Assembly: GCA_045654485.1 (NCBI GenBank)
Contig: JAZONN010000023.1
Location: forward strand, 103,342-167,341
DNA from: Candidatus Enterousia sp.
Lineage (GTDB): Bacteria; Pseudomonadota; Alphaproteobacteria; Rs-D84
Reading direction: 5' to 3'
DNA length: 64,000 nucleotides
Every line of letters begins with the position of its first letter. Position 1 is the first letter of the stretch. Position numbers and translations under genes: made by a program. The notes under the pieces were generated by a model. The model was not told where the DNA came from. It did not search any database and worked only from the letters and a program-made list of their open reading frames with translations. Shown here one piece after another: positions 1 through 64,000 of the stretch.

Positions 1-2286
1 TACGCCATATATAATGGAAAAGTTTACCGTCTTGGCCGCACGTCGCATTTCTTTGGGGACCGGTTGGTCGTCGGGTATGTTAAATATGCGACGTGCCGTT
101 TGGGCGTGTATGTCGGCACCGTTGCTAAATGTTTCTTTGAATGTTTTGACGTTCGCCATATCGGCCAATAAACGTAATTGAATTTGTGAATAGTCAACCG
201 AGATTAATACATGTCCCAATGGTGCGACAAAGCATTTGCGTATCTGTTCCCCCAGTGCGGTTTTTGCCGGAATGTTTTGCAGGTTCGGATCACGACTGGA
301 CAGGCGGCCGGTGTTGGTGCTGGTTTGCAGGTACGTTGTATGAATGCGGCCGTCGTGTGCGATTTGGTGCGGCAATGCGTCTGCGTATGTGCCGGCCAAC
401 TTTGCGACACTACGCCAATTCAAGATTTTTTCTATAATTGGGTGGGCGTCAATCAAATCGTTTAATGAATCTGCATCCGTTGAACGCTTTTTGTTCGCAG
501 GTAATCCCAGTTCATCATACAGCACGGTACCAAGTTGCTTTGGACTGGCGATATTAAATTCGTGGCCCGATAAATCCCAAATCTGTTGCCCCAGTGTTTG
601 TAACTGTTCATGAAATACAACCGACAGGTCGCCCAAACGTTGGCGGTCAACCAATACGCCGTTGCGTTCCATTTCCAATAATACCGGCATCAATGGTAAA
701 TCACATGTTTCGTATAATTTGCGCAATTCCGGCTGTTTATCCAATTCAGGACGCATTTTATCATACAGCGCACGGCATATGCATGCGTCTTCGGCGGCGT
801 ATGGTGTTGCCGTGTCAATGGCCAAAGTGTCAAAATGCATGTCACAATCGCGGGTTTTGGGTGGAAACAGTGATGAAAATTTAATGTTTTCATGCCCCAG
901 ATATGTTCGTGCCAATTCGTCCAGTCCGTGACCGTGGCGCGCGCCGTACAACGCATATGATATTAACATTGTGTCGTCAATCGGTCGAATTTGGGTCGTA
1001 TCCCAACCTTCGTTCGACATAATGTGTAAATCGTATTTCAAATTGTGACCGATTTTTACAATGTCGGGATTGGTGAAGTACGGCCACAGCGCATCACGTA
1101 CCGCATCAATTGATATTTGGTTTGGGGCCAATGTGTCGGTGCCAAATAAATCCAAGGCGGCCGAACGATGTCTAATGGGGATATATGCGCCGTGGCCGTC
1201 GTCAATTGCAATTGATATGCCAACGATTTTATCGGATATCTGATTTAACCCCGTTGTTTCGGTATCTATTGCCAAAATTTTGTTCACAGATGATAGAAAT
1301 TGACGCAATTGGGAAATTGTGGTTATTGTTTCAAATTCCATTTTTCGTGGCTCTGTCCGTGGGGCAGGTGGGGTAATTTCGCACGCATTGTTTGGAAAAG
1401 AAAACGTCGGTGTGTCGGATGCGGTGTTGGTGTTTGGGAACAGTTTTTCAATCTTGGTCGTCAAAGAATTACTTTCCAATTGGGTGCGAACAAATTCCAA
1501 AGCACCGGTCTTGTTAAATACAAATGGGCGGATTTCCAATCCCGATAAATCTACATCTGTCTTTAAAGTGACCAGTTGGCGTGATATATATGCCATTTCA
1601 CGGTTGTCGTTTAGTAATCCACGTATGCGTTCATTCTTGACGTCGTTTAAATTGGCATATAGGTTATCAAGATTGTCGAATTGGTTGATTAATTCCGCCG
1701 CTTTTTTGGGGCCGATACCTGGGACACCGGGGACGTTGTCGGTCGAATCGCCCATTAATGATTGTACGTCGATTACTTGATCGGGACGGACACCAAATTT
1801 TTCCAATACTGCATCGTGACGGACTTCACGTTGTTTCATGCCGTCATACAGGAATACGCACGGTGATACCAACTGCATTAAATCTTTATCGCTGGTGATG
1901 ATGCGGGTGGCGTCGGTGCGATTGCAATGTGTGTGTGCCAAAGTTGCGATAACATCGTCTGCTTCGACGCCGGCAACACACAGAACCGGAACACCCATTT
2001 GGGATAATCCCTGCTTGATAATATCGCTTTGTGTGATTAAGTCCGCCGGTGTTTCGGAACGGTTGGATTTGTATTCGGCATAGATGCTTTGGCGGAATGT
2101 TTGTCGGGATGCATCAAATACACATACGAATTCATCGTCGGGCTTGGCCGCCGCCAAAATCGGCAGAACCATATTCAGAAATCCATAAACCGCACCGGTC
2201 GGTGTTCCGTCAGAACGGCTAAGACGGCTATGCACACCGTAATATGCCCGAAATAATAAAGAATTCCCATCAATAAGCGTTAGCAT
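1..2286 (-). CDS. polA: DNA polymerase I, first 762 codons (C-terminus runs off the window at position 1)
   Basis: Absent from the ORF track because no stop lies inside the window. My reverse-strand translation from ATG 2286 gives MLTLIDGNSLLFRAYYGVHS...TPTGAVYGFLNM (5'-3' exonuclease N-terminus). The same frame at 60..1 reads VPKEMRRAAKTVNFSIIYGV (polymerase palm motif). No minus-strand ORF starting at 2286 is listed, so the frame stays open. Confidence 0.9.
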   Translation of the reverse strand, partial: MLTLIDGNSLLFRAYYGVHSRLSRSDGTPTGAVYGFLNMVLPILAAAKPDDEFVCVFDASRQTFRQSIYAEYKSNRSETPADLITQSDIIKQGLSQMGVPVLCVAGVEADDVIATLAHTHCNRTDATRIITSDKDLMQLVSPCVFLYDGMKQREVRHDAVLEKFGVRPDQVIDVQSLMGDSTDNVPGVPGIGPKKAAELINQFDNLDNLYANLNDVKNERIRGLLNDNREMAYISRQLVTLKTDVDLSGLEIRPFVFNKTGALEFVRTQLESNSLTTKIEKLFPNTNTASDTPTFSFPNNACEITPPAPRTEPRKMEFETITTISQLRQFLSSVNKILAIDTETTGLNQISDKIVGISIAIDDGHGAYIPIRHRSAALDLFGTDTLAPNQISIDAVRDALWPYFTNPDIVKIGHNLKYDLHIMSNEGWDTTQIRPIDDTMLISYALYGARHGHGLDELARTYLGHENIKFSSLFPPKTRDCDMHFDTLAIDTATPYAAEDACICRALYDKMRPELDKQPELRKLYETCDLPLMPVLLEMERNGVLVDRQRLGDLSVVFHEQLQTLGQQIWDLSGHEFNIASPKQLGTVLYDELGLPANKKRSTDADSLNDLIDAHPIIEKILNWRSVAKLAGTYADALPHQIAHDGRIHTTYLQTSTNTGRLSSRDPNLQNIPAKTALGEQIRKCFVAPLGHVLISVDYSQIQLRLLADMANVKTFKETFSNGADIHAQTARRIFNIPDDQPVPKEMRRAAKTVNFSIIYGV

Positions 2287-2354
2287 TTTTTTGCGTCCCC
2301 GTTCGTCGTTAAATTTGGGGGCATATGCCCCCGTTTTTATATTGGCAATATGTA

Positions 2355-2906
2355 TTAAAATACATAGCGTAATTTTACGCGGCCTTCGTATTGTAATATG
2401 TCTGTTTTGACGTTTGATAATTTCATGGCGTCTGGGATATACAGGGTGCGACCTTCGACGTCGATGTTAAATGGAATCACAGGAACGTTGAATGTTATGC
2501 CAAGCATACCTTGGAATGCAGTTGTGTCTTTGATTGATATTGGGGCCATGTTGTTTGGTTCGTATTTTGCATCAAATGTTTCACCAATGCCGACACCAAT
2601 ATATGGCTTTACCACAGGGGTCGGAATTTTAAAGTATCCATTAACCATGGCAACATCTATTGACATATGGTCGGCGTTAAAACTGCTGTATTCGGCTTCG
2701 AAACGAAGTAGCGGGATATCAATACCCACAACCGCACCGTATGATTTGGATGATTTAGATATATGGTCGTCGTCGGCAAATAATGTGTATCCACCCATGC
2801 CATATGTGCCACCGGCATAGATGTCCAATAATAAGTTTGCATTTGCCACAGCGGTTGATAATATGACGGATGCGATTGAAAAAACAAAAGTAGTTTTTAT
2901 GTTCAT
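2355..2906 (-). CDS. small outer-membrane beta-barrel protein
   Basis: ORF 2355..2957. I start it at internal ATG 2906 (MNIKTTFVFSIASVILSTAVANA signal peptide) because AAGGAGA lies at 2912-2918. It has alternating-strand composition and a C-terminal ...VKLRYVF with terminal Phe. Confidence 0.7.
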   Translation of the reverse strand: MNIKTTFVFSIASVILSTAVANANLLLDIYAGGTYGMGGYTLFADDDHISKSSKSYGAVVGIDIPLLRFEAEYSSFNADHMSIDVAMVNGYFKIPTPVVKPYIGVGIGETFDAKYEPNNMAPISIKDTTAFQGMLGITFNVPVIPFNIDVEGRTLYIPDAMKLSNVKTDILQYEGRVKLRYVF

Positions 2907-2951
2907 GATTTCTCCTTTGTGTGATATCATGATAAAAAAAGGGTATAAAAT

Positions 2952-3473
2952 ATGCAAGAAAATAAACCCATTTTAATCGTCGGATTGGGGAACCCCGGGG
3001 CGGGTTATGCCACCACACGTCATAACGTCGGATTTATGGCGGTCGATGCTTTGGCCGGTGCAGATGCCAAGTGGAAGAAGGAGCATAATGCGTTGACTGT
3101 GAAAACGGAATTTGATGGCCGACGTGTTGTTTTTGTAAAACCACAAACGTTTATGAATAACAGTGGTGTGGCGGTTGCAGCATTAATGGCTTTTTATAAG
3201 ATACCGTTGGAAAATATTATTGTAATCCATGATGATATGGACATTCCGGTTGGGGATTGCCGCACTAAAATTGGTGGGGGCAGTGCCGGTCATAACGGAA
3301 TTCGATCAATTGATGCGCATGTCGGACGTGATTATAAGCGTATTCGTATCGGTATCGGTCATCCCCGTGATTTTGATTTGCAAATGGATCCGGCGGATTG
3401 GGTTTTGGGCAAATTTGGTCAGGTTCAATTGGGTATTATTGGCCGTACGATTGATAATTTAGAATTATTTTGA
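2952..3473 (+). CDS. pth: peptidyl-tRNA hydrolase
   Basis: 173 aa. N-terminal ILIVGLGNPGAGYATTRHNVGF and HNGIRSI motifs are typical of Pth. It ends in TGA. Confidence 0.92.
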   Translation: MQENKPILIVGLGNPGAGYATTRHNVGFMAVDALAGADAKWKKEHNALTVKTEFDGRRVVFVKPQTFMNNSGVAVAALMAFYKIPLENIIVIHDDMDIPVGDCRTKIGGGSAGHNGIRSIDAHVGRDYKRIRIGIGHPRDFDLQMDPADWVLGKFGQVQLGIIGRTIDNLELF

Positions 3474-4856
3474 TGAATAGGGTATTTTTAGGTCTGGTAT
3501 AGTAAAACAGGCGTCACCGTGGCAAAAATTTGTTTCGCCACTGAGATAGCAATCTGCTATTTCGTCTGAACCACCATCTGATGTACTGCCGGCGGGGCAT
3601 GGGTTTTGGGTGCCACCGTCACAGTAATATCCCGCATCGCATTTTTTCCATTCGGCGGTTAATGTCATGTCGTTGCCACCGGATATGTTTGAAATATTGG
3701 CGCCGGATTCATATATCTTATCTTTGTCAGAACAGCCATCGGTGCATTTCCATCCGGTGATATATTGTCCGGTGGTGTTGCATGTGTTGTCATATTTCAA
3801 GTAACAAGGTGTATCGTATGTGCAATCTTGTGTTTTTGTTGGGCATTTATTATCGGTGTCGTACGTGACCTTAAATTCTTTTGCTTTCCATACGGCGGTG
3901 AATGTAACATCGCCCAAGCTGTCTTCGGTCAGATATACTTCAGAGTCGATGCTAATTGTGCCGCCGGATTCAATTTGTTTTGGTGCGCCTCCGGGGCTGT
4001 GGACCAACAGTTTTCTGTTGGCTTTCCAATCGCCGGTGAAATCGTAACCTGTTTTTTGGGTAAAGCAGGGCGTTGCTTCTGGTATACCCTGTATATTGTC
4101 ATCTGTGCAATCGATAGTGGGGATTGTGTGTGCATTGATCAGTGTGAGTTTTGATAGAGAATTCCAACAATCAGATGAATTTGGTTCTGCGCAGTATTCG
4201 GCCGAATAAGCAATTAATGCGCAATCGTTACTGTCGGCATTTGTGGTGTTTGTGATATTGTCGCCGTAATAATATCCGTATTCGCAGTCGCAGTTTGTGT
4301 GGTCGGCGTTATGTGTGGCGTTGTTGCCACATTCTTTGCATTGTGTTTCAGTGGGTATGTTTTCGGCACTCACTGTAATTCCGTATGGATTGTTTGGGTC
4401 GCTTCCGTGTGTAAGTGAAAAAGATGCAGAATTTGGCTTATAGGTGTTGGTTAGACATTGGCGCACGTTATAAACCCATATATTATCATCAATTGCCAGT
4501 TCATAACCTGCGGGAATTGTTAAGTTTAGTTGACAGTTGTTTAAACTTGTTTTTCCGGTTTCGCCAATCCAGGAATAGAATTTGCTGCTAATGTTGGTGT
4601 GGATTTGCCATGGCCAAAGGCAGGTGCGACATTCTGTGCCTCGTATACTGCCAAGCAGCAGATCTTCAAGGGAGGGTGGTTGGTTTTGGTATGTGCCAGC
4701 AGGGCAGGCGACGCATTTGTTGTTGTAATATCCACAACCCGCTAAGCTGCACTTTTGGTCATGGTTTATGTAATATTGTTGACATTCGTCATTTGTTGCC
4801 GCCATGGACATGGTGGGGCAAAGTGATAAAAATAATGGTATTATATATTTTCTCAT
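3465..4856 (-). CDS. secreted Cys-rich protein with TNFR/ephrin-receptor-like CxxCPxGTY motifs and two Listeria-Bacteroides (Flg_new)-like repeats
   Basis: 463 aa with signal peptide MRKYIIPLFLSLCPTMSMA. Motifs CVACPAGTYQNQ and CDAGYYCDGGTQNPCPAGSTSDGGS are present. The repeat signatures are GYDFTGDW...FTAVWKA and YITGWKC...LTAEWKK. Confidence 0.6.
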   Translation of the reverse strand: MRKYIIPLFLSLCPTMSMAATNDECQQYYINHDQKCSLAGCGYYNNKCVACPAGTYQNQPPSLEDLLLGSIRGTECRTCLWPWQIHTNISSKFYSWIGETGKTSLNNCQLNLTIPAGYELAIDDNIWVYNVRQCLTNTYKPNSASFSLTHGSDPNNPYGITVSAENIPTETQCKECGNNATHNADHTNCDCEYGYYYGDNITNTTNADSNDCALIAYSAEYCAEPNSSDCWNSLSKLTLINAHTIPTIDCTDDNIQGIPEATPCFTQKTGYDFTGDWKANRKLLVHSPGGAPKQIESGGTISIDSEVYLTEDSLGDVTFTAVWKAKEFKVTYDTDNKCPTKTQDCTYDTPCYLKYDNTCNTTGQYITGWKCTDGCSDKDKIYESGANISNISGGNDMTLTAEWKKCDAGYYCDGGTQNPCPAGSTSDGGSDEIADCYLSGETNFCHGDACFTIPDLKIPYSSK

Positions 4857-4896
4857 CCTGAATGTGATGTTAGTAAAAATGTGGGGTGGGGTGCAA

Positions 4897-4929
4897 TAAA
4901 AAAATCCGATGGGAATATCGGATTTTTTT
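4897..4929. terminator. bidirectional intrinsic terminator hairpin
   Basis: AATCCGAT-GGGAAT-ATCGGATT, flanked by an A-run on one side and a T-run on the other. It lies between two minus-strand genes. Confidence 0.65.
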
Positions 4930-4933
4930 GTGT

Positions 4934-7813
4934 CTATTCATATTTTATATACCAATTGTATGTAGCATCAGTGATATCGGTGATTTGTTCGTTGTTGGTA
5001 TTATAATAATACTGGCTTGGGTTATATATGGCGTCATGATCATTAATTGTGTTATAATTGACGGATTGGTTTTGGTTATTGATAACAACGAATTTTCCGG
5101 CGCAGTTGATATTTTGACCGTTTGGGAAAGTGTCTGTTTTGTTATCGGCCTCATCTGTTTCGCCCAGACATATAATGGTATATTTGTCATTGGCGGCGAC
5201 AATGGTGTATGTTCCTTCGGGTAGGCATAGTTTTGTGCCGTTGTCCCAGTATTGTATGAATGCGGCGGATTCAAACATATTTTTTTCTGCTGGTGTTGTA
5301 ATTGTGTTTTGACAACAGTGACCGAAAGAGTCCTGGGCCTCTTCTGTGTGACAACAATTGGTTATATCGTCGATCACTTTGAATTTTTTCTTTGGTGTCA
5401 CACAAACGTTGCCGGTACTGTCAAGTGTGTTGGAGTCCTGGCATAGGCCGTTTATGTCCAGTTTATAACCCGCACCGCATGATGTGTCGCGACAATTGTC
5501 GATTTTTCCCGATGTGCCGGTGTTGCGTGCGAACCAAGATAGCAATGTTTCATTTTTATCGTTCTGATCCATCTCCCATATGCGATTCGTGTCGAATTCA
5601 TCCTCTATGTTTTGTTGTGGTTGATATTCGCAATTACCCCATATTTGTTCGGCTAAACGGCATACACCACAATCTTCGTTGTTGTCCTCGTCCTCGCAAT
5701 ATTTACACAGGTCTTCTACACGTGTTTGGTCAGGTGTTTGGTCTGCAGGTTCTTCTGAAATGGTTGTAGTGGTGTTGTCACGTACGGCGGTGGCGCCGTA
5801 TAATTGGGTGTATATGTGGCCCTTTGTGGCTGATGCTTCTCGGTCTTGGTCTGCTAAGATGGCATTTACTGTATCAACGCCGGCGTTGGCAATGCAATCG
5901 TATACTTCGTCCCAGCATGCGGTGCGATTAACGATGGATTTGCGGTTAATAGATGTGTTCATGTTTTCGCATAGGCCGAAATTCCCCGTAATGGATGTGC
6001 AAACCTGAATTATGCATGCGCGACCAACTTCGCGGCATGTGTGCAGTATGGTCGCATAAGTTGTTTCGTTCATTATGTCTGTTGCGCCATCAAGCCATGG
6101 GTTGGTGGCCGTTTCGCCGTCGTCCGTTGTTTGTAATACCGCCGAACAAGTGTTTATAACATCTTCGCACATTGCTTTGGCCGTTTTGTCGGCAGATACA
6201 CCAAAAATAGATAATGCACGGCCATCCAAATCGGTAATAGATTTTAATGTGTCGCTGTAACATTGGGCCGTTAATGTGGTGCAGGATTGGCGAACATCCT
6301 CTAACTTCCTATCTTGGGCCAATTTAATTTGTGACAGTGCGTCTTCTATAAATGAATTCCATACGTATTCGGATATGTCTTGGCAATTTTCCATTGCGGG
6401 TTCCAAGAATTTCTTTTTGGATTCCAAAAATGTGACAAAGCGTTGATTGTTTGTGGTGGTTGTCCATGTTTGACCCGATGTTGGGCGGGTGATTAATGTG
6501 CTTAATTGGGCCAATTCAGGGGTTAAAAACGCCGTGCCGGTTGTTGGATCAATATAGCGACCCGATGTGTCCAAGCATTTGCCCATGTCTGAACCGCAAA
6601 CGGTTGAATCGGTTAACATTTCCAACATTTTGTTTTTACAGGTTAAAATGTCGTCTGAATTGCGTTTTTGATGTATGTCAAGGCGGGACATATCCAATAA
6701 TGCGCTGCTTTCAAAAATGCGTTCACGTGCTTGGTCGGTTTTTGCCTGATATGATTTGGCAACGGTGTTGCAGTCCTGCTCTATCAGCATTTTGTATCCG
6801 CTTTCGGCGATAGATAGTTCGTCGGGGGAACAAATTTCGGCCGCCATTTCACGGCATATTGGCAACGCCGCTGCGTGCAGGGCGGGGCCACTTTTTGTTG
6901 TGGTTGATGCGCCGCGCATAGAATCAATGTTGTCGAATGCCGAATCGATATCAAGCGACATAGATATGGGGGCCAAACTCTGATTAAATGCATTGTTGTC
7001 AAAGCTGGTGTTTAATTTTTTTGCAATTTCATCCAGCATTTTTTTTGATGCCGATGTGTCTTTGGTATTGTATGCGATTTCGCCTTCGGTTGCAGTGTTG
7101 ATTGCCGCCGCATCTTCTTTGTCCAGATTAACAGTTAATAGACGTTGCCCAAAGTCCAATAATTTGTCGTCCGCCGCATCCAATATTTTTTGGGTCTTGT
7201 TAAATTCATTAAGACGGGTTGAGCATGCACAACGTTTTAACTGGGTGTCCTTGTTGGCGCAGAATTCGTCCATGCAACCGTAAAATGTTTCACGGCATTT
7301 GGTATAGTTGCGTGATATGATTTCCGGTGCTGTTAATGCCGCACGTGATGTTGTTGTGCCACGTAATCGATTCGTTGATGTGGTTGTGCGTTGGGTGGCG
7401 ATTGGCCGTGGGGCGTGCGTTGTGCGTGGTGTCGAAGTAGTGCGTGCGGTGGTTGGTTGTTCCGTTGTACGTGGAATAGATGCCGTACGTGCATTAACGT
7501 TGCCGGTGGTGGTGCGTTGAACAATATTCTTTTGTGTGGTTGTTTGTGGGCGTGGGGCGATATTCAGATTGCCTGTGTTGCGTTCACGGATTGGTGTTGC
7601 AGGTTGTATGTCGGTTGATCGTGAATATGATGCGGCCGGTGTGGTGTTTTGTAATTTTGATTCCGAAGACACGTTTTTTTGACGTGTTGTCTGGGTGGTG
7701 GTTGTGTCACGACGTGTGGCCGCACGTGCAATATCTGATGCGTCATCAGCCACCGCGTGCCGAAATACAAGCGGTGCAAGCAATACAGCAAAAAGTAATT
7801 TAAATCCCTTCAT
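4934..7813 (-). CDS. large secreted protein: Thr/Arg-rich low-complexity region followed by a multi-Cys domain (family shared with 43875..44807)
   Basis: ORF 4934..7948, but its first 45 codons overlap tRNA-Leu. I start at ATG 7813 (MKGFKLLFAVLLAPLVFRHAVA signal peptide). Contains the motif CRETFYGCMDEFCANKDTQLKRCACSTRL. Confidence 0.7.
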   Translation of the reverse strand: MKGFKLLFAVLLAPLVFRHAVADDASDIARAATRRDTTTTQTTRQKNVSSESKLQNTTPAASYSRSTDIQPATPIRERNTGNLNIAPRPQTTTQKNIVQRTTTGNVNARTASIPRTTEQPTTARTTSTPRTTHAPRPIATQRTTTSTNRLRGTTTSRAALTAPEIISRNYTKCRETFYGCMDEFCANKDTQLKRCACSTRLNEFNKTQKILDAADDKLLDFGQRLLTVNLDKEDAAAINTATEGEIAYNTKDTSASKKMLDEIAKKLNTSFDNNAFNQSLAPISMSLDIDSAFDNIDSMRGASTTTKSGPALHAAALPICREMAAEICSPDELSIAESGYKMLIEQDCNTVAKSYQAKTDQARERIFESSALLDMSRLDIHQKRNSDDILTCKNKMLEMLTDSTVCGSDMGKCLDTSGRYIDPTTGTAFLTPELAQLSTLITRPTSGQTWTTTTNNQRFVTFLESKKKFLEPAMENCQDISEYVWNSFIEDALSQIKLAQDRKLEDVRQSCTTLTAQCYSDTLKSITDLDGRALSIFGVSADKTAKAMCEDVINTCSAVLQTTDDGETATNPWLDGATDIMNETTYATILHTCREVGRACIIQVCTSITGNFGLCENMNTSINRKSIVNRTACWDEVYDCIANAGVDTVNAILADQDREASATKGHIYTQLYGATAVRDNTTTTISEEPADQTPDQTRVEDLCKYCEDEDNNEDCGVCRLAEQIWGNCEYQPQQNIEDEFDTNRIWEMDQNDKNETLLSWFARNTGTSGKIDNCRDTSCGAGYKLDINGLCQDSNTLDSTGNVCVTPKKKFKVIDDITNCCHTEEAQDSFGHCCQNTITTPAEKNMFESAAFIQYWDNGTKLCLPEGTYTIVAANDKYTIICLGETDEADNKTDTFPNGQNINCAGKFVVINNQNQSVNYNTINDHDAIYNPSQYYYNTNNEQITDITDATYNWYIKYE

Positions 7814-7901
7814 CCTTTGATATATGGATGTTAGCAAATTTATAAAAAACGGGGCAAGTACAAAATTTACGAAAAAATAGAACTTTATTATATTTGCGAC
7901 G

Positions 7902-7986
7902 TGGTGCGACCAGGGGGACTTGAACCCCCAAGGGTTGCCCCACAGCATCCTTAGTGCTGCGTGTCTACCAATTCCACCATGATCGC
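7902..7986 (-). tRNA. tRNA-Leu, anticodon AAG (type II, long variable arm, CCA encoded)
   Basis: Reverse complement folds as GCGATCA-TG-GTG G AATTGGTAGA CAC-G-CAGCA[CTAAGGA]TGCTG-TGGGGCAACCCTTG-GGGGG TTCAAGT CCCCC-TGGTCGC-A-CCA. The anticodon loop is C-U-A-A-G-G-A. Confidence 0.85.
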
Positions 7987-8073
7987 ACGTGCATTGGATA
8001 TTTTTACAATATCAGATTTGTTTTTCAAGATTTTTTATGATAAAATATTTTTGATATAGGAAAGGAATATTCT

Positions 8074-9612
8074 ATGAAGATTTTACCATTGGTTGTTGGT
8101 TGGGCTGTTTTGGGGGTGATGCCGGTTGCTGTTAATGCGGCGGGGACTTATTATACAGGGAATTATCAATCGCCCCAGGTTGGGTATGCCCAGCGTGCAT
8201 ATGCACAACGTAATCAAAACGCAAATTATTCGTCCCAAGGTGTTTCGGCATATAATAGAAATCAATATGCAAATGCTGGGTATAGTGCTCCTGCATCAAA
8301 TGGTCGTGCGGCACAAACACGTCTACAGGGCAGGGGGGCAACACAGAATGCGGCAAATGTTATGTCGAACAAGGGGGGGCTTACGCTGGATGCGGGAATT
8401 TCACGTCAGATGGCGGCTTGGAATTTCGAAATGAAGGAGTCCGGTTCTATTTTACGCTATGATGATATTAGTTGGAATGTGTTTGATGTGAATGCCGACT
8501 ATGATTTTATGTTGGGACAGACACCAATGCGTTTGAGTGCCGGCTTGCAGTATGGTATGCAGGCAGGTGAAGCAAATATGATTGACGATGATATCACCAA
8601 TGGTGGGTATTTTGTCGTTCAATGGGTTGATACGTCGGGTAATGTTTTGGGGGATCAAGTTGGGCATGCGTTGTCTGTTGGAACTAGTTCGGATGGCGAT
8701 ATGCTGGGGTTTAATGTTGGTATTGGTTTAACGGATTTTATGCGTTGGGGCAACTTAAAAATTACACCAACGGTTGGATGGCGTCACTTGAAATATAAAT
8801 TAGAAACAAAAAATAACAAAGGGATGTCGGTTGAAACCTTTGGTGGAACGGGTGGTTGCTTTACGGTTGATGGTACGAATGAAGTCAACTGTGATCCTAT
8901 ACTGATTTTCTATGACAGAAATGGTAATGCACTGTTGGCGGTGCGTGGTGACACCAATGGGGATGATAAATTGGATTTTAATGATGAAATTGTAATTCCA
9001 ACCCCCGGCAGTGGTATGGGCAGTATTGAATTTGTAAGCCCGGGCGATACGTATTATTTTGAGCAACCTGGTGTTACCCATTCTTATGAAGTTGAATGGT
9101 CGGGACCATATTTTGCGTTGGATATGTTGTATGATATTAATACAACAAATTCGGTTAATGGCTATGTTGAATTGGGGTTGCCGTCGTATAGTGCGATTGG
9201 TGATCAACCATACAGATTTGATTGGGCGCATCCAAAATCTGTGGAAGATGAAGCGGGGATTGGTTCGGCGTTCCATTTAGGTATGGGGGCAACATGGTCA
9301 ACGGCGATTACAGATTCTGTGGCCTTGTCGATTGGTTTGACATATGATTATTATACCGTGTCGGATGCGGATGCAAAAACGTATTTAAATGGTGCGTTGT
9401 ATTCGGATTATTATAATACTATTTTGGATTATTGGGAACAAGATGGTAAAACCGAGGCAGATATGTTGAATCCGGAAACGGGTGATGCACAGGCAATTGC
9501 AATCAAGCAATTAGAAGAAGAATGTCCAGGTTGGGTATGTTCGGCCGCAGGTGAAATAGAATCTTTCTATAAATCCATGGGTGTTCGTGTTGGGTTAAAT
9601 GCAAAGTTCTAA
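8074..9612 (+). CDS. outer-membrane beta-barrel protein (unknown family)
   Basis: 512 aa with signal peptide MKILPLVVGWAVLGVMPVAVNA, RBS GGAAAGGA upstream and C-terminal ...VGLNAKF. Confidence 0.65.
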   Translation: MKILPLVVGWAVLGVMPVAVNAAGTYYTGNYQSPQVGYAQRAYAQRNQNANYSSQGVSAYNRNQYANAGYSAPASNGRAAQTRLQGRGATQNAANVMSNKGGLTLDAGISRQMAAWNFEMKESGSILRYDDISWNVFDVNADYDFMLGQTPMRLSAGLQYGMQAGEANMIDDDITNGGYFVVQWVDTSGNVLGDQVGHALSVGTSSDGDMLGFNVGIGLTDFMRWGNLKITPTVGWRHLKYKLETKNNKGMSVETFGGTGGCFTVDGTNEVNCDPILIFYDRNGNALLAVRGDTNGDDKLDFNDEIVIPTPGSGMGSIEFVSPGDTYYFEQPGVTHSYEVEWSGPYFALDMLYDINTTNSVNGYVELGLPSYSAIGDQPYRFDWAHPKSVEDEAGIGSAFHLGMGATWSTAITDSVALSIGLTYDYYTVSDADAKTYLNGALYSDYYNTILDYWEQDGKTEADMLNPETGDAQAIAIKQLEEECPGWVCSAAGEIESFYKSMGVRVGLNAKF

Positions 9613-9613
9613 G

Positions 9614-10234
9614 ATGAAATTTATGGGTAAAACATTTTTATTAACAGTTTCTTTCTTGGTGGGAGGAGTGACGGCGTCGTTCGCTGTTTCATTACAGGGA
9701 ACGGCGTTTGTCAACATAACAAGTGATACCGCAGCGACGGCCAAGAATATTGCGTTTGATGAAGCACGCAGACAAATCTTAAACGATAAATTGCGGCAAT
9801 ATGCAGATGCAGATGCATTAAGAGAAGCGATTAAGACCGCAAAACGTGATGATTTGGCGAATTTGATTTTGCAGTCCAGTATTGATGGTGAACAAACATC
9901 GGATACTACGTATTCTGCATCCGTTTCAATGACTATTGATATTGATGTGGCACGCCAATGGTTGACACAAAATGAAATTCAAAATTGGTTGCCAACAAAT
10001 GATGTGATGGACACGTTTGTGGTTAATGTTAAAATGTCGGATAAATTGGTTGATTGGTCTGATTTGAACCGTATCGCACGTGCAAAAAATATTGATTTGA
10101 ATGTTGTGGAATTGGCGGGTAATGTGGTGCAATTGAAATTGCCTAAATCTGTACGTACGGATTTTACAATTGCGATACGTGGTGCAGGATGGCGTTATGC
10201 CGACCAAGATGGTGAATTAAGTATTTGGAAATAG
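9614..10234 (+). CDS. exported protein of unknown function
   Basis: ORF 9599..10234. ATG 9614 follows the upstream stop (9610-9612) directly. Signal-like MKFMGKTFLLTVSFLVGGVTASFA. The start is uncertain (9599, 9614 or 9623). Confidence 0.55.
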   Translation: MKFMGKTFLLTVSFLVGGVTASFAVSLQGTAFVNITSDTAATAKNIAFDEARRQILNDKLRQYADADALREAIKTAKRDDLANLILQSSIDGEQTSDTTYSASVSMTIDIDVARQWLTQNEIQNWLPTNDVMDTFVVNVKMSDKLVDWSDLNRIARAKNIDLNVVELAGNVVQLKLPKSVRTDFTIAIRGAGWRYADQDGELSIWK

Positions 10235-10235
10235 T

Positions 10236-11123
10236 ATGTTATCAAAAGGATGTGGTGTGAAAAAGTTATCTGTTTTTTCTTTGGCGGTTTTGTTGTCTGG
10301 TGTGGCGTATGGTGCAGATAGTTCGGACGTAAATAATGCTGCGACTTTAAATTTGGCGGTACGTCGTATTGGATTGGAATGGTCAAAGACAACGGTGCGA
10401 CATGCGGCAGAATACCAAGAATCGCCTGTGTCTGCATTAAAGGCCGACAGTCAAGATTTTATCAAAGGTGTTTTTGATACCGCGTTGGAATATAATAAGA
10501 ATAGATTTCAATGGGATAATTCTTTATTTATGGAATATGGTGAAACCAAGTTGAAACCATATGATGAACCAATGACGGTTAGTGAAAATGCAGATGATAT
10601 TTTATTTAGCAGTAATTTATCTTATGCTTGCTGGGAATTTTCGGGTTTTAAATTTGGTCCAACCGTTCGTGGTGCATATGACACAGAATTTAAAACGGCC
10701 GATGATACCCCACGTCAAAACATTTTGCGTGCCAATGCCGGTCTTTCATTATTTGATAATTCGGTTATTAAAAGTTTGTATTTGACGGGTGTGTATGAAT
10801 ACGACTTTACCTATGCCGGTGAACAGATTAGTAAAATGGCCGCCGAAGTTGGTTGGCGTATGGAATATCAGGTTCGTGATGGTGTAAAATTGTCCACAAA
10901 TGGGTATTATCGTGAATATTTAAGTTATTCTGATTTTGTTGCAACCGATTTGGAACGTGATTTAAGTGCGGTTGTGCGTATGGATACCAATTTGTGGGGG
11001 GATTTAACCATGGGGCCATATGTGCAATATCGTCGTGCCCGTGCACGTGGCGCCGATGTATATGGCAGTAATTTTATCATGGGCGTATCGTTTAATTATA
11101 TAACTACATTTGGATTAATGTGA
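10236..11123 (+). CDS. outer-membrane beta-barrel protein (possibly DUF3078-like)
   Basis: 295 aa. An alternative GTG start at 10257 (KKLSVFSLAVLLSGVAYG) is preceded by AAGGA. The protein is beta-strand rich and contains ...RFQWDNSLFMEYGETKLK... Confidence 0.6.
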   Translation: MLSKGCGVKKLSVFSLAVLLSGVAYGADSSDVNNAATLNLAVRRIGLEWSKTTVRHAAEYQESPVSALKADSQDFIKGVFDTALEYNKNRFQWDNSLFMEYGETKLKPYDEPMTVSENADDILFSSNLSYACWEFSGFKFGPTVRGAYDTEFKTADDTPRQNILRANAGLSLFDNSVIKSLYLTGVYEYDFTYAGEQISKMAAEVGWRMEYQVRDGVKLSTNGYYREYLSYSDFVATDLERDLSAVVRMDTNLWGDLTMGPYVQYRRARARGADVYGSNFIMGVSFNYITTFGLM

Positions 11124-11130
11124 TGTTATC

Positions 11131-11159
11131 AGACCGTTCAAATGAACGGTCTTTTTTTA
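11131..11159 (+). terminator. intrinsic terminator of the 8074-11123 operon
   Basis: AGACCGTTCA-AAT-GAACGGTCT followed by TTTTTTT. Confidence 0.75.
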
Positions 11160-11208
11160 TGAAAAAATTACTTGGTAATGATATTTTTTGGTGTTAATAT
11201 CTGGGGCG

Positions 11209-11835
11209 ATGATAAAAGGTGTTCCGGATTTTTCTGTGGAATTGGAAAGTGGATTTTCCGTCATCGCCGGTGTGGATGAGGCCGGACGTGGGCCATTGTG
11301 TGGGCCGGTTGTGGCGGCGGCGGTTGTGTTCCCAAATTTTAATATTGATATTCCGGTGATTATTCGTGATTCAAAAAAAATGACCGCGTCCCAAAGGGCG
11401 GTTGCATATGATTGGATTGTAAAAAATACAACGTGGGCGGTTGGTCAATGTTCGCCCGATGAAATTGATGAATTAAATATTTTATGGGCGTCGATGTTGG
11501 CGATGCGTCGTGCGGTTGAATCTTTGAGTTGTGTGCCACAATATTGCTTGGTTGACGGGAACAGATTGCCGGATGGATTAAATGGTGCGCCAATTGTCAA
11601 AGGTGATGGACGGTCGTTGTCTATTGCGGCGGCGTCTATTGTTGCCAAAGAAACACGTGATCGTATTATGCATGATTTGGCACAACAATTTCCGCAATAT
11701 CAATGGGATAAAAATGCCGGATATCCAACACAATCTCATTTGCAAGCCATTGAAAAGTATGGTATAAATCAGCACTATCGTAAGAGTTTTGGACCAATTA
11801 AGGAAAGGATAAAAAATGAATCTGCGCACGATTGA
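11209..11835 (+). CDS. rnhB: ribonuclease HII
   Basis: IAGVDEAGRGPLCGPVVAAAVV catalytic motif. I prefer ATG 11209 (MIKGVPDF) over the TTG at 11188. Confidence 0.9.
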   Translation: MIKGVPDFSVELESGFSVIAGVDEAGRGPLCGPVVAAAVVFPNFNIDIPVIIRDSKKMTASQRAVAYDWIVKNTTWAVGQCSPDEIDELNILWASMLAMRRAVESLSCVPQYCLVDGNRLPDGLNGAPIVKGDGRSLSIAAASIVAKETRDRIMHDLAQQFPQYQWDKNAGYPTQSHLQAIEKYGINQHYRKSFGPIKERIKNESAHD

Positions 11836-12985
11836 TAATATTGATGTTCGTGGTAAGTATGTGTTACTGCGTGATGATTTTAATGTTCAGATTGTTGATG
11901 GACATATAACGGACGCATTTCGTATTGAACAAAGTATGCCGACGATTAATAAACTGCGTGCGGCGGGTGCGCGTGTTGTTGTTGTGGCACATCGTGGTCG
12001 CCCAAAAGGTGTACGTGATATGGCGTATACTTTGCAACCGATTGCCGATTATATGGGGGTTAAATTAATCGCCGATTGTTTGGACAAAGATTTCTTGGCC
12101 GATATGCACGATGGTGATTTGGTGTTATTGGAAAATGTGCGTTTTTATTCCGGTGAAGAAAAAAATGACCCTGCATTTGCCGCCGATTTGGCGCGTGGAT
12201 ATGATTTATTTGTAAACGATGCGTTTGCGGTTTCACATCGTGCACACGCCAGTACCGTTGGTGTTGCAGAGATATTGCCATCATATGCGGGGGATTTATT
12301 GGCGTCCGAAATTCATCATTTGTCGGACGTTATGGAAAATCCCCAGCGTCCATTATTGTCAATTGTCGCAGGCAGTAAAGTTTCCACCAAAATTGGCGTC
12401 TTAAAAGCATTGGCCAAGTTGTCCGATACATTGATTATTGGCGGGGCATTGGGTACAACATTTAACTATGCAATGGGTGGACGTGTTGGTAATTCTTTGT
12501 ACGAAGCGGATCAGAAAGATACTGCTTTGGAAATTATGGAATTTGCACGGGAAAATAATTGTCGTGTATTGTTGCCGTTGGATAAAGGTGTGGCCAAAGA
12601 ATTTGCACGTGATGCGGTGCGTTATAACAAGAATTTTACAGAAATCGAAGATGATGACGTTATCATTGACGCGGGCATTGAAACAACCGAACGTGATGTT
12701 GCAGAAATTCGTGCGGCACGTACCGTTATTTGGAATGGCACGGTTGGTATGGCGGAATGGATGCCAACATGGTCGTATGGTTCATTTGCATTGGCGAATG
12801 CCATGGCTGAACAGACACGTGCCGGTAAATTGGACAGCATTGTTGGCGGTGGTGATACCGTTGCTGCATTAGAGGCCTGTGGCGTCAAAGATGATATAAC
12901 ATATGTTTCAACCGGTGGTGGCGCGTTCTTGGAATTTATTGAAGGTCGCGTTTTGCCCGGTGTCGCAATTTTAGAAGATAAATAA
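11816..12985 (+). CDS. pgk: phosphoglycerate kinase
   Basis: 389 aa with LLRDDFNV near the N-terminus and ...STGGGAFLEFIEG near the C-terminus. RBS AAGGAAAGGA. Overlaps rnhB by 20 nt. Confidence 0.95.
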   Translation: MNLRTIDNIDVRGKYVLLRDDFNVQIVDGHITDAFRIEQSMPTINKLRAAGARVVVVAHRGRPKGVRDMAYTLQPIADYMGVKLIADCLDKDFLADMHDGDLVLLENVRFYSGEEKNDPAFAADLARGYDLFVNDAFAVSHRAHASTVGVAEILPSYAGDLLASEIHHLSDVMENPQRPLLSIVAGSKVSTKIGVLKALAKLSDTLIIGGALGTTFNYAMGGRVGNSLYEADQKDTALEIMEFARENNCRVLLPLDKGVAKEFARDAVRYNKNFTEIEDDDVIIDAGIETTERDVAEIRAARTVIWNGTVGMAEWMPTWSYGSFALANAMAEQTRAGKLDSIVGGGDTVAALEACGVKDDITYVSTGGGAFLEFIEGRVLPGVAILEDK

Positions 12986-13014
12986 ATTAACAAAACAAAA
13001 CGAAGGAGCAAAGT

Positions 13015-14253
13015 ATGAAAATCAAACCTTTTGCGGGTGTTCGCCCACCAAAAGAATTGGCAGCCGAAGTGGCTTCACGTCCATATGACGTTTTGAATTC
13101 TGTAGAAGCCAAAGCCGAGGCCGGTGAAAAATCATTGCTGCATATTATTAAGCCAGAAATTGATTTTGACCCAATTGCAGACGAACATTCACAACCGGTG
13201 TATGATAAAGCGGTTGAAAATTTCAAATTGTGGCAAGAACGTGGTTGGTTGGTTCAAGATGATGCCGAAATGTACTATGTTTATGCGCAAACAATGGATG
13301 GTCGTACCCAGTATGGATTGGTTGCGGCGGCAAATGTTGACGATTATATGACCGGCAAAATTAAAAAACACGAATTGACACGTAAAGACAAAGAGGAAGA
13401 CCGTATGATTCACGTTCGTATCCAAGATGCGAATATTGAACCGGTGTTCTTTGCATATCCAGATGTCGCCGAAATGAACGAAATTGTTGAAAATATCGTT
13501 AAAAATCAAGAACCAGAATATGACTTTGTTGCCGAAGATGGTTTTGGCCACACATTTTGGGCAATTCGTGATGCGGCGGTTAATGCACGTATAACAGAAA
13601 TCTTTGCAGAAATTCCGGCATTGTATGTTGCAGACGGTCATCATCGTACGGCGGCGGCGGCTTTGGTGGGTGCGGAAAAGCGTGCCGCAAATCCAAACCA
13701 CACCGGTGAAGAAGAATATAATTATTTCTTGGCGGTGATTTTCCCAGAAAGCCAATTGAAAATTATTGACTATAACCGTTTGGTAAAAGATTTAAATGGT
13801 TTGACACCGGCGGAATTCTTGGAAAAAGTATCTGAATCGTTTGATGTCGTGGAAAATGGTGCGGAAATTTATACACCAAATGCATTGCATAACTTTGGTA
13901 TGTATTTAGATGGCAAATGGTATTCATTGACCGCCAAAGCCGGCACATATGACGACAATGATCCAATTGGTGTATTGGATGTGACGGTATTATCAAATTT
14001 GGTATTTGATAAAATTTTGGAATTGGGTGATTTGCGTACATCAAAGCGTATTGACTTTGTTGGCGGTATTCGTGGTCTGGGTGAATTGCAAAAACGCGTG
14101 GACAGTGGTGAAATGGTTGCGGCGTTTGCATTATATCCGGTTACGATGCGTCAAATTATTGATATCGCAGATACAGGCAATATTATGCCACCAAAGACAA
14201 CATGGTTTGAACCAAAATTACGTAGTGGTTTGGTAATCCATAAATTGTCGTAA
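13015..14253 (+). CDS. DUF1015 family protein
   Basis: 412 aa with the LYVADGHHRTAAA motif and the family's typical length. RBS AAGGAG. Confidence 0.8.
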   Translation: MKIKPFAGVRPPKELAAEVASRPYDVLNSVEAKAEAGEKSLLHIIKPEIDFDPIADEHSQPVYDKAVENFKLWQERGWLVQDDAEMYYVYAQTMDGRTQYGLVAAANVDDYMTGKIKKHELTRKDKEEDRMIHVRIQDANIEPVFFAYPDVAEMNEIVENIVKNQEPEYDFVAEDGFGHTFWAIRDAAVNARITEIFAEIPALYVADGHHRTAAAALVGAEKRAANPNHTGEEEYNYFLAVIFPESQLKIIDYNRLVKDLNGLTPAEFLEKVSESFDVVENGAEIYTPNALHNFGMYLDGKWYSLTAKAGTYDDNDPIGVLDVTVLSNLVFDKILELGDLRTSKRIDFVGGIRGLGELQKRVDSGEMVAAFALYPVTMRQIIDIADTGNIMPPKTTWFEPKLRSGLVIHKLS

Positions 14254-14262
14254 TTGTATGGG

Positions 14263-14290
14263 GTGGGGCGTAAAAGCCCCACTTTTTTTA
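14263..14290 (+). terminator. intrinsic terminator
   Basis: GTGGGGC-GTAAAA-GCCCCAC followed by TTTTTTT. Confidence 0.75.
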
Positions 14291-14304
14291 TGTCTATTTA
14301 TTGA

Positions 14305-14331
14305 TAAAAAAATCCCACCAAAATGGTGGGA
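14305..14331 (-). terminator. intrinsic terminator of the porin-like gene
   Basis: On the minus strand, TCCCACCA-TTT-TGGTGGGA followed by TTTTTTT. Confidence 0.7.
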
Positions 14332-14376
14332 AATTGTCCAATATATATTAAATTTATTTGTTTGTGTTCTTTATAA

Positions 14377-15453
14377 TTAGAACTGAACATTCAAACGAAC
14401 ACCCAATTCAGCTTTGACATCTGTGCCGTTCTGAGATTGTGCGTGTGATTCGTCAAATGTGTATTCACCGTAAACGGCAACCTGGGTTGCGTCGGTTAAT
14501 TGATATGCGGCGGTCAAGTTAACGATATATTCGTCAAAGCCGTCTTCCATATCTTCTACGACAGCCATCAATTTGCTGATAGCTTGTTCTTGTGCTTTGT
14601 TTGCTGTTAAGGCGCCGTCAACGGTTGCTCCCATACCTGTTTTGATTTCGCTTAAATCAGAAGCCAATCCTTCTACACCGTTGTCTGAATGGTGTTTAAA
14701 TGTAAATCCACCACCGAATGACCAACGGTCATCCAATTGATAGAACATTTTCAAACCGGCATTTACTTCGGTTGTAGATTTCAGGTCAACAGAGATTTCG
14801 TCTGGAAAGCCGAATTGTTTATTGTTAAACACAACTACACCTTGTTCTAATGCTGTTAAATCTACTGGGAAAGGCATGCCTGTTACATCAATTTCGTTGT
14901 TGTCATTACCGAATGTACGCAATACTTCTACGAAACCTGCTGCACTAAATTTAGACCACTGTTTACCGAATTGTGTTCCAACGTGGAAACCCCAACGGCC
15001 GTTTGAATAGTTGTCATAGTTAAAGCCCTGTGCGGTGTATGCACCGGACATTGGACTAACCCCGCCCAATTGTGCGTCGGCATACAAATCCCAAGCCCAA
15101 CCGTCTTCTGTATCAATTGCACGGTATTTCAAACCAGCACGACCCAAATGCATACCTTTGCGGTCAATGTCGCCGTCGTGGGTATAGCCAAATTTGGCAT
15201 ACGCTTCCAGATTGTCTAAAATACCATAACCCAATTCTTCTTGAACGCGCCAAATTGGAAATTCTGTGGCGCCGTCATGATTTTTTGCCTGCATGGCTTT
15301 TGAATCGTCGGCGACTTTATACATAACGCCGGCGGATGTTTTGGAATATCCGGTGCCTTGTTTTGGCATATACAATGGATTTTCCAAGTTGGCTGCAATT
15401 GCAGGTGCCGCAAATACGGACAAGGCAACTGCTGCACTTAAAGTTTTTTTCAT
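14377..15453 (-). CDS. porin-like outer-membrane beta-barrel protein
   Basis: ORF 14377..15540. I start at ATG 15453 (MKKTLSAAVALSVFAAPAIA), which has AAGGAG upstream. C-terminal ...GVRLNVQF. Confidence 0.7.
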   Translation of the reverse strand: MKKTLSAAVALSVFAAPAIAANLENPLYMPKQGTGYSKTSAGVMYKVADDSKAMQAKNHDGATEFPIWRVQEELGYGILDNLEAYAKFGYTHDGDIDRKGMHLGRAGLKYRAIDTEDGWAWDLYADAQLGGVSPMSGAYTAQGFNYDNYSNGRWGFHVGTQFGKQWSKFSAAGFVEVLRTFGNDNNEIDVTGMPFPVDLTALEQGVVVFNNKQFGFPDEISVDLKSTTEVNAGLKMFYQLDDRWSFGGGFTFKHHSDNGVEGLASDLSEIKTGMGATVDGALTANKAQEQAISKLMAVVEDMEDGFDEYIVNLTAAYQLTDATQVAVYGEYTFDESHAQSQNGTDVKAELGVRLNVQF

Positions 15454-15489
15454 CTGTTTAACTCCTTGTTTTCGATGAAATGCCACACC

Positions 15490-15540
15490 CCCATTATTGG
15501 CAAGATGCGGGTGCATATCCATACCGCCCATTATTGGCAA
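15490..15540 (-). promoter_or_regulatory. two direct copies of a 14-mer in the porin 5' region (candidate operator or UTR element)
   Basis: CCCATTATTGGCAA occurs at 15490-15503 and 15527-15540 (37-bp spacing), 37-87 nt upstream of ATG 15453. Confidence 0.3.
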
Positions 15541-15622
15541 CAGTATGTGTTTGTGATAAGCACGTTTTCATTTTTGAATATATTAGGACATATGTCAAAA
15601 AATCTTTTTGCTTGACAAGGGC

Positions 15623-15651
15623 TTGAAAAAAAGTAATGACCGCGCTATAAT
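15623..15651 (+). promoter_or_regulatory. sigma70-like promoter
   Basis: TTGAAA (15623-28), 17-nt spacer, TATAAT (15646-51), upstream of the 15706 gene. Confidence 0.4.
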
Positions 15652-15705
15652 ATTTGTATGGGTGGGTGGCGTCAATAATATTTAACCCAAATAAAGGGGG
15701 CGTAT

Positions 15706-16638
15706 ATGCAAAGTTATTTATCGAATGCAAGTGGTGCAATCCAAATTCCTGTTAATCAAAATGTTCGGCAACGTGTTGACGTACGTGACCGTGTTGCATT
15801 GGCAAACGCATATATGAAAATGTTTTCTGGGACATCTTGGGTGCGTTGGGCAAATGGTGATTGCCTTGGACGTGCATGGCAGGGGTCTTTGGAAATGTGT
15901 GGCACAATTGTTGGCGCAAAACAAAAATCAAATAATCCTGCGGCACAACATTTGAATAATGTTTATGTGGCGCATAAAAAATATTGGTCCCGAATAATTA
16001 TGACAAATCGGTCCAGCGACAGTATTATTAATGCAAATTCAGAAGATGTGGTATCTAAATCCGAATATGGTAAACGGTTGATGGGTGAAGGTTTGGGTGA
16101 AATTAATATAATATTGGCACGCTATCAAGAACGTGTGGAAGAAAAACAAAAAGCCGAATTTATGCGTGGATATAAATCTGTGTCGGCGGTGCGTAGCGGT
16201 ATGATGGGTGGTGTAAAGCAAACACAATCTAAACCGGTACAATCGCATAACACGGCGTCGGAATCGGTTCGGTCGAACCCAGATGTTCGCAATAATCCGC
16301 AATATTGGGTATGGCTGTTGATGATGTTGCAGAAATGGTTGGAAAAGCACAATCATAAATCGGTGGGTGGACAAAAACGTGCGGCATTGGCGGTGAACTA
16401 TGCGCCGGCAAAGCCACGTGTGCAAAAGTATGTGCCAAAACGTTCAAGTTTACAACCGTTGGTAAAACCAATGGCCAAACCAGAAAAATCTAATGCGGCG
16501 GTTGTGACACATGTTGCAAAAGCGAATCAGGCACAGAAAATGGCGGCGGCGAAAAAACGTGTTATGAATATGACTTTGAATTTACAATATATGATTCAGA
16601 TGCAACTTATGCACAATAAAAATCAAAAGGCGGTATAA
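15706..16638 (+). CDS. hypothetical protein (basic, no signal peptide)
   Basis: 310-aa ORF with RBS AAGGGGG. I recognise no motif. Confidence 0.5.
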   Translation: MQSYLSNASGAIQIPVNQNVRQRVDVRDRVALANAYMKMFSGTSWVRWANGDCLGRAWQGSLEMCGTIVGAKQKSNNPAAQHLNNVYVAHKKYWSRIIMTNRSSDSIINANSEDVVSKSEYGKRLMGEGLGEINIILARYQERVEEKQKAEFMRGYKSVSAVRSGMMGGVKQTQSKPVQSHNTASESVRSNPDVRNNPQYWVWLLMMLQKWLEKHNHKSVGGQKRAALAVNYAPAKPRVQKYVPKRSSLQPLVKPMAKPEKSNAAVVTHVAKANQAQKMAAAKKRVMNMTLNLQYMIQMQLMHNKNQKAV

Positions 16639-16652
16639 GGCAGGGCAGATAA

Positions 16653-17186
16653 ATGGATTTTGATTTTGAAAAAACTATTGCTATGTTGGATGGTAAATCT
16701 GCCCAGGATTTTGAAGCCAACCAAATAACAGACAAAGATCGGGAAATTGTTGCGCATGCAATTGATGTGCTGTTTACCGGATTGGCTTTGCGTGAATGGT
16801 TGGGAAATGTGACTTTGGGCGTTGCGTGGAATCGTGCTTTTGATGCATTGCGTGACGTGGTGTTTTCTATACCCATAAAAAATTTGATGACCGATTGTGT
16901 GCGATGTGCGGCGTTCGATTATATTAGACGCAAGAAAATGCAAATGACGGCGATTGCGCATACAAATGAATACATTAAATGTCCGGTGGAAAAACATGGG
17001 CTTTGGATGGCGGATGCGGAAAACAAGATTGCAGATGGTGCGGAAATTTTACGTCGATTGATTACTGAATTTCAACCACGTGTTTCATACGCTATGACCG
17101 AACGTGCCAGTATGACGGGTATACGGTTGCATCCGGAAAATGCCCGTGAATGCGAACGAGAAATGATTCGTGAAAGAAAAAATTAA
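16653..17186 (+). CDS. hypothetical protein
   Basis: 177-aa ORF, 14 nt after the previous gene. The weak ...CAAFDYIRRKK... resemblance to the end of sigma-70 region 2 is not enough for a call. Confidence 0.45.
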   Translation: MDFDFEKTIAMLDGKSAQDFEANQITDKDREIVAHAIDVLFTGLALREWLGNVTLGVAWNRAFDALRDVVFSIPIKNLMTDCVRCAAFDYIRRKKMQMTAIAHTNEYIKCPVEKHGLWMADAENKIADGAEILRRLITEFQPRVSYAMTERASMTGIRLHPENARECEREMIRERKN

Positions 17187-17207
17187 AAACCGCCATTTTG
17201 GCGGTTT
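17187..17207. terminator. bidirectional terminator hairpin between convergent genes
   Basis: AAACCGCC-ATTTT-GGCGGTTT. Confidence 0.6.
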
Positions 17208-17210
17208 AAT

Positions 17211-18323
17211 TTAACGGTTTGTTAATTGTAATTCTATGCGACGATTTTGTTGTAATGATTTTGCGTCGGAACCCAATTCAATTGGGTGCAGGTCGCCAAA
17301 GCCACTTGGGACCAGACGGCGTTTGGATACACCGGCCTTGGCCAATTCGTTCACAACGGCGGTTGCACGTAGCAATGATAATTCTGTGTTGTTTTTGTAA
17401 TCGCATGTGCCGGGGATGACGGCTTTCTTATCTGTGTGGCCGTCAACACGGATAATCCAATCGATGTCAGTTGGGATTTTTTCTTCCATGTCCTTGATGA
17501 CGGTGGCGATTGCGTGTAATTGTTTTTTTCCTTCATTGCTAATGGTGTATGCGCCACTTGGGAATAATATGTCACTATTTACAATAAAGCGGTCGCCTTC
17601 GGTTGTGATTGTGGTACGGTCGCCTATGGCCAATTTGATGGCTTTGTAAAAATCCGACTGATACTTTGCGACGTCGTTTAATTCGGCAACTTTATCCGCC
17701 AAAGCACGATTCAGGCGCGACGACATTTCGACGTATTGAATTTCTTGGGCACGTGATTTTTCTTCGGCGGCATCCAATGCGCTTTGTAATGTTGCCAATT
17801 GTTCCAGCAGTTGTGTGCGTTGGACCAGCATATCTTTTTCTAGTTGTTGGCGTTCTTGTTCCAACTGTTCTGTTTTTGTCTTGTCTTGGTTTGCCAGATT
17901 TAATTGTTTGGTCAAATTTGCAACCATTTCTTGCATTTGGGTGTCTTGTTTTTGCAATTCAACCAATTTATTTTCGTATGCGGTGACCAAGTCATCGATG
18001 CTGCGGTTTGCTTCATCTAATTCCGATGTTAAGTTTGTATTTTGTTGTGTTAAATTGGTAATTTCTGTTTGTGCCAATGTAAGCAGGCGTTGTGATGCCT
18101 TTTCATTGTTGCTAATTTGTTCAATAGTTGCCGCCTGGGATGCGTTTGCTTGCTTTAATTCGGCAATTGCTTTGGCGCCGGTGGATTTGTTGAAAACACT
18201 TGTTGTGGTCCATAAAAACACAAACACAATCATCATAAATATTAATATAATTACCAAATTGGAAAACAGGTCAACAAAACCAGGCCATGCATTGGTGTGT
18301 GTACGATATCGAAAGTTCATCAT
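17211..18323 (-). CDS. MotB/OmpA-family stator B-subunit-like protein with a ~190-aa coiled coil
   Basis: 370 aa. N-terminal WPGFVDLFSNLVIILIFMMIVFV is a MotB-type TM helix with the conserved Asp. A long Q/E/L-rich heptad region follows. The C-terminus is OmpA-like: ...ELSLLRATAVVNELAKAGVSKRRLVPSGFG...NRRIELQL. Confidence 0.75.
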   Translation of the reverse strand: MMNFRYRTHTNAWPGFVDLFSNLVIILIFMMIVFVFLWTTTSVFNKSTGAKAIAELKQANASQAATIEQISNNEKASQRLLTLAQTEITNLTQQNTNLTSELDEANRSIDDLVTAYENKLVELQKQDTQMQEMVANLTKQLNLANQDKTKTEQLEQERQQLEKDMLVQRTQLLEQLATLQSALDAAEEKSRAQEIQYVEMSSRLNRALADKVAELNDVAKYQSDFYKAIKLAIGDRTTITTEGDRFIVNSDILFPSGAYTISNEGKKQLHAIATVIKDMEEKIPTDIDWIIRVDGHTDKKAVIPGTCDYKNNTELSLLRATAVVNELAKAGVSKRRLVPSGFGDLHPIELGSDAKSLQQNRRIELQLTNR

Positions 18324-18357
18324 GTTTGCTCTCTCTCAGTTTTATTCGTGTTGGCGG

Positions 18358-19128
18358 TTATTCGTTTAATGAATCACCAATGTTTTGTATCGTGCGTGTC
18401 AATTCACGTGTCGCCAAATTGATTTGTGGCAATACTGTTGCAATATCTTCGGTTGATACGGCGTGGGTATGTGCCGATAGGTAATCTTCTAATTCACGGA
18501 AAATTGCATTTTGTGCAAATTGTACTTGAAGCCCCAAGAATCCGATTATCAAACTGCCCCCCAGCCCCAAAAGCGAACTTGTGAATGCGGTTGCCATACC
18601 CGCCAATGGACGGGATAGGCCGGTTTGCATACTGTTTAAAACGGCTTCGTCGGAAAAGTTTAAATTTCCAATTAAATCTGCAAAGCCGCCAACGGTTAGA
18701 ATCAAACCCCAGAATGTTCCCAATAATCCTAAGAATATTAATGTGTTGGTGACATAGCGAATCGATTCACGTGAATCTTCGAATCGTATCAATATTGTTT
18801 CCATCAATCCGTTTAATGTTGTTGCGGATATGCGACGTGGACGTGAAGACAGCATATGTGCCACAGGTCGCAATAAACGTGGTGGTAATGTGGCTTTGCG
18901 GTGGCCGGTTGTGTATTCGTAAAGCCATCTATATTCTGGCAACAATTGGAAAATTTGAACAAAGCAAAGACCAATGCCAAACAAAGTTGTTCCAATGATT
19001 ATGCCGTTTAGCCATATGTTTGCAGACGAAATTTCCAAGAATTCCGCCCCAAAATATATCAGCCCCACAATTAATAATGTGGTGAAAATAGTCATCCGGT
19101 TTAATGCGCCGTGAAAATACTTTGTCAT
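18358..19128 (-). CDS. MotA/TolQ/ExbB-family proton-channel protein
   Basis: ORF 18358..19221, started at ATG 19128 (MTKYFHGALNRMTIFTTLLIVGLIYFG). Family signature LGLLGTFWGLI...GMATAFTSSLLGLGGSLIIGF. Confidence 0.7.
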   Translation of the reverse strand: MTKYFHGALNRMTIFTTLLIVGLIYFGAEFLEISSANIWLNGIIIGTTLFGIGLCFVQIFQLLPEYRWLYEYTTGHRKATLPPRLLRPVAHMLSSRPRRISATTLNGLMETILIRFEDSRESIRYVTNTLIFLGLLGTFWGLILTVGGFADLIGNLNFSDEAVLNSMQTGLSRPLAGMATAFTSSLLGLGGSLIIGFLGLQVQFAQNAIFRELEDYLSAHTHAVSTEDIATVLPQINLATRELTRTIQNIGDSLNE

Positions 19129-19152
19129 TGCAATAGACCCCCGTTTATCAAA

Positions 19153-19182
19153 ATAATAGTAAATTTTTGAAAACTGTGTCAA
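19153..19182 (-). promoter_or_regulatory. sigma70-like promoter for the MotA/MotB-like pair
   Basis: On the minus strand, TTGACA (19182-19177), 18-nt spacer, TATTAT (19158-19153). Confidence 0.4.
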
Positions 19183-19200
19183 CAGGTTTATAGGGGGATA

Positions 19201-19232
19201 ATATGAAAAAAACCGCCACAAGGTGACGGTTT
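19201..19232 (-). terminator. intrinsic terminator after the CsgG-like gene
   Basis: On the minus strand, AACCGTC-ACCTTGT-GGCGGTT (one G.U pair) followed by TTTTTTT. Confidence 0.6.
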
Positions 19233-19251
19233 AAAATGTAATTTATTGGAA

Positions 19252-20304
19252 TCACAAATCTGTTAATAAAAAATCAACTAATTGTTTGCCGGCTTTTTTT
19301 GATAATTGTGAAATTGTGCCGTTGCATGAAGAGCCACCACCCAAATTCATATCTTCGGACATATCATTCATTGATACGATTTCCATGGTTGCTGTTTCAA
19401 TCAATTTGTATGAAGCAGACAGATTTGCTGATCCAGTTGTTATTTTTTCTCCTGTTAACTGTATTTCTTTGGTTTGTGTTGATGCATTAAAATCATCAAC
19501 GCTGACAATTAACAAATAATCTGCAATTTTTATTTGTTTTAATTTGTTTAAATTGTCTTCGTTTGCCAAATCTTTGCCCAAAAGAGAGAGTTCTTTTAAT
19601 TGCTTGTTTATGTTATCCCGATCGACAACGGTTAATTTTTTTGACTTAACCAATGGTGTTGACATCTGGTCGATGATTTTTTCTTCGATTGCCTTGGATT
19701 TTTTAGTGTTTGCAATACATTTCCAGGATTGCCCATTATCCGATGGTATGATTGCAACGGTATATTTTGCTTTGCTGACCAAATCCGGTGATTCATATTC
19801 ATCCAGTTTTTTTACCTTTGCTGCAATCGAAACTTTCCAGGAACCGTCTTTTTGTTCTTCGGTTTTTACGACCTCATAACTTTCTAAAACGCCTTTGTAT
19901 TGCGCTTGAACTTCACGTTGAATAGATTCATTTGAAAGTTCGACAGATCCGCCTTTATTGCGATATTGCAGTTTTTCAGAAGTGTTATCTTTGGACCAAA
20001 ATTTTAATTTAGACCAAAATCCACCGCTACTTTCGTCTGTGTTGCCTGTATCAGAAGAATGTTTTGCGTCATACGTCATATCGATGTTACGCCCATCTTT
20101 TAATACTAATTTTTGGGTAGATAAATCAATTGTTTTGTCGTGTTGGATTGCCACAGGGTTTGATTGACGCACAGCGTTATCAATTGCATCAATTGTTGCC
20201 GTATATACGTTTTTGCCATAGCCTGTTGCATTGATTGTTTCTATTTTTGCGTTTGCTACCCATGGTAGCAAACAACATAACAGTACGGTTGAAATTTTTT
20301 TCAT
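19252..20304 (-). CDS. exported CsgG/LPP20-like protein
   Basis: ORF 19252..20322, started at ATG 20304 (MKKISTVLLCCLLPWVANA) with AAGGA upstream. The C-terminal half (YTVAIIPSDN...LTVVDRDNINKQLKE...ADYLLIVSVDDF...) follows the CsgG-family pattern. The N-terminal half is LPP20-like. Confidence 0.45.
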   Translation of the reverse strand: MKKISTVLLCCLLPWVANAKIETINATGYGKNVYTATIDAIDNAVRQSNPVAIQHDKTIDLSTQKLVLKDGRNIDMTYDAKHSSDTGNTDESSGGFWSKLKFWSKDNTSEKLQYRNKGGSVELSNESIQREVQAQYKGVLESYEVVKTEEQKDGSWKVSIAAKVKKLDEYESPDLVSKAKYTVAIIPSDNGQSWKCIANTKKSKAIEEKIIDQMSTPLVKSKKLTVVDRDNINKQLKELSLLGKDLANEDNLNKLKQIKIADYLLIVSVDDFNASTQTKEIQLTGEKITTGSANLSASYKLIETATMEIVSMNDMSEDMNLGGGSSCNGTISQLSKKAGKQLVDFLLTDL

Positions 20305-20315
20305 ATTAAATCCTT

Positions 20316-20921
20316 TTACCATGTTTTTGTGTTTTTATCGGTTATTTTGGTTATTACTTTTTTATCACTCCATAATTCTGTGCCGTCGCCCATATCAATT
20401 AGGTTTAGCGAGAATATGTATTCAATCATTTTTTTATTGCCAACAGTGCTATTTTTCTGGGCAATACGACCTTCTAGTGTCAAATCAAATGCTTTGACTG
20501 TGTTATTCTTTTTTACTGTGGATTTATCCACCAACGATGAATCCTTTAATTGTCTAGATAGGGCGATATTTTCACTTTTGTTGTCGCCAAAAGCATTTGT
20601 TGTTTTTACTTTGCCACTACGACGTAATTCTTTTTTGATATAATCTGTCAAATCATCTGTGTTGATGCGTTGCATTGTGTCATTTTTAATGTCGCTAATC
20701 ATCATAACATATGGTTGTCCGTTGCTTTTTGGGGTTGCTAGTTCATACATCAGCATATCGTCAATCATTTCTTTGGCGGCATTTTCAAAGTCGTTGTCCG
20801 ATAAGGTTGCTGTTACGTATTCGGCTGATTCTGCACGGCTTATGACTTGGGTTTGTGTTGTGCAAGCAGACAAAGTCATCATTAATACTGTGCTTAATGC
20901 AATTATTGATGTTTTTTTCAT
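20316..20921 (-). CDS. LpoB (YcfM)-like lipoprotein
   Basis: 201 aa with lipobox LSAC. ...VMMISDIKNDTMQRINTDDLTDYIKKELRRSGKV... and ...YIFSLNLIDMGDGTELWSDKK match the LpoB/COG3417 pattern. Confidence 0.65.
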   Translation of the reverse strand: MKKTSIIALSTVLMMTLSACTTQTQVISRAESAEYVTATLSDNDFENAAKEMIDDMLMYELATPKSNGQPYVMMISDIKNDTMQRINTDDLTDYIKKELRRSGKVKTTNAFGDNKSENIALSRQLKDSSLVDKSTVKKNNTVKAFDLTLEGRIAQKNSTVGNKKMIEYIFSLNLIDMGDGTELWSDKKVITKITDKNTKTW

Positions 20922-20946
20922 TTTTTACTCCTGTTGTTTATTTGGT

Positions 20947-21315
20947 TTATTGTTCTATCGGGCGGTCGGATATGTATACTTTGTAATCTACGGCTTTTGC
21001 ACTTGGGGCGATAACCGTCCAATGAAAAGGTTGATTGCGTCTAACAATAGCTTGATTTGAATTAGATAAAATTGAATTTTGCTTCATGCCATCTTTGTCA
21101 AACCAAACAATACGATAGAATAGATCTGTGTCTTCATATGTTTCGCCAGATACCGTCACCAGTTTAAAAGCATCTGAATCGCGTATTGTGTCTTGGACGG
21201 ATATGTGTTTTAAATAGCTGTCGTTTTGCACGAAAATCTTGTCGGGGTGTGCATTTTGTGCTGCACAACCCGTCAAAGAAATTCCAGCCAATGTTAAAAT
21301 TAACTGTTTTTTCAT
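20947..21315 (-). CDS. YcfL-like lipoprotein
   Basis: 122 aa with lipobox LTGC and ...FYRIVWFDKDGMKQ..., typical of YcfL/DUF1425. Confidence 0.65.
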   Translation of the reverse strand: MKKQLILTLAGISLTGCAAQNAHPDKIFVQNDSYLKHISVQDTIRDSDAFKLVTVSGETYEDTDLFYRIVWFDKDGMKQNSILSNSNQAIVRRNQPFHWTVIAPSAKAVDYKVYISDRPIEQ

Positions 21316-21330
21316 TTGTTTTCCTTTGTT

Positions 21331-22635
21331 TTAATTCAATTTACCCACAATAATACTTGGAGCAGCATTAACTGTTGGTATACGAACAAATATTGCGGCA
21401 TTTTTTATATCGTCAGGGATAACGACTTCATAATTTTGATTTATGACAATCTTGCGGTCTTTTGGCATTTCAACACGTGCAATCTGGACTTCGTTTGGTA
21501 AAGAGGTCCATGAACGCAAATCCCATGGTTTTTCTGCGCTCATAATGGCTGCAACTGCCAATGTTCCGCCAATTGCCCACAAGTTAGATGAATTTTCATT
21601 CTTTTTTGCCATTGCGTGCGCCCCAATACCGGCCGCCGTCGCTGCGGCAACTTTGCCAACTTCGAACACAACGGAACTGATAATGTTTCGTGTTTTGTAT
21701 TTTTCTAAGTCGGTTTTTACAATTGAGTCCATGTTGGCCAAAAATTCTGTTTGGGTGGCTGTGTCCGACGTGCCGACAAATAGCGTTGGAGCAGCAGGTG
21801 CGCCAGCCCAAACATCAGGAATTGTTAGTTGGATATTAAAAGCACGTAAAATTTCTGGTGCTAAAGAGCGTGGTTTTATTTCGCCGACTGTTCCATTTTC
21901 AAAGAACACCCATACGTGCTGTTTTTTGGATGCAATTGCCTTGGAATCTGTTTTTATGAAACCGTTATATGGGGCAAATTGTTTCACGCGGCTCAAATAA
22001 TTTTCTGAGTTTGCTTTGTCTCCATTTACACCATCAAACAAGGCGTTCATGTATGTTGTGTAGGGGTTTACATAATCTTTCATTGCGACAACAGAGTCGG
22101 GAATTTGACTCATTTCTGCGTCGACGGCCTGGACAATAGTGTTTAAATCTGGTAATCCTGGAATTTGTGCCGCTTTTTCTTCAAATTCGGCTTCAAGATC
22201 TTCGATTTCTTCGCTATTTTTTTGAACGTTTTCTGTTTGCAATTCATATGCTTGGCGAAACATTTGTGTGGCGTGTTCGGTGCCGTCTGCCATGTAACCC
22301 ATTGCGGCATATGTTTTGAACATGATTTTTTCATAGTCCTTGATTTCATAGTCAGAATCTTCTTCTGAATCGCCAACTAATACGCTATCCGTTGCAGCAA
22401 AGCACATTTCACGAGATTCTGGAATACCAGCCCATAAAAAGCCGGTTCCGCATTGAAGCCCGCCTAGGTAGATATTGTTTGGTTCTTGGGCGGAAACGGT
22501 TGCGTCTGCCATTAACTGTGCCGCTGGTGCGTAAGCACCGGCGTTAAAATGATTTGTAAACTCTATATTTGTTGCTTCAAAGCCACCGCCACATGCCGCC
22601 AACAATAGGGGGAAAGTATATGTGAATTTTTTCAT
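21331..22635 (-). CDS. large lipoprotein (COG3014-like)
   Basis: 434 aa with lipobox LLAAC and RBS AAGGAAG. Size and position next to YcfL-like and LpoB-like genes fit the conserved lipoprotein triad. Confidence 0.5.
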   Translation of the reverse strand: MKKFTYTFPLLLAACGGGFEATNIEFTNHFNAGAYAPAAQLMADATVSAQEPNNIYLGGLQCGTGFLWAGIPESREMCFAATDSVLVGDSEEDSDYEIKDYEKIMFKTYAAMGYMADGTEHATQMFRQAYELQTENVQKNSEEIEDLEAEFEEKAAQIPGLPDLNTIVQAVDAEMSQIPDSVVAMKDYVNPYTTYMNALFDGVNGDKANSENYLSRVKQFAPYNGFIKTDSKAIASKKQHVWVFFENGTVGEIKPRSLAPEILRAFNIQLTIPDVWAGAPAAPTLFVGTSDTATQTEFLANMDSIVKTDLEKYKTRNIISSVVFEVGKVAAATAAGIGAHAMAKKNENSSNLWAIGGTLAVAAIMSAEKPWDLRSWTSLPNEVQIARVEMPKDRKIVINQNYEVVIPDDIKNAAIFVRIPTVNAAPSIIVGKLN

Positions 22636-22650
22636 GCTGACTTCCTTTGA

Positions 22651-23295
22651 TTAGAATGAAATGCGTGCGCCAAGTGTTAATTCATGTGCGACATTGTTAA
22701 ATTCAACCTTATATGAATATTCATATGGGTATCCAATTTCTGTTTCTGTGTATTCTGTTGTGCCAAAGTTGATGTATCTATAACCAATGTCCAATGTTAC
22801 TGTGTTGTTTACTTTCCATCCGACACCGGTAGCTACCTTCCAAGCCAATGAGTGTAATGTTTCGGATTCTGATTCTGCACTAAGTTCTTGTTGGTTATAT
22901 CCGATACCTAAGCCAACATATGGGGTAAATGGACTGTTGGTTTTTATGTCGTAATATGCATTTGCAAATAGTGCGTAATTTTTAATAGATAAATCCGTGT
23001 CTTCGATAGTTGAATCATTGAAATAATGATTGTATTCCAATTCAATGCGTGCATCAGATAATTGAACACCGTATGCAATTACTAAGCCATTGGTTGTCCC
23101 TAGGTCGAAATCTTCGGTATAGTTTTCTTGATATTCCATCATGGTAGACCAATCGATCATGCTAATTTTTTCTTTTAATTCTATTTTTGATGAAACAGGT
23201 GCTGCTAGTTTCAAAGAAGCATATTGGCGAAAGTTTACTGCGTGTGCATCAAAGCAAATTATACCTAACAGGGCAATTAAACTGATTTTTTTCAT
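22651..23295 (-). CDS. small outer-membrane beta-barrel protein
   Basis: 214 aa with signal peptide MKKISLIALLGIICFDAHA and C-terminal ...LGARISF. Confidence 0.7.
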   Translation of the reverse strand: MKKISLIALLGIICFDAHAVNFRQYASLKLAAPVSSKIELKEKISMIDWSTMMEYQENYTEDFDLGTTNGLVIAYGVQLSDARIELEYNHYFNDSTIEDTDLSIKNYALFANAYYDIKTNSPFTPYVGLGIGYNQQELSAESESETLHSLAWKVATGVGWKVNNTVTLDIGYRYINFGTTEYTETEIGYPYEYSYKVEFNNVAHELTLGARISF

Positions 23296-23352
23296 TTGTT
23301 AATCCTTTGGCTGAATTAGAATGGGGCGAGTTTTTTTGCTCGCCCAGTTTTT

Positions 23353-23616
23353 TTATAATACGGGTTCGATTTTGCAGCTTTTAGCGACGTTAACTTTTAC
23401 TGCTGCTTCACAGAATTTTGCATGATTGACACAAATTGCAACGGCAGTATCTCCTTTTTTTAGTGCTTCAACCAATTCTTTGGCTTCGCTTGCTGTTACT
23501 GTGACTGGATCGACACCTTGGCAGACAACCATCATTTTGGGTTCCATACCAAAATCCCCCAGCATAGAACATGCGCTTAATCCAGCGATACTGCATACCA
23601 ATAAAAGTTTTTTCAT
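23353..23616 (-). CDS. small lipoprotein (87 aa)
   Basis: ORF 23353..23655, started at ATG 23616 (MKKLLLVCSIAGLSAC lipobox) with AAGGAGA upstream. Confidence 0.6.
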   Translation of the reverse strand: MKKLLLVCSIAGLSACSMLGDFGMEPKMMVVCQGVDPVTVTASEAKELVEALKKGDTAVAICVNHAKFCEAAVKVNVAKSCKIEPVL

Positions 23617-23638
23617 AAGTTTCTCCTTGTTTATTATG

Positions 23639-23860
23639 AAAAAATAAACCGCCAACAGGAAGGCGGTCGGGGAGTTCGTAAATCATAAGTTCAATGATTC
23701 TATTGCTTTTGGCTAACGTGCCTATTATATAACAACAGCTCCCCGACATTTTGTCAGGGCAATATAACGGTGCAATCCACACCATTTTGGATGACGATGC
23801 AAATTGCACCGGAACTTATGAGCTTACGACAGCCCGAGTCCAATTCCCATTGGATTCAAT
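23639..23860 (-). ncRNA. structured leader/ncRNA, copy A (paralogue of 40735..40996), ending in an intrinsic terminator
   Basis: Helix 1 pairs 23820-23812 with 23692-23684 (CATAAGTTC/GAACTTATG). Helix 2 pairs 23747-23739 with 23674-23666 (GTCGGGGAG/CTCCCCGAC). The terminator is AACCGCC-TTCCTGTT-GGCGGTT-TATTTTTT. Both helices covary with copy B. Confidence 0.45.
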
Positions 23861-23864
23861 GCCT

Positions 23865-23894
23865 AGTTTAACATTAATCGGAATAAAAGTCCAA
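23865..23894 (-). promoter_or_regulatory. candidate promoter of leader/ncRNA copy A
   Basis: On the minus strand, TTGGAC (23894-23889), 18-nt spacer, TAAACT (23870-23865). This is the same distance from the conserved GAATC block as in copy B. Confidence 0.3.
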
Positions 23895-23941
23895 TTGATA
23901 TAATTGTTTTGATGTGATGAGATTTGTTTTTTGTTGGGTGC

Positions 23942-24384
23942 CAAATCCGCGTGTTGTCACACGGTTTAACAAAAAACGCCGCACAAGGCGACGTTCTTTG
24001 TTAAATCTGGCGCATCGTAGCAAGGATTCCCTTGGCATAAATGCCTGTGGGGCATTCGTTAGCACTCGAACTGCACGATGTTTGTTCTCGTTTACTCATT
24101 GTCGAACCCTTTGGTCGGGTTCAAATCCGCGTGTTGTCACACGGTTTAACAAAAAACGCCGCACAAGGCGACGCTCTTTGTTAAATCTGGCGCATCCAGA
24201 AGGATTCCCTTGGCATAAATGCCTGCGGGGCATTCGTTAGCACTCGAACTGCACGATGTTTGTTCTCGTTTACTCATTGTCGAACCCTTTGGTCGGGTTC
24301 AAATCCGCGTGTTGTCACACGGTTTAACAAAAAACGCCGCATAACGCGACGTTCTTTGTTAAATCTGGCGCATCCAGAAGGATT
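23942..24384. repeat. tandem ~179-bp repeat (units 23942-24121, 24122-24299, partial 24300-24384), each carrying a copy of the tRNA-Arg(ACG) 3' end plus a terminator
   Basis: Periods are 180 and 178 bp, near-identical except in the pseudo-acceptor segment. The third unit merges into the intact tRNA. Confidence 0.9.
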
Positions 24385-24442
24385 CGAACCCTCAGTCTTC
24401 TGATCCGTAGTCAGATGCTTTATCCAGTTAAGCTATGGATGC
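24366..24442 (-). tRNA. tRNA-Arg, anticodon ACG (CCA encoded)
   Basis: Reverse complement is GCATCCA-TA-GCTT AACTGGATA AAGC-A-TCTGA[CTACGGA]TCAGA-AGACT-GAGGG TTCGAAT CCTTC-TGGATGC-G-CCA. Confidence 0.92.
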
Positions 24443-24499
24443 AACGGATTGTTATTTTATACCATTTTATTTTAATTGCAAGTAATTTTTCATATTTTT

Positions 24500-25078
24500 T
24501 TATCTGGTCTTGTTTGTGCCGTGATATAGGGCGTTGTAATGACGGCGACAGACGGATTTATAATTGCTGTCCCCAAGTGCAAATTGGTCGCCCGCACGAA
24601 TGACATCGCCGGATGGCGTGAAGCGTATGTGGTGGGTTGCCAATTTCATACAGCCGTTGATTTGACATGTGGAATCCATGCGGTGTAGTTTTGCACCGAC
24701 CTCTATTAAACGGCGAGATGCAGGAAATATTTTTTCATTGCTGTCAACCATTAGGCCGTAACACATAACAATTTTGTTTTGTTGGTCGGCAATGTGTACC
24801 AGTTTGTCTATGTCTGTTTCGGAAAAGAACTGCACTTCGTCGACCAGAATAACGTTTGTGTCTTTTGATGGCGTGTATGTGGATAAATTTGGCATTGCGT
24901 TTGCTTCACATTCCAATCCAATACGGGAAACGATTTTTTCGGTTGCGAATCGTTTATCGAATGCTGGCTTGATAACTTCGACTTGGGTGCCGTTGCGACG
25001 AAAATTGTATGCGTTGATGATTAGTGCGGCGGATTTAGAACTGCTCATAACGCCATAGTGAAAATGCAAGTTTGCCAT
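24500..25078 (-). CDS. tdk: thymidine kinase
   Basis: 192 aa with P-loop-like GVMSSSKSAAL, VDEVQFF, and a C-terminal Cys cluster (C..C...C..H). Confidence 0.9.
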   Translation of the reverse strand: MANLHFHYGVMSSSKSAALIINAYNFRRNGTQVEVIKPAFDKRFATEKIVSRIGLECEANAMPNLSTYTPSKDTNVILVDEVQFFSETDIDKLVHIADQQNKIVMCYGLMVDSNEKIFPASRRLIEVGAKLHRMDSTCQINGCMKLATHHIRFTPSGDVIRAGDQFALGDSNYKSVCRRHYNALYHGTNKTR

Positions 25079-25097
25079 TTTTTGTTCCTTTGGGTGA

Positions 25098-26048
25098 TTA
25101 TTTTATGCCTGGTGCCATGGATTCAAGGCGTTCGATGCGGCTTTCGATTGGTGGATGCGTTGCGGTTAGTTTTGTGTTCAAGGTTGCGTGGCGGTGCCCT
25201 GGATATGCAATGCAAACGGTGGACATTGATGGAATGCGGTCTAAGGCCTCTATGCGTGAATCTGTTGAAATTTTATGCAATGCGGATGCCAACGATAACG
25301 GGTCACGTGTAATATGTGCGCCGGTTGCGTCGGCCGAATATTCACGGTTGCGTGATATTGCCATACGTAATAGTGGGCTAATAATCAAATTAAATACCAT
25401 GAATGCCAACCATACCATGAACAATATTGCACCAGAATTGTTGCGGTCGTTATTAGATGAACTGTTGCGGGTATATGTAAGGTTGCGTCCCAAAATGTCG
25501 GCAATAAATACCGTTACCCCAACGCCAGTAATTAGCAACATGTCCAATCGGATATCACGGTTGGCGATATGGGCCATTTCGTGTGCAATAACCCCACGTA
25601 ATTCTGCGGGGGTTAATTTATTGATAATGCCACGTGTCAAAGCAACAGATGCGTCGTTTGGGGTTCGGCCGGTTGCAAATGCGTTTAATGAATTGTCTTC
25701 TATTATATATACACGTGGTGTGGGCATGCCTGCCGCCAAAGCGGTGTTTTCAACCAGACGGAATATTTCACGGTTTTGTGGGTCTTGGTTATTGATTTCC
25801 TGGGCGTTTGCGACGTTTAACATCATTGAATCGCCGAATGACCATGATATTACCATCCAAATAACGCATGCGCAAAGTGTTGGTATTGCAACAGCTGTTG
25901 TTGTGTGTATTGCTTCGTCAAGTGGTGCGACGCACCATGTGAACAGAAATATTAGCCCGATAAATATGCATGGAAATAATGTGACCAGTAATATGGTTTT
26001 TATATTGTTTTGCCGAATGTGCGTGTAAACGGTTGAAAGATTTGACAT
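25098..26048 (-). CDS. htpX: M48-family membrane protease HtpX
   Basis: 316 aa with HEMAHIANRD zinc motif, multiple TM segments and RBS GGAAAGGA. Confidence 0.9.
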   Translation of the reverse strand: MSNLSTVYTHIRQNNIKTILLVTLFPCIFIGLIFLFTWCVAPLDEAIHTTTAVAIPTLCACVIWMVISWSFGDSMMLNVANAQEINNQDPQNREIFRLVENTALAAGMPTPRVYIIEDNSLNAFATGRTPNDASVALTRGIINKLTPAELRGVIAHEMAHIANRDIRLDMLLITGVGVTVFIADILGRNLTYTRNSSSNNDRNNSGAILFMVWLAFMVFNLIISPLLRMAISRNREYSADATGAHITRDPLSLASALHKISTDSRIEALDRIPSMSTVCIAYPGHRHATLNTKLTATHPPIESRIERLESMAPGIK

Positions 26049-26171
26049 TGTATATTTTCCTTTCCTGCTAGTACTGTGTTATCATAAAAAGCGCATTATG
26101 TCATGAAAAAAATGACTTTTATGTGATTGATATGGGTTGTGTTTATGTGTTAATTGTGATAAAATTTTCGT

Positions 26172-26843
26172 ATGGTATACAAACGTATTTTTTATGGAAT
26201 TATTGGAATGATGTGGGCGGTTGGTGCGCATTGTTCGGTGAATGGCGGAAATTTAACATATCAAGAATTTCCCAAGACAGAAAATGATTTGTCTTTTGTG
26301 GAATTGATGCGGCTAAAAGCCGAAGGGTATAAGCCGTACTTTGAAAAACAAGTATATTATCCAATCAAATTGAATTTGGATGATGGTGGTGGGGCGTCTA
26401 AGCAGGAAATAGATAAATGTCCGGATGTCTTGCCTGCATTCGGGGCGCAGTCGGCGGTCGTAGGTGCATTAGAGGATGTGAGTGAAGCTGACAAGAAAAT
26501 ATTAGAAAAGTTTAACAAGAGTGTTGTCGTCGGTGGTATGAAGTGTGAGTATAATAAGCAGATACCCGATGACTATCTTAGTTATACGTGTATTGTGTAT
26601 TGTCAATTGACCGATAAGGATCAACAATATGATGGCGATATTTGCTTTTATTCAAATTCGATTAGTCGCGCAAAGGTGGAAGATCAGCCGGATGCAAGTA
26701 TTGTAAACGTGCAAGATGATGTTGATTTGTACTTTGCTGAACCTATAGATGAAACATATCAGGGGGAGGAGGTTAGTAAGGGTACGAAACTTGGTAAAAT
26801 AAAGGATAAAGCTAATTTTTATTATTGTGTTTATAAAAAATAG
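26172..26843 (+). CDS. secreted protein sharing the N-terminal module of the adjacent M23 paralogues, with a different Cys-containing C-terminus
   Basis: 223 aa with a signal peptide. ...FPKTENDLSFVELMRLKAEGYKPYF aligns with FQKTDTDLSFAENMKVMADGYEAYY and FAKTYNDLSAADHLAIMAEGYLPY in the next two genes. Confidence 0.6.
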   Translation: MVYKRIFYGIIGMMWAVGAHCSVNGGNLTYQEFPKTENDLSFVELMRLKAEGYKPYFEKQVYYPIKLNLDDGGGASKQEIDKCPDVLPAFGAQSAVVGALEDVSEADKKILEKFNKSVVVGGMKCEYNKQIPDDYLSYTCIVYCQLTDKDQQYDGDICFYSNSISRAKVEDQPDASIVNVQDDVDLYFAEPIDETYQGEEVSKGTKLGKIKDKANFYYCVYKK

Positions 26844-26876
26844 TTCTTCAGCTCCTTGTGATTAAAAGGTTTTTGC

Positions 26877-28274
26877 TTGCAAAGATATATTGTTCTTTTT
26901 TTGATGTTATTTGTGTATGGTGGGGCGCATGCATTGCCATCTATTGATGGTGCGGTGGTGCGAAGTGCGAAAAAAACTTTGTTAAAACGTACCGAGTTTC
27001 AAAAGACGGATACGGATTTGTCGTTTGCAGAAAATATGAAGGTTATGGCAGATGGCTATGAGGCGTACTATACGGAATACGATGCGTCTGGGCGGTGTGT
27101 TAAAAACTGCACATATCCGGGGATAACGTTGAGCCAAGAACGTGAATTAAAACGTTTGGCCACAAATCTGTTTGCACGTGATTTGTGTGTTGGAAACGGG
27201 GAAAATGAAAGTACTTGTAATGCCAGATATTGTGGTGATTCTGGTTGTGATGTTGTTGCATATGCCAATCGGGTAAAGGATGAAGCGGATTCCACGGAGG
27301 GGAGTGCGGCACGGTCGGCGGTTGTGCCACGTGTGGCCAATGTTCGTCGGGAACGTTCGGGAAATGGGTATAAACCAATTGTTGTATGGCCGAACAATGT
27401 GTTTGAACAACAGGATAGTATGGATGCTGGTTCATTGGTATGGGATGATAGTGTTGTTATAGATTGGGAAACGGGGCCAGTTACTAGACGTATTTTGGCG
27501 AATGTATTGGATGCGCCGTTGGTGGTAATTAGTGCTGGTGGTGAACGTGTTGCCAATGGATCGGCGTATCATGCCGGTGTGGATTTTATGGCGGGGTACA
27601 AGCAAAAGATTTATGCGCCACGTGACGGTGTTGTGCGTCATTATTTGCCAAAACATGGTGCGGCTGGAAATACATTGATGTTGTTTCATGCATTTAGGGG
27701 CGGAAATGAAATGCAACATGCCGGTAGTGCAGATCCAGATTATAAAGGGGCGACATATCATTACTTTACAAGATATATGCATTTGTCAGGTGTGGCAACT
27801 GGGGTTACTACTAAGGGTCAAACGGTGACACAGGGGCAGGTTATTGCGTATGTAGGGAATACGGGTGGTAGGTATGGTATGCATTTGCATTACGAGTTTG
27901 GGGTCTATATTGATTTTCCAAATGTATCGGATTCAGGTGATATGAAAATAAGTATCGATTTGTTGGGTACGGATACAAATTGGGCGGTTTTAAATGATAA
28001 ATATAAATACAAAAATACCAAGTATTCAGATGCCGCCGATGTATTCAAAAATTATAATATGTTGGGTGGGGTGTATTGGATGCGGTATTCTGCATCTAAT
28101 AAAAGTAAATCTATTTCAAATCCATTGTTCCAAAAGTGTGTTGATTTGAATAAATCGAATTTAAAAAAAATGGCAAAGTGTATGGCAACATATTTTGTGG
28201 GGTGTCAAGGTATATTGAATTGTGTGGATTATAATTGTACTAAAACGCAAGAGATAGATGCGTATGCAAAATAG
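26877..28274 (+). CDS. secreted M23 (LytM-type) metallopeptidase, paralogue 1
   Basis: 465 aa with TTG start. Leader ...GGAHA/LPSIDGAVVRSAKK. M23 motifs YHAGVDF, YMHLS and GNTGGRYGMHLHYEF. Confidence 0.8.
   Translation: MQRYIVLFLMLFVYGGAHALPSIDGAVVRSAKKTLLKRTEFQKTDTDLSFAENMKVMADGYEAYYTEYDASGRCVKNCTYPGITLSQERELKRLATNLFARDLCVGNGENESTCNARYCGDSGCDVVAYANRVKDEADSTEGSAARSAVVPRVANVRRERSGNGYKPIVVWPNNVFEQQDSMDAGSLVWDDSVVIDWETGPVTRRILANVLDAPLVVISAGGERVANGSAYHAGVDFMAGYKQKIYAPRDGVVRHYLPKHGAAGNTLMLFHAFRGGNEMQHAGSADPDYKGATYHYFTRYMHLSGVATGVTTKGQTVTQGQVIAYVGNTGGRYGMHLHYEFGVYIDFPNVSDSGDMKISIDLLGTDTNWAVLNDKYKYKNTKYSDAADVFKNYNMLGGVYWMRYSASNKSKSISNPLFQKCVDLNKSNLKKMAKCMATYFVGCQGILNCVDYNCTKTQEIDAYAK
26911..26976 (+). 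repeat. 66-nt near-identical tract shared with 28301..28366 (2 mismatches)
   Basis: TTGTGTATGGTGGGGCGCATGCATTGCCATCTATTGATGGTGCGGTGGTGCGAAGTGCGAAAAAAA, versus the same sequence with A>G at two positions. Confidence 0.9.
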
Positions 28275-29418
28275 GATTATGTTATTTTTTATGGTGTTGT
28301 TTGTGTGTGGTGGGGCGCATGCATTGCCGTCTATTGATGGTGCGGTGGTGCGAAGTGCGAAAAAAAGTTTGCTAAAGCCCGCAACATTCGCCAAGACGTA
28401 TAATGATTTATCGGCCGCAGACCATTTGGCAATTATGGCCGAAGGGTATTTGCCATATGAATCTGTTTATGATGCGTCGGGGCGTTGTATTGAAAATTGT
28501 GCATATCCGGGAATTACTTTGAAGCAGGAAGTTGAACGAACGCAACAGGCGACCCAGCAATTGGCATATGATTTATGTCGTGAAAATGGCGGTACAGAGG
28601 ACCAATGTCGTAATGGCGGTACAGATGCGGAGCGTGATGGCAAAGCGTCATCGGGTGATGGGGGGGCTGTCGTTCGGCGCAATGATGCTGGTGCTGGTCG
28701 TGGTCAGAATAATTTTGGTTGTCCTATACAAACGTCGGATGATTTGCGCTTATCTTCTATCCCGGGGGAACGTACAAAAACAGACCAACAGAGTAAATAT
28801 CATGCAGGGGTTGATATGGCGGTAGGCGCGGGAACGCCTGTGTATGCAAGTTATGGTGGGGTGGTGAAGTGGGCGGGGCCAGGGACGTATCATGGTGGTG
28901 CGGGGTGTTATGTAGAGATTAAACATACTATTAACAATAATTACTATTATACTAGGTATTTACATTTAAACGGGACCCAAGAGTCGGGGGAGGCGGCAAC
29001 GGATTGTGATATACGGGTGAGTGTTGGTGACACTGTTACAAAAGGGCAGCTAATCGCCAATTCTGGTGATACGGGTAAAGGGACGGGTCCCCATTTGCAT
29101 TATGATATGTATACGTATGATAATGATAATCGAAAAATGCATATTGATTTAGTGGGGTCGTATCAGGATTGGGATTCGGTTAATAGTGCAAAGGGGGGCG
29201 ATTGGTATTATGGTAACGCAATGGGCAGACAAAATTGGTTGGGGCGGACGTATTTAGTAGCGCAAGACAATAGTAATGAGATGATAAAAAATTGCAGGGA
29301 AAATCCTGTGGACTATACGTTCGCTAGGTCTGATGATGAAATGTTGGGTGTACGGTGTACTAATGATGTTTGTTGGTGTATTGTGAAAAATTTGACGGGT
29401 TGTATAGGTGTTTATTAA
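28258..29418 (+). CDS. secreted M23 metallopeptidase, paralogue 2
   Basis: 386 aa with the same leader ...GGAHA/LPSIDGAVVRSAKK. M23 motifs YHAGVDM, YLHLNG and GDTGKGTGPHLHYDMY. The start is ambiguous (28258, 28264 or 28279). Overlaps the previous gene. Confidence 0.8.
   Translation: MRMQNRIMLFFMVLFVCGGAHALPSIDGAVVRSAKKSLLKPATFAKTYNDLSAADHLAIMAEGYLPYESVYDASGRCIENCAYPGITLKQEVERTQQATQQLAYDLCRENGGTEDQCRNGGTDAERDGKASSGDGGAVVRRNDAGAGRGQNNFGCPIQTSDDLRLSSIPGERTKTDQQSKYHAGVDMAVGAGTPVYASYGGVVKWAGPGTYHGGAGCYVEIKHTINNNYYYTRYLHLNGTQESGEAATDCDIRVSVGDTVTKGQLIANSGDTGKGTGPHLHYDMYTYDNDNRKMHIDLVGSYQDWDSVNSAKGGDWYYGNAMGRQNWLGRTYLVAQDNSNEMIKNCRENPVDYTFARSDDEMLGVRCTNDVCWCIVKNLTGCIGVY
28301..28366 (+). repeat. second copy of the 66-nt leader tract
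   Basis: See 26911..26976. Confidence 0.9.
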
Positions 29419-29419
29419 A

Positions 29420-29626
29420 ATGTGCAGGTTCGTTAAATCTTTTTTGTGTTGTTTTTGTGTGATGGTGCCATGTGTGGCAAATGCTTTGCCACCGGTGGAT
29501 GGTGCGGTGGTTAGTATTGTAAGGGGTGATCCGGATTGTCCGCAAAATTGTGAATCACAATGGCGTAAATTTTATCCGGCGATAAAGCCAAATGATTTCA
29601 TGACATATTATGAAAATAGACGGTAA
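29420..29626 (+). CDS. short secreted protein carrying only the family leader (ANA/LPPVDGAVV) plus a Cys-containing tail
   Basis: ORF 29408..29626. ATG 29420 follows the upstream stop (29416-18). 68 aa. Confidence 0.4.
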   Translation: MCRFVKSFLCCFCVMVPCVANALPPVDGAVVSIVRGDPDCPQNCESQWRKFYPAIKPNDFMTYYENRR

Positions 29627-29627
29627 A

Positions 29628-29999
29628 TTAATCTGAATTCTGGCGTTTGAATTTGACCGAAAAACTGCCGTTATTTATTGGGGAAAATGATACTATGTAT
29701 GGGGCCAATATGCTGTTGGTGGCCCATTGGGGGAATTTTTGTTTTAATATGCCGCTGGCACCCGTTATGATGGTGGCGGTGCGGTTGCCCGATGTTGCCA
29801 ATTCCATTATTGCGTGCCACGCTTGTTCTTCGGTTAATTGATGTAAATCCAATATGGCGTGCTTTGGTGTTGGTGTTTGGATTGGTATGCGGGTTGATAA
29901 ATGTAATTCGCGACGAACCGAACGGCGGGTTGCGTCATCAGATGCGATAAATTCCGCGCCAATCATATTTTCAATATCTGTGTCTGTTAAATGCTTCAT
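29628..29999 (-). CDS. Smr-domain protein
   Basis: 123 aa. ...LDLHQLTEEQAWHAI...TATIITGASG...FSPINNGSFSVKF fits the Smr/MutS2 C-terminal domain pattern. Confidence 0.7.
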   Translation of the reverse strand: MKHLTDTDIENMIGAEFIASDDATRRSVRRELHLSTRIPIQTPTPKHAILDLHQLTEEQAWHAIMELATSGNRTATIITGASGILKQKFPQWATNSILAPYIVSFSPINNGSFSVKFKRQNSD

Positions 30000-30775
30000 T
30001 TGTGTGCCCGAATAAATACCAATACGCGTTCAATGCCCGACAGATCATTTTCACTGCGTAATAAATCCCAACCGTTTTGTATGAATATGTTTTTTATATC
30101 TATCCCTTGGTCAATACCGATTTCCAAGTACAATTTGCCGCCATCTTTTAACCAACTGTGTGCGTTCTTTGCAATTGATTCATATGCCGCCAATCCGTTG
30201 TTTTTTGCGTATAATGCCATTTTTGGGTCGTGCAGGGCGGCGTCATTTATGTTTGGGTCGTTTTTTGCAATGTATGGTGGGTTTGATACGATTATATCAA
30301 ATGTTTCAGATATGTTGCGTTCATGTTCAAATGATGCGTGTTTTGTTCGTATTCTATCGGCCAGCCCCAATGCATGAATGTTTCGGCGGGCGACACGTAG
30401 GGCGGGGCGGGATTTGTCAATTGCCGTGCCGTGTGCGTTTTTGATGTTTTTTACCAATGCGCAAATTATGCATCCGGTTCCCGTTCCCAAATCTAATATT
30501 TTTATGGGTGTGTCGTCCATTTTGTCGGATATGACGGCCGAAACCAATGTTTCTGTGTCTGGGCGTGGATCCAATGTATGGCGGTTGGTGTAAAATTTTA
30601 ATCCATAAAACCATTTTTCGTGAATAATTTTGGCAACCGGCATACCACAGCGCAATTTGTGCGCGATTATCATAGTGCGGATTTTAGACAGTTTTTTGTA
30701 TTTGTCTGTTATTATACGGGCGGCACGAATGCCACCGGCTCGCTGTAAAATTGTGAATGCTTGATTTATTTCCAT
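29996..30775 (-). CDS. prmC: release-factor glutamine N5-methyltransferase
   Basis: ORF 29996..30904, started at ATG 30775 (MEINQAF...). SAM motif ILDLGTGTGCI and catalytic IVSNPPY. 4-nt overlap with the Smr gene. Confidence 0.85.
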   Translation of the reverse strand: MEINQAFTILQRAGGIRAARIITDKYKKLSKIRTMIIAHKLRCGMPVAKIIHEKWFYGLKFYTNRHTLDPRPDTETLVSAVISDKMDDTPIKILDLGTGTGCIICALVKNIKNAHGTAIDKSRPALRVARRNIHALGLADRIRTKHASFEHERNISETFDIIVSNPPYIAKNDPNINDAALHDPKMALYAKNNGLAAYESIAKNAHSWLKDGGKLYLEIGIDQGIDIKNIFIQNGWDLLRSENDLSGIERVLVFIRAHK

Positions 30776-30796
30776 AAAAGCATTATAATCGGTGTT

Positions 30797-32050
30797 ATGG
30801 AAAAAGCAAAAAATATTATGAATGCAAACAATTTGACACGCATGGTTTGGGCATTGGCGGCATTGCTGATGGCGATTGCGATTGTTTTGGTTGTAACTAA
30901 ACATACCCCGTCGGGTAATCGTGCGGTTAATGAATGTGTTTCTGTTGTGGCGGTGGAATCGGGTGATACACTGTCCAAATTATTGTTAGAGCAGGGATTA
31001 AGTCATAGTGACGTTAATGTTATTGCCAAAGTGTTAAAAAGTGATGCAGATATCGCAACACTACGTGCAAACCGTGATAGATTGGAATTTGTGCGTGCGC
31101 ATGATGAAGCGCCTGTGTCAAAGATTGTTGTCGTTCCGTCCCCTTGGCGTCAGGTTGAATTAACTTGTGATGCGGATGGTATGTGGAATTGTAAAACCGT
31201 TGATATAGAACGTGATACACGTGCCGTTTATCGTAGTGGTGAAATTTTGGACGGTGACAGTTTTTATTTGGCCGGTCAGCGTGCGGGTGTTCCGGCGGGC
31301 ATCTTGGTGGATGTGTATGATTTGTTGGCGTTTGAAATGGACTTTGAACGCGACGTGCGTGCCGGACAAAAATTCTGGGTCGTGTATGAAGAGAACTTTT
31401 CCGAAGGTAAAAAAATCGATAACGGACGGGTTTTGGCCGTGTCGTTTGAAGCATTGCGTGGTGAAGTGCAAATGTATAGATTTAGAAAGACCGACGGCAC
31501 AACCGGTTATTATGATGCCGAAGGTAATGGTGCAATTAAATCTTTGAAACGTACCCCAATTAATAATGCCAAAGTGACCAGCAGTTTTTCAAAGAAACGC
31601 AAACATCCTGTCTTGGGATTTACCCGTGCGCACAAAGGGGTGGATTTCCGTGCGTCAACCGGAACGCCAATTCCCGCCGCCGGTGCCGGTCGTGTTGTGG
31701 CACGTGCATATAATCGTGGATACGGGAATTATGTAAAAATTCGTCATAATGGTTCGTACGAAACGCTGTATGCGCATATGTCAAAGTTTGCCAAGGGGGT
31801 AAATGTTGGTACAACCGTGCGTCAGGGACAGACCGTTGGATATGTTGGTTCGACGGGGTATTCAACCGGACCACATTTGCATTATGAAATTATCAAAGAC
31901 GGGGTACATGTAAATCCAATGACTGTTAAGCTGCCTGCAATTAGTAATTTGGGTAAAGAAGATAAGAAAAAGTTTGTTGAATATCGTAAAAAATTGGATG
32001 AAGGTATCGAACAATTGAAAAAGAATCCCGAATTGTTTATTCAATTATAA
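30797..32050 (+). CDS. membrane-anchored M23 murein endopeptidase (MepM-like)
   Basis: ORF from TTG 30761; ATG 30797 preferred. N-terminal TM. Motifs HKGVDFRA, LYAHMSKF and GSTGYSTGPHLHYEI. Confidence 0.85.
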   Translation: MEKAKNIMNANNLTRMVWALAALLMAIAIVLVVTKHTPSGNRAVNECVSVVAVESGDTLSKLLLEQGLSHSDVNVIAKVLKSDADIATLRANRDRLEFVRAHDEAPVSKIVVVPSPWRQVELTCDADGMWNCKTVDIERDTRAVYRSGEILDGDSFYLAGQRAGVPAGILVDVYDLLAFEMDFERDVRAGQKFWVVYEENFSEGKKIDNGRVLAVSFEALRGEVQMYRFRKTDGTTGYYDAEGNGAIKSLKRTPINNAKVTSSFSKKRKHPVLGFTRAHKGVDFRASTGTPIPAAGAGRVVARAYNRGYGNYVKIRHNGSYETLYAHMSKFAKGVNVGTTVRQGQTVGYVGSTGYSTGPHLHYEIIKDGVHVNPMTVKLPAISNLGKEDKKKFVEYRKKLDEGIEQLKKNPELFIQL

Positions 32051-32054
32051 AAAT

Positions 32055-32092
32055 AAAAAAACCGCCCGTTTTGGCGGTTCTTTATTTTTTTG
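32055..32092. terminator. bidirectional intrinsic terminator
   Basis: AACCGCC-CGTTTT-GGCGGTT, with an A-run before and a T-run after. Confidence 0.7.
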
Positions 32093-32327
32093 TTGCACGA
32101 AATACAGACCATAGCCATGCGATAACTGACCAACCGAATATCCAACTTGCCAAACGGACGGCGTGCATTTGGGGTTTTCCATGCCCGTTTTGGCGTGAAA
32201 TCCATGCGGGGGCACATACAATGCCGATGATAATTAATATTCCGGCGATATATTTTAAGACCAATGCGCAATCGTGCCAATGTATTTGCATAAAAAATCG
32301 GTCAATTTCATAAATAATTCGGTTCAT
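32082..32327 (-). CDS. small membrane protein, superinfection-immunity (Imm)-like
   Basis: ORF 32082..32402, started at ATG 32327 because the upstream part overlaps the eno stop and terminator. ...APAWISRQNGHGKPQMHAVRLASWIFGWSVIAWLWSVF resembles the Imm_superinfect motif. Confidence 0.45.
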   Translation of the reverse strand: MNRIIYEIDRFFMQIHWHDCALVLKYIAGILIIIGIVCAPAWISRQNGHGKPQMHAVRLASWIFGWSVIAWLWSVFRATKK

Positions 32328-32344
32328 GTTCGTCTGCTGCTTGG

Positions 32345-32373
32345 TTAATAAAACAGGGGGCAAAAGCCCCCCC
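32345..32373 (-). terminator. intrinsic terminator after eno
   Basis: On the minus strand, GGGGGC-TTTT-GCCCCC followed by TGTTTTATT. Contains a C7/G7 run. Confidence 0.6.
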
Positions 32374-32391
32374 GTATTCATTCCGAATGAA

Positions 32392-33672
<1,281 letters not shown>

Positions 33673-33759
33673 TTACTGTGATAAAGAATTTCGTCTTGCC
33701 TTAATGTGACGAAGTATGCCATAATATAAGCACAATTAGGATTGGATGAAAATAAAAAA

Positions 33760-36700
33760 ATGATAAAAAAATTAATTTCTTTTGCCTGTTGTCTTTTGCC
33801 AATGGGGGCGGGTGCCGCAGTTGTTGTTAATCCCGATGGTTCAAATGCGTTCGTTTCAACGACTCAAGATGCTTGGGTTAATGCCGGCGGTGCTAGTATA
33901 ACTATCAATTCGCCCCAGGTAATAAGTTTGGTGGCCGAAAATGGTTTTAATCTGTCCAATAATATGTATATTGGTGCCCAGAATGATCAAGGTTCACAAA
34001 ACGGTAATTTATATGTGCTTAACACGGTTGGTGGTGGAAATAATGCGTTTACCATTTCAAATGGTGGCACGGTGTCTGTTGGCGCAATGCTACAGGTTTT
34101 AGATGGTTGGACATTGGGATTACAGGGAGCGGGCAATAATGCGGCCTTTGATTTTGGTTCGATTGATAATGGTGGTAAAATTGTGGCGCAAAATGTTGCC
34201 GAATTTACATCAGGGTCGATTGAAAATAGTGGGCAGTTAGATTTGGATGTCGTTGGTAATGTGACAGCCGGTATGTTATCTGCAAATTCTGGTTCGTTTG
34301 ATATTAATGCGGGTGGCGATATTGAAATAGCGGGGGTTGTTAATTCGTCAAATTCTAATAATGCCATTGGTGCGACGGGTGGTGTTTTCTTTGGTAGTGA
34401 TGTACAAAGTAACGACGGGGTGTTGAATGTTGCAGCCGGTGGTGATGTTTCTGTTGGTGGTAATTTGTATCATTCTGGACAGAAGTTATCTATTGCGGGT
34501 GGTGCTTTTAACGTTGTTGGAACAATGAAAAACGATTTGCAAAATGGTGCAATTGTTTTGAATGTTAATTCGTTGGCTGTAAATGGCGGGACGGAATCAA
34601 CGTATTCTATGGTGAATAATGGTGATTTTTATGCTACGGTTTATGGTGATACTTATTTGGAATATGGTATGAATCTGACCGGTATGGGGAAAGACAACGA
34701 ATTTAGTTTGGATACCGGCACATTGACGTTTGGGGCCAATGCATCATCAGATACTTGGTTTTCGGCATTTGCAAATAAATTAAATAATTTTAATTTGGCG
34801 GTTCGTGATGGTGATATCGCTTTGGGTAACTATGCGGCCGGTGTTTTGAATGGTGCGGATGGCAATGTAAATGCAAATATGCAGTTATTGGCACAAAATG
34901 TATATGTGACAAATGTTCGGAATAATGGCGGTTCTTTGATTATCAAAGCCGCAGATTTGGATGATGGATATGATGTTGTTGCACCGGCGATGGCGACAAT
35001 GGTTGGAAATATTGTTGTGGGTGACCAAGTGGTGGGTGCGGCCGGTTCGAATACACAATTGATTGCATCAAATGCATTAAATGTCCAAGGCGGGGTTGCG
35101 AACAGTGGGGCAATGACATTGAATTCTAATTCTGTTGAAATTGTGTCCGGTGTTTCGAACAGCGGTGTGGGCGCCGTGTTAAATATAACGTCGTTAACCG
35201 ATAAATCGGGTACAGTGATCATTGATGGAAATTTAACCAATACAGATGGTTTGGTAAATGTTAATGCCAAAAATGTCGGGATTGGTGGAACGTTGGTTAA
35301 TAGCAGCGGTACTGTGAATGTGACCGGATCTGATTTGGATGGTGGTTCGGTTTATTTTGGTGGTATTAATGCCAATGGTGGCGTTATTAATTTAGATGCG
35401 CTGGCTGGAAATGTTGCGGTTAATAGTGCAATTATTGTGTCGAATGGTGCATTAAATCTTGGTGGTGGTATTCGTAACCTTGATGTTGATGGGGCGGTTC
35501 AGATTGATGGTAATTTAACCGCTTCGGCAAATGCTGCCGTTGGTTCGGGTGATGTGAATATTGCGGCAACTGGTACCGTGCCATTTGTAATGAACAGTTC
35601 GGCGGTTGTTGTCAAAGGTGATGTTGATGTCACAGATGATGCCGTTGTGCGTAATGTTCAATTGGATTCGTCTTTGGTGTCGGTTGAAGGTAATGTGGAT
35701 GTTGCCAATAAAGGGTATTTGACATTGGGGGCGTCGGGGAATTCTGCGGTGGTCAATGTTGGGCAAAGTGTTAATGTTTCAAATTCTGGGACATTGGAAA
35801 ATTTTGCCAATAACTTTACGGCGGGAACGATTGGTGGTAATGGGTTAATCATTACACACGGTGAAAATATAACTGCAAATGCGGGCGATATTGATATTGC
35901 AGGTGGTTTGGTGGTCGATTCGGCGCGTGCCGATTTGCCAACAACAGGATTGATAACACGCGATACAAATACTGTGAATATTACAACCACAGCCGCAGGT
36001 GCAGATATAAAATTTGTAACTGTGGACGTGGCATCGGGTAACACATTAAATTTTGACGCGGCAGATGCGTTAAATATAGCCGGAACGATTGTTAATTCGG
36101 GTAATTTAATGGCGGACGCCGGTGGGGTGATTGTTGGTGGTGCGTTGGATAATAAATCTGTGGCGGTGTTTGCAGGTCAAAATATCACGTTTGCGGGTGT
36201 GAATAATGTCGGCGATTTAGAATTGACGGCAACAGATGGTGATATCAATTTGTCAAATGTAACAACGTCTGGAGATTTGACGATTAATGGTAATGCGGGT
36301 GCTTTGATGTCGGCATATAACCAAACGGATGGCGTGACGGATATTAATGTCGATGCTGTTTCGGCACAAAGTTTTGTCGTAAATGGTGATGTGAACACCG
36401 TTGCCAACATTACGGCAAATACGATGACGGTTGATGGTAATGTGCGTGTGGCCGGTAATGTTTCCCAAGGTGGCGCAGATGCGATGCTTAATTTGTCAAT
36501 TGGTCAGTTAAATGCCAATAATTTAATGTTTGCCCAAAATTTTGATATTGTGACCGGCGATACCGATTATAATATTGGAACAAATGTTAGTGTTGATGGC
36601 AATATGAATGTTGCCGATACGGCGTCTGCATCGTTTGTCTTGGGTGGTGGATTTAGTGCGGCCGATGTAATAAATGCCGGTAATCTATACTTAAATGCGG

Positions 36701-38949
36701 GAAAGGGGATTAATTTCCAAGATGTGATTATTAATGATGGTACTTTGTCATTGGATTCCAATTCGATGCTTGTTGATGTTGTGTCTATGACAATCAATGG
36801 CGGAAATTTGGTTTTGGATGGTGCGGGCTTTGTAACGGATGGCGCAATTGATACGGGCGCAATGCTGTACCAACAGTATGTGTCTGAATTGGCATCCAAA
36901 GATATCAATGTTGTAGCCGATAAATATACAATGACAATGTCGGCATTAGATGTTGCAGGTGTTCATCAGCAAAGCGGTCAGATGACCATTAATACAAATT
37001 CTATTAATGTTGATGGTGATATTGTTGCGACGGATTTGCGCTTTGTGGCGCCAATTGATGATATGGGACAGACCATATGGCAAAATGTTAATGTTGGTGG
37101 CAATGTTTCTGGTGGTGTAGAATTTTTGGGACTAGAAAAAATGACGATTGCCGGTGATTATACTTTTGATGCAAACAGTAAAATTAATGCGGCGATTTTA
37201 CCATATGCAAATGGTTTAGGGCTGAATACAACCGATATTAACTATTGGGCAACGGTCAGTTTAAATGACGATGATACGTTGGGACGGATTACAAATGCGG
37301 ACGATGGTGCGGCGTTGATAACCGTTGGTGGTTCGTTCAAATCGGGTGTGGTTTATGATGATGCCGCGTTTGGTTTGAATAATACCGCGGCGCAATTGGG
37401 TGAAGGTCAAATTGGAATTTCTTTGTTCGATGTTGTTGACCAAGGTACGGCGATTTGGTTGTTGTATGCCGATAATGGTGTTTATAATTTCAGCCAATTG
37501 GAACAAATGCGTAATTTGAACGTGAATTTCTGTAATGCGGATGGTTCTATTTGTTATAACTATTTAGATATGTTGGATGGTAATAATGGAACGGCTGCAG
37601 ATGGGGATGAAGCAACCGATTTGCCGGCGTATGTATCTGTACGTGATACCGATTCGGATGGTACAGCGGATAGTTTATATGTCGTGTTTGATCCAAGATT
37701 TGGTGGGCCAGTTTTGTTGGATAATATGAAGATTCAGCCGATTGTTGCACGTGAATCATATCACACCACGGGTGAATATGTATCGGCCGGTGCATTGGAT
37801 GATTTGTTGGTCGGTCAGGTTCATAACAAGAAGTTCTTTAATCGTACACCGATTGAAATAATTCCATTGGTATTTGAAGATTCGAATATATCTGAAATGG
37901 CGAATGAATTGTATAATCGTATGGAATACTATGTTGAAACATCTGATGGTGCGCCGTTGGCACGGTTTAGTCGTCTATTCCAAGTGCGTGAATTGGAACA
38001 AATTGCCGGTGGTATTTCATTGAATGAACATACTTCGTTCCGTTCGTTCGAAGACCGTATGTTTGATGAATTTATATGGAATCGCAATCGCCAATTGAAA
38101 AAGGCATGGGTTGATGTGGATTATGGTATGTTCTATCAGAACATTGATGATGGTAAGCATACCGATGGAAATCGTTTTGCGATTTCGGGTGGATTTGATT
38201 GGCAAGAAACGGATACATTGGTTTTGGGATTGACGGGTCGTGTGTCCCATACCGCATCCGCGGCATCAGATAATATGGATTTAAGTTATGCCGACGTTGT
38301 GCAAACGGGCGACGTTAAAATCGATGTTGCCGATACAGATATTGCAGTTGGTGGCTATATGATGAAAATTTTGGGTGAAAAAACACGTCTTTATGGAAAT
38401 GCGTTTGCAGATTTGCACTTCTTTGATGTCAATCGTTTTCAAACCTATGTTGATCCAATTGACGGCGATGGTATGGCGTTCAGTTTGATTTCCGAATGGG
38501 GGTTAATGCACGATATATTAAATCAATATATTGTGGGTAATGCATATGCACGTATCGGATATAACTTTGGTTTTAGTATTAAAGAACAGACCAAAGAAGA
38601 AGATTATATGCATTTGAAATCAGATGGCTATATGATTTTGACACCGGGGTATTCATTGACCGCACAAAAGAAAATCTATCCATCTGCGTGGTTCCAGATT
38701 CGACCATATGCATCGGTTGGTGTGGAATATGACGTATTGGGTGCGCCGGATTATGCGGAATATAAATTCTCGGTTGCGGAACGTTTTACAAATTATGACA
38801 TCGATATTAATCCATTGTGGGCGAATATCGGTGGTGGTGTGGAAATGTTGTCTGCACATGGGTTACAGTTGGGATTGGATTATAGGTATCAATATAATCA
38901 AGATATCCAATTACATAACATCAAGGTATCAGGATCGTATAGATTTTAA
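33760..38949 (+). CDS. classical (type Va) autotransporter with a ~1400-aa repetitive passenger
   Basis: ORF from TTG 33742; ATG 33760 gives MIKKLISFACCLLPMGAGAA. Gly/Asn/Val-rich beta-helix-like repeats. The C-terminal ~280 aa is a beta-barrel ending ...IKVSGSYRF. Confidence 0.85.
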   Translation: MIKKLISFACCLLPMGAGAAVVVNPDGSNAFVSTTQDAWVNAGGASITINSPQVISLVAENGFNLSNNMYIGAQNDQGSQNGNLYVLNTVGGGNNAFTISNGGTVSVGAMLQVLDGWTLGLQGAGNNAAFDFGSIDNGGKIVAQNVAEFTSGSIENSGQLDLDVVGNVTAGMLSANSGSFDINAGGDIEIAGVVNSSNSNNAIGATGGVFFGSDVQSNDGVLNVAAGGDVSVGGNLYHSGQKLSIAGGAFNVVGTMKNDLQNGAIVLNVNSLAVNGGTESTYSMVNNGDFYATVYGDTYLEYGMNLTGMGKDNEFSLDTGTLTFGANASSDTWFSAFANKLNNFNLAVRDGDIALGNYAAGVLNGADGNVNANMQLLAQNVYVTNVRNNGGSLIIKAADLDDGYDVVAPAMATMVGNIVVGDQVVGAAGSNTQLIASNALNVQGGVANSGAMTLNSNSVEIVSGVSNSGVGAVLNITSLTDKSGTVIIDGNLTNTDGLVNVNAKNVGIGGTLVNSSGTVNVTGSDLDGGSVYFGGINANGGVINLDALAGNVAVNSAIIVSNGALNLGGGIRNLDVDGAVQIDGNLTASANAAVGSGDVNIAATGTVPFVMNSSAVVVKGDVDVTDDAVVRNVQLDSSLVSVEGNVDVANKGYLTLGASGNSAVVNVGQSVNVSNSGTLENFANNFTAGTIGGNGLIITHGENITANAGDIDIAGGLVVDSARADLPTTGLITRDTNTVNITTTAAGADIKFVTVDVASGNTLNFDAADALNIAGTIVNSGNLMADAGGVIVGGALDNKSVAVFAGQNITFAGVNNVGDLELTATDGDINLSNVTTSGDLTINGNAGALMSAYNQTDGVTDINVDAVSAQSFVVNGDVNTVANITANTMTVDGNVRVAGNVSQGGADAMLNLSIGQLNANNLMFAQNFDIVTGDTDYNIGTNVSVDGNMNVADTASASFVLGGGFSAADVINAGNLYLNAGKGINFQDVIINDGTLSLDSNSMLVDVVSMTINGGNLVLDGAGFVTDGAIDTGAMLYQQYVSELASKDINVVADKYTMTMSALDVAGVHQQSGQMTINTNSINVDGDIVATDLRFVAPIDDMGQTIWQNVNVGGNVSGGVEFLGLEKMTIAGDYTFDANSKINAAILPYANGLGLNTTDINYWATVSLNDDDTLGRITNADDGAALITVGGSFKSGVVYDDAAFGLNNTAAQLGEGQIGISLFDVVDQGTAIWLLYADNGVYNFSQLEQMRNLNVNFCNADGSICYNYLDMLDGNNGTAADGDEATDLPAYVSVRDTDSDGTADSLYVVFDPRFGGPVLLDNMKIQPIVARESYHTTGEYVSAGALDDLLVGQVHNKKFFNRTPIEIIPLVFEDSNISEMANELYNRMEYYVETSDGAPLARFSRLFQVRELEQIAGGISLNEHTSFRSFEDRMFDEFIWNRNRQLKKAWVDVDYGMFYQNIDDGKHTDGNRFAISGGFDWQETDTLVLGLTGRVSHTASAASDNMDLSYADVVQTGDVKIDVADTDIAVGGYMMKILGEKTRLYGNAFADLHFFDVNRFQTYVDPIDGDGMAFSLISEWGLMHDILNQYIVGNAYARIGYNFGFSIKEQTKEEDYMHLKSDGYMILTPGYSLTAQKKIYPSAWFQIRPYASVGVEYDVLGAPDYAEYKFSVAERFTNYDIDINPLWANIGGGVEMLSAHGLQLGLDYRYQYNQDIQLHNIKVSGSYRF

Positions 38950-38981
38950 AAAAATCCCCCATAAATTGGGGGATTTTTTTG
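38948..38981. terminator. bidirectional terminator shared by the two convergent adhesin genes
   Basis: AATCCCCC-ATAAATT-GGGGGATT, flanked by A- and T-runs. Confidence 0.75.
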
Positions 38982-38993
38982 TTTGTACAGATT

Positions 38994-40709
38994 TTAGAAC
39001 AATTTGAATTTGTAATTTGTTCCCGCACGGAATGTGACGTTGGAATCTGCCAAACCTGCGGCGGCATTTACAGACCAATTATCGGTTAAGCCCATTGCCG
39101 CACCCAATGCAACGGCTGATTGGCTGTTATAGTATCCGTAACCACCACCAACAGAAACTTCGCCTTTGGCAACATTAGATACCGCAACAGAAGACATTGC
39201 TGCTGCACTTGCGATACCAGCTGACAAATCTTCTTCTAATGCGTCGACTTTTTTGTCGGTGTAATTGTATGCCGAGTTCAAAGACATGCTGTTCTTGGCA
39301 TCAGCATATGCTTTTGCAGCCGATAATGTCATTTCATCGCCTGCGATACGATTTGCAACTTCTTCTTCGATTGCCGATGTGTTCAAAGCAATTTTGCCGT
39401 CTAATTCTGCTTCTGCGGCTGTTGCACGTGCAACTTCGGTTTCAATCGCTGTTTTATTTGCGGCAATATTTGTTGCGTTTGTTTCAATTGCGGCTTTGTT
39501 TGCTGCGATGTTTGTTGTATTTGTTGCAATATCAGACGTGTTTTTTGATACTGCACTATCAAGTGTATTAATCGCACCAGTGAACGTCGTTTCGTTGCCG
39601 GCAATTACACCTGTCAAAGCATCGGATACCGCATTTGAATTTGCTGATTCGATACCCAATGTATTATCAACCCATTGTTGTTTTTCTGCAAAGACCGCTT
39701 CTGCGTCTGTGATGCTTACTTTTTGATCTAATTCGGAACGGATTGCGCCGCCTTCGGCCAATGCACTATCAATTGCGTTATTGGCACCGTTGGTTATTGT
39801 TTCTAAAATTGGTGCATCATAAACGTCTTTGGCTGCTTGATACAGGTCGCCGTTTGCAACAAAGGCGTCTGCGGCGGCTTGTTGATTTGCCTGTGCTGCT
39901 GCCAATTTTGATGTTGCTTCACCAACAGTTGCAAAATAACCGTCTAATTCGGCAATTTTATCGCTGTCGTCATTAAATACGGTTTCTGCCTTGTCAAAAT
40001 TCGCTTTTTCTGTTGCCCAATTGGCCCCAGTGTCTGCAACAGCGGCATCAACGGCGGCTTTATCTGTATTATATGCGTCACGAACATCTGTTAGTAATTC
40101 AAACAAAGCGCCGGATGTTGGTTCTTCTTGCGGTATGCCATTTAATGTATATTGCGTACCGTCGGCAGACAATTTCAATGTTTGACCTTCGTATTCAAAC
40201 GAATACATAGAGCCATCAAATGTTGTGTCGGTTGCACCATTTGTAATGGTCACTTCTGTGCCACCTGCATAGTCAGACAAGGTGTGTGTTGCAACCATAT
40301 TTTGAGCGTTTTCGCCCAATACAACGGTTTCGCCAGCCCCGTTTACGTATGTATAGTTGTCACGAACAGCTGTTTCGCCGGCGGCAATTGTTTGGGTGCT
40401 AATGACATCGCCTGATGCTGTTGATGTTCCTGTGTATGCAGAAATGTCCGGTGTTCCATCTTGTAGAGTTTTTGTTGTGCCATCTACATCCGTATATGTA
40501 AAATCTGTTAATGACGGTTCTGAATTATACGCAATATCTGATGCGGTTGTTCCATCTGATCTGACGTAATTATATGTTGTATTTGCAACGCCGTCTGCAA
40601 CATTCATATCGTCGTTATACATGCCACTAAATGACACGTCTGTTGCGGCAATTGCTGGACACGACATGGTAATCGCAACCAGCGAAGTTAAAATAAAAGT
40701 TTTTTTCAT
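38994..40709 (-). CDS. trimeric autotransporter adhesin (YadA-like, type Vc)
   Basis: 571 aa with a signal peptide. Stalk repeats TNTTNIAANKAAIETNATNIAANKTAIE. C-terminal YadA anchor ...AAMSSVAVSNVAKGEVSVGGGYGYYNSQSAVALGAAM...FRAGTNYKFKLF. Confidence 0.85.
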   Translation of the reverse strand: MKKTFILTSLVAITMSCPAIAATDVSFSGMYNDDMNVADGVANTTYNYVRSDGTTASDIAYNSEPSLTDFTYTDVDGTTKTLQDGTPDISAYTGTSTASGDVISTQTIAAGETAVRDNYTYVNGAGETVVLGENAQNMVATHTLSDYAGGTEVTITNGATDTTFDGSMYSFEYEGQTLKLSADGTQYTLNGIPQEEPTSGALFELLTDVRDAYNTDKAAVDAAVADTGANWATEKANFDKAETVFNDDSDKIAELDGYFATVGEATSKLAAAQANQQAAADAFVANGDLYQAAKDVYDAPILETITNGANNAIDSALAEGGAIRSELDQKVSITDAEAVFAEKQQWVDNTLGIESANSNAVSDALTGVIAGNETTFTGAINTLDSAVSKNTSDIATNTTNIAANKAAIETNATNIAANKTAIETEVARATAAEAELDGKIALNTSAIEEEVANRIAGDEMTLSAAKAYADAKNSMSLNSAYNYTDKKVDALEEDLSAGIASAAAMSSVAVSNVAKGEVSVGGGYGYYNSQSAVALGAAMGLTDNWSVNAAAGLADSNVTFRAGTNYKFKLF

Positions 40710-40734
40710 TTTCTTTTCCCTTTTTCGTTTAATT

Positions 40735-40996
40735 AAACAAAAACCGTCAAAGGAATTTGACGGTCAGGGGGTTAAGAAAATCATATACTTGAATGACCCC
40801 CTTGGCCTTTACGCATGTGCGCTGTTGTATAGCCAAGGGCCCCCCGACCAGAAATCGGGTAGAATTTTTTGCAAAATAAAAAGCGCATCCGCGCTGTATT
40901 CTATATTTTGCACAGTCGGATAAAACAATGCCATAAAAGACACCGCAAGTATATAGGATTTCTTACGTCCCCGAGCCAACATCCCTGTTGATTCAT
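40735..40996 (-). ncRNA. structured leader/ncRNA, copy B (paralogue of 23639..23860), ending in an intrinsic terminator
   Basis: Helix 1 pairs 40954-40946 with 40791-40783 (ATATACTTG/CAAGTATAT). Helix 2 pairs 40849-40840 with 40771-40762 (GGTCGGGGGG/CCCCCTGACC). Terminal hairpin is ACCGTCAA-ATTCCT-TTGACGGT followed by TTTGTTT. An extra internal terminator-like hairpin lies at 40873-40895. Confidence 0.45.
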
Positions 40997-41001
40997 TTTT
41001 A

Positions 41002-41030
41002 ATGATATATTTTTAGAGACAAAAAATCAA
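41002..41030 (-). promoter_or_regulatory. candidate promoter of leader/ncRNA copy B
   Basis: On the minus strand, TTGATT (41030-41025), 17-nt spacer, TATCAT (41007-41002). Confidence 0.35.
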
Positions 41031-41089
41031 CATAAAAACAAATTATTTAACTGATTTCTAATGCCATTGTGTTATTTTCTTGACTTTTT

Positions 41090-41118
41090 TGTCAATTTAT
41101 TGTATAATACTGTCAACA
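41090..41118 (+). promoter_or_regulatory. consensus sigma70 promoter of rho
   Basis: TTGACT (41090-95), 17-nt spacer with TG at 41111-12, TATAAT (41113-18), 45 nt before the ATG. Confidence 0.6.
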
Positions 41119-41162
41119 AAGGTGCGGTTCCGTAACCTAAAACTTCCACAAAAGGATTATTT

Positions 41163-42431
41163 ATGCATATTAATGAATTAAAGGCCAAGAGCCCACAACA
41201 ACTGCTGAAAATGGCAGAAGATATGGGAATTGAAAATCCATCGCAATTAAATGTACAGCAATTGCGCTTTGCGGTTATGCGTGTTTTTGCCGCAGATAAG
41301 AAAGTGACTTTAATCGGTGATGGTGTGTTGGAACGTATGCAAGACGGATTTGGTTTCTTGCGTGCGCCGGAATCTAATTATTTGGCGGGGCCGGATGATT
41401 TGTACGTGTCGCCAAATTTGATTAAAAAATATGGTTTGAAAACCGGTGACTATGTCGAAGGACAAATCCAAGCGCCGGCCGCAGAAACAGAAAGATATTT
41501 TGCACTTGAAACAATCGAACGTGTAAATGGTGATAATCCGGAAAAATTAAAACATCGTGTTTCTTTTGATGATATGACGCCATTATATCCAGATGAACAA
41601 TTGAAAATGGAAGTGGCGGATGACAAAGACAAAGGTCGTAATTTGTCGGCACGTGTTATCGATTTGATTTCGCCAACCGGTAAAGGTCAACGTTCTTTGA
41701 TTGTTGCGCCGCCACGTACCGGTAAAACCGTTATGTTACAGAATATTGCGCACAGTATCGCAACAAATTATCCGGATGTAAAATTAATCGTATTATTGAT
41801 TGATGAACGACCCGAAGAAGTTACCGATATGCAACGCAGCGTAAAGGGCGAAGTTATTTCATCGACCTTTGATGAACCGGCCGCACGCCATATCCAAGTT
41901 GCAGAAATGGTTATTGAAAAAGCCAAACGATTGGTCGAAGCCGGTCAAGATGTTGTTATCTTGTTGGATTCTATTACACGTTTGGGACGTGCATATAATA
42001 CCTGTGTTCCATCCAGTGGTAAAGTTTTAACCGGTGGTGTCGATGCGTATGCGTTGCAAAGACCAAAGCGTTTCTTTGGTGCGGCACGTAATATCGAAGG
42101 TGGTGGTTCTTTGACAATTATTGCAACTGCATTGGTTGATACGGGTTCAAAAATGGACGAAGTTATCTTTGAAGAATTCAAAGGTACGGGTAACAGCGAA
42201 ATCATTTTGGATCGCAAATTGTCCGATAAACGTGTATATCCGGCGATTGATATCACCAAATCCGGCACACGCAAAGAAGATTTGTTGGTTGGTAAAGATA
42301 TATTGTCAAAAATGTATGTTTTGCGTCGTATCATTAATCCAATGGGCACATTAGAAGCCATGGAATTCTTGTTGGATAAACTGCGTTTGACGAAGACGAA
42401 TAGTGATTTCTTTTCGTCCATGAACCAGTAA
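41163..42431 (+). CDS. rho: transcription termination factor Rho
   Basis: 422 aa. [26 protein letters not shown]-loop [10 protein letters not shown], and ...RKEDLL... near the C-terminus. Confidence 0.97.
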
Positions 42432-42441
42432 AATTAAATCT

Positions 42442-42616
42442 AATGGCGCATCTAAATCGTAATGGGATTGATTTGTGTATCGTTTGTACACTACGTCAAT
42501 CCCATTTCGTTTATCTGCACCATTATCTTTAATTTTGTAAGGTTGCACAATGGCGCATCTAAATCATAATGGGATTGATTTGTGTATCGTTTGTACACTA
42601 CGTCAATCCAATTTTT
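42442..42616 (+). repeat. two copies (42442-42507, 42549-42614) of a 66-nt unit, each a long hairpin plus T-rich tail
   Basis: AATGGCGCATCTAAATC(G/A)TAATGGGATTGATTTGTGTATCGTTTGTACACTACGTCAATCC(C/A)ATTT, period 107 bp. The inner stem is AATGGGATTGA/TCAATCCCATT. Confidence 0.85.
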
Positions 42617-42656
42617 ATCATCCTGCCAATGTGGTGGGATTTTTTTGTTGGGCAAT

Positions 42657-42884
42657 ATGAAAAAAATATATTTTTATATCTTTATTTTGGTGGTTATGCT
42701 GATTTTCTTTTGGGTTGGGGTACGATATGGTGTGGCAAAGTGTTCCGGTAATATGGCGGTGAATAATGTTAAAAGTCAGTTGGACATATTTATATTGGAA
42801 AGGGAAGTTAATGCAGAAAGTTTTAATCGTGGTGTTGATGATATTCGTCACATCTTGCGCAAAAAATACACCATTGCCGAATAA
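42657..42884 (+). CDS. small N-terminally anchored membrane protein (75 aa)
   Basis: ATG 42657 inside ORF 42582..42884. MKKIYFYIFILVVMLIFFWVGV is a TM helix. The RBS is weak. Confidence 0.4.
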   Translation: MKKIYFYIFILVVMLIFFWVGVRYGVAKCSGNMAVNNVKSQLDIFILEREVNAESFNRGVDDIRHILRKKYTIAE

Positions 42885-43017
42885 TGTTTGTGCGCCGGTT
42901 GTGTGTATGCCTATATATGGTCGGGCGGGGGATTGGGATATAATCAGTGATGATTTGGCACGAAATATTTATCGACATAATAAAATGTGTGCAGAATTAA
43001 AAAAGCGGGTCGATTGA
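42811..43017 (+). CDS. small lipoprotein (68 aa) whose gene starts inside the previous gene in another frame
   Basis: ATG 42811 inside ORF 42766..43017 with a strong RBS GGAAAGGGAAG. MQKVLIVVLMIFVTSC lipobox and four further Cys. Confidence 0.5.
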   Translation: MQKVLIVVLMIFVTSCAKNTPLPNNVCAPVVCMPIYGRAGDWDIISDDLARNIYRHNKMCAELKKRVD

Positions 43018-43034
43018 CCCGCGTTTATATTTTA
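43005..43034. terminator. terminator hairpin between convergent genes
   Basis: GCGGGTC-GATT-GACCCGC followed by GTTTATATTTT. Confidence 0.6.
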
Positions 43035-43041
43035 TCGCAAT

Positions 43042-43878
43042 TTAATTCTTTAATGCGATTTCAATTAAATCTTTGGCGATTTTGCCGGATTGTTCGTCGC
43101 CCGTTGGTGCGTATTCTACAAATTCAAAGCTGTGTGCGTCTGAAAATGCGGTGACCAATTGTGTGACAATGTCCAACCCAATGCCCGCCGGTTCCGGTAC
43201 CAATACATCTTTGAAGTGAGATGGGTCGATTGCGTCAAAATCCAAAGACACAACAAATTTACGATTGCCGATTTTTTCACGGATTTCATCAACGATTTTT
43301 TGCGTGCTGGCCGTGTCCATTAATTCGTTGGCGTGACGGATATATATGTTTTTATCGTGAACATTTGTGATTTCGGCGGGTTCATATGAACGTGATGCCA
43401 AATAGAACACATTTTCGGGTTTTAATGCCGGTTTGCGTTTTTGCAAAGAATGCCAGCGTTCGTCTCCTTCGCCCAACAATGCACGGACATTTGTGCCGTG
43501 TGGTGCGCCGGATGCTTCGGTGCGTGAAGATTCTGGGGTGTGCATGTCCAAGTGTGCGTCAATGTACACCAAACAGATATCTTCGTCTGCAAATTGGTCG
43601 GCGATGGCTGCAAAATGACCAAAGTTAACCGAATGGTCGCCACCAATTAAAATATGGCGTTCGGTTGGGGTGGCGCTATAGATTTTTTGTTGAATCTTGA
43701 AATTTTCGCCAAATCTGTCCGCCATGCATTCGGCCAGATTAAATTCGTCCGGTATCACAGATATCCAATGTGCGTCCGGAAACATTTTTTTGACCGCCAT
43801 TGGCCCCAGCGCAGGTCCTTCGTTTGTTATTGTTGCAGTGGCCGCACGGCCATATTCAATTCCCATTATTTTTTTCAT
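43042..43878 (-). CDS. ureohydrolase-family enzyme (arginase/agmatinase/formiminoglutamase)
   Basis: 278 aa with Mn-site motifs GGDHSV, DAHLDMH and SLDFDAIDP. Confidence 0.8.
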   Translation of the reverse strand: MKKIMGIEYGRAATATITNEGPALGPMAVKKMFPDAHWISVIPDEFNLAECMADRFGENFKIQQKIYSATPTERHILIGGDHSVNFGHFAAIADQFADEDICLVYIDAHLDMHTPESSRTEASGAPHGTNVRALLGEGDERWHSLQKRKPALKPENVFYLASRSYEPAEITNVHDKNIYIRHANELMDTASTQKIVDEIREKIGNRKFVVSLDFDAIDPSHFKDVLVPEPAGIGLDIVTQLVTAFSDAHSFEFVEYAPTGDEQSGKIAKDLIEIALKN

Positions 43879-44807
43879 TTGTATGACTCCACTATACTTT
43901 CGGCGGCATTTTTGATTTTTTGTAATGCCTGTTCATATGTGGCGCAATCACGTGTTATTTCCGAACGATATGCGTCACGTAAATTTGTTATCATGTATCC
44001 GCATCCAAGTAGGTGTTGGATGCAATATTCGTGGCCGGTGCTAAATGCATTTTGCCCACGAACACGGCTATCCATTGATGCCCAATCTATGTTTAGTGCG
44101 TTTTCAATATTAATCCATGAATTTCCGTTTGTGTATTGTCCAATGGTTTGATTCCAATATTCGTTCATTTCTGCATCGGTCCAAGTATTGGTGTTCTTGA
44201 TTGTTAAAATCTTGGTGATCAACTGTTCAATTGTGGGTTGGTACATCGAATCGATTTGTGATAGCTTTGCACTACAATAGCAGCGGTTATATGCCGTGTT
44301 TTCACGTTTGCAGTAATTGTCCATGCATGTTGTATAGTCCGCCAAGCACCGTACAGATGATACACGGTTGGTTGTTGTGCTTGGTGTTTGATATGCGATG
44401 GTTTTTTCGCTGCGGTTCGGTGTTTGTATGTTTGCCGAACGATATGTATTATTTTGATATGTTGCCCGTGCGGTATTTGGGCGTTGACGTACGCCACGTT
44501 GTTGTGTTGTTGTGGCGGTGTTTGGGCTGTTTGTTACCACCCGTGCGGTGTTTGTGGGGGTTGGACGTGACACAACACGGCGGGGTTCGGCGATTTGTGT
44601 TGTGCGTACAACTATGTCCATTGGGTTTGTGTTTTGGTTTGGTATTACCCCAGGGTTTAAATCTGTTCGCATTTTATTATTCATATATGGATACATATAA
44701 TTGTATGTGTCGGGCTTTATGTACGCAGATGCAGCAGGCGCCGCCATTGTGTTTATTGAAAACAAGCAGATTGATGCGAAAATTAATCCCAATTTCATTT
44801 TTGACAT
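43875..44807 (-). CDS. secreted protein: Thr/Asn/Arg-rich region followed by the CxxYxxCMDxYC...RCYCS Cys-motif domain
   Basis: 310 aa with signal peptide MSKMKLGLIFASICLFSINTMA. VRCLADYTTCMDNYCKRENTAYNRCYCSAKL parallels the 4934..7813 protein. ATGA overlap with the ureohydrolase gene. Confidence 0.65.
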   Translation of the reverse strand: MSKMKLGLIFASICLFSINTMAAPAASAYIKPDTYNYMYPYMNNKMRTDLNPGVIPNQNTNPMDIVVRTTQIAEPRRVVSRPTPTNTARVVTNSPNTATTTQQRGVRQRPNTARATYQNNTYRSANIQTPNRSEKTIAYQTPSTTTNRVSSVRCLADYTTCMDNYCKRENTAYNRCYCSAKLSQIDSMYQPTIEQLITKILTIKNTNTWTDAEMNEYWNQTIGQYTNGNSWINIENALNIDWASMDSRVRGQNAFSTGHEYCIQHLLGCGYMITNLRDAYRSEITRDCATYEQALQKIKNAAESIVESYK

Positions 44808-44910
44808 ATTGATATAATAGAAATTTTATCGAATTCAGACAAGCACATTTTTGCAAGTTGACTTTTTTTATGATATAATTTTTTGTGTGTATTATGAGAG
44901 GGGTGGGCCG

Positions 44911-46398
44911 GTGTTTCGTATAAAATTATTTGTTGCTTTAGTAATGTTGTCGTATGTTAATGCGTCTTGGGCGGCGACAGATGTGTGGCCATTCCCAAAA
45001 TTTTGTAATAATGTTAATGGGTTAGATACTGTTGCACGATGTTTATGTTCGAATGATAAAGGTTTTATAGCCGATGATACAGATGGTGCTTTTACGATTG
45101 ATTTAAGACGTAATATTGGTGCTTCGCAATGGAAAAATGAAACGCCGTATAAATATATCTTAAAAATGTATGTTCATGGTGACAGGGGGGTAGAGATGCC
45201 GCACTGTACAGCGAATATGGTTGGGGGTAAAATTGTTACTGCACGACATTGCTTGATAAAAAAAGGGTCGGGTGCCAAGGGATTATATTATTTTAAGACA
45301 GCGGATGGCATGGAATTGTCTGCACGTGTTGTTGCATCGGGAAATTGGAACGAGGGGGCGATACGTTCAGATGGTGATTGGGCGGTTTTAGATGTAGTTG
45401 ATGGTGCGGGCAAACAAGTTGTGATGAATTCGGGAACTGAATTAGTCAAGGTTTTACAATCTGGTAAGTATGCTGATGCGATTTTGCCGGGGTTTGGTGG
45501 ATTAAAGGTTATGAGTGACGAAGAAATTCAACGTTTGCAAAAGGCGTTTGCATATTATCTACAAACAATGGGCGGGGGGACTAATGGTGGAAACGGCATT
45601 GTGACAGGTAGTATGGCGGGGTCCAAGTTTATGGAGGATTTGTATGTGAATCAGTTTTGTCGTAACTGGTTTAACGATCCGCAAAAACGTCATTATTATG
45701 ATGAACGGTGTCTGGATGCAAATGGCAAATATAAGTTTTCTGGTTTGAACTATGCTGCGTGTGGTATTGATCATGATGATATATTTCGTGATACAGAGCA
45801 GATGAAACTTAGTACTGGTCGGTTTAGTGTGTCGGGTGGACAGTATACAATGGATACTCAGGCGTGGGGTGGAAATTCTGGTGGTGGGGTATATATAAAG
45901 CCGGACTGGTCGTTGGTTGGATTGGCGCATAAGACGTCAAAAGATATGGTTGTTGGTGGTGCACGTCATGCAAATGCAGATTCTGCAATGGCTGTGACAT
46001 CTGTGGGTAATTTTCAAGATTTGCTGTCAATTAATGGTGGTGATGTGAACGATGATGATGGGCAACAAAATAATAGTGTAGGTAACAATGATAATGGTAA
46101 AGGTGGAATTTTATCTGATAATGATGGGGATGATGGATCAGATGTGCCGCAAAATAAAGGGGTGAACAATAGTGATAATGGTGTTGAAGGTTCCAGAACA
46201 TCACGTGTTGCCGGCAGTGCATGTATGAATGAAGATTTGCCAGAATATGCAACGGCGGGTGTTTATCGTATGGAAATTAATGGCGATTTTGATTGTGGTG
46301 GCAGAAGATGCAATTGTGATGCGACCGCATGTGTCAAGGGATACAGGGTGCATGTTGGGCGCTGTAAGGCAAATGTGGGTTCAATCACTATTTATTAG
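44911..46398 (+). CDS. secreted trypsin-like (S1) serine protease, paralogue 1, with Asp/Asn/Gly linker and Cys-rich C-terminal module
   Basis: ORF from 44851; GTG 44911 gives MFRIKLFVALVMLSYVNASWA. His GKIVTARHCL, Asp GDWAVLDV, Ser WGGNSGGG. C-terminal CMNEDLPEYATAGVYR...C.C....CVKGYR. Confidence 0.8.
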   Translation: MFRIKLFVALVMLSYVNASWAATDVWPFPKFCNNVNGLDTVARCLCSNDKGFIADDTDGAFTIDLRRNIGASQWKNETPYKYILKMYVHGDRGVEMPHCTANMVGGKIVTARHCLIKKGSGAKGLYYFKTADGMELSARVVASGNWNEGAIRSDGDWAVLDVVDGAGKQVVMNSGTELVKVLQSGKYADAILPGFGGLKVMSDEEIQRLQKAFAYYLQTMGGGTNGGNGIVTGSMAGSKFMEDLYVNQFCRNWFNDPQKRHYYDERCLDANGKYKFSGLNYAACGIDHDDIFRDTEQMKLSTGRFSVSGGQYTMDTQAWGGNSGGGVYIKPDWSLVGLAHKTSKDMVVGGARHANADSAMAVTSVGNFQDLLSINGGDVNDDDGQQNNSVGNNDNGKGGILSDNDGDDGSDVPQNKGVNNSDNGVEGSRTSRVAGSACMNEDLPEYATAGVYRMEINGDFDCGGRRCNCDATACVKGYRVHVGRCKANVGSITIY

Positions 46399-46471
46399 TT
46401 AGTATGTGGGGGCAACTTGTATTGTTTGTTAAACTGTGATATAATTCGTAAAAGTAAAAATGGTGGTTTAA

Positions 46472-46882
46472 ATGGTAAAAAAACAAGTTAAGAATAATAA
46501 AAATATGTTTAGTAAGGGGCGTACTGCGTTATTGACGCTGTTGGCATCTTTGGGGGTTGTGTCTGCGGTTGGTATGACGCGCACAGTGGTTAATAATGAT
46601 GGGCCAGATAATCCAAAAGATAAAAAAGAAGTTGTAGCAGATGTTGCACGGGATGGGAATTTGACTGCGAATTTGCCGACGGATCCGGTGGAATTAGAGC
46701 GCTTTATAAAAATGGCGGATGAAACTTTGGCAGAATTGAATAAAAAAATAGAAAATGATGAGTTAAATCCGGAAGAAGAATTTTATGCCCGTATAACAAT
46801 TAAAAATATTAATGCAGAACGTGCAGAATGCATCAGACGCTTGGGCGCCATGCAACAAGCGAATGGGAAAAATGGACGCTGA
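46472..46882 (+). CDS. small N-terminally anchored helical protein
   Basis: 136 aa with TM ALLTLLASLGVVSAVG. Its stop is 3 nt before the GTG of protease paralogue 2. Confidence 0.5.
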   Translation: MVKKQVKNNKNMFSKGRTALLTLLASLGVVSAVGMTRTVVNNDGPDNPKDKKEVVADVARDGNLTANLPTDPVELERFIKMADETLAELNKKIENDELNPEEEFYARITIKNINAERAECIRRLGAMQQANGKNGR

Positions 46883-46885
46883 TTC

Positions 46886-48253
46886 GTGTTTAAGTATTTT
46901 TTGACTTTTGTTGTTTCGGTATTTGGGATGCCTATGTGGGCATTGGCGGACGCAAATTGGGTGGCGGATGAAATTTGTGCCAAAATGAATCCTAGTGATG
47001 AAATGTATTGTTTGTGTAACACCGATTATGATATAGAAATGCCCACGGTTTCTGGGGGGTATAGTATTGATGAACGTAAGTATGTGTCAGATACGGATTG
47101 GCAAACAAAAAGGCCGTATAAGTATGTGTTACAGGTTGGTGAATATAAAGATGGTAACTGGGATGCTTACTGCACTGCAAATATGGTGCGTGGAAAAATA
47201 GTGACGGCCAGTCATTGTTTGGACGAAGAAATGCGTTTTCGTGATGGAAATGGTAATGAATTTTCGGCGCATGTTTATGCCGAGGGCGATGGTGTTGGTG
47301 CGGGGGATTGGGTAATTTTGGAACCTGATGATAATGAGGATATATCGCAGTATTCAATCTCTAAAATCAAAAAATCGGATAAAATGGGGCGTTTAAATGT
47401 ATCTTTGTCGGGGTTTGGGGGACTAAAGGTTATGAATGACGTAGAAATACAACGATTTCAGCAAGTGTATGCGGTGTGGTTAAAAGCGGTTTATCCATTG
47501 GTTGATTACAAAGATGAAGGGACGGTGAGTGTTTATAAGGGACAAGGTTTATCTTTTTTATTTGATATGGATATGTCGTTATATTGCCGAGAAGCTGCCA
47601 GCAACAGTATGTATAAAAGTATTTTTGAAGAGTATTGTTTAAGCGAAGGTAAATTGAAGTATTCGGGTTTTAATTATCGGGCATGTGGCTTGGATTTTGA
47701 TGATTTGTTTAATGATTCAGATAAATTAAAAACCAGTACTTGCAGTACTGATGATGTTCGTAAATTGAATAGTGGTGAGGCGTATATTACAGATTGTCAA
47801 AGTTGGGGTGGTGGGTCCGGTGGGGGCTATTATTTATCGGATGATTCGATTTTGGCAATTCATACATCTGGGATTGGTGCGATTGGTGATGGTGGTCATG
47901 CATCTCGGAAATCCAAGTGGGGTGTTTTTGTGGATACGATAGAGGATAAATTGCCGGTGATAGGTTCGGGTACATCTGATGTGAAAGATAAAGATACAGA
48001 ACCAAAAACAGATACAGAACCAAAGGGTGATAATGGTGATACAGGGGGGGCGTATCCGAAGTTGTTGTCTAAGTGTAATCAAGATTTGCCAGACAATGCG
48101 GTTAGTGGGGTTTGGCGTGCAGATATGGATTCAAAGAAAATTTGTTTGGGTGCAAATAATAAAAAAGTATCTTGTACATGTGGTGTTTGGGTGTGCAAAG
48201 ATGGTTATAGGCGTGTTGGATATGAGCTTGAAGCCAAATGCGTAAAGGATTAA
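46886..48253 (+). CDS. secreted trypsin-like serine protease, paralogue 2, with Cys-rich C-terminal module
   Basis: 455 aa with GTG start. GKIVTASHCL, GDWVILE, WGGGSGGG. C-terminal KCNQDLPDNAVSGVWR...C.C....CKDGYR. Confidence 0.8.
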   Translation: MFKYFLTFVVSVFGMPMWALADANWVADEICAKMNPSDEMYCLCNTDYDIEMPTVSGGYSIDERKYVSDTDWQTKRPYKYVLQVGEYKDGNWDAYCTANMVRGKIVTASHCLDEEMRFRDGNGNEFSAHVYAEGDGVGAGDWVILEPDDNEDISQYSISKIKKSDKMGRLNVSLSGFGGLKVMNDVEIQRFQQVYAVWLKAVYPLVDYKDEGTVSVYKGQGLSFLFDMDMSLYCREAASNSMYKSIFEEYCLSEGKLKYSGFNYRACGLDFDDLFNDSDKLKTSTCSTDDVRKLNSGEAYITDCQSWGGGSGGGYYLSDDSILAIHTSGIGAIGDGGHASRKSKWGVFVDTIEDKLPVIGSGTSDVKDKDTEPKTDTEPKGDNGDTGGAYPKLLSKCNQDLPDNAVSGVWRADMDSKKICLGANNKKVSCTCGVWVCKDGYRRVGYELEAKCVKD

Positions 48254-48376
48254 TGCTAATTGAAGATATTTATTGAAACAACAATGTGCAATGAGTTCGC
48301 TGGTTGTCGATTGGTTACAGTTGCACGTGGTAATTCTATGGGCTGGTGTAGAAAGTCAAAATAAGTTGATGTGCTA

Positions 48377-49618
48377 ATGAATAGATGTGTCACCTTTTTA
48401 ATAGGATTGTTATATTGTTTGTCGGTATATGCCGCAGATGGTGAATTGGTGTGGGATTTGCCAGATATTTGTCAGGAAGATGAATATAAAAATGAATGCT
48501 TTTGTACGTATAGTGCACCGATAAAGCGTTCCGGTGCATATACCATTGATTTACGTAAATATGTATCTGATGCTGAATGGGCGGGCGGGCTACCATATAA
48601 ATATCTGCTGCGAATGATGATACCCAATGAAGATACTGAAAAATTAGAAACACAATGTACCGGTAATATGATAAATGGTAAAATTATAACCGCACGTCAT
48701 TGTTTGGCAGATGAAATGAAGTGTGAGCAAGATAGAAAAAACTATTATTTTCGTATGTATGATGGCACAGAGATACGGGCCAAGGTTGCCGATTGTGGTG
48801 CCCAAAATGAACAAGGTACTGGTGATTGGGTGGTATTGGATGTTGTTGATACGGCAAAGCAAAAGATTGTTCGTGAACATAGTTTGGCATCGGTGGAAGA
48901 TATTAAGGGGGCATATCAGATTAAAAAATTTGCCAATGAAAATGGTAATAAAAAATTGGTGTCGTCTGGATTTGATTCTTTAAAGGTGATGAATGATGCA
49001 GAAATAGAAATATTTCAAAAGGCATTTAGAGCACATCTAGAATCATACATGCCACGTAAAAGTAAAGATGTCAGGTTTTTTAATGAAGGGACTTTGCCAG
49101 GTATGGCGTTTTTGCGTGATTTAGAAATGTCGTCAAAGTGTCTATCGTGGGTACGTGAATATAATCAAACCAAGGATAACAAAATCAAGAAAATGTTTGA
49201 TGACGAGTGCGTGATAAATGGTGAGGTTTATTTTTCTGAATATGGCGAACGTCAATATTCCGGTTTGAATTATGAGGCATGTGGCCTATATTATGATGAA
49301 ATTTTTAATGATAACGAAAAAATGAAAACTAGTACATGTTTGGTCGCCGGTATTAAGCCAATGAAATCTGATGGTAATGCGATTTTGGATGGGGATTATG
49401 ATTCTATGTCAGACGGAGAAATGATATTGACCGAATGCCAAAGTTGGGGTGGACGTTCCGGTGGTGGTTTGTATTTTGAACGTGGGGTGGATGATTTTTC
49501 TTTGGTTGGTACGGTTTCTATGGGGATGGCAATTATTGGTGGTGAACATCATGCATCAAAAACAGCTGATTCTTATGTGCCGGCTGGTAATTTTATTGAT
49601 AAATTGTCGCAGCAGTAA
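48377..49618 (+). CDS. secreted trypsin-like serine protease, paralogue 3 (no Cys-rich tail)
   Basis: ORF from GTG 48371; ATG 48377. GKIITARHCL, GDWVVLDV, WGGRSGGG. Confidence 0.8.
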   Translation: MNRCVTFLIGLLYCLSVYAADGELVWDLPDICQEDEYKNECFCTYSAPIKRSGAYTIDLRKYVSDAEWAGGLPYKYLLRMMIPNEDTEKLETQCTGNMINGKIITARHCLADEMKCEQDRKNYYFRMYDGTEIRAKVADCGAQNEQGTGDWVVLDVVDTAKQKIVREHSLASVEDIKGAYQIKKFANENGNKKLVSSGFDSLKVMNDAEIEIFQKAFRAHLESYMPRKSKDVRFFNEGTLPGMAFLRDLEMSSKCLSWVREYNQTKDNKIKKMFDDECVINGEVYFSEYGERQYSGLNYEACGLYYDEIFNDNEKMKTSTCLVAGIKPMKSDGNAILDGDYDSMSDGEMILTECQSWGGRSGGGLYFERGVDDFSLVGTVSMGMAIIGGEHHASKTADSYVPAGNFIDKLSQQ

Positions 49619-49635
49619 TTTGAATAACTGTATTA

Positions 49636-50544
49636 TTATCGTGTTTTTATAAAGTTTAGCACTTCGTTCCAAACCTGATGTTTGTTTAATTCATTTAATA
49701 CTTCGTGGCGCATATTGGGATATATTGTATATTTAACATTTTTATATCCTACGTCACGCATGGATTGAATTGCGCCTTGGAATTTTTTTTGCGAAATCAT
49801 ACATGGGTCATCGCCACCGGATATAAAAAGAATTGGCATAGTTGGATTTGATACCCGCCAACCATTAATATTGTATGTTTCACCCATCATTTTCATTAAA
49901 TTATTTGCGCCGTTCATTGTAAGGTTAAAGTTGCATTGTGGATTTTGCGCAAATCTTGTGCGTTCGTTTTTGTCCGAACATACCCAAGCACGTGGGCCTT
50001 CGGATTTAAAGTTTTTGTTATAATTTTTATCGGTTATTGATTGTAGTATGTTGCCGCGTGATTTATCAAAGCCGGTCATACATGCGATGCCGGTTAAAAA
50101 ACGACCAAAACCAGATAATGGGTTTTTGCTGGGGCTGCCGCATAATATTAAACCAGATAATGCAGAATCATCATATTTTGTGTAAACACGAACGGCCAAC
50201 GATCCCATGCTGTGTCCCAACATAAAAAGGGGCAGGGTGGAAAATGTATTTTTGCCCCAATTCGTCACGGTACGTATATCGTCAACCAAAGCACGATATC
50301 CGCCAGAATAAAAATACCCAAGGTCAGATTTATCATGAATGCTTTTGCCATGTCCACGCAGATCGGATGATATGCATACAATGCCATTGTTGGATAAAAA
50401 TTCCATCATAGGTGCAAAACGTTCTTTGCATCCGCACAATCCGTGTACCAATTGTAATACGGCAATGGGTTCATGCATTGGCCGACTTACTGTGACAGAT
50501 ATGTTTAATCCGTCGTATTGTGATGTTAAATTTATATTTTGCAT
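49636..50544 (-). CDS. alpha/beta hydrolase (lysophospholipase/monoacylglycerol-lipase-like)
   Basis: ORF 49636..50619, started at ATG 50544 (MQNINLT...). HGLCG oxyanion region and GHSMGS nucleophile elbow. Confidence 0.8.
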   Translation of the reverse strand: MQNINLTSQYDGLNISVTVSRPMHEPIAVLQLVHGLCGCKERFAPMMEFLSNNGIVCISSDLRGHGKSIHDKSDLGYFYSGGYRALVDDIRTVTNWGKNTFSTLPLFMLGHSMGSLAVRVYTKYDDSALSGLILCGSPSKNPLSGFGRFLTGIACMTGFDKSRGNILQSITDKNYNKNFKSEGPRAWVCSDKNERTRFAQNPQCNFNLTMNGANNLMKMMGETYNINGWRVSNPTMPILFISGGDDPCMISQKKFQGAIQSMRDVGYKNVKYTIYPNMRHEVLNELNKHQVWNEVLNFIKTR

Positions 50545-50721
50545 AAATCGCCCAAATAATTCAGTGGTGTTGTTATGTCTTTTGTGTGAATTATATACAT
50601 AAAAAGTATCGGAATACAAAAAACGCCATGCGTGCTGTTGGTACTCTGGCGTATCCTTTCGCCCCTCTTTTTACTGGTTTTAATAAAAAATACCGTACAA
50701 GACGGTATTTCTCATTTATTC

Positions 50722-50798
50722 TGGTCGGGGCGAAAGGATTCGAACCTTCGACATCTTGGTCCCAAACCAAGCACTCTACCAGACTGAGCTACACCCCG
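50722..50798 (-). tRNA. tRNA-Pro, anticodon TGG (CCA encoded)
   Basis: Reverse complement is CGGGGTG-TA-GCTC AGTCTGGTA GAGT-G-CTTGG[TTTGGGA]CCAAG-ATGTC-GAAGG TTCGAAT CCTTT-CGCCCCG-A-CCA. Confidence 0.92.
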
Positions 50799-50949
50799 AA
50801 ACGACGTGTATTATAACAGTATTTTTTATAAATGCAAATTTTTTTTTGTAAAAAAAGTTAAGTATAAGATATTTCTTTTGTATTGAATAATTTTGGATTT
50901 ATAAGAATAATATCCTGTGTTTTAGAGTGCAAAAGATGGATGTGTTATA

Positions 50950-52386
50950 ATGTTGTTTAATTCGTTGGTTTTTATCTTGCTGTTTTTGCCAATTACCTTG
51001 GGTGGGTATTGGTTATTAAATCGGTGGTGATTATTTGATTGCGCAAAGTTGTTTTTGGTTTTTGCATCCTTGTTTTTCTATGCGTACTGGGAAATATCAT
51101 TTTTGCCTTTAATAGTTATATCTATTGTGGTGAATTATTTTATTGGAACATGGTTGGCACATCATTTAGATAGGTTGTATTTATTGCGTCGTGTGTTTTT
51201 GTTTGTTGGTGTGACGTTGAATTTGCTGGCTTTGGGGTGGTTTAAGTATATTGATTTTTTAATTTATAATTATAATGTTTTGTTTGCGGGAAATCTGGCG
51301 GCAATGGATATCGCATTGCCTTTGGCTATATCTTTCTTTACTTTTCAGCAAATTGCATATTTGGTGGACAGTTTTTATGGAAAAACGCGTCAGTATAATT
51401 TCTTTACTTATGTTTTGTTCGTGTCTTTCTTTCCACAGTTGATAGCAGGGCCAATTGTGTCGCATGATGAATTAATTCCACAATTTGAAGATAAATCCAA
51501 GCGAACGCCAAATTGGAGAAATATATATTGGGGGACAATTATATTTTTGATGGGGTTGGCAAAAAAGACGGTTGTGGCGGATACGTTTGCCGTATATGCA
51601 ACCAGTGGTTTTGATGTAGTGCAATCATTGGATTTTGTGTCTGCATGGTTTTCGTCTTTGTCATATACAGTTCAAATTTACTTTGATTTCAGTGGCTATT
51701 GCGATATGGCGTTGGGTGTGGCGTTGATGTTTAATATTTTGTTGCCTATTAATTTTGACAGTCCATATAAGGCATTGGATATTCAAGATTTTTGGCGTCG
51801 ATGGCATATAACTTTGTCCAGATTTTTACGTAACTATATTTATATTCCATTGGGTGGTAATCGACGTGGTCAACGACGTGCCTGTGTGAATATCTTTGTG
51901 GTGTTCTTGTTGGGTGGTTTGTGGCATGGGGCGGCATGGACATTTGTTGTGTGGGGTGCGTTGCATGGTATCGCAAATGTGGTTGTGCGTGTTTGGCATT
52001 GGATGGGTGGCCGATTTGGACGTTTTTGGGCATGGTTTATCACATTTAATTTTATTAATGTTACTTGGGTGTTTTTTCGTGCAACCAGTTTTCAAAGTGC
52101 AAACAAAGTGTTGTCGGGTATGGTGGACTTTCGTTCAATTGAAAATGTTAATGTGGAACAATCTTTGGAATTATTGGGGGCGGACTGGGCTGCTTTGCTG
52201 GGGTTGATTGCTGTGTTGGTTTTTTGTGTGGTGGCACCAAATTCGTTGGAAATATCACGTAAATTTTTAGATTATACCAAGCGGTTTGCAAAGTATATAC
52301 CCGTGATGTTGGCATTGGTGACGTTTTTATTGCTGATGAAAATGATAGTTTTGCCATATTCAGAATTTATTTACTTTAATTTTTAA
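50950..52386 (+). pseudogene. MBOAT-family O-acyltransferase (AlgI/DltB/PatA-like) with one in-frame TGA at 51028-51030; otherwise an N-terminally truncated CDS 51049..52386
   Basis: ATG 50950 gives MLFNSLVFILLFLPITLGGYWLLNRW-stop-LFDCAKLFLVFASLFFYAYW..., which is the canonical MBOAT N-terminus in the same frame as the 445-aa ORF. Confidence 0.65.
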
Positions 52387-52403
52387 TGGGGTTTTGATAG
52401 ATT

Positions 52404-53501
52404 ATGATGTATAAAAAAATTGTTTTAAGTTATATCAAGATATTAGTTTCCATATTGTTGGTGTTCTTTGGCGTGGTATATGTATCTGACCCGTATCGGT
52501 TGTTTCATAACCATTGGATGCATTCGGGCAAGATTTATAATAATTTTCGTATTCAGAATTATTCCATCGCCAAATACTATGATTTTGATGGTGTTATAAT
52601 GGGGACGTCTATGATGGAGAATATGTCTGGTAAATTGGCCGGTGAACGTTTGGGCGGGAATTGGGCGAATTTATCCATGTCGGCGGCAACGTATTTGGAA
52701 AAAGCGACGGTGTTAAAGCATGTAATGCATTACAGAGATATTCGCCATGTTATTATATCATTGGATATGAAATTTGAATCTGCAAATGCGGTTAATAATA
52801 CTTTTGATATGGATTTATATGTTGGGCGTGATACGAATTTGGTAAAACTGCGTCAATATACAAATCGTAAAGCGCTGCGTTGTATATTCTTGGGGCGTAG
52901 GTGTAATTTTTTGGATGGGGATTTAGATCGTCCAAATGCGTGGATGCATAACAAATCGCATATGCGTCGCTTTGGTGGGTTTGAAAATTGGCTGAAATAT
53001 GTTCATGATGACAGTCAAGTGCGTGGCGCGTTCGATGTTCTGTTGGGGCGCGTGGATAATGTGGAACTGGCGGCGTCTATGCGTGATTTTGATTTGGGTG
53101 CGGATGAAATTATTAAAAAGCTATTGGTGCCGTTGGTTGCGGATAATCCAAATGTTCAATTTGAGTTTGTAATACCGCCATATAGTGCGCTGTATTGGGC
53201 CAGTGGATTGGATGGGTTTGATAGAAAAATGGATATATGGGCAGGTATAGTTCGTGCGTTGGACGGTTTTGAAAATGCGCGTGTCTATTGGATGTATGAT
53301 AATGCGCTGGTTTTTGATGTGGCTAATTATAAAGATTTAACACATTATCATCCGTCGGTAAACGATATGATGCTAGATATGATTGCGGGGCGTCGTGGTG
53401 TGGTTGATTCAGAAAATATAGATGCAAAAATTTCTGAATTCCGTCGTAAATTAGAACACTTTGATTTAGAGTTTTATATCAAGCAAATTCCAGAATATTA
53501 A
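52404..53501 (+). CDS. membrane-anchored protein, possible acyl-transfer partner of the MBOAT (DltD/DUF1574-like)
   Basis: 365 aa with an N-terminal TM, 17 nt after the MBOAT gene. ...GVIMGTSMMEN... could be the SGNH-type Ser block. Weak call. Confidence 0.4.
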   Translation: MMYKKIVLSYIKILVSILLVFFGVVYVSDPYRLFHNHWMHSGKIYNNFRIQNYSIAKYYDFDGVIMGTSMMENMSGKLAGERLGGNWANLSMSAATYLEKATVLKHVMHYRDIRHVIISLDMKFESANAVNNTFDMDLYVGRDTNLVKLRQYTNRKALRCIFLGRRCNFLDGDLDRPNAWMHNKSHMRRFGGFENWLKYVHDDSQVRGAFDVLLGRVDNVELAASMRDFDLGADEIIKKLLVPLVADNPNVQFEFVIPPYSALYWASGLDGFDRKMDIWAGIVRALDGFENARVYWMYDNALVFDVANYKDLTHYHPSVNDMMLDMIAGRRGVVDSENIDAKISEFRRKLEHFDLEFYIKQIPEY

Positions 53502-53553
53502 TTGTTTTTTTTGTGTGTTGGGGTTGAATGTTCGGAATTAATAGTGTAATATC

Positions 53554-53577
53554 ATCCTCGTGATGAACAGCGAGGAT
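53554..53577 (+). promoter_or_regulatory. hairpin sequestering the argS Shine-Dalgarno sequence
   Basis: ATCCTCG (53554-60) pairs with CGAGGAT (53571-77). GAGGA lies 4 nt before ATG 53581. Confidence 0.35.
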
Positions 53578-53580
53578 ACA

Positions 53581-55287
53581 ATGAACGTCTATAATTTTAT
53601 TTCAGATAATATAAAGACCGCTATACAGAAAATTGATGACGTGGCGGCCGTCTTAACGCCGGAAATTTTGAACTCAATTGCGGTAGAGGTGCCAAAAATC
53701 CGTGATTTTGGGGACTATTCAACCAATGTGGCGATGATGTTGGTGCGCGTAATGAAGCGTGCCCCACGTGAAATTGCAGATATGATTGTGCCGGCTTTGG
53801 AAAATATGCCGTTTGTCGAGTCCGCAAACGTGGCGGGTCCGGGGTTCATTAATATCAAATTAAAGGATGAATTTCTGTTGAATCCCGAACGTTTTATGGA
53901 TGGGTATAAATCCGATGTGACGCCTTTGGTGATTGATATGGATTACGGCAGTTATAATATCGGAAAAAATTTGCATATAGGCCATTTGCGCACGACGGTT
54001 GTGGGTGATACTTTTAATCGTATTGCGCGTTTCTTGGGACATAAAACCAAGTCCTATAACCATATGGGGGATTGGGGACGCCCAATGGGATTGATTATTG
54101 CATGGGTGTTAAAGCACGGTATGCCACAAAATGCAGATGATATTAATGCGATGTATCCTGCATCTACGGCATTGGCCAAAGAAGATAAAGATTGGTTGGA
54201 ATATGCCCAGAAAATAACCGTAGAATTACAAAGCGGTAATCCAGAATACAATGAAATTTATAACGCTTTTGCACCAATGTCTTTGGAACAGATTTCCAAG
54301 ATTTTAAAGCGTTTGAATATTTTGCCATTTGATGAAAACAAAGGTGAACGCTTGGTCGCAGAATATGTGCCAGATGTTCAAAAGATTTTAGAAGAAAAAA
54401 ATCTGTTGGTGCATGATGCAGGGGCCGATATTATACCGGTAAAGTTGGAATCTGATACTGCGCCTATGCCACCGGTTTTGTGGCGGTCCAGTACCGGTGC
54501 ACAAACATATGCGGCGGCGGATTTGGCGGCGATTTATTATCGTACGAAAACAGATAATCCAAATGATATCGTTTATTTCACAGACAGTCGTCAGAATTTG
54601 CACTTTACCCAAGTGTTCCGTGCCGCAAAAATGGCGGGTATGGATTCTGCCAATTTACAGCATATCGGATTTGGATCGATAACTGGTCCAGATGGCAAAC
54701 CGTTCAAAACACGTGACGGCAGTGTCCCAAGTTTGGATGATATGGTTGATATGGTGGCCGATAATGTGCGCAGTCGTGCAAACGAATCGGGTAAAACTTT
54801 GTCGGATGAAACGGTGGAAATGATTGCTTTGGCGGCATTAAAGTTTAACGATTTGATGCATGATGTGAAATCGGATTATGTGTTTGATCCGGAATCTGTT
54901 ACCCAATTCGAAGGACGTACGGGGCCATATATCCTGTATACGGCGGTGCGTTTGAATGCGGTTTCAAAAAAAGCGGCCGCAATGAACGTTGTGCCGGAAT
55001 ACAATGGGGCGACTTTGGAAAGTGCGGAACGTAATTTGTTGTTGCGTTTGTTGGACTTTGGTCGTGTGACGGAAAATGCGTTCGCACGTCGTGCAACGGA
55101 TTTGTTGGCAAATTATACCTATGATTTGGCCCAAGATATTAATACGTTCTATCATCATTGTCCGATATTGCGTGATGATGTGCCGGCGGATGTTAAAAAA
55201 TCCCGTATGTTCATTGTGAATATGGCACGGGATACTCTGTTGCAGGCAATTGATTTAATGGGGTTGCGTGTGCCGACAGAAATGTAG
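53581..55287 (+). CDS. argS: arginine--tRNA ligase
   Basis: ORF from GTG 53560; ATG 53581 (MNVYNFISDNIKTAI) has the only RBS. HIGH motif NLHIGHLRT. The protein ends in ...M, as is typical of ArgRS. Confidence 0.93.
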   Translation: MNVYNFISDNIKTAIQKIDDVAAVLTPEILNSIAVEVPKIRDFGDYSTNVAMMLVRVMKRAPREIADMIVPALENMPFVESANVAGPGFINIKLKDEFLLNPERFMDGYKSDVTPLVIDMDYGSYNIGKNLHIGHLRTTVVGDTFNRIARFLGHKTKSYNHMGDWGRPMGLIIAWVLKHGMPQNADDINAMYPASTALAKEDKDWLEYAQKITVELQSGNPEYNEIYNAFAPMSLEQISKILKRLNILPFDENKGERLVAEYVPDVQKILEEKNLLVHDAGADIIPVKLESDTAPMPPVLWRSSTGAQTYAAADLAAIYYRTKTDNPNDIVYFTDSRQNLHFTQVFRAAKMAGMDSANLQHIGFGSITGPDGKPFKTRDGSVPSLDDMVDMVADNVRSRANESGKTLSDETVEMIALAALKFNDLMHDVKSDYVFDPESVTQFEGRTGPYILYTAVRLNAVSKKAAAMNVVPEYNGATLESAERNLLLRLLDFGRVTENAFARRATDLLANYTYDLAQDINTFYHHCPILRDDVPADVKKSRMFIVNMARDTLLQAIDLMGLRVPTEM

Positions 55288-55337
55288 GTTGTTATGTAGA
55301 CCTTGGGCGGGTGCCGAATGTGCGCCCGCTTTTTTAT

Positions 55338-55366
55338 TTGGTGGGTATTTGTTTGTGTGATATAAT
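55338..55366 (+). promoter_or_regulatory. candidate promoter placing the transcription start at or next to ATG 55375 (possible leaderless mRNA)
   Basis: TTGGTG (55338-43), 17-nt spacer, TATAAT (55361-66). There is no SD before the ATG. Confidence 0.3.
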
Positions 55367-55374
55367 ATATTGAT

Positions 55375-56283
55375 ATGAATGTGCGCAGTTTATTTTTATC
55401 GTTTTTTATTTCTTGCGCTGGGGCATATGGTGCGTATGCGGATGTTTTAGCAGATGCACAAAGTGCGTTGGATGTTGTGCGTGTGGCTTGTTCGGGATTG
55501 GCCGATGAAATTTCACATGTGTCTGGTGTGGCCAAGGTGGCTATGGCGACAAATGCCGTTGGGGCGGTTGCTGGTGCAGCAGCTGTTGGGGTTGGGGCTG
55601 CCAAGGTGAACGATGATAAAGCGCAATTGCAAAAAATGGTTTCAATAAGCTGTAGCTTCGAGGAAGTTTATGAATATGACATAGAAGAAGTTACACAGTT
55701 AATTGGTCAAATTGGGGATTTATATACAGAACGTTCAAAGCGATTGGGCAATTGGCGTACGGGATTGATGATTGGTGCGGGGGGGACGCATATTGCATCT
55801 GCTGTTTTGGCGGGCATAAATGTAAATCAGACCGAATTGGCGCAACATGTGACGGCATGTAATAATGCGGTAAATCAATTAAATATTGTACGTAAACAAA
55901 TGGTCGATGATGGAATAAACCCATTTGCCAATCCGATTCGTGGAAAGGTTGAAAATATAATCGATAGATGTAATGGAATTAATGTTGCGGATGTTGAAAA
56001 AATAGAACGTCGAGAAAAGGTTGTGGTTGGAACGTCGGCCACGGGGGCGGCGGTTGCAATTGCTGGTGCGGTGACAAGTGCGTCTGCGAATTCAGATAAA
56101 ATGCGTAGGGCGGTTGATGTGGATGGTCAAAAGAAATTTAATCAATTGAATGTGGCGTCGAATGCGTTGGCGGGGGTATCGGGTGTTGGATCTGTGGTGT
56201 CAACGGCGTTTAATGCGTCTTTGTTAAAGTTGACCCGACAAATGATACGAAACGCACAAGAGTGTGAGGGGGCATTAGAATAA
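55375..56283 (+). CDS. secreted protein with four Gly/Ala-rich zipper-like hydrophobic segments
   Basis: 302 aa with signal peptide MNVRSLFLSFFISCAGAYGAYA. Segments are ATNAVGAVAGAAAVGVGAA, LMIGAGGTHIASAVLAG, GTSATGAAVAIAGAVTSA and ALAGVSGVGSVVSTA. Confidence 0.6.
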   Translation: MNVRSLFLSFFISCAGAYGAYADVLADAQSALDVVRVACSGLADEISHVSGVAKVAMATNAVGAVAGAAAVGVGAAKVNDDKAQLQKMVSISCSFEEVYEYDIEEVTQLIGQIGDLYTERSKRLGNWRTGLMIGAGGTHIASAVLAGINVNQTELAQHVTACNNAVNQLNIVRKQMVDDGINPFANPIRGKVENIIDRCNGINVADVEKIERREKVVVGTSATGAAVAIAGAVTSASANSDKMRRAVDVDGQKKFNQLNVASNALAGVSGVGSVVSTAFNASLLKLTRQMIRNAQECEGALE

Positions 56284-57230
56284 TGTTTCGATATGGCTTG
56301 TTTGTTTTGTGTGTAATATTGATGCCGATAATGGCGGTGGGCAATGCGGATAATCGTGGGGTTTTAGATGTAAATAAATATGGCGACGTGCCACATAGAT
56401 ATGTTTTGAAAATGATGAATAATGGTCGTGTAACATGTACCGCTAATTTAGTGGATGAAAAAATTGTTACCGCAAAACATTGTTTGAATGATTTTAAGAG
56501 TTTACAAGGTAACTGTGCTGGCGACAATACGCTTTATACATTTCAGACATTAGATGGCTCGGAAATTAAGGCAACGGTTACTAGTTGTGGTGGCTATGAT
56601 AATACGCGTGACACTCTTTCTGGTGATTGGGCGGTTTTGGTTCCAGAGCATACGTCTGGGCTTCAATTTGCGGATGGGTGTAAAGCAAATGACGGCGTAG
56701 TTGATTACGACGAAGGTATTATGACGGGGTATGGAAAATTAAAGGTTCTGAAAGATGAAGATGTGACCGGATTTGTTCATTCTTACCTAAGGTTTTTATT
56801 TGATGCACAAATGGGGTTCCCCGTGGGGACGTCAAAAGATGCCGATGTGGACGAATTGGCCAAACGTGTTTATGCATTGGATAAAGGTGTTCGGGATGTG
56901 CGGAGTGAAGGAACAAACTGTTCTAGGGATTTTTTAAATAGTGCATCGTATTATGGTATCAATGTTGATGAATGGTTTGATGATAGTAACCCAAAGACAC
57001 GTGAGTGTGGGGCTGGTAGTTGTAATGATACTATGTGCAAATTAGATTGTAATGCGTGGCAGGGCGATTCGGGGGCGGGTTTTTGGAAGTAACTTGATGA
57101 TGGTAAATATTGCTTTGGCGGTGTGTTGTCACAGGCGGCAGATGATATTGGGGGGGGTAATAGTGTTGCTAGGGGTTCTGTGTATATTGTTCTTTATAGA
57201 GTTTTTCAAGATAATAAGATTGGGGAATAA
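56283..57230 (+). pseudogene. trypsin-like serine protease, paralogue 4, with an in-frame TAA at 57090-57092 just after the catalytic Ser motif
   Basis: EKIVTAKHCL, GDWAVLV, WQGDSGAG. After the TAA the same frame continues LDDGKYCFGGVLSQAADDIGGGNSVARGSVYIVLYRVFQDNKIGE-stop, which aligns with paralogues 1-3. TAATG overlap with the upstream gene. Confidence 0.65.
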
Positions 57231-57280
57231 TCCAATGCTTGAAATTTAGTTTTTTTTGGTGTATTATATACGTCGCATGT

Positions 57281-57357
57281 GCGCCCTTAGCTCAGCTGGA
57301 TAGAGCATCAGATTTCTAATCTGCAGGTCACAGGTTCGAATCCTGTAGGGCGTGCCA
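57281..57357 (+). tRNA. tRNA-Arg, anticodon TCT (CCA encoded)
   Basis: GCGCCCT-TA-GCTC AGCTGGATA GAGC-A-TCAGA[TTTCTAA]TCTGC-AGGTC-ACAGG TTCGAAT CCTGT-AGGGCGT-G-CCA. Confidence 0.9.
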
Positions 57358-57484
57358 AAAATTCAACCGTCGCGAAAGCGGCGGATTAATTTTTGATGCA
57401 AGCACTTGGATGAGAACCGTAAAAGGTTCGGAGCGTTAGTTGGTGAAAACGAGTTTTAACGAAGTTTGAACCATACGTAGCGAA

Positions 57485-57575
57485 AGGGGCCCATAGAGCA
57501 TCAGCGAATATGGGAATATACAATCCTGTAGGGCGTGCCAAAAATTCAACCGTCGCGAAAGCGGCGTTTTTGTTT
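57485..57575 (+). pseudogene. degenerate duplicate of tRNA-Arg(TCT) with a perfect 45-nt copy of its 3' end plus terminator stem
   Basis: GGGGCCCATAGAGCATCAG...AATCCTGTAGGGCGTGCCAAAAATTCAACCGTCGCGAAAGCGGCG followed by TTTTTGTTTTTTTT. Positions 57522-57566 are identical to 57339-57383. Confidence 0.8.
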
Positions 57576-57649
57576 TTTTTAGGTGCTTGAAAATATTTTG
57601 GCTATATGATACTGTTGTGACTGAAAAAAATATTACAGGGGATATAGAT

Positions 57650-58147
57650 ATGGCAAAGGGAAAGGGAACAAATTCTCAATCTTTTGGTTCGGTGTTGGGT
57701 GTGTTTATGGCAACGGCGGCGGTTGTCGTTTTGGGAATCGTTGTTTTGGCCGGATTGTCGGCGCAACAGGTTGAATTGGCCTGTAACGATGTGTCGGCCG
57801 CCGAAGCCCAAGGTTTATTAAATCAAGCGTTTCCGAATTTTAATGGTGCGTTGCGATTGAAAAATCCGGAATTGGTGGAACAGACCGAAACAACCGTTCG
57901 TTGTCGGGTCGATTCGAATATTCATCAGACGTTTTACTATAATTTGGAATTACAGGATGATGGCAGTATCTTAATTTTGGCCAATCCGATTGCAGATGCC
58001 ATAGAAGAGGCGGCACAAGAATTTCAAGACGAATTAGAAAAAGTAGAGAAAGAGTGGCAGGCCGAATCCGACAGGTTGGACCAAGAGTGGCAGGCGGAAA
58101 TGCAAGAACTGCAACGTGAAATGGATGCGGAAATGGCAAATTGGTAA
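57650..58147 (+). CDS. membrane-anchored coiled-coil protein
   Basis: ATG 57650 inside ORF 57587..58147. TM VLGVFMATAAVVVLGIVVLAGL and a repetitive tail EWQAESDRLDQEWQAEMQELQREMDAEM. Confidence 0.55.
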   Translation: MAKGKGTNSQSFGSVLGVFMATAAVVVLGIVVLAGLSAQQVELACNDVSAAEAQGLLNQAFPNFNGALRLKNPELVEQTETTVRCRVDSNIHQTFYYNLELQDDGSILILANPIADAIEEAAQEFQDELEKVEKEWQAESDRLDQEWQAEMQELQREMDAEMANW

Positions 58148-58245
58148 TGTTGGGCGTCAATGTGTGACGCCTTTTTTTTAGTAATATGTTCCTGTGTCGA
58201 TATGTGTGGCGTCGTGATATAGTAATTGGCATAAGGAGTTTTGTT

Positions 58246-58719
58246 ATGAAAAAATTTTTTAAATTTTTGTTGGCAATATTTATTTCATTTGTCCCCGGTA
58301 TGATTGGCGTATTGTTCACCCCCAGTCACAGTAATGACCAATGGTACAATGCATTAAATAATTCGGTATTAACACCGGATGGTTGGGTTTTTGGTGTGGC
58401 GTGGACGATTTTATATACGTTGTTGGGTATTGCGTTGTTCTTGGTTATGAATAATGAAAAAACACGTCGCAGCAAAGCCACGGCATATGTCTTGTTCGCC
58501 ACCCAGATGGGATTAAATGCGTTGTGGACATATTTGTTCTTTGGTTTGCATTTTGTTGGTGGGGCATTGTTGACTTTGGTTGCATTGATTGCGGTGTCGA
58601 TATGGATGGCATCCGAATTTCGGGTGTTTAATCGTTGGGCGTCCCGTTTGGTGTGGCCATATATTGCATGGTTGCTGTTCGCAATGTATTTAAATGTAAC
58701 GATTTTGTGGTTGAATTAA
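58246..58719 (+). CDS. tspO: tryptophan-rich sensory protein TspO/MBR
   Basis: ATG 58246 with AAGGAG upstream. Five TM segments. The Trp-rich motifs ...VFGVAWTILYTLLG... and ...WTYLFFG... are typical of the family. Confidence 0.85.
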   Translation: MKKFFKFLLAIFISFVPGMIGVLFTPSHSNDQWYNALNNSVLTPDGWVFGVAWTILYTLLGIALFLVMNNEKTRRSKATAYVLFATQMGLNALWTYLFFGLHFVGGALLTLVALIAVSIWMASEFRVFNRWASRLVWPYIAWLLFAMYLNVTILWLN

Positions 58720-58742
58720 AAAAAAATCCCCCGATTGGGGGA

Positions 58743-59078
58743 TTATATTTTTAGGATTTTGGTGCCCGGGGCGCCAATGTTTAAGTATTTAAGCCCCAAT
58801 TCTTCAACGTAATCAGGACTGTAATTTTGTAATAATTCAATATGCTGATTGATTTTGTTTAATGTGTCTTGTTCTGCGGCCAAGTGTTCTTCGGATTGAT
58901 TCAGACGCCATATGTTCATGGTAAAGCGTTGTATGCTAACATCGCCCCAAAACATCCCAATAAACATAAATGCGGCAAATGCTGCAAAAACAATGCCCAG
59001 TTTCCCACGTGCACCACCGGCCCAAGCACGGCCCAGAAATGCAAATAAATTTTTGATTTTTCCTTTCATAGGTGTCAT
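58743..59078 (-). CDS. ftsB: cell-division protein FtsB/DivIC family
   Basis: 111 aa with a single TM, a coiled coil, and ...SPDYVEELGLKYLNIGAPGTKILKI. Confidence 0.7.
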   Translation of the reverse strand: MTPMKGKIKNLFAFLGRAWAGGARGKLGIVFAAFAAFMFIGMFWGDVSIQRFTMNIWRLNQSEEHLAAEQDTLNKINQHIELLQNYSPDYVEELGLKYLNIGAPGTKILKI

Positions 59079-59088
59079 TATATCATAA

Positions 59089-60000
59089 ATGTTTAGTGAT
59101 AATCAAATTTTTGCTGCACCTTTGGCCGGAATAACTGATCGGCCATTTCGTCGCATAATGCGTGAATTTTCACCAAACGCACCGTTGGTAACAGAAATGA
59201 TTTCGTGTCATTCTTTGGTTGGGGCGCATAAAAATTGTTTGCGTAATTTTGATAACTATGCGGATGAAGGTAATGTTGGGGCCCAGATTTTTGGTGCAGA
59301 TGTTTCTTTGATGGCGGATGCAGCGCGTATTTTGGCGGATTCGGGGGCAAAGTGGATTGATATTAATATGGGATGCCCTGTGCCAAAGGTGGCAACCCGT
59401 GCCGGTGCTGGTGCGCATTTGATGCGTGATCATATCTTGGCGGGGAAAATAATGGATGCGGTTGTGCGGGCGGTTGATATTCCGGTGTCGATAAAAACAC
59501 GTCTGGGGTGGGATGATGCGCATCGTGATTGGCCAGATTTGATAAAAATTGCCGCCGATTGCGGTGTGCGATTTGCGACTTTGCATGGGCGAACACGGGC
59601 CCAGTTATATGTTGGGCCGGCCGAAATGCCGGTAATAGAAAATGCACCGATTCCTATCATCGCAAATGGCGATATTAAAACGTCGGATGATGTTTTGCGG
59701 GTCGGGGCGTTGGGATATAGTGGCGCTATGGTTGGGCGTGGTTTATTGGGGCGTCCGTGGGTATTGGCGGAAATTTGTACCGGTATTGTGCCACAAAATA
59801 TAGGTGAAATTGTGTTGCGGCATTTAGAATATGCGGTGGAGTATTATGGTGAAAATACCGCTGTGCCTATGTTCAGAAAACATGCCGCATGGTACAGTGC
59901 CGGTATGCCAAATTCATCCGAATTTCGTATTCGGGTAAATCAAATTACAGATGTTAATCTGTTAAAGGTTGCAATTCGTGAATTTTGGGGTATTATTTAA
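59089..60000 (+). CDS. dusB: tRNA-dihydrouridine synthase
   Basis: 303 aa. APLAGITDRPFRRI, DINMGCP, and a HGRTRAQ-type motif. Confidence 0.85.
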   Translation: MFSDNQIFAAPLAGITDRPFRRIMREFSPNAPLVTEMISCHSLVGAHKNCLRNFDNYADEGNVGAQIFGADVSLMADAARILADSGAKWIDINMGCPVPKVATRAGAGAHLMRDHILAGKIMDAVVRAVDIPVSIKTRLGWDDAHRDWPDLIKIAADCGVRFATLHGRTRAQLYVGPAEMPVIENAPIPIIANGDIKTSDDVLRVGALGYSGAMVGRGLLGRPWVLAEICTGIVPQNIGEIVLRHLEYAVEYYGENTAVPMFRKHAAWYSAGMPNSSEFRIRVNQITDVNLLKVAIREFWGII

Positions 60001-60028
60001 CGAAAAGTAAAGCAGGGGATTGAAAATT

Positions 60029-60895
60029 ATGAACGAAAATATCGAAAATACAGAAGAAGTTGTTTCCGCACCGGTCGAATTGACGGCGGGTGAAATGTTG
60101 CGTAATGCACGTACGACCGGGCGTCGTAAACGTGAAATTCCAACAATCGCAAAACAATTATGTATTCGTGAAGAATTTTTAGAAGCATTGGAAAGTTGTA
60201 ACTATACCGCAATACCAGAATTGGTTTATGTGTTGGGGTTTGCACGTAATTATGCGATGGAATTGGGACTGAATCCTGATGAAATTGTTACAAAGATAAA
60301 GAAAGAAATGGGGGTGCTTGGGGATTGTGCGGTTGATGATGATGATGTGTCTGCGTGTGCAATGCCAAGTATCAAAGAAGAAAGTTGGGCGAAATTGTGC
60401 TTTGTCAAAGCGTATCAGTTTGTATATCAAAACTGGCAATGGTTCTTGGGCGGATTGTTGTTAATTGCAGTTGTTATGGCAATTATTTTCTGGCCCAAAT
60501 CAGAAGTTGTAGATGTTAAGGTTGATACACAGGTTGTGCCGGTTGTGGAAACAAGTACGGAACCACAATATAGATTAGAGGTTCGTGAACGTTTTGGTAC
60601 AAGTAATCGTGCCAAAGCAGAAGTTGTTGTTCAGGCAAATGCCGATACGGGGGATGCAGGATCTTGGATAGAGGTTAAAGATGCACGTGGCCGCACGGAA
60701 ATTAGTCGTGTTTTGATGCCAGGTGACGTTTATTATGTTCCTGTTGGTGACGGGTACAAGGCGACATTTGGAAATGCGGGTGGTGTCGATATTTGGGTTA
60801 ATGGCAAATTGGCTCCGTCTGTTGGGGCCGTACACACAAAAAAATCAGGGGTAATATTGACGCCGGATGTCCTTATGGGAAAGAAAGATAAATAA
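60029..60895 (+). CDS. rodZ: cytoskeleton protein RodZ-like (HTH, TM, DUF4115-type C-terminus)
   Basis: ORF from TTG 60020; ATG 60029. GEMLRNAR...IAKQLCIREEFLEALE, a central TM, and C-terminal ...WIEVKDARGRTEISRVLMPGDVYYV. Confidence 0.7.
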   Translation: MNENIENTEEVVSAPVELTAGEMLRNARTTGRRKREIPTIAKQLCIREEFLEALESCNYTAIPELVYVLGFARNYAMELGLNPDEIVTKIKKEMGVLGDCAVDDDDVSACAMPSIKEESWAKLCFVKAYQFVYQNWQWFLGGLLLIAVVMAIIFWPKSEVVDVKVDTQVVPVVETSTEPQYRLEVRERFGTSNRAKAEVVVQANADTGDAGSWIEVKDARGRTEISRVLMPGDVYYVPVGDGYKATFGNAGGVDIWVNGKLAPSVGAVHTKKSGVILTPDVLMGKKDK

Positions 60896-60903
60896 AAAGT
60901 AAA

Positions 60904-60932
60904 GGGGCGAAAGGAATTTTCGCCCTTTGTAT
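60904..60932 (+). terminator. intrinsic terminator
   Basis: GGGCGAAA-GGAA-TTTCGCCC followed by TTTGTATT. Confidence 0.55.
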
Positions 60933-60968
60933 TGAAATATCTTGTTTTCAATCTATATATGTAAAGCA

Positions 60969-63842
60969 ATGGTTAGTTTTATTAAAATTCGTGGCGCACG
61001 CGAAAATAATCTTAAGAATATTGATTTAGATCTGCCAAAAAATAAATTGGTGGTATTTACAGGCGTGTCTGGTTCTGGAAAGTCGTCGTTGGCATTTAAT
61101 ACCATATATGCCGAAGGTCAACGTAGATATGTAGAATCTTTGTCTAGTTATGCTCGTCAATTTTTAGATATGCAGAAAAAGCCCGATGTAGATTTTATAG
61201 AAGGGTTATCGCCAGCAATTTCAATTGAACAAAAAACTACGTCTAAGAATCCACGCTCTACGGTTGGAACGGTAACGGAAATCTATGATTATTTAAGATT
61301 GTTGTGGGCCCGTATTGGTGTGCCACATTCGCCTGTGACGGGGTTGCCAATTAAATCACAAACAATTGCAGAAATGGTTGATTGGACGATGAAAATACCG
61401 TCGGGAACCAAAATCTTTATTTTGGCGCCATTGGTTCGTGAAAGAAAAGGTGAATATCGTAAAGAATTGGCTTTTTTGGTAAAGCAGGGATATACACGTG
61501 CAATAATTGATGGGGAATTGGTGGATTTATCGGCCACGGTGCCTTTGGATAAAAATAAAAAGCATAATATTTTTGTTGTTGTTGATCGCTTGCAAATGCC
61601 GATTAATGAAGGGGCGGACGTGGATGAGTTTAAATCACGTATGTATTCTTCGTTTGAAGGTGCGTTGCGATTGGTGCCGGGGGCGGTGTTAGTTCGTCGT
61701 TTGGATACGAATGAAGATACATTGTATTCCCAAAGTTATGCCTGTCCGGTTAGTGGCTTTACCGTGCCAAAGATAGAGCCAAGATTGTTTTCCTTTAATG
61801 CGCCCATGGGTGCGTGTCAGAATTGTGATGGATTGGGGGTGCAATTGAATATGTCGCCTGATTTGGTGGTGCCAGACCCATCCAAATCTATTTTGGCCGG
61901 TGCGATTGCGCCTTGGTCACGTGGTGGGATGTTAAGCCAATTTCAGCATTTGTTGGATGCGTTGCATAAAAAGTTCAAGATTCCATTATCAAAACCTTGG
62001 CATACCCTTACGCAGGAACAGAAAGATTTGATATTGTATGGCAGTGGGGATGAGCCGATAAAAATTAATTGGAATGGTATTGTGTATGAAAAACCATACG
62101 AAGGTGTTATCCCAAATATTGAACGTAGATGGCGGGAATCGGATTCTGAGGCAATGCGTACCGAATTATCCAAATACCAAGCGGAAAAACCGTGTCCCAT
62201 TTGTCATGGAAAACGATTAAATATTCATGCGTTGTGTGTTCGCATAAATGGTGCAGATATTATGGATGTATGCGATATGTCCGTTGAAGAATCTTTGAAG
62301 TGGTTTCAGGATTTGCCACAGCATTTGTCGCAAAAGGACAATGATATTGGTCGTATAGTATTACGAGAAATAACCGATCGTTTAACTTTTTTGAAAAATG
62401 TTGGTTTGGGATATTTGACTTTATCCCGTATGGCGGGAACTCTGTCGGGGGGCGAGGCACAACGTATTCGCTTGGCATCCCAGATTGGCAGTGGTCTGTC
62501 CGGTGTTTTATATGTGTTGGACGAACCGTCAATTGGGTTGCACCAAAGCGATAATGATAAGTTATTGGAAACATTAAAAATGTTGCGCGATAAAGATAAT
62601 ACCGTTATCGTGGTTGAACATGATGAAGATGCAATGCGTGCGGCAGATTATTTGGTTGATATTGGTCGTGGTGCGGGCGTAAATGGTGGTAATGTTATTG
62701 CCGCTGGTACCCCAGATGATGTTATAAAATGTGCAGATTCAATAACGGGACAATATTTATCTGGTAAACGTAGTATTCCGGTGCCTGAAAAGCGTCGTGC
62801 AGGTAATGGTATGTGTATTACGGTGGCGGGGGCACGTGGTAATAATTTAAAGAATATAGATGTTGAATTCCCGTTGGGAAAGTTTATCGCATTGACCGGT
62901 GTGTCGGGGTCTGGTAAATCGACTTTATTGTTAAACACATTGTATCCTGCATTGATGCGTGCGCTGTATAATTCCAAATTGGAAACGGGGGCGCATGATA
63001 TTATTCGTGGGATGGAAAATATTGATAAGGTTGTGGATATTGATCAATCGCCAATTGGGCGCACGCCACGTAGTAATCCGGCAACTTACACCGGTGTATT
63101 CGGTGATATTCGTGACTTTTTTGCTGATTTACCTGAATCAAAGGCACGTGGATATACGTCGGGCCGTTTTTCCTTTAACGTCAAGGGTGGTCGATGTGAA
63201 GCATGTCAAGGTGATGGTCAAATCAAGATTGAAATGAATTTCTTGGCCGATGTATATGTGGAATGTGATTGTTGTCATGGCGCACGATATAACGAAGAAA
63301 CATTGGCGGTAAAATACAAAGGAAAATCAATCGCAGATGTTTTGAATATGACGGTGGAAGAAGCATACCGTTTCTTTGTAAATGTTCCAAAAATTGCCCG
63401 TAAGTTAGAATTGTTAAAACGTGTTGGGCTGGATTACATAAAATTAGGACAAAGTTCGTTGGATTTATCGGGTGGCGAGGCCCAGCGTATCAAATTATCC
63501 AAAGAATTGGCGGCACGCAGTACAGGTGAAACAATCTATATTTTGGATGAACCAACAACAGGATTGCATTTTGAAGATATTAAAATGTTGTTGTCGGTTC
63601 TGCATGAATTGGTTGACCAAGGTAACACGGTTATCGTCATTGAACATAATCTTGAGGTAATAAAAACCGCCGACTGGATTATAGATTTGGGACCAACCGG
63701 CGGGGCGGGTGGAGGTCAGCTGATTGCGTGTGGTACGCCGGAACAAGTTGCCGCAACTGACGCGTCGTCTACGGGTAAATATTTGCAAAAGTATCTGGAC
63801 AAACCAGTAAAAAGGTCTAATATAGGAAAGAAAAAGGAGTAG
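60969..63842 (+). CDS. uvrA: excinuclease ABC subunit A
   Basis: ORF from 60942; ATG 60969 gives [20 protein letters not shown]. Two ABC modules ([23 protein letters not shown]). Confidence 0.97.
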
Positions 63843-63845
63843 AAA

Positions 63846-64000
63846 ATGTTTGGTTTTGGTAAAAAGAAGAATAAAAACGTAACAGAGGCAGATGTACAGG
63901 CCGCAGCCAAGGATTTAGGTGCGGATAAAATGCCCGCAGGTATGAAAGAAACAGCCCAACGTATGATGTCGGGGCAATTTGATATGAATGATATGTTGGC
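63846..64000 (+). CDS. hypothetical protein, 5' fragment running off the window
   Basis: ATG 63846, six nt after AAGGAG. MFGFGKKKNKNVTEADVQAAAKDLGADKMPAGMKETAQRMMSGQFDMNDML.. Not in the ORF track because there is no stop. Confidence 0.4.
   Translation, partial: MFGFGKKKNKNVTEADVQAAAKDLGADKMPAGMKETAQRMMSGQFDMNDML

Follow-up and report, generated by a model that had tools for sequence, protein, structure and literature searches.

sRNA-Xcc1 (Rfam RF02221) is a small RNA of prophages, integron cassettes and plasmids. Its outer helix (GGUCGGGnGG/CnCCCGACC) is stacked on an inner hairpin whose conserved internal loop reads (U)AUAcAA, a second hairpin (HP2) belongs to a nested three-way junction, and a 3' hairpin of the form CCGCC...GGCGG comes directly after. 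The RNA is directly followed by an SD sequence and a gene on the same strand, which is ant in E. coli 933W-type phages, symE in the integron cassettes of Xanthomonas and an ORF6N gene in APSE phages. In a Xylella prophage it adjoins C4 and isrK. In EHEC, Xcc1 is an abundant 89-nt RNA that is poorly translated, and it has been called a trans-acting sRNA.

Three further groups of RNA resemble the element described here in their arrangement. The phage immunity RNAs (c4 of P1/P7, CI of P4 and CA of N15, with C4 and isrK in Rfam) are small structured RNAs that start an operon leader in front of antirepressor-type genes; they work as antisense RNAs that base-pair with target sites on their own transcript. 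Riboswitch and attenuator platforms consist of a conserved, promoter-proximal structured domain, an intrinsic terminator and an SD sequence, in this order. Processive antitermination systems, such as HK022 put, the Bacillus EAR and LoaP-dependent leaders, combine a promoter, a large structured RNA, a terminator and long genes.

The RNA analyzed in this work is encoded twice in a 64-kb window, by which the whole stretch of 64,000 nucleotides is meant. It is a folded RNA of roughly 220-260 nt that extends from its own promoter to a terminator and precedes surface-protein genes, and it is real and conserved. It probably turns these downstream genes on or off. Its core bears a distant resemblance to sRNA-Xcc1; otherwise the leader family has not been described before: neither Rfam 15 nor the searched literature was found to hold a description of it.

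Both copies are on the minus strand, copy A from 23858 to 23639 and copy B from 40996 to 40735. The sequence-only reading had listed a series of blocks for them, and direct reading of the minus strand finds every block, in the same order, in both. A 26-nt degenerate pattern of the 5' block (TGAATCNANNGGGANNTNGNCTCGGG) and a gapped pattern of the 3' part (GTCGGGGNG..TCATT..TATGATTT) each match the window exactly twice and give no match in 100 shuffles. No third copy was detected in the 64-kb window by nhmmer and two covariance models. The two copies share 74% mean column identity in a MAFFT alignment and fold far more stably than their dinucleotide shuffles (z = -7.4 for copy A and z = -5.2 for copy B). 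The two proposed long-range helices are complementary as claimed, helix 1 with the arms AUAUACUUG/CAAGUAUAU and helix 2 with the arms GUCGGGGGG/CCCCCUGAC in copy B (the arms of copy A are given in Table 1). The order 1, 2, 1', 2' holds in both copies, and the crossing is real. The 9-bp hairpin CGGTGCAAT/ATTGCACCG fared differently: it exists in copy A, where it is made of the 5' arm of the hairpin Pa and the 3' arm of the hairpin Pb, but it is lineage-specific, and elsewhere in the family two separate hairpins are found in its place.

The boundaries of the element were also examined. A terminator scan detects the proposed terminators of copy A (23668 to 23647) and copy B (40765 to 40742), each with a U-run. 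The promoter-like hexamers, for which an equal spacing had been claimed, are equidistant indeed, with the -10 box ending 7 nt before GAAUC in both copies. A consensus scan gives TTGATT-17-TATCAT, ending at 41002, as the promoter of copy B, and transcription of copy A would start at about 23858-23859. The gap of about 20 nt that had been given between the element and the ribosome-binding site of copy A is too long, as the SD sequence begins about 10 nt past the U-run. The gene downstream of copy B does encode a YadA-like protein with a YadA_anchor domain. The 87-aa gene downstream of copy A is the first of several closely spaced ORFs on the same strand, the others coding for an OMP beta-barrel protein, a 434-aa protein, a DUF1425 protein and LpoB; from this layout, the ORFs from the lipoprotein gene to LpoB may form an operon. 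The neighbours in the window include rho (diverging from copy B), enolase, thymidine kinase, an M48 peptidase and LpoB. These are chromosomal housekeeping genes, and the context of the leader is not that of a prophage.

Table 1. Positions of the promoter, RNA and gene features of leader copies A and B in the window.
Copy	Feature	Position	Strand	Remark
A	-10 box TAAACT	23865..23870	-	ends 7 nt before first conserved base
A	P1 hairpin GAAUCCAAU-GGGA-AUUGGACUC	23836..23857	-	GGGA loop invariant in 22-sequence alignment
A	G1 strand CUCGGGC	23832..23838	-	conserved GGG could pair with C2 (P2), without covariation support
A	P3 5' arm UCGUAAG	23823..23829	-	partner 23676-23682
A	P4 5' arm CAUAAGUUC (helix 1)	23812..23820	-	partner 23684-23692
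A	Pa hairpin CGGUGC-AAUUU-GCAUCG	23795..23811	-	by homology
A	Pb hairpin GGUGU-GGAUU-GCACC	23769..23783	-	by homology
A	C1 strand CCCUGAC	23753..23759	-	5' arm of local hairpin Pd with G2
A	G2 strand GUCGGGGAG	23739..23747	-	5' arm of H2 (helix 2) and 3' arm of Pd
A	HP1, Xcc1-type inner hairpin with UAUAUAA internal loop	23700..23738	-	covariation
A	P4 3' arm GAACUUAUG	23684..23692	-	covariation
A	P3 3' arm UUUACGA	23676..23682	-	covariation
A	C2 strand CUCCCCGAC	23666..23674	-	3' arm of H2; last 3 nt (GAC) also terminator stem base
A	Intrinsic terminator GACCGCC-UUCCUGUU-GGCGGUU + UAUUUUUU	23639..23668	-	terminator scan
A	SD AAGGAG (23623-23628) and 87-aa lipoprotein gene (ATG 23616)	23353..23628	-	
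B	Whole element	40735..41007	-	
B	-10 box TATCAT	41002-41007	-	
B	P1	40973-40994	-	
B	G1	40967-40975	-	
B	P3	40959-40965 with 40773-40779	-	
B	P4	40946-40954 with 40783-40791	-	
B	Pa	40926-40945	-	
B	Pc/Pb	40871-40911	-	
B	C1	40853-40859	-	
B	G2	40840-40849	-	
B	HP1	40799-40839	-	
B	C2	40762-40771	-	
B	Terminator	40735-40765	-	
B	SD AAAGGGAAAAG (40713-40723) and 571-aa YadA-anchor trimeric autotransporter gene	38994..40723	-	

Across the family the components follow a fixed order. From the 5' end, the -10 box is followed by P1, G1 (GGG(G)), the 5' arms of P3 and P4, Pa, AUCCG and Pc/Pb; then come C1, G2, HP1, GGUCAUU, the 3' arms of P4 and P3, one nucleotide, C2 and the terminator. The consensus is GGUCGGGGnG for G2, CnCCCyGACC for C2 and UAUAnAA for the internal loop of HP1. 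Pc is a long hairpin capped by Pb, and each of Pa and Pc/Pb is absent from some members. The unpaired invariant nucleotides include the GGGA loop, AUCCG, GGUCAUU and the UAUAnAA motif, the last being invariant or nearly so.

The proposal that both long-range helices covary is borne out by compensatory changes across 24 homologues, in which helix 1 corresponds to P4 and helix 2 to H2; compensatory changes support all other helices that align well, too. In a 22-sequence alignment (A3), with H2 entered as a pseudoknot, 95.0% of the cells are paired and 30 of the 54 pairs are changed on both sides. Such values are not attained in any of 500 shuffles, and the pairing drops to 39-49% when the 3' partners are shifted by 1-3 columns. 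Double-sided changes occur at four of the eight pairs of P1 (97.7% paired), at seven of the nine pairs of P4 and at all eight outer pairs of HP1. For H2, the 3' domain together with the divergent copies and the E. coli Xcc1 shows 5/10 pairs changed on both sides, with 97% paired. H2 is a true pseudoknot, one of the two options that had been left for the crossing helices. The central hairpins also reappear when each sequence is folded singly.

Several other readings of the conserved segments were considered and rejected. A role of P2, the pairing of the 5' GGGG with C2, as an anti-antiterminator is not retained: this pairing is possible in most leader members, its few changes are uncompensated and it is weaker in the divergent copies. 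A CsrA-type reading of the GGA in the loops of P1 and Pb fails on the Pb loop, which is not conserved. The tRNA-like RCCA after H2 is UCA in type B leaders (defined below), and the Rfam consensus differs as well. A leader peptide is contradicted by the 5' AUG of copy B, which is GUG, UUG, ACG, AAG, CUG or GCG elsewhere. As for mimicry of the start codon by helix 1 of copy A, neither copy B nor the locus L013 shows it. Protein coding on either strand does not agree with indels that are not multiples of three and substitutions that are compensatory.

In total, 24 distinct members of the family were recovered, all from Candidatus Enterousia, from MAGs of related uncultured gut Alphaproteobacteria or from gut metagenomes. 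When 185,579 species genomes are scanned for the 5' signature, 10 loci are obtained, all of them in Candidatus Enterousia or in unclassified MAGs of gut Alphaproteobacteria; the gut or faecal samples behind them include those of sheep, roe deer and mouse. A metagenome scan with the 3' signature gives 14 further and more diverse loci, which have their architecture in common with the 10 genome loci. The covariance models (the family model being trimmed to 220 positions) add two divergent, smaller copies, L017:6102-6308 (L017b) and L029:~4327-4500 (L029b). More than one copy per sequence is found in three cases, with two copies each in the window, in L017 and in L029. Seven loci from ruminant gut metagenomes (L001-L007) encode the identical 87-aa lipoprotein behind a leader nearly identical to copy A; as only two point differences separate them from copy A, they are uninformative on covariation.

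Leaders of type A (copy A of the window, L010 and L013) precede the small lipoprotein gene, those of type B (copy B of the window, L009, L011, L012, L014-L018, L027 and L028) precede the trimeric autotransporter gene, and the remaining members precede other genes. Types A and B each stay with their own orthologous gene across species. Pattern scans of IMG/VR with the 5' and 3' signatures gave no match, from which the family is taken not to be phage-borne, and BLASTN detected neither copy A nor copy B in 50,697 phage records.

A MITE-like mobile repeat, or a recombination cassette of surface-protein genes devoid of RNA function, would account for the presence of several copies per genome in front of variable surface-protein genes. 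This explanation is hardly credible. The compensatory double changes indicate selection on RNA pairing, the element keeps an orthologous placement across species at a fixed distance from its promoter, the paralogues are just about 74% identical, and the IMG/VR scans gave no copy. The sequence-only reading had named MITE-like termini as a feature that would count against an RNA; instead, the paired arms are internal and the copies in the window occur solely in the leader position.

A -10 box whose end is 6-8 nt from P1 precedes each of the 22 copies examined, and in 12 of them it is a perfect TATAAT; in most copies a TTGnnn hexamer is placed 17 nt upstream of the -10 box. At the other end, the first start codon is in most copies reached 15-29 nt past the 3' end of the element, with the SD sequence in between; in L014 and L031 it is about 100 nt away. 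No room is left between the U-tract and the SD sequence for a separate promoter, and the downstream gene consequently depends on the leader transcript. By reading of the N-termini, signal peptides are present in 18 of the 22 distinct downstream products, which comprise trimeric and classical autotransporters, among them an adhesin with a YadA anchor and one protein with Pmp repeats, and in addition lipoproteins, secreted proteins rich in Cys and a DUF285 protein. In about four of the 22 copies the downstream gene lacks a signal peptide or is about 100 nt distant. The genes share export, with no common ligand, protein partner or obvious metabolic logic beyond that.

The segment G2 has two partners. 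It can pair with the upstream C1 to form the local hairpin Pd, or with the distal C2 to form the pseudoknot H2. The usual set of G2, C1 and C2 is UCGGGG, CCCGA and CCCCyGA. In the two divergent copies all three strands are changed together, to GGUCAGGAGG, CUCCUGACC and CCUCCUGACC in L017b and to GGUUGGAGU, ACUCCAAC and ACUCCAACC in L029b. Pd is also stabler than shuffled upstream controls (z < -1.3) in 21 of 23 copies, with a mean z of -2.6. The joint changes of the three strands, the covariation of H2 and the stability of Pd together indicate that Pd and H2, although mutually exclusive, are both under selection. The second option offered for the crossing helices, that of exclusive folds, thus also finds support, since the 5' arm of helix 2 has Pd as a second conserved pairing.

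The terminator, a genuine intrinsic one with a GC-rich stem, is placed next to this choice. H2 shares 2-4 nt with the base of the terminator stem, which is formed by the last 3-4 nt of C2 (GACC; AACC in L029b). The calculated energies are -16 to -21 kcal/mol for H2, -9 to -16 kcal/mol for Pd and -10 to -14 kcal/mol for the intact terminator. When GACC is removed the terminator retains -3 to -6 kcal/mol, with L025 as an outlier (-8.8), and its stem is parted from the U-run. By a nearest-neighbour sum of typical values, Pd + P2 + T is about 9 kcal/mol stabler than H2 with the truncated terminator. As the terminating state is favoured by about this amount, read-through needs an extra factor that stabilizes H2 or the conserved junction. 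With an overlap of just 2-4 nt, H2 and the terminator could also coexist as a coaxial stack.

The leader is best read as a cis-acting transcription attenuator, or a riboswitch-like control, of genes for surface or secreted proteins, with a probability of roughly 0.55. The layout of this kind that had been noticed in the two copies is supported by the promoter position, the covarying structure, the Pd/H2 alternatives and the terminator next to H2. Under such a mechanism, each copy would be the 5' leader of an mRNA, with a sigma-70-type promoter that starts transcription 6-8 nt before P1. The first 215-260 nt fold into P1, a long closing stack of P3 and P4, the peripheral Pa and Pc/Pb, and an Xcc1-like core made of H2 stacked on HP1. 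Where Pd forms, C2 would remain free, the full terminator would assemble and transcription would stop, yielding a discrete RNA of about 250 nt. Alternatively, some effector that acts on the conserved junction, be it a ligand, a protein or some physical cue, may stabilize H2, by which the base of the terminator is sequestered. The polymerase would then read through into the gene, whose SD sequence lies 10-25 nt further on. The alternation of Pd and H2 would in this way govern termination, in the direction just given. Known riboswitch and attenuator platforms share with the leader the promoter-proximal conserved domain, the intrinsic terminator and the SD sequence in succession, as well as a strand (here G2) with two conserved exclusive partners, one of which overlaps the terminator stem. 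In contrast to them, the putative antiterminator of the leader is a long-range pseudoknot that touches the lowest 2-4 nt of the terminator, and the genes encode exported proteins and not a metabolic pathway.

The hairpin taken here as a terminator could serve mainly a structural or stabilizing purpose in a leader that acts after transcription alone, for instance as an RNA thermometer, as an element affecting translation or stability, or as a site of processing. In the E. coli Xcc1, this 3' hairpin stands immediately before the SD sequence and lacks a U-tract, and both C-rich strands look like anti-SD sequences, the SDs being of the GGAG/GGGA type. However, a U-run of 4-7 follows the hairpin in nearly all members, the SD sequence is outside every conserved helix, and the match of helix 1 to the start region in copy A has no counterpart in copy B or L013. 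A purely post-transcriptional function is accordingly regarded as quite improbable.

Read-through of the terminator and of long surface-protein genes may also be achieved if the folded RNA, or a factor bound to it, modifies the polymerase. The leader would then be a processive antitermination or protein-recruiting element, comparable to HK022 put, the Bacillus EAR and the LoaP-dependent systems, whose structured leaders likewise stand before the terminators of long operons for surface structures. The many invariant unpaired nucleotides suggest a binding surface, and the succession of promoter, large structured RNA, intrinsic terminator and long surface-structure genes agrees with this view. 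Still, the leader has no sequence or structure similarity to HK022 put or EAR and no match to EAR or other antitermination RNAs of Rfam. Processivity is irrelevant for downstream genes as short as 87 codons' worth of protein (87 aa), and the conservation of both Pd and H2 is left unexplained, as the alternative-pairing logic is absent from those RNAs. Such a mechanism appears improbable.

The relation to sRNA-Xcc1 was the result of comparisons in both directions. At the gathering threshold, Rfam gives four tRNAs only for the whole window, and the E-value scans give no credible family besides sRNA-Xcc1. Copy B scores 38.3 bits against the full sRNA-Xcc1 model (1-87) and five relatives score 35.1-39.3 bits, all of them below the gathering score of 53; copy A has no match at E<=10. 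The Xcc1 of E. coli EDL933 and its Stx phage, used as a positive control, scores 69.1 bits. Reciprocally, a model (R2) built from the 3' domain of the leader family alone matches the E. coli Xcc1 (L008 5605-5708(-)) with 32.8 bits (E 1e-4 to 2e-4) along the whole of the model. The 3' third of the leader (H2 with the inner and the 3' hairpin) is therefore a distant, sub-threshold relative of sRNA-Xcc1. The sequence-only reading had assigned the element to no known family; this stands at the Rfam threshold, where no match is obtained, but the kinship of the 3' third means that the leader is not wholly unrelated to known RNAs.

The likeness covers the outer helix of 9-10 bp, to which H2 corresponds, on its inner hairpin, to which HP1 corresponds, the internal loop, the 3' hairpin directly after and the SD sequence with its same-strand gene. 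Hairpin 2 of Xcc1, on the other hand, is absent from the leader family. Its segment is taken by GGUCAUU and the 3' strands of P4 and P3, where the cmscan posterior probabilities are low. The strands in place of hairpin 2 find their partners in a 5' extension of about 150 nt (P1, G1, P3, P4, Pa and Pc/Pb), by which the outer helix becomes a pseudoknot. The leader further differs by having Pd as a competing hairpin and a terminator with a true U-tract, by its chromosomal position before surface-protein genes, where Xcc1 resides in mobile elements, and by its occurrence, so far as it was found, in Rs-D84/Enterousia-like gut Alphaproteobacteria only. With scores below the threshold and without the second hairpin, it is not a strict member of sRNA-Xcc1, and it is most aptly regarded as a new and greatly enlarged variant on the sRNA-Xcc1 core. 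The riboswitch classes of Rfam 15 give no match to the leader, and neither do C4 and isrK. The phage immunity RNAs resemble it as small structured RNAs at the start of an operon leader, by the pairing of the 5' region with a stretch within the structured core, and through Xcc1 itself, which adjoins C4/isrK in the Xylella prophage and precedes ant in Stx phages. They differ in their antisense target-site repeats, none of which was identified at the leader.

This kinship bears on the main rival explanation, namely that the element is a stand-alone gene for a trans-acting sRNA, an enlarged homologue of sRNA-Xcc1 with a constitutive terminator, and that leaky read-through accounts for the expression of the surface-protein genes. 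Pd and H2 would in that case belong to the sRNA as structural features or arise as intermediates of its folding. The promoter of its own, the strong terminator, the greater stability of the terminator-forming state and the homology of the core to an RNA that is abundant in EHEC and has been called trans-acting are all in line with such a gene. So are an AAGAAA (ARN-like) stretch and the U-tail, which resemble features of Hfq-binding sRNAs. It is nevertheless rather unlikely: the space from the U-tract to the SD sequence is too short for a separate promoter, so that the gene needs the leader transcript; leaders of types A and B are each retained with their own orthologous gene; P4 is wholly different between the paralogues, which leaves no shared seed apparent; and three strands that change in concert are better accounted for by a switch than by a static fold.

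Enterousia belongs to the uncultured order Rs-D84, and genomes of about 0.75-1.0 Mb keep several copies of a leader of about 10 helices and 220-260 nt, which argues for an important regulatory role. As the regulated genes are those of the cell surface, the leader may govern the attachment of these uncultured gut symbionts to their host or to other microbes. A bolder proposition, held tentatively and as possible rather than probable, is that the leaders form a new riboswitch-like attenuator class, in which a large pseudoknotted sensor with an Xcc1 core gates, in a coordinated manner, the adhesin, autotransporter and lipoprotein genes of uncultured gut alphaproteobacteria with sub-megabase genomes in response to a host or metabolic signal, and that by extension sRNA-Xcc1 is mainly a cis-acting leader module. 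If this is true, the sRNA-Xcc1 copies of prophages, integron cassettes and plasmids would act mainly in cis and not in trans.

The family provides the first structural context in which the sRNA-Xcc1 core is placed inside a probable switch, and it offers a testable hypothesis for the Xcc1-type RNAs of phages, integrons and plasmids. In EDL933, 41 nt separate Xcc1 from the phage antirepressor gene downstream of it; behind Xcc1 come CCGCCAG...CUGGCGG and the SD sequence, in this order. This E. coli copy has neither the 5' domain nor a real U-tract, and it shares with the leader the layout CCCGACCGCC...GGCGGUU.

At two loci, L017 and L029, the leader occurs twice; the second copy is divergent and smaller and lies at a distance of 1-4 kb from the first. 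Pa is missing from one of these second copies and Pc/Pb from the other, and HP1 has shrunk to a simple hairpin with a AAUAUAUUGAAUAAG loop. The second copies suggest a minimal leader core formed by P1, G1, P3, P4, the local hairpin Pd or pseudoknot helix H2, HP1 and the terminator, as well as the presence of multiple leader copies in each genome. Copy A orthologues show two natural polymorphisms in paired arms. Three metagenome variants (L004, L005 and L007) have C in place of U in the P4 5' arm (CAUAAGCUC), which produces an uncompensated C.A mismatch; in a further orthologue (L001) a C to U change in C2 (CUCCCUGAC) retains the pairing as G.U.

Features beside the leaders and in related loci
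Feature	Location	Strand	Remark
1735-aa ORF	window 33742-38949	+	convergent with the adhesin gene
rho (transcription termination factor)	window 41163-42431	+	divergent from copy B
bona fide sRNA-Xcc1	L008:5605-5708 (E. coli EDL933, NZ_CP008957, about 1394604-1394707)	-	
second, divergent, smaller leader copy	L017:6102-6308	+	
second, divergent, smaller leader copy	L029:about 4327-4500	-	

The Rfam family sRNA-Xcc1 (RF02221) is found in 101 Stx-phage records (933W, VT2-Sakai and others). The gene of the antirepressor Ant begins 41 nt downstream of the phage RNA, with a hairpin and an SD sequence placed between them, an arrangement which suggests that Xcc1 acts as a leader in cis. The match lies without an annotated feature in 20 of the 25 Stx-phage records listed, only one of which gives the name sRNA-Xcc1, and no discussion of a cis-leader role was found in the literature searched.

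Within the leader, the Pb hairpin (GCGC-GGAU-GCGC, window 40882-40895, minus strand, and its equivalents) is followed by UUUUUAUUUUG and was flagged as terminator-like. Since the U-run 3' of Pb doubles as the Pc 3' arm, transcription could conceivably pause or terminate early at this internal position. Between the U-run of the copy B terminator and the SD sequence there is a perfect 12-bp palindrome, GTTTAATTAAAC (window 40727-40738), which occurs once in the window against 0.01 expected. The palindrome may serve as an operator, or it may form a small AU hairpin together with the U-tract. Most of the type B leaders from other species retain the stretch TTTAATTAAAC (L009, L012, L015-L018, L027 and L028).

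Concerning the neighboring genes, the 1735-aa ORF contains no Pfam domain and is not preceded by a leader of the copy A/B family. The weak Thr/Phe-leader-like Rfam matches at window 38892-39017 probably correspond to a bidirectional terminator between this ORF and the adhesin gene. The intergenic region between rho and copy B contains a strong promoter-like site (TTGACT-17-TATAAT, 41080-41108). A tRNA-Arg ACG gene (window 24366-24442, minus strand) lies near the leader promoter. Several unrelated loci, namely the window, L021, L022, L023, L031 and L005, have a tRNA gene at most a few hundred nucleotides upstream of, or divergent from, the leader promoter, a proximity that may be a simple effect of compact genomes.

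Follow-up and report, generated by a model that had tools for sequence, protein, structure and literature searches.

A conserved leader RNA with two terminator-like hairpins before an adhesin gene of Candidatus Enterousia: a candidate attenuator related to sRNA-Xcc1

What is the role of the structured stretch that lies between a promoter and the start codon of a trimeric autotransporter adhesin gene in Candidatus Enterousia? The gene (38994-40709, minus strand, as are all features described below; 571 aa according to the ORF list) is found in a window of 64,000 nucleotides, by which we mean the whole stretch of DNA that was analysed. Its product carries a signal peptide and ends in a YadA anchor (Pfam YadA_anchor, E 1.1e-10), and the setting is chromosomal, adjoining rho. 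An initial annotation had placed the adhesin ATG at 40709 and a promoter TTGATT-17-TATCAT at 41030-41002, and both were located there: the ATG occupies 40709-40707, within a translation start region (40722-40707) that includes the Shine-Dalgarno (SD) sequence AAGGGA at 40722-40717, and a consensus scan returned a sigma-70-type promoter with its -35 element TTGATT at 41030-41025, a 17-nt spacer and its -10 element TATCAT at 41007-41002. The predicted transcription start (about 40996-40994) falls right at the first hairpin, P1, and the structured RNA, here called copy B, extends over 260 nt (40994-40735), leaving 25 nt between the end of its last terminator and the adhesin ATG. The promoter is a property of the family as a whole, since a positional logo over 90 distinct members, counted from the first G of P1, gives TTG at -36 to -34 and TGnTAAAAT at -16 to -8. 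A leader peptide starting from an ATG at 40996 was also considered and rejected, because this frame exists only in copy B and the other copies have TTG, CTG or CAG at that place. We read copy B, with a probability of roughly 0.55, as a cis-acting transcription attenuator that terminates by default and that derives from an antisense leader of the c4/Xcc1 type.

Copy B is one of seven copies in the 971-kb Candidatus Enterousia-like assembly, a number to be taken as a lower bound (at least seven paralogues). The proposal that copies A and B are members of a single structured RNA family, with own promoters and terminators, is supported: at least 118 stretches were found among the genome contigs, nearly all of them from Enterousia or gut alphaproteobacterial MAGs, a covariance model yields 96 good matches, mostly full length (80-220 bits), with copy B itself at 160 bits (E 1.5e-46), and the more than 90 full-length relatives come from related gut MAGs and three phage contigs. 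Copy B exceeds copy A by 42 nt (260 versus 218 nt), in agreement with the earlier estimate of about 40; leaders of the family measure roughly 220-260 nt. Within a genome, identity between paralogues is only about 70-80%. The region is also kept in the orthologous locus L005, a relative carrying the same adhesin gene, whose lack of conservation had been named as grounds for abandoning the proposal. Regarding the genes that follow the leader, the earlier view was right in that copies A and B both precede genes for exported or surface proteins, but the family is not confined to envelope genes, and glycosyltransferases, DNA methylases and prophage ORFs of no assigned function are also found behind its members. 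Among the genes behind the leaders are some surface-protein genes of great length; single short genes make up most of the downstream units. At nearly all loci the terminator lies 15-30 nt before the SD and start codon, in the same orientation.

Such a distribution could suggest a mobile DNA repeat, MITE-like or a mobile promoter cassette, in which RNA structure is incidental. Elements 85-95% identical to one another stand before different genes with homology stopping at the element borders, the cargo is swapped exactly at the SD between loci, the entire cassette is inverted in L005, and copies occur on phage contigs. Nevertheless, no inverted repeat joining the element ends was found in a repeat search, the spacing and orientation to promoter and start codon are fixed across copies, and paralogues have diverged to the extent given above. 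The massive compensatory covariation described below shows selection on RNA pairing rather than on DNA sequence, and we regard a mere mobile repeat as highly improbable.

The 5' half of the RNA begins with P1, a terminal hairpin GAAUCAACA-GGGA-UGUUGGCUC (40994-40973) with a GGGA loop of the GNRA type, which as helix 1 of the family model R1 is 97.5% paired, with changes on both sides in nine of nine pairs. It is followed by a GGGG segment (segment 0, 40972-40969) and by P2, a local hairpin GGGA...UCCU within 40972-40955, whose pairs are 76-98% paired and show some covariation. The loop and 3' side of P2 contain b1 (UAAGAAA, 40965-40959), complementary to a sequence b' far downstream, and directly after P2 stands a1 (AUAUACUUG, 40954-40946), the 5' strand of a long-range helix and the exact 9-nt complement of a'. 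The initial annotation had recognised this stretch as a 5' arm of a first helix (40954-40946, ATATACTTG), and it is indeed an arm of a covarying helix, since at most positions of the a1/a' helices (helices 3 and 4 of the family) each of the four Watson-Crick pairs occurs. The minimum free energy fold then places a hairpin P3a at 40946-40925, before a single-stranded UAUCCG linker (40922-40917) that is conserved in the type-2 subfamily.

Between this 5' half and the 3' domain lies T1, an internal terminator-like element (P3b/T1, 40911-40871, terminator scan). Its GC core, the hairpin AGCGC-GGAU-GCGCU at 40895-40882, precedes the U-tract UUUUAUUUU (DNA TTTTATTTT, 40881-40873), and an A-rich arm upstream in P3b/T1, GCAAAAUAUAG, is able to pair with this tract. 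A hairpin AGCGC-GGAT-GCGCT had been reported at these positions as an extra of copy B; the hairpin is present as described, but the label does not apply, because T1 is a module of a recurrent subtype with counterparts both in copy A and in phage Xcc1 leaders. A GC hairpin with U-rich tail is kept in 12 of 12 type-2 relatives and also in L005, and the form GGCGC-loop-GCGCC with a U-run, as in T1, is seen in about a dozen of 85 relatives. At the equivalent place copy A has CGGTGCAAT...ATTGCACCG and then TTATATT, so that its P3 hairpin with UUAU-rich tail is the counterpart of T1, and the phage sRNA-Xcc1 leader L128 has its own T1 at 858-875 and T2 at 980-997. With a core of 5 bp and a U-tract that can pair with the upstream A-tract, T1 of copy B could also serve a purely structural role.

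The 3' domain contains a three-way-junction core resembling sRNA-Xcc1 (40849-40761; Rfam RF02221, our model R2), which scores 79.1 bits against R2. Segment 1 (CCCGAU, 40859-40854) precedes this core and segment 2 (GGUCGGGGGG, 40849-40840) opens it; the two form a hairpin in the long-range fold (helix 7, 97.4% paired), and segment 2 serves also as the 5' arm of the closing helix of the core, with segment 3 (CCCCCUGACC, 40771-40762) as its partner. The 5' arm of a second helix proposed earlier at 40849-40840 (GGTCGGGGGG) is thus likewise a real arm of a covarying helix. Inside the core, an inner stem with the internal loop UAUACAACA and a small hairpin (40839-40799) is followed by a second hairpin, H3' (40798-40779). 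Here a' (CAAGUAUAU, 40791-40783) can form its 9-nt pairing with a1 at 40954-40946, and in b' (AUUUUCUUA, 40781-40773) the part 40779-40773 pairs over 7 nt with b1 at 40965-40959. The domain ends in the final intrinsic terminator T2, GACCGUCAAA-UUCC-UUUGACGGUU plus UUUUUGUUU (40765-40735, terminator scan), whose stem (in DNA GACCGTCAAA-TTCC-TTTGACGGTT, 40765-40742) is followed by a T-run and is, as helix 9, 98.6% paired across the family. Two successive terminator-like points before the adhesin gene had been noticed from the start, and the terminator scan finds both (40895-40882 and 40765-40742); the region as a whole has four terminator-like sites, compared with 0.8 +/- 0.9 in shuffled sequences.

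Segment 2 therefore has two possible partners, and two folds result. In what we call fold i, its partner is segment 3; this closes the Xcc1-like junction and exposes a' and b'. In fold ii, a' and b' pair in cis with a1 and b1 in a long-range helix of 16-20 bp, segment 1 becomes the partner of segment 2, the 5' GGGG is base-paired to a CCCC adjoining T2, and T2 is left wholly free. The two folds are mutually exclusive, each is conserved and both are under selection. For the long-range model, 94.8% of the cells in 101 sequences are paired, both sides vary in 58 of 67 pairs, and covariation scores 0.477 (0.185 when shuffled, at most 0.08 when slid); most of these counts stem from an alignment (A3) that was fitted to the model and is therefore biased towards the modelled structure, whereas a MAFFT alignment of six paralogues, unfitted to any model, already contains 22 compensatory pairs. 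For fold i, 49 sequences are 95.7% paired with a covariation of 0.282 against 0.136 shuffled, and the closing helix is 98-100% paired. Alignment positions 362 and 365 covary with both of their possible partners, and the pair 367:523 (AU41 GU28 UA14 GC7), which exists in fold i only, does not depend on the upstream context. Thermodynamically, fold ii is about 10 kcal/mol lower before the 3' arm of T2 is made and 13.5 kcal/mol lower at full length, a preference that holds in 93% of the members. Given the gap of about 10 kcal/mol, fold i may be short-lived or confined to a processed fragment.

Two further readings concern the helices themselves. The quasi-continuous duplex of fold ii (about 20 bp, helices 2-4) might be a processing site for a double-strand-specific RNase, in which case the leader would set mRNA stability or provide a defined 5' end and the terminators would merely insulate the cassette. 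Conservation of a 16-20-bp duplex whose sequence is free and whose complementarity is strict speaks for this, as does the portable promoter-leader-SD unit found before unrelated genes. We nevertheless consider it quite unlikely, as it leaves unexplained the selected alternative closing helix, T1 and T2, and the single-stranded motifs conserved in the family (UAUAnAAcA, G..UCA, UGAUU, AAC); the RNase III signature ERLEFLGD was moreover not found in the partial assembly, which is weak evidence from a crude search. By analogy with the put RNA of phage HK022 or the Bacillus EAR element, the 5' hairpins might instead modify the polymerase, enabling it to pass T1, T2 and later terminators, and the 3' domain, by invading P2, would switch this antitermination off. 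Two hairpins stand right at the transcript start with terminators after them, P2 competes with helix 3, and some of the downstream surface-protein genes are very long, yet analogy is the sole footing of this proposal, the only match in Rfam is to Xcc1, and the predominance of single short genes downstream speaks against it; we hold it to be very unlikely.

At gathering thresholds Rfam reports only tRNAs in the window. In E-value mode the sole family found is sRNA-Xcc1 (RF02221), with copy B aligned to model positions 1-87 at 38.3 bits (E 6.1e-5), a score under the gathering score of 53 bits; three other copies of our own set reach 42.0, 41.5 and 30.4 bits, compared with 72.6 bits for the genuine member L123. 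Reciprocally, R2, built on the Enterousia 3' domain, matches the genuine Xcc1 at L123:2497-2574 over model positions 1-85 (29.3 bits, E 4.1e-5), while R1, the long-range model of the full-length leader, misses it. The likeness extends through the core, comprising the closing helix GUCGGG...CCCGAC (9-10 bp in Xcc1), the inner stem with its AUACAA internal loop and small hairpin, and the second hairpin with a variable loop (a') and 3' flank (b'). It extends also to the layout of the whole leader, with an own promoter, upstream b1/a1 sites that can pair with b'/a', a T1 hairpin and its U-tract, the motif AUCC(G), segment 1 paired with segment 2, and T2 just before the SD. Four genuine Xcc1 loci (L128, L129, L127 and L123) show this order: each runs from promoter through b1/a1, T1, segment 1, core and T2 to a2/b2 sites at the SD, with an ant or BRO gene after the leader. 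Orphan until now, the Rfam family gains a context, its core being the middle of a longer leader.

The two groups also differ. Enterousia leaders have a longer 5' domain (the P1 GNRA hairpin and a long P3), occur in at least seven copies per genome and precede surface-protein, glycosyltransferase and methylase genes instead of antirepressor or toxin genes. Copy B, unlike the genuine Xcc1 loci, is chromosomal and precedes none of the antirepressor, BRO or symE genes that follow those leaders on mobile elements. Members of sRNA-Xcc1 are found ahead of ant, BRO-family and symE genes, be it on temperate phages, on plasmids or in integron cassettes of Xanthomonas, symE downstream of a leader of this type having been described (10.1101/2025.06.18.660453). 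Closing helix and T2 overlap by 1-4 nt in Enterousia, fold i taking up these first nucleotides of the T2 stem (one or two G-C pairs in most members, the 4 nt GACC in copy B), whereas in the phage leader L128 the closing helix abuts T2 without overlap. Since the overlap is short, and absent in L128, competition for T2 may not be the controlling step.

The three-part design of P1/P7 c4 (immI operon, c4-icd-ant) recurs in the Xcc1 leaders before phage ant, and Xcc1 leaders with a2/b2 at the ribosome-binding site presumably embody the same design as c4 of phage P1. In the work of Citron and Schuster from 1990 and 1992, c4 is said to be a small RNA made from the leader of the very operon under its control, its a' and b' being short variable sequences complementary to sites of the same transcript, which reportedly renders the control locus-specific. 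The fold of copy B differs from that of P1 c4, and a search of 40400-41400 up to E 10 gave no match to the Rfam C4 family. The complementary sites of the Enterousia leaders lie upstream only, and the pairing is for this reason regarded as intramolecular, with an output that is likely termination and not masking of the ribosome-binding site as in c4.

In a rival reading the working product would be a free small RNA, an antisense RNA of the c4/Xcc1 type. Terminated at T2 or processed, the Xcc1-like core could work in trans through a'/b', its targets being either newly made transcripts of the locus, at their 5' module, or the start of its own mRNA (b2 in copy B); the adhesin would then be repressed post-transcriptionally and a1/b1 would be a built-in decoy. 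In Xanthomonas, Northern blotting together with mapping of the ends did reveal sRNA-Xcc1 as an RNA of 88 nt (PMC2996969). At the genuine Xcc1 loci examined, a2 is at or near the SD of the downstream gene in four of four and b2 in three of four, and the a/b sequences vary among paralogues and are kept among orthologues, as private addresses would be. Copy B, too, has a b2-like sequence, AAGAAAAU (40715-40708), an exact 8-nt complement of b' overlapping the adhesin AUG, and AAGAAA is present at the start region in four of seven members with b' = UUUUCUUAA against four of 89 others, a small sample in which copy B and L005 are orthologues. On the other hand, the b2-like site is short and A/U-rich, and no a2 was found in the downstream region of copy B. 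Permutation across the family gave no complementarity between the 5' linker and the own start region (z = +1.3), and only weak values for the 3' domain with the own start region (z = -1.9) or with 220 nt downstream (z = -2.6). Taken together, the duplex and shared-word permutation tests for downstream a2/b2 in Enterousia yielded weak signals only (z = -1.9, z = -2.6 and z = 2.4). Words shared with a1 are scattered within the coding sequence and not at the SD, and a1/b1 in cis should outcompete any partner in trans. As judged from sequence, the Enterousia leaders are mostly without a2/b2, missing at the ribosome-binding site in contrast to Xcc1, and copy B retains its short b2-like site. A free antisense RNA seems to us rather unlikely. 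A 9-nt identity in copy A had hinted that the 5' linker masks the start region; as a trait of the family this was rejected on the same z = +1.3.

Our preferred reading is attenuation. Transcription would proceed from the element's own promoter, starting at P1, and the polymerase would produce in turn a 5' target module (P2 with b1, and single-stranded a1), T1, the segment 1/2 hairpin, the Xcc1-like junction with a'/b', and T2, with the adhesin start codon 25 nt further on. The ground state would be fold ii, with termination at T1 and T2, and expression of the adhesin would need a move to fold i, or read-through. Such a shift, should it occur in the cell, could be triggered by a protein, by temperature, by the kinetics of folding or by another RNA. 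In copy B, b' once exposed might in addition cover the AUG of the adhesin by pairing with the 8-nt b2-like site. Copy B shares with riboswitch-type and other transcription attenuators a 5' leader with own promoter, mutually exclusive conserved helices, an intrinsic terminator directly before the ORF that leaves no room for another promoter, and its presence in numerous copies in one genome, ahead of genes with related functions. It departs from them in its two successive terminators and in switching helices of locus-private sequence, which are typical of antisense systems. Nothing specific speaks for a ligand-sensing riboswitch: the Rfam scan of the region matches no known aptamer, neither a ligand nor a protein partner is indicated, and the layout corresponds to an antisense leader of the c4/Xcc1 type. 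As partners, c-di-GMP, CsrA and Hfq were considered and rejected on the outcome of a crude motif search, weak evidence in itself, in which no GGDEF, CsrA or Hfq signatures were found in the 971-kb partial assembly.

For the uncultured gut alphaproteobacteria with tiny genomes, a large and very well-supported class of structured RNA is hereby added, which controls, or at least prefaces, genes shaping the bacterial surface. It is conceivable, although we would wager against it, that the family represents a domesticated, chromosomally multiplied phage c4/Xcc1 leader, a self-targeting switch with private a1/b1-a'/b' per copy that gates a swappable cassette of adhesins, outer-membrane proteins, glycosyltransferases or methylases. 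If so, two terminators and an address pair would translate into an all-or-none, copy-specific transcription decision, and surface-gene expression would be phase-variable or condition-gated by RNA in bacteria without the usual regulators. In the Xcc1 leader before phage ant, complementary sites are present both upstream and downstream of the core, and a c4-like immunity mechanism is testable there in culturable hosts, such as E. coli with Rac-type prophages or the hosts of Mannheimia or Aggregatibacter phages. Its counterpart in Enterousia would have lost the ribosome-site targets and kept the intramolecular pairing and both terminators, and offers a natural experiment on how an antisense immunity RNA can turn into a general cis-regulatory module. 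As to variation within the family, a two-hairpin alternative for P3 was also considered in type-1 copies, where covariation prefers one long hairpin.

Investigating the minus strand of 40690-41040, we found the promoter-like site, the internal hairpin and the adhesin ATG named by the initial annotation of leader copy B (40994-40735) all borne out. By sequence reading, a promoter-like TTGATT-17-TATCAT (41030-41002) is followed by the GC hairpin T1 (AGCGC-GGAU-GCGCU, 40895-40882), which runs into UUUUAUUUU at 40881-40873, and by a longer second terminator, T2 (GACCGUCAAA-UUCC-UUUGACGGUU with a U-run, 40765-40735). The SD of the adhesin gene (40722-40717) and its ATG (40709) come next, the latter opening a 571-aa protein with a YadA-like anchor. 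Terminator-like sites number 4 in this region versus 0.8 ± 0.9 in shuffles. The divergent neighbour of the adhesin gene is rho, whose promoter on the plus strand (TTGACT-17-TATAAT) overlaps, within 41066-41108, another minus-strand promoter-like sequence, TTGACA-18-CACAAT, located 36 nt upstream of the −35 box of the leader and ~70 nt upstream of its predicted start.

The leader belongs to a large family. BLAST and nhmmer revealed in the 971-kb assembly, besides copy B and copy A (23640-23857), four more full-length copies on other contigs, as well as a seventh with a divergent 5' half. Scanning one genome per species for the pattern yielded at least 118 stretches, almost all from metagenome-assembled genomes that bear the label Candidatus Enterousia or uncultured gut Alphaproteobacteria, each genome holding several. 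Among the stretches listed, a full-length covariance model built from the six paralogues gave 96 good matches, the majority full length at 80-220 bits (copy B 160 bits over 40735-40994, copy A 197 bits). Full-length members can also be found on three IMG/VR contigs (L124:5256-5436, L125:13239-13453, L126:4880-5106), and phage genes are evident on two of these (terminase and a ParB-like methyltransferase; P2-like sheath, tape measure and fibre). On both, the leader precedes unknown ORFs whose strand is opposite to that of the phage genes examined. These ORFs are placed like phage morons.

Upstream of the 90 distinct members listed no sequence homology was detected; a positional logo, TTG at −36 to −34 and TGnTAAAAT at −16 to −8 relative to the first G of the first 5' hairpin, P1, is nevertheless present, and the transcript is therefore predicted to start at P1. 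T2 is 98.6% paired and U-tailed across the family; in almost every locus listed it precedes an SD and start codon by 15-30 nt. The middle region, P3, occurs in two forms: type 1 (copy A and the majority of members) forms a single long hairpin, CGGUGC...GCACCG, with a conserved UUAU-rich tail behind it, whereas type 2 (copy B) begins with a short P3a, which a UAUCCG linker joins to a GC hairpin (GGCGC-loop-GCGCC) flanked by an A-rich arm and a U-run. The terminator scan's own rule places a terminator-like site within P3 for 32 of the 85 members listed, and about a dozen show T1 in the strong type-2 form. The internal terminator had been described as extra to copy B; its presence stands, its peculiarity does not. 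Hairpin and U-rich tail are kept in 12/12 aligned type-2 members, and the same T1 is retained in the orthologous locus L005 (adhesin 66% identical, rho 99.5% identical), and T1 is for this reason a conserved module.

Compensatory changes support the RNA structure. When the six paralogues are aligned with plain MAFFT, 67 pairs are predicted, 22 of them with such changes; in the 101-row model alignment, 94.8% of the cells are paired versus 77.4% in shuffles, 58 of the 67 pairs show changes on both sides, and the covariation score is 0.477 versus 0.185 when shuffled and ≤0.08 with slid partners. The strongest covariation signal comes from a long-range helix between the b1/a1 linker following the second hairpin and a'/b', which form the loop of the last 3'-domain hairpin and its 3' flank, with all four Watson-Crick pairs at most positions (for example UA31 AU29 CG22 GC14); the copy B arms are 40954-40946 (a1) against 40791-40783 (a'), and 40965-40959 (b1) against 40779-40773 (b'). 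Together with the segment 1-segment 2 hairpin and a GGGG:CCCC pairing, this helix makes up fold ii. Incompatible with it is fold i, a three-way junction closed in copy B by segment 2 (GGUCGGGGGG, 40849-40840) and segment 3 (CCCCCUGACC, 40771-40762). Its closing helix is 98-100% paired, one pair covaries (AU41 GU28 UA14 GC7) in a manner unrelated to the alternative partner, and two segment 2 positions covary with both possible partners; fold i is also under selection. Fold ii is the predicted ground state, being computed as more stable by ~10 kcal/mol before the 3' arm of T2 exists and by 13.5 kcal/mol at full length (93% of members).

In Rfam, the 3' domain matches sRNA-Xcc1 only (copy B 38.3 bits, other copies 30-42 bits, all below the gathering score of 53). 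Conversely, the Enterousia 3' domain, modelled in fold i, matches a genuine Xcc1 (72.6 bits in Rfam) end to end with 29.3 bits (E 4e-5). Xcc1 has been observed as an 88-nt RNA in Xanthomonas (PMC2996969), lies upstream of symE in Xanthomonas integron cassettes (10.1101/2025.06.18.660453) and, according to the literature, upstream of an ORF6N gene in APSE phages. Genuine Xcc1 elements are followed directly by a BRO-family gene on a Pseudomonas plasmid and by antirepressor genes in phages of Mannheimia, Aggregatibacter and the E. coli Rac type. Four genuine loci were read (L128:811-1045, L129:785-1030, L127:800-1265, L123:2380-2630), and they show the whole layout of the Enterousia leaders: promoter, a small hairpin presenting b1, a1, the T1 hairpin with U-tract, AUCC(G), segment 1:segment 2, core and T2. 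Their hairpin-2 loop and 3' flank thereby have one complementary set upstream (a1, b1). A second target copy, a2, is present in all four at the SD of the downstream ant or BRO gene or close to it, and b2 in three; in L128, two stretches, 836-844 and 1015-1023, are both complementary to a' (951-959), the ATG being at 1033. This three-part design is presumably that of the P1 c4 immunity RNA. The latter represses Ant synthesis (PMC8546580). No description of such a design for the sRNA-Xcc1 family was found in the examined literature mentioning sRNA-Xcc1.

The Enterousia leaders form an expanded new variant within the sRNA-Xcc1 class, not a categorically new kind. They have the full two-terminator layout, including T1, in common with genuine Xcc1-ant leaders and have largely lost the a2/b2 sites of the latter at the ribosome-binding site: in the family-wide comparison, downstream a2/b2 copies were not found as a family feature. 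The b' sequence UUUUCUUAA is common to copy B, its near relatives and the Pseudomonas Xcc1, and a b2-like AAGAAA(AU) occurs at the start region in 4/7 members with that b' versus 4/89 others, in copy B (40715-40708) spanning the adhesin AUG; retention of this short site in copy B and near relatives is suggestive only.

We consider a cis-acting attenuator with default termination the most likely way of working, inferred from two conserved terminator-like elements preceding the adhesin ORF and from the two selected, mutually exclusive folds. Transcription would by default terminate at T1 and T2, and a shift to the Xcc1-like fold i, or kinetic escape, would allow the polymerase to reach the adhesin gene; in copy B, an exposed b' may also contact the adhesin start codon. 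The first nucleotides of T2 (GACC in copy B) also belong to the closing helix of fold i. Weak points of the attenuator reading are that this overlap is short and that it is absent in the phage locus L128. Its rivals are a c4-like sRNA acting in trans, an RNase module for processing or stability, put-like antitermination, in which the leader would act on polymerase at these terminators, and a mobile DNA repeat.

Most of the 86 downstream ORFs listed start with a signal or lipoprotein peptide. The majority have no Pfam match; the others include YadA anchors, autotransporter and OMP barrels, PMP and Listeria-Bacteroides repeats, trypsin, many glycosyltransferases (GT2, GT4, GT9, LicD, RgpF) and two DNA methylases. 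Different genes stand behind near-identical leaders, and the promoter-leader-SD unit is portable. Between the C5 copy of this genome (L004:3010-3226) and the same leader in a second genome (L026:1073-1289), the flanks are 95% identical and the exchange of the downstream gene falls exactly at the SD: an EcoRI-like methylase and a 407-aa HNH-containing protein stand in place of a 561-aa trypsin-like secreted protease, with synteny regained at the end of a convergent gene. In L005, compared with 38941-41000 of the window, the entire promoter-leader-adhesin cassette is inverted between rho and a large upstream ORF (1735 aa) and flanked on both sides by palindromic terminators (AAAAATCCCCC...GGGGGATTTTT); inversion of the cassette as a whole supports an autonomous leader promoter.

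An array of paralogous trypsin-like secreted protease genes occupies 45200-56700 of the window. Blocks such as C.(A/G)N.(M/I/V)..(G/E)KI(V/I)TA.HC recur among them, and the protease gene preceded by the C5 leader copy is a relative of theirs. Directly upstream of copy A, a tRNA gene (24369-24442) is followed on the minus strand (23930-24442) by ~2.5 tandem 178-nt units, each consisting of a stretch resembling a tRNA 3' end and a terminator hairpin; the array may represent scars of repeated integration. Just downstream of rho, at 42442-42614, lie two 66-nt direct repeats, 97% identical and 107 nt apart, each containing an internal inverted repeat.
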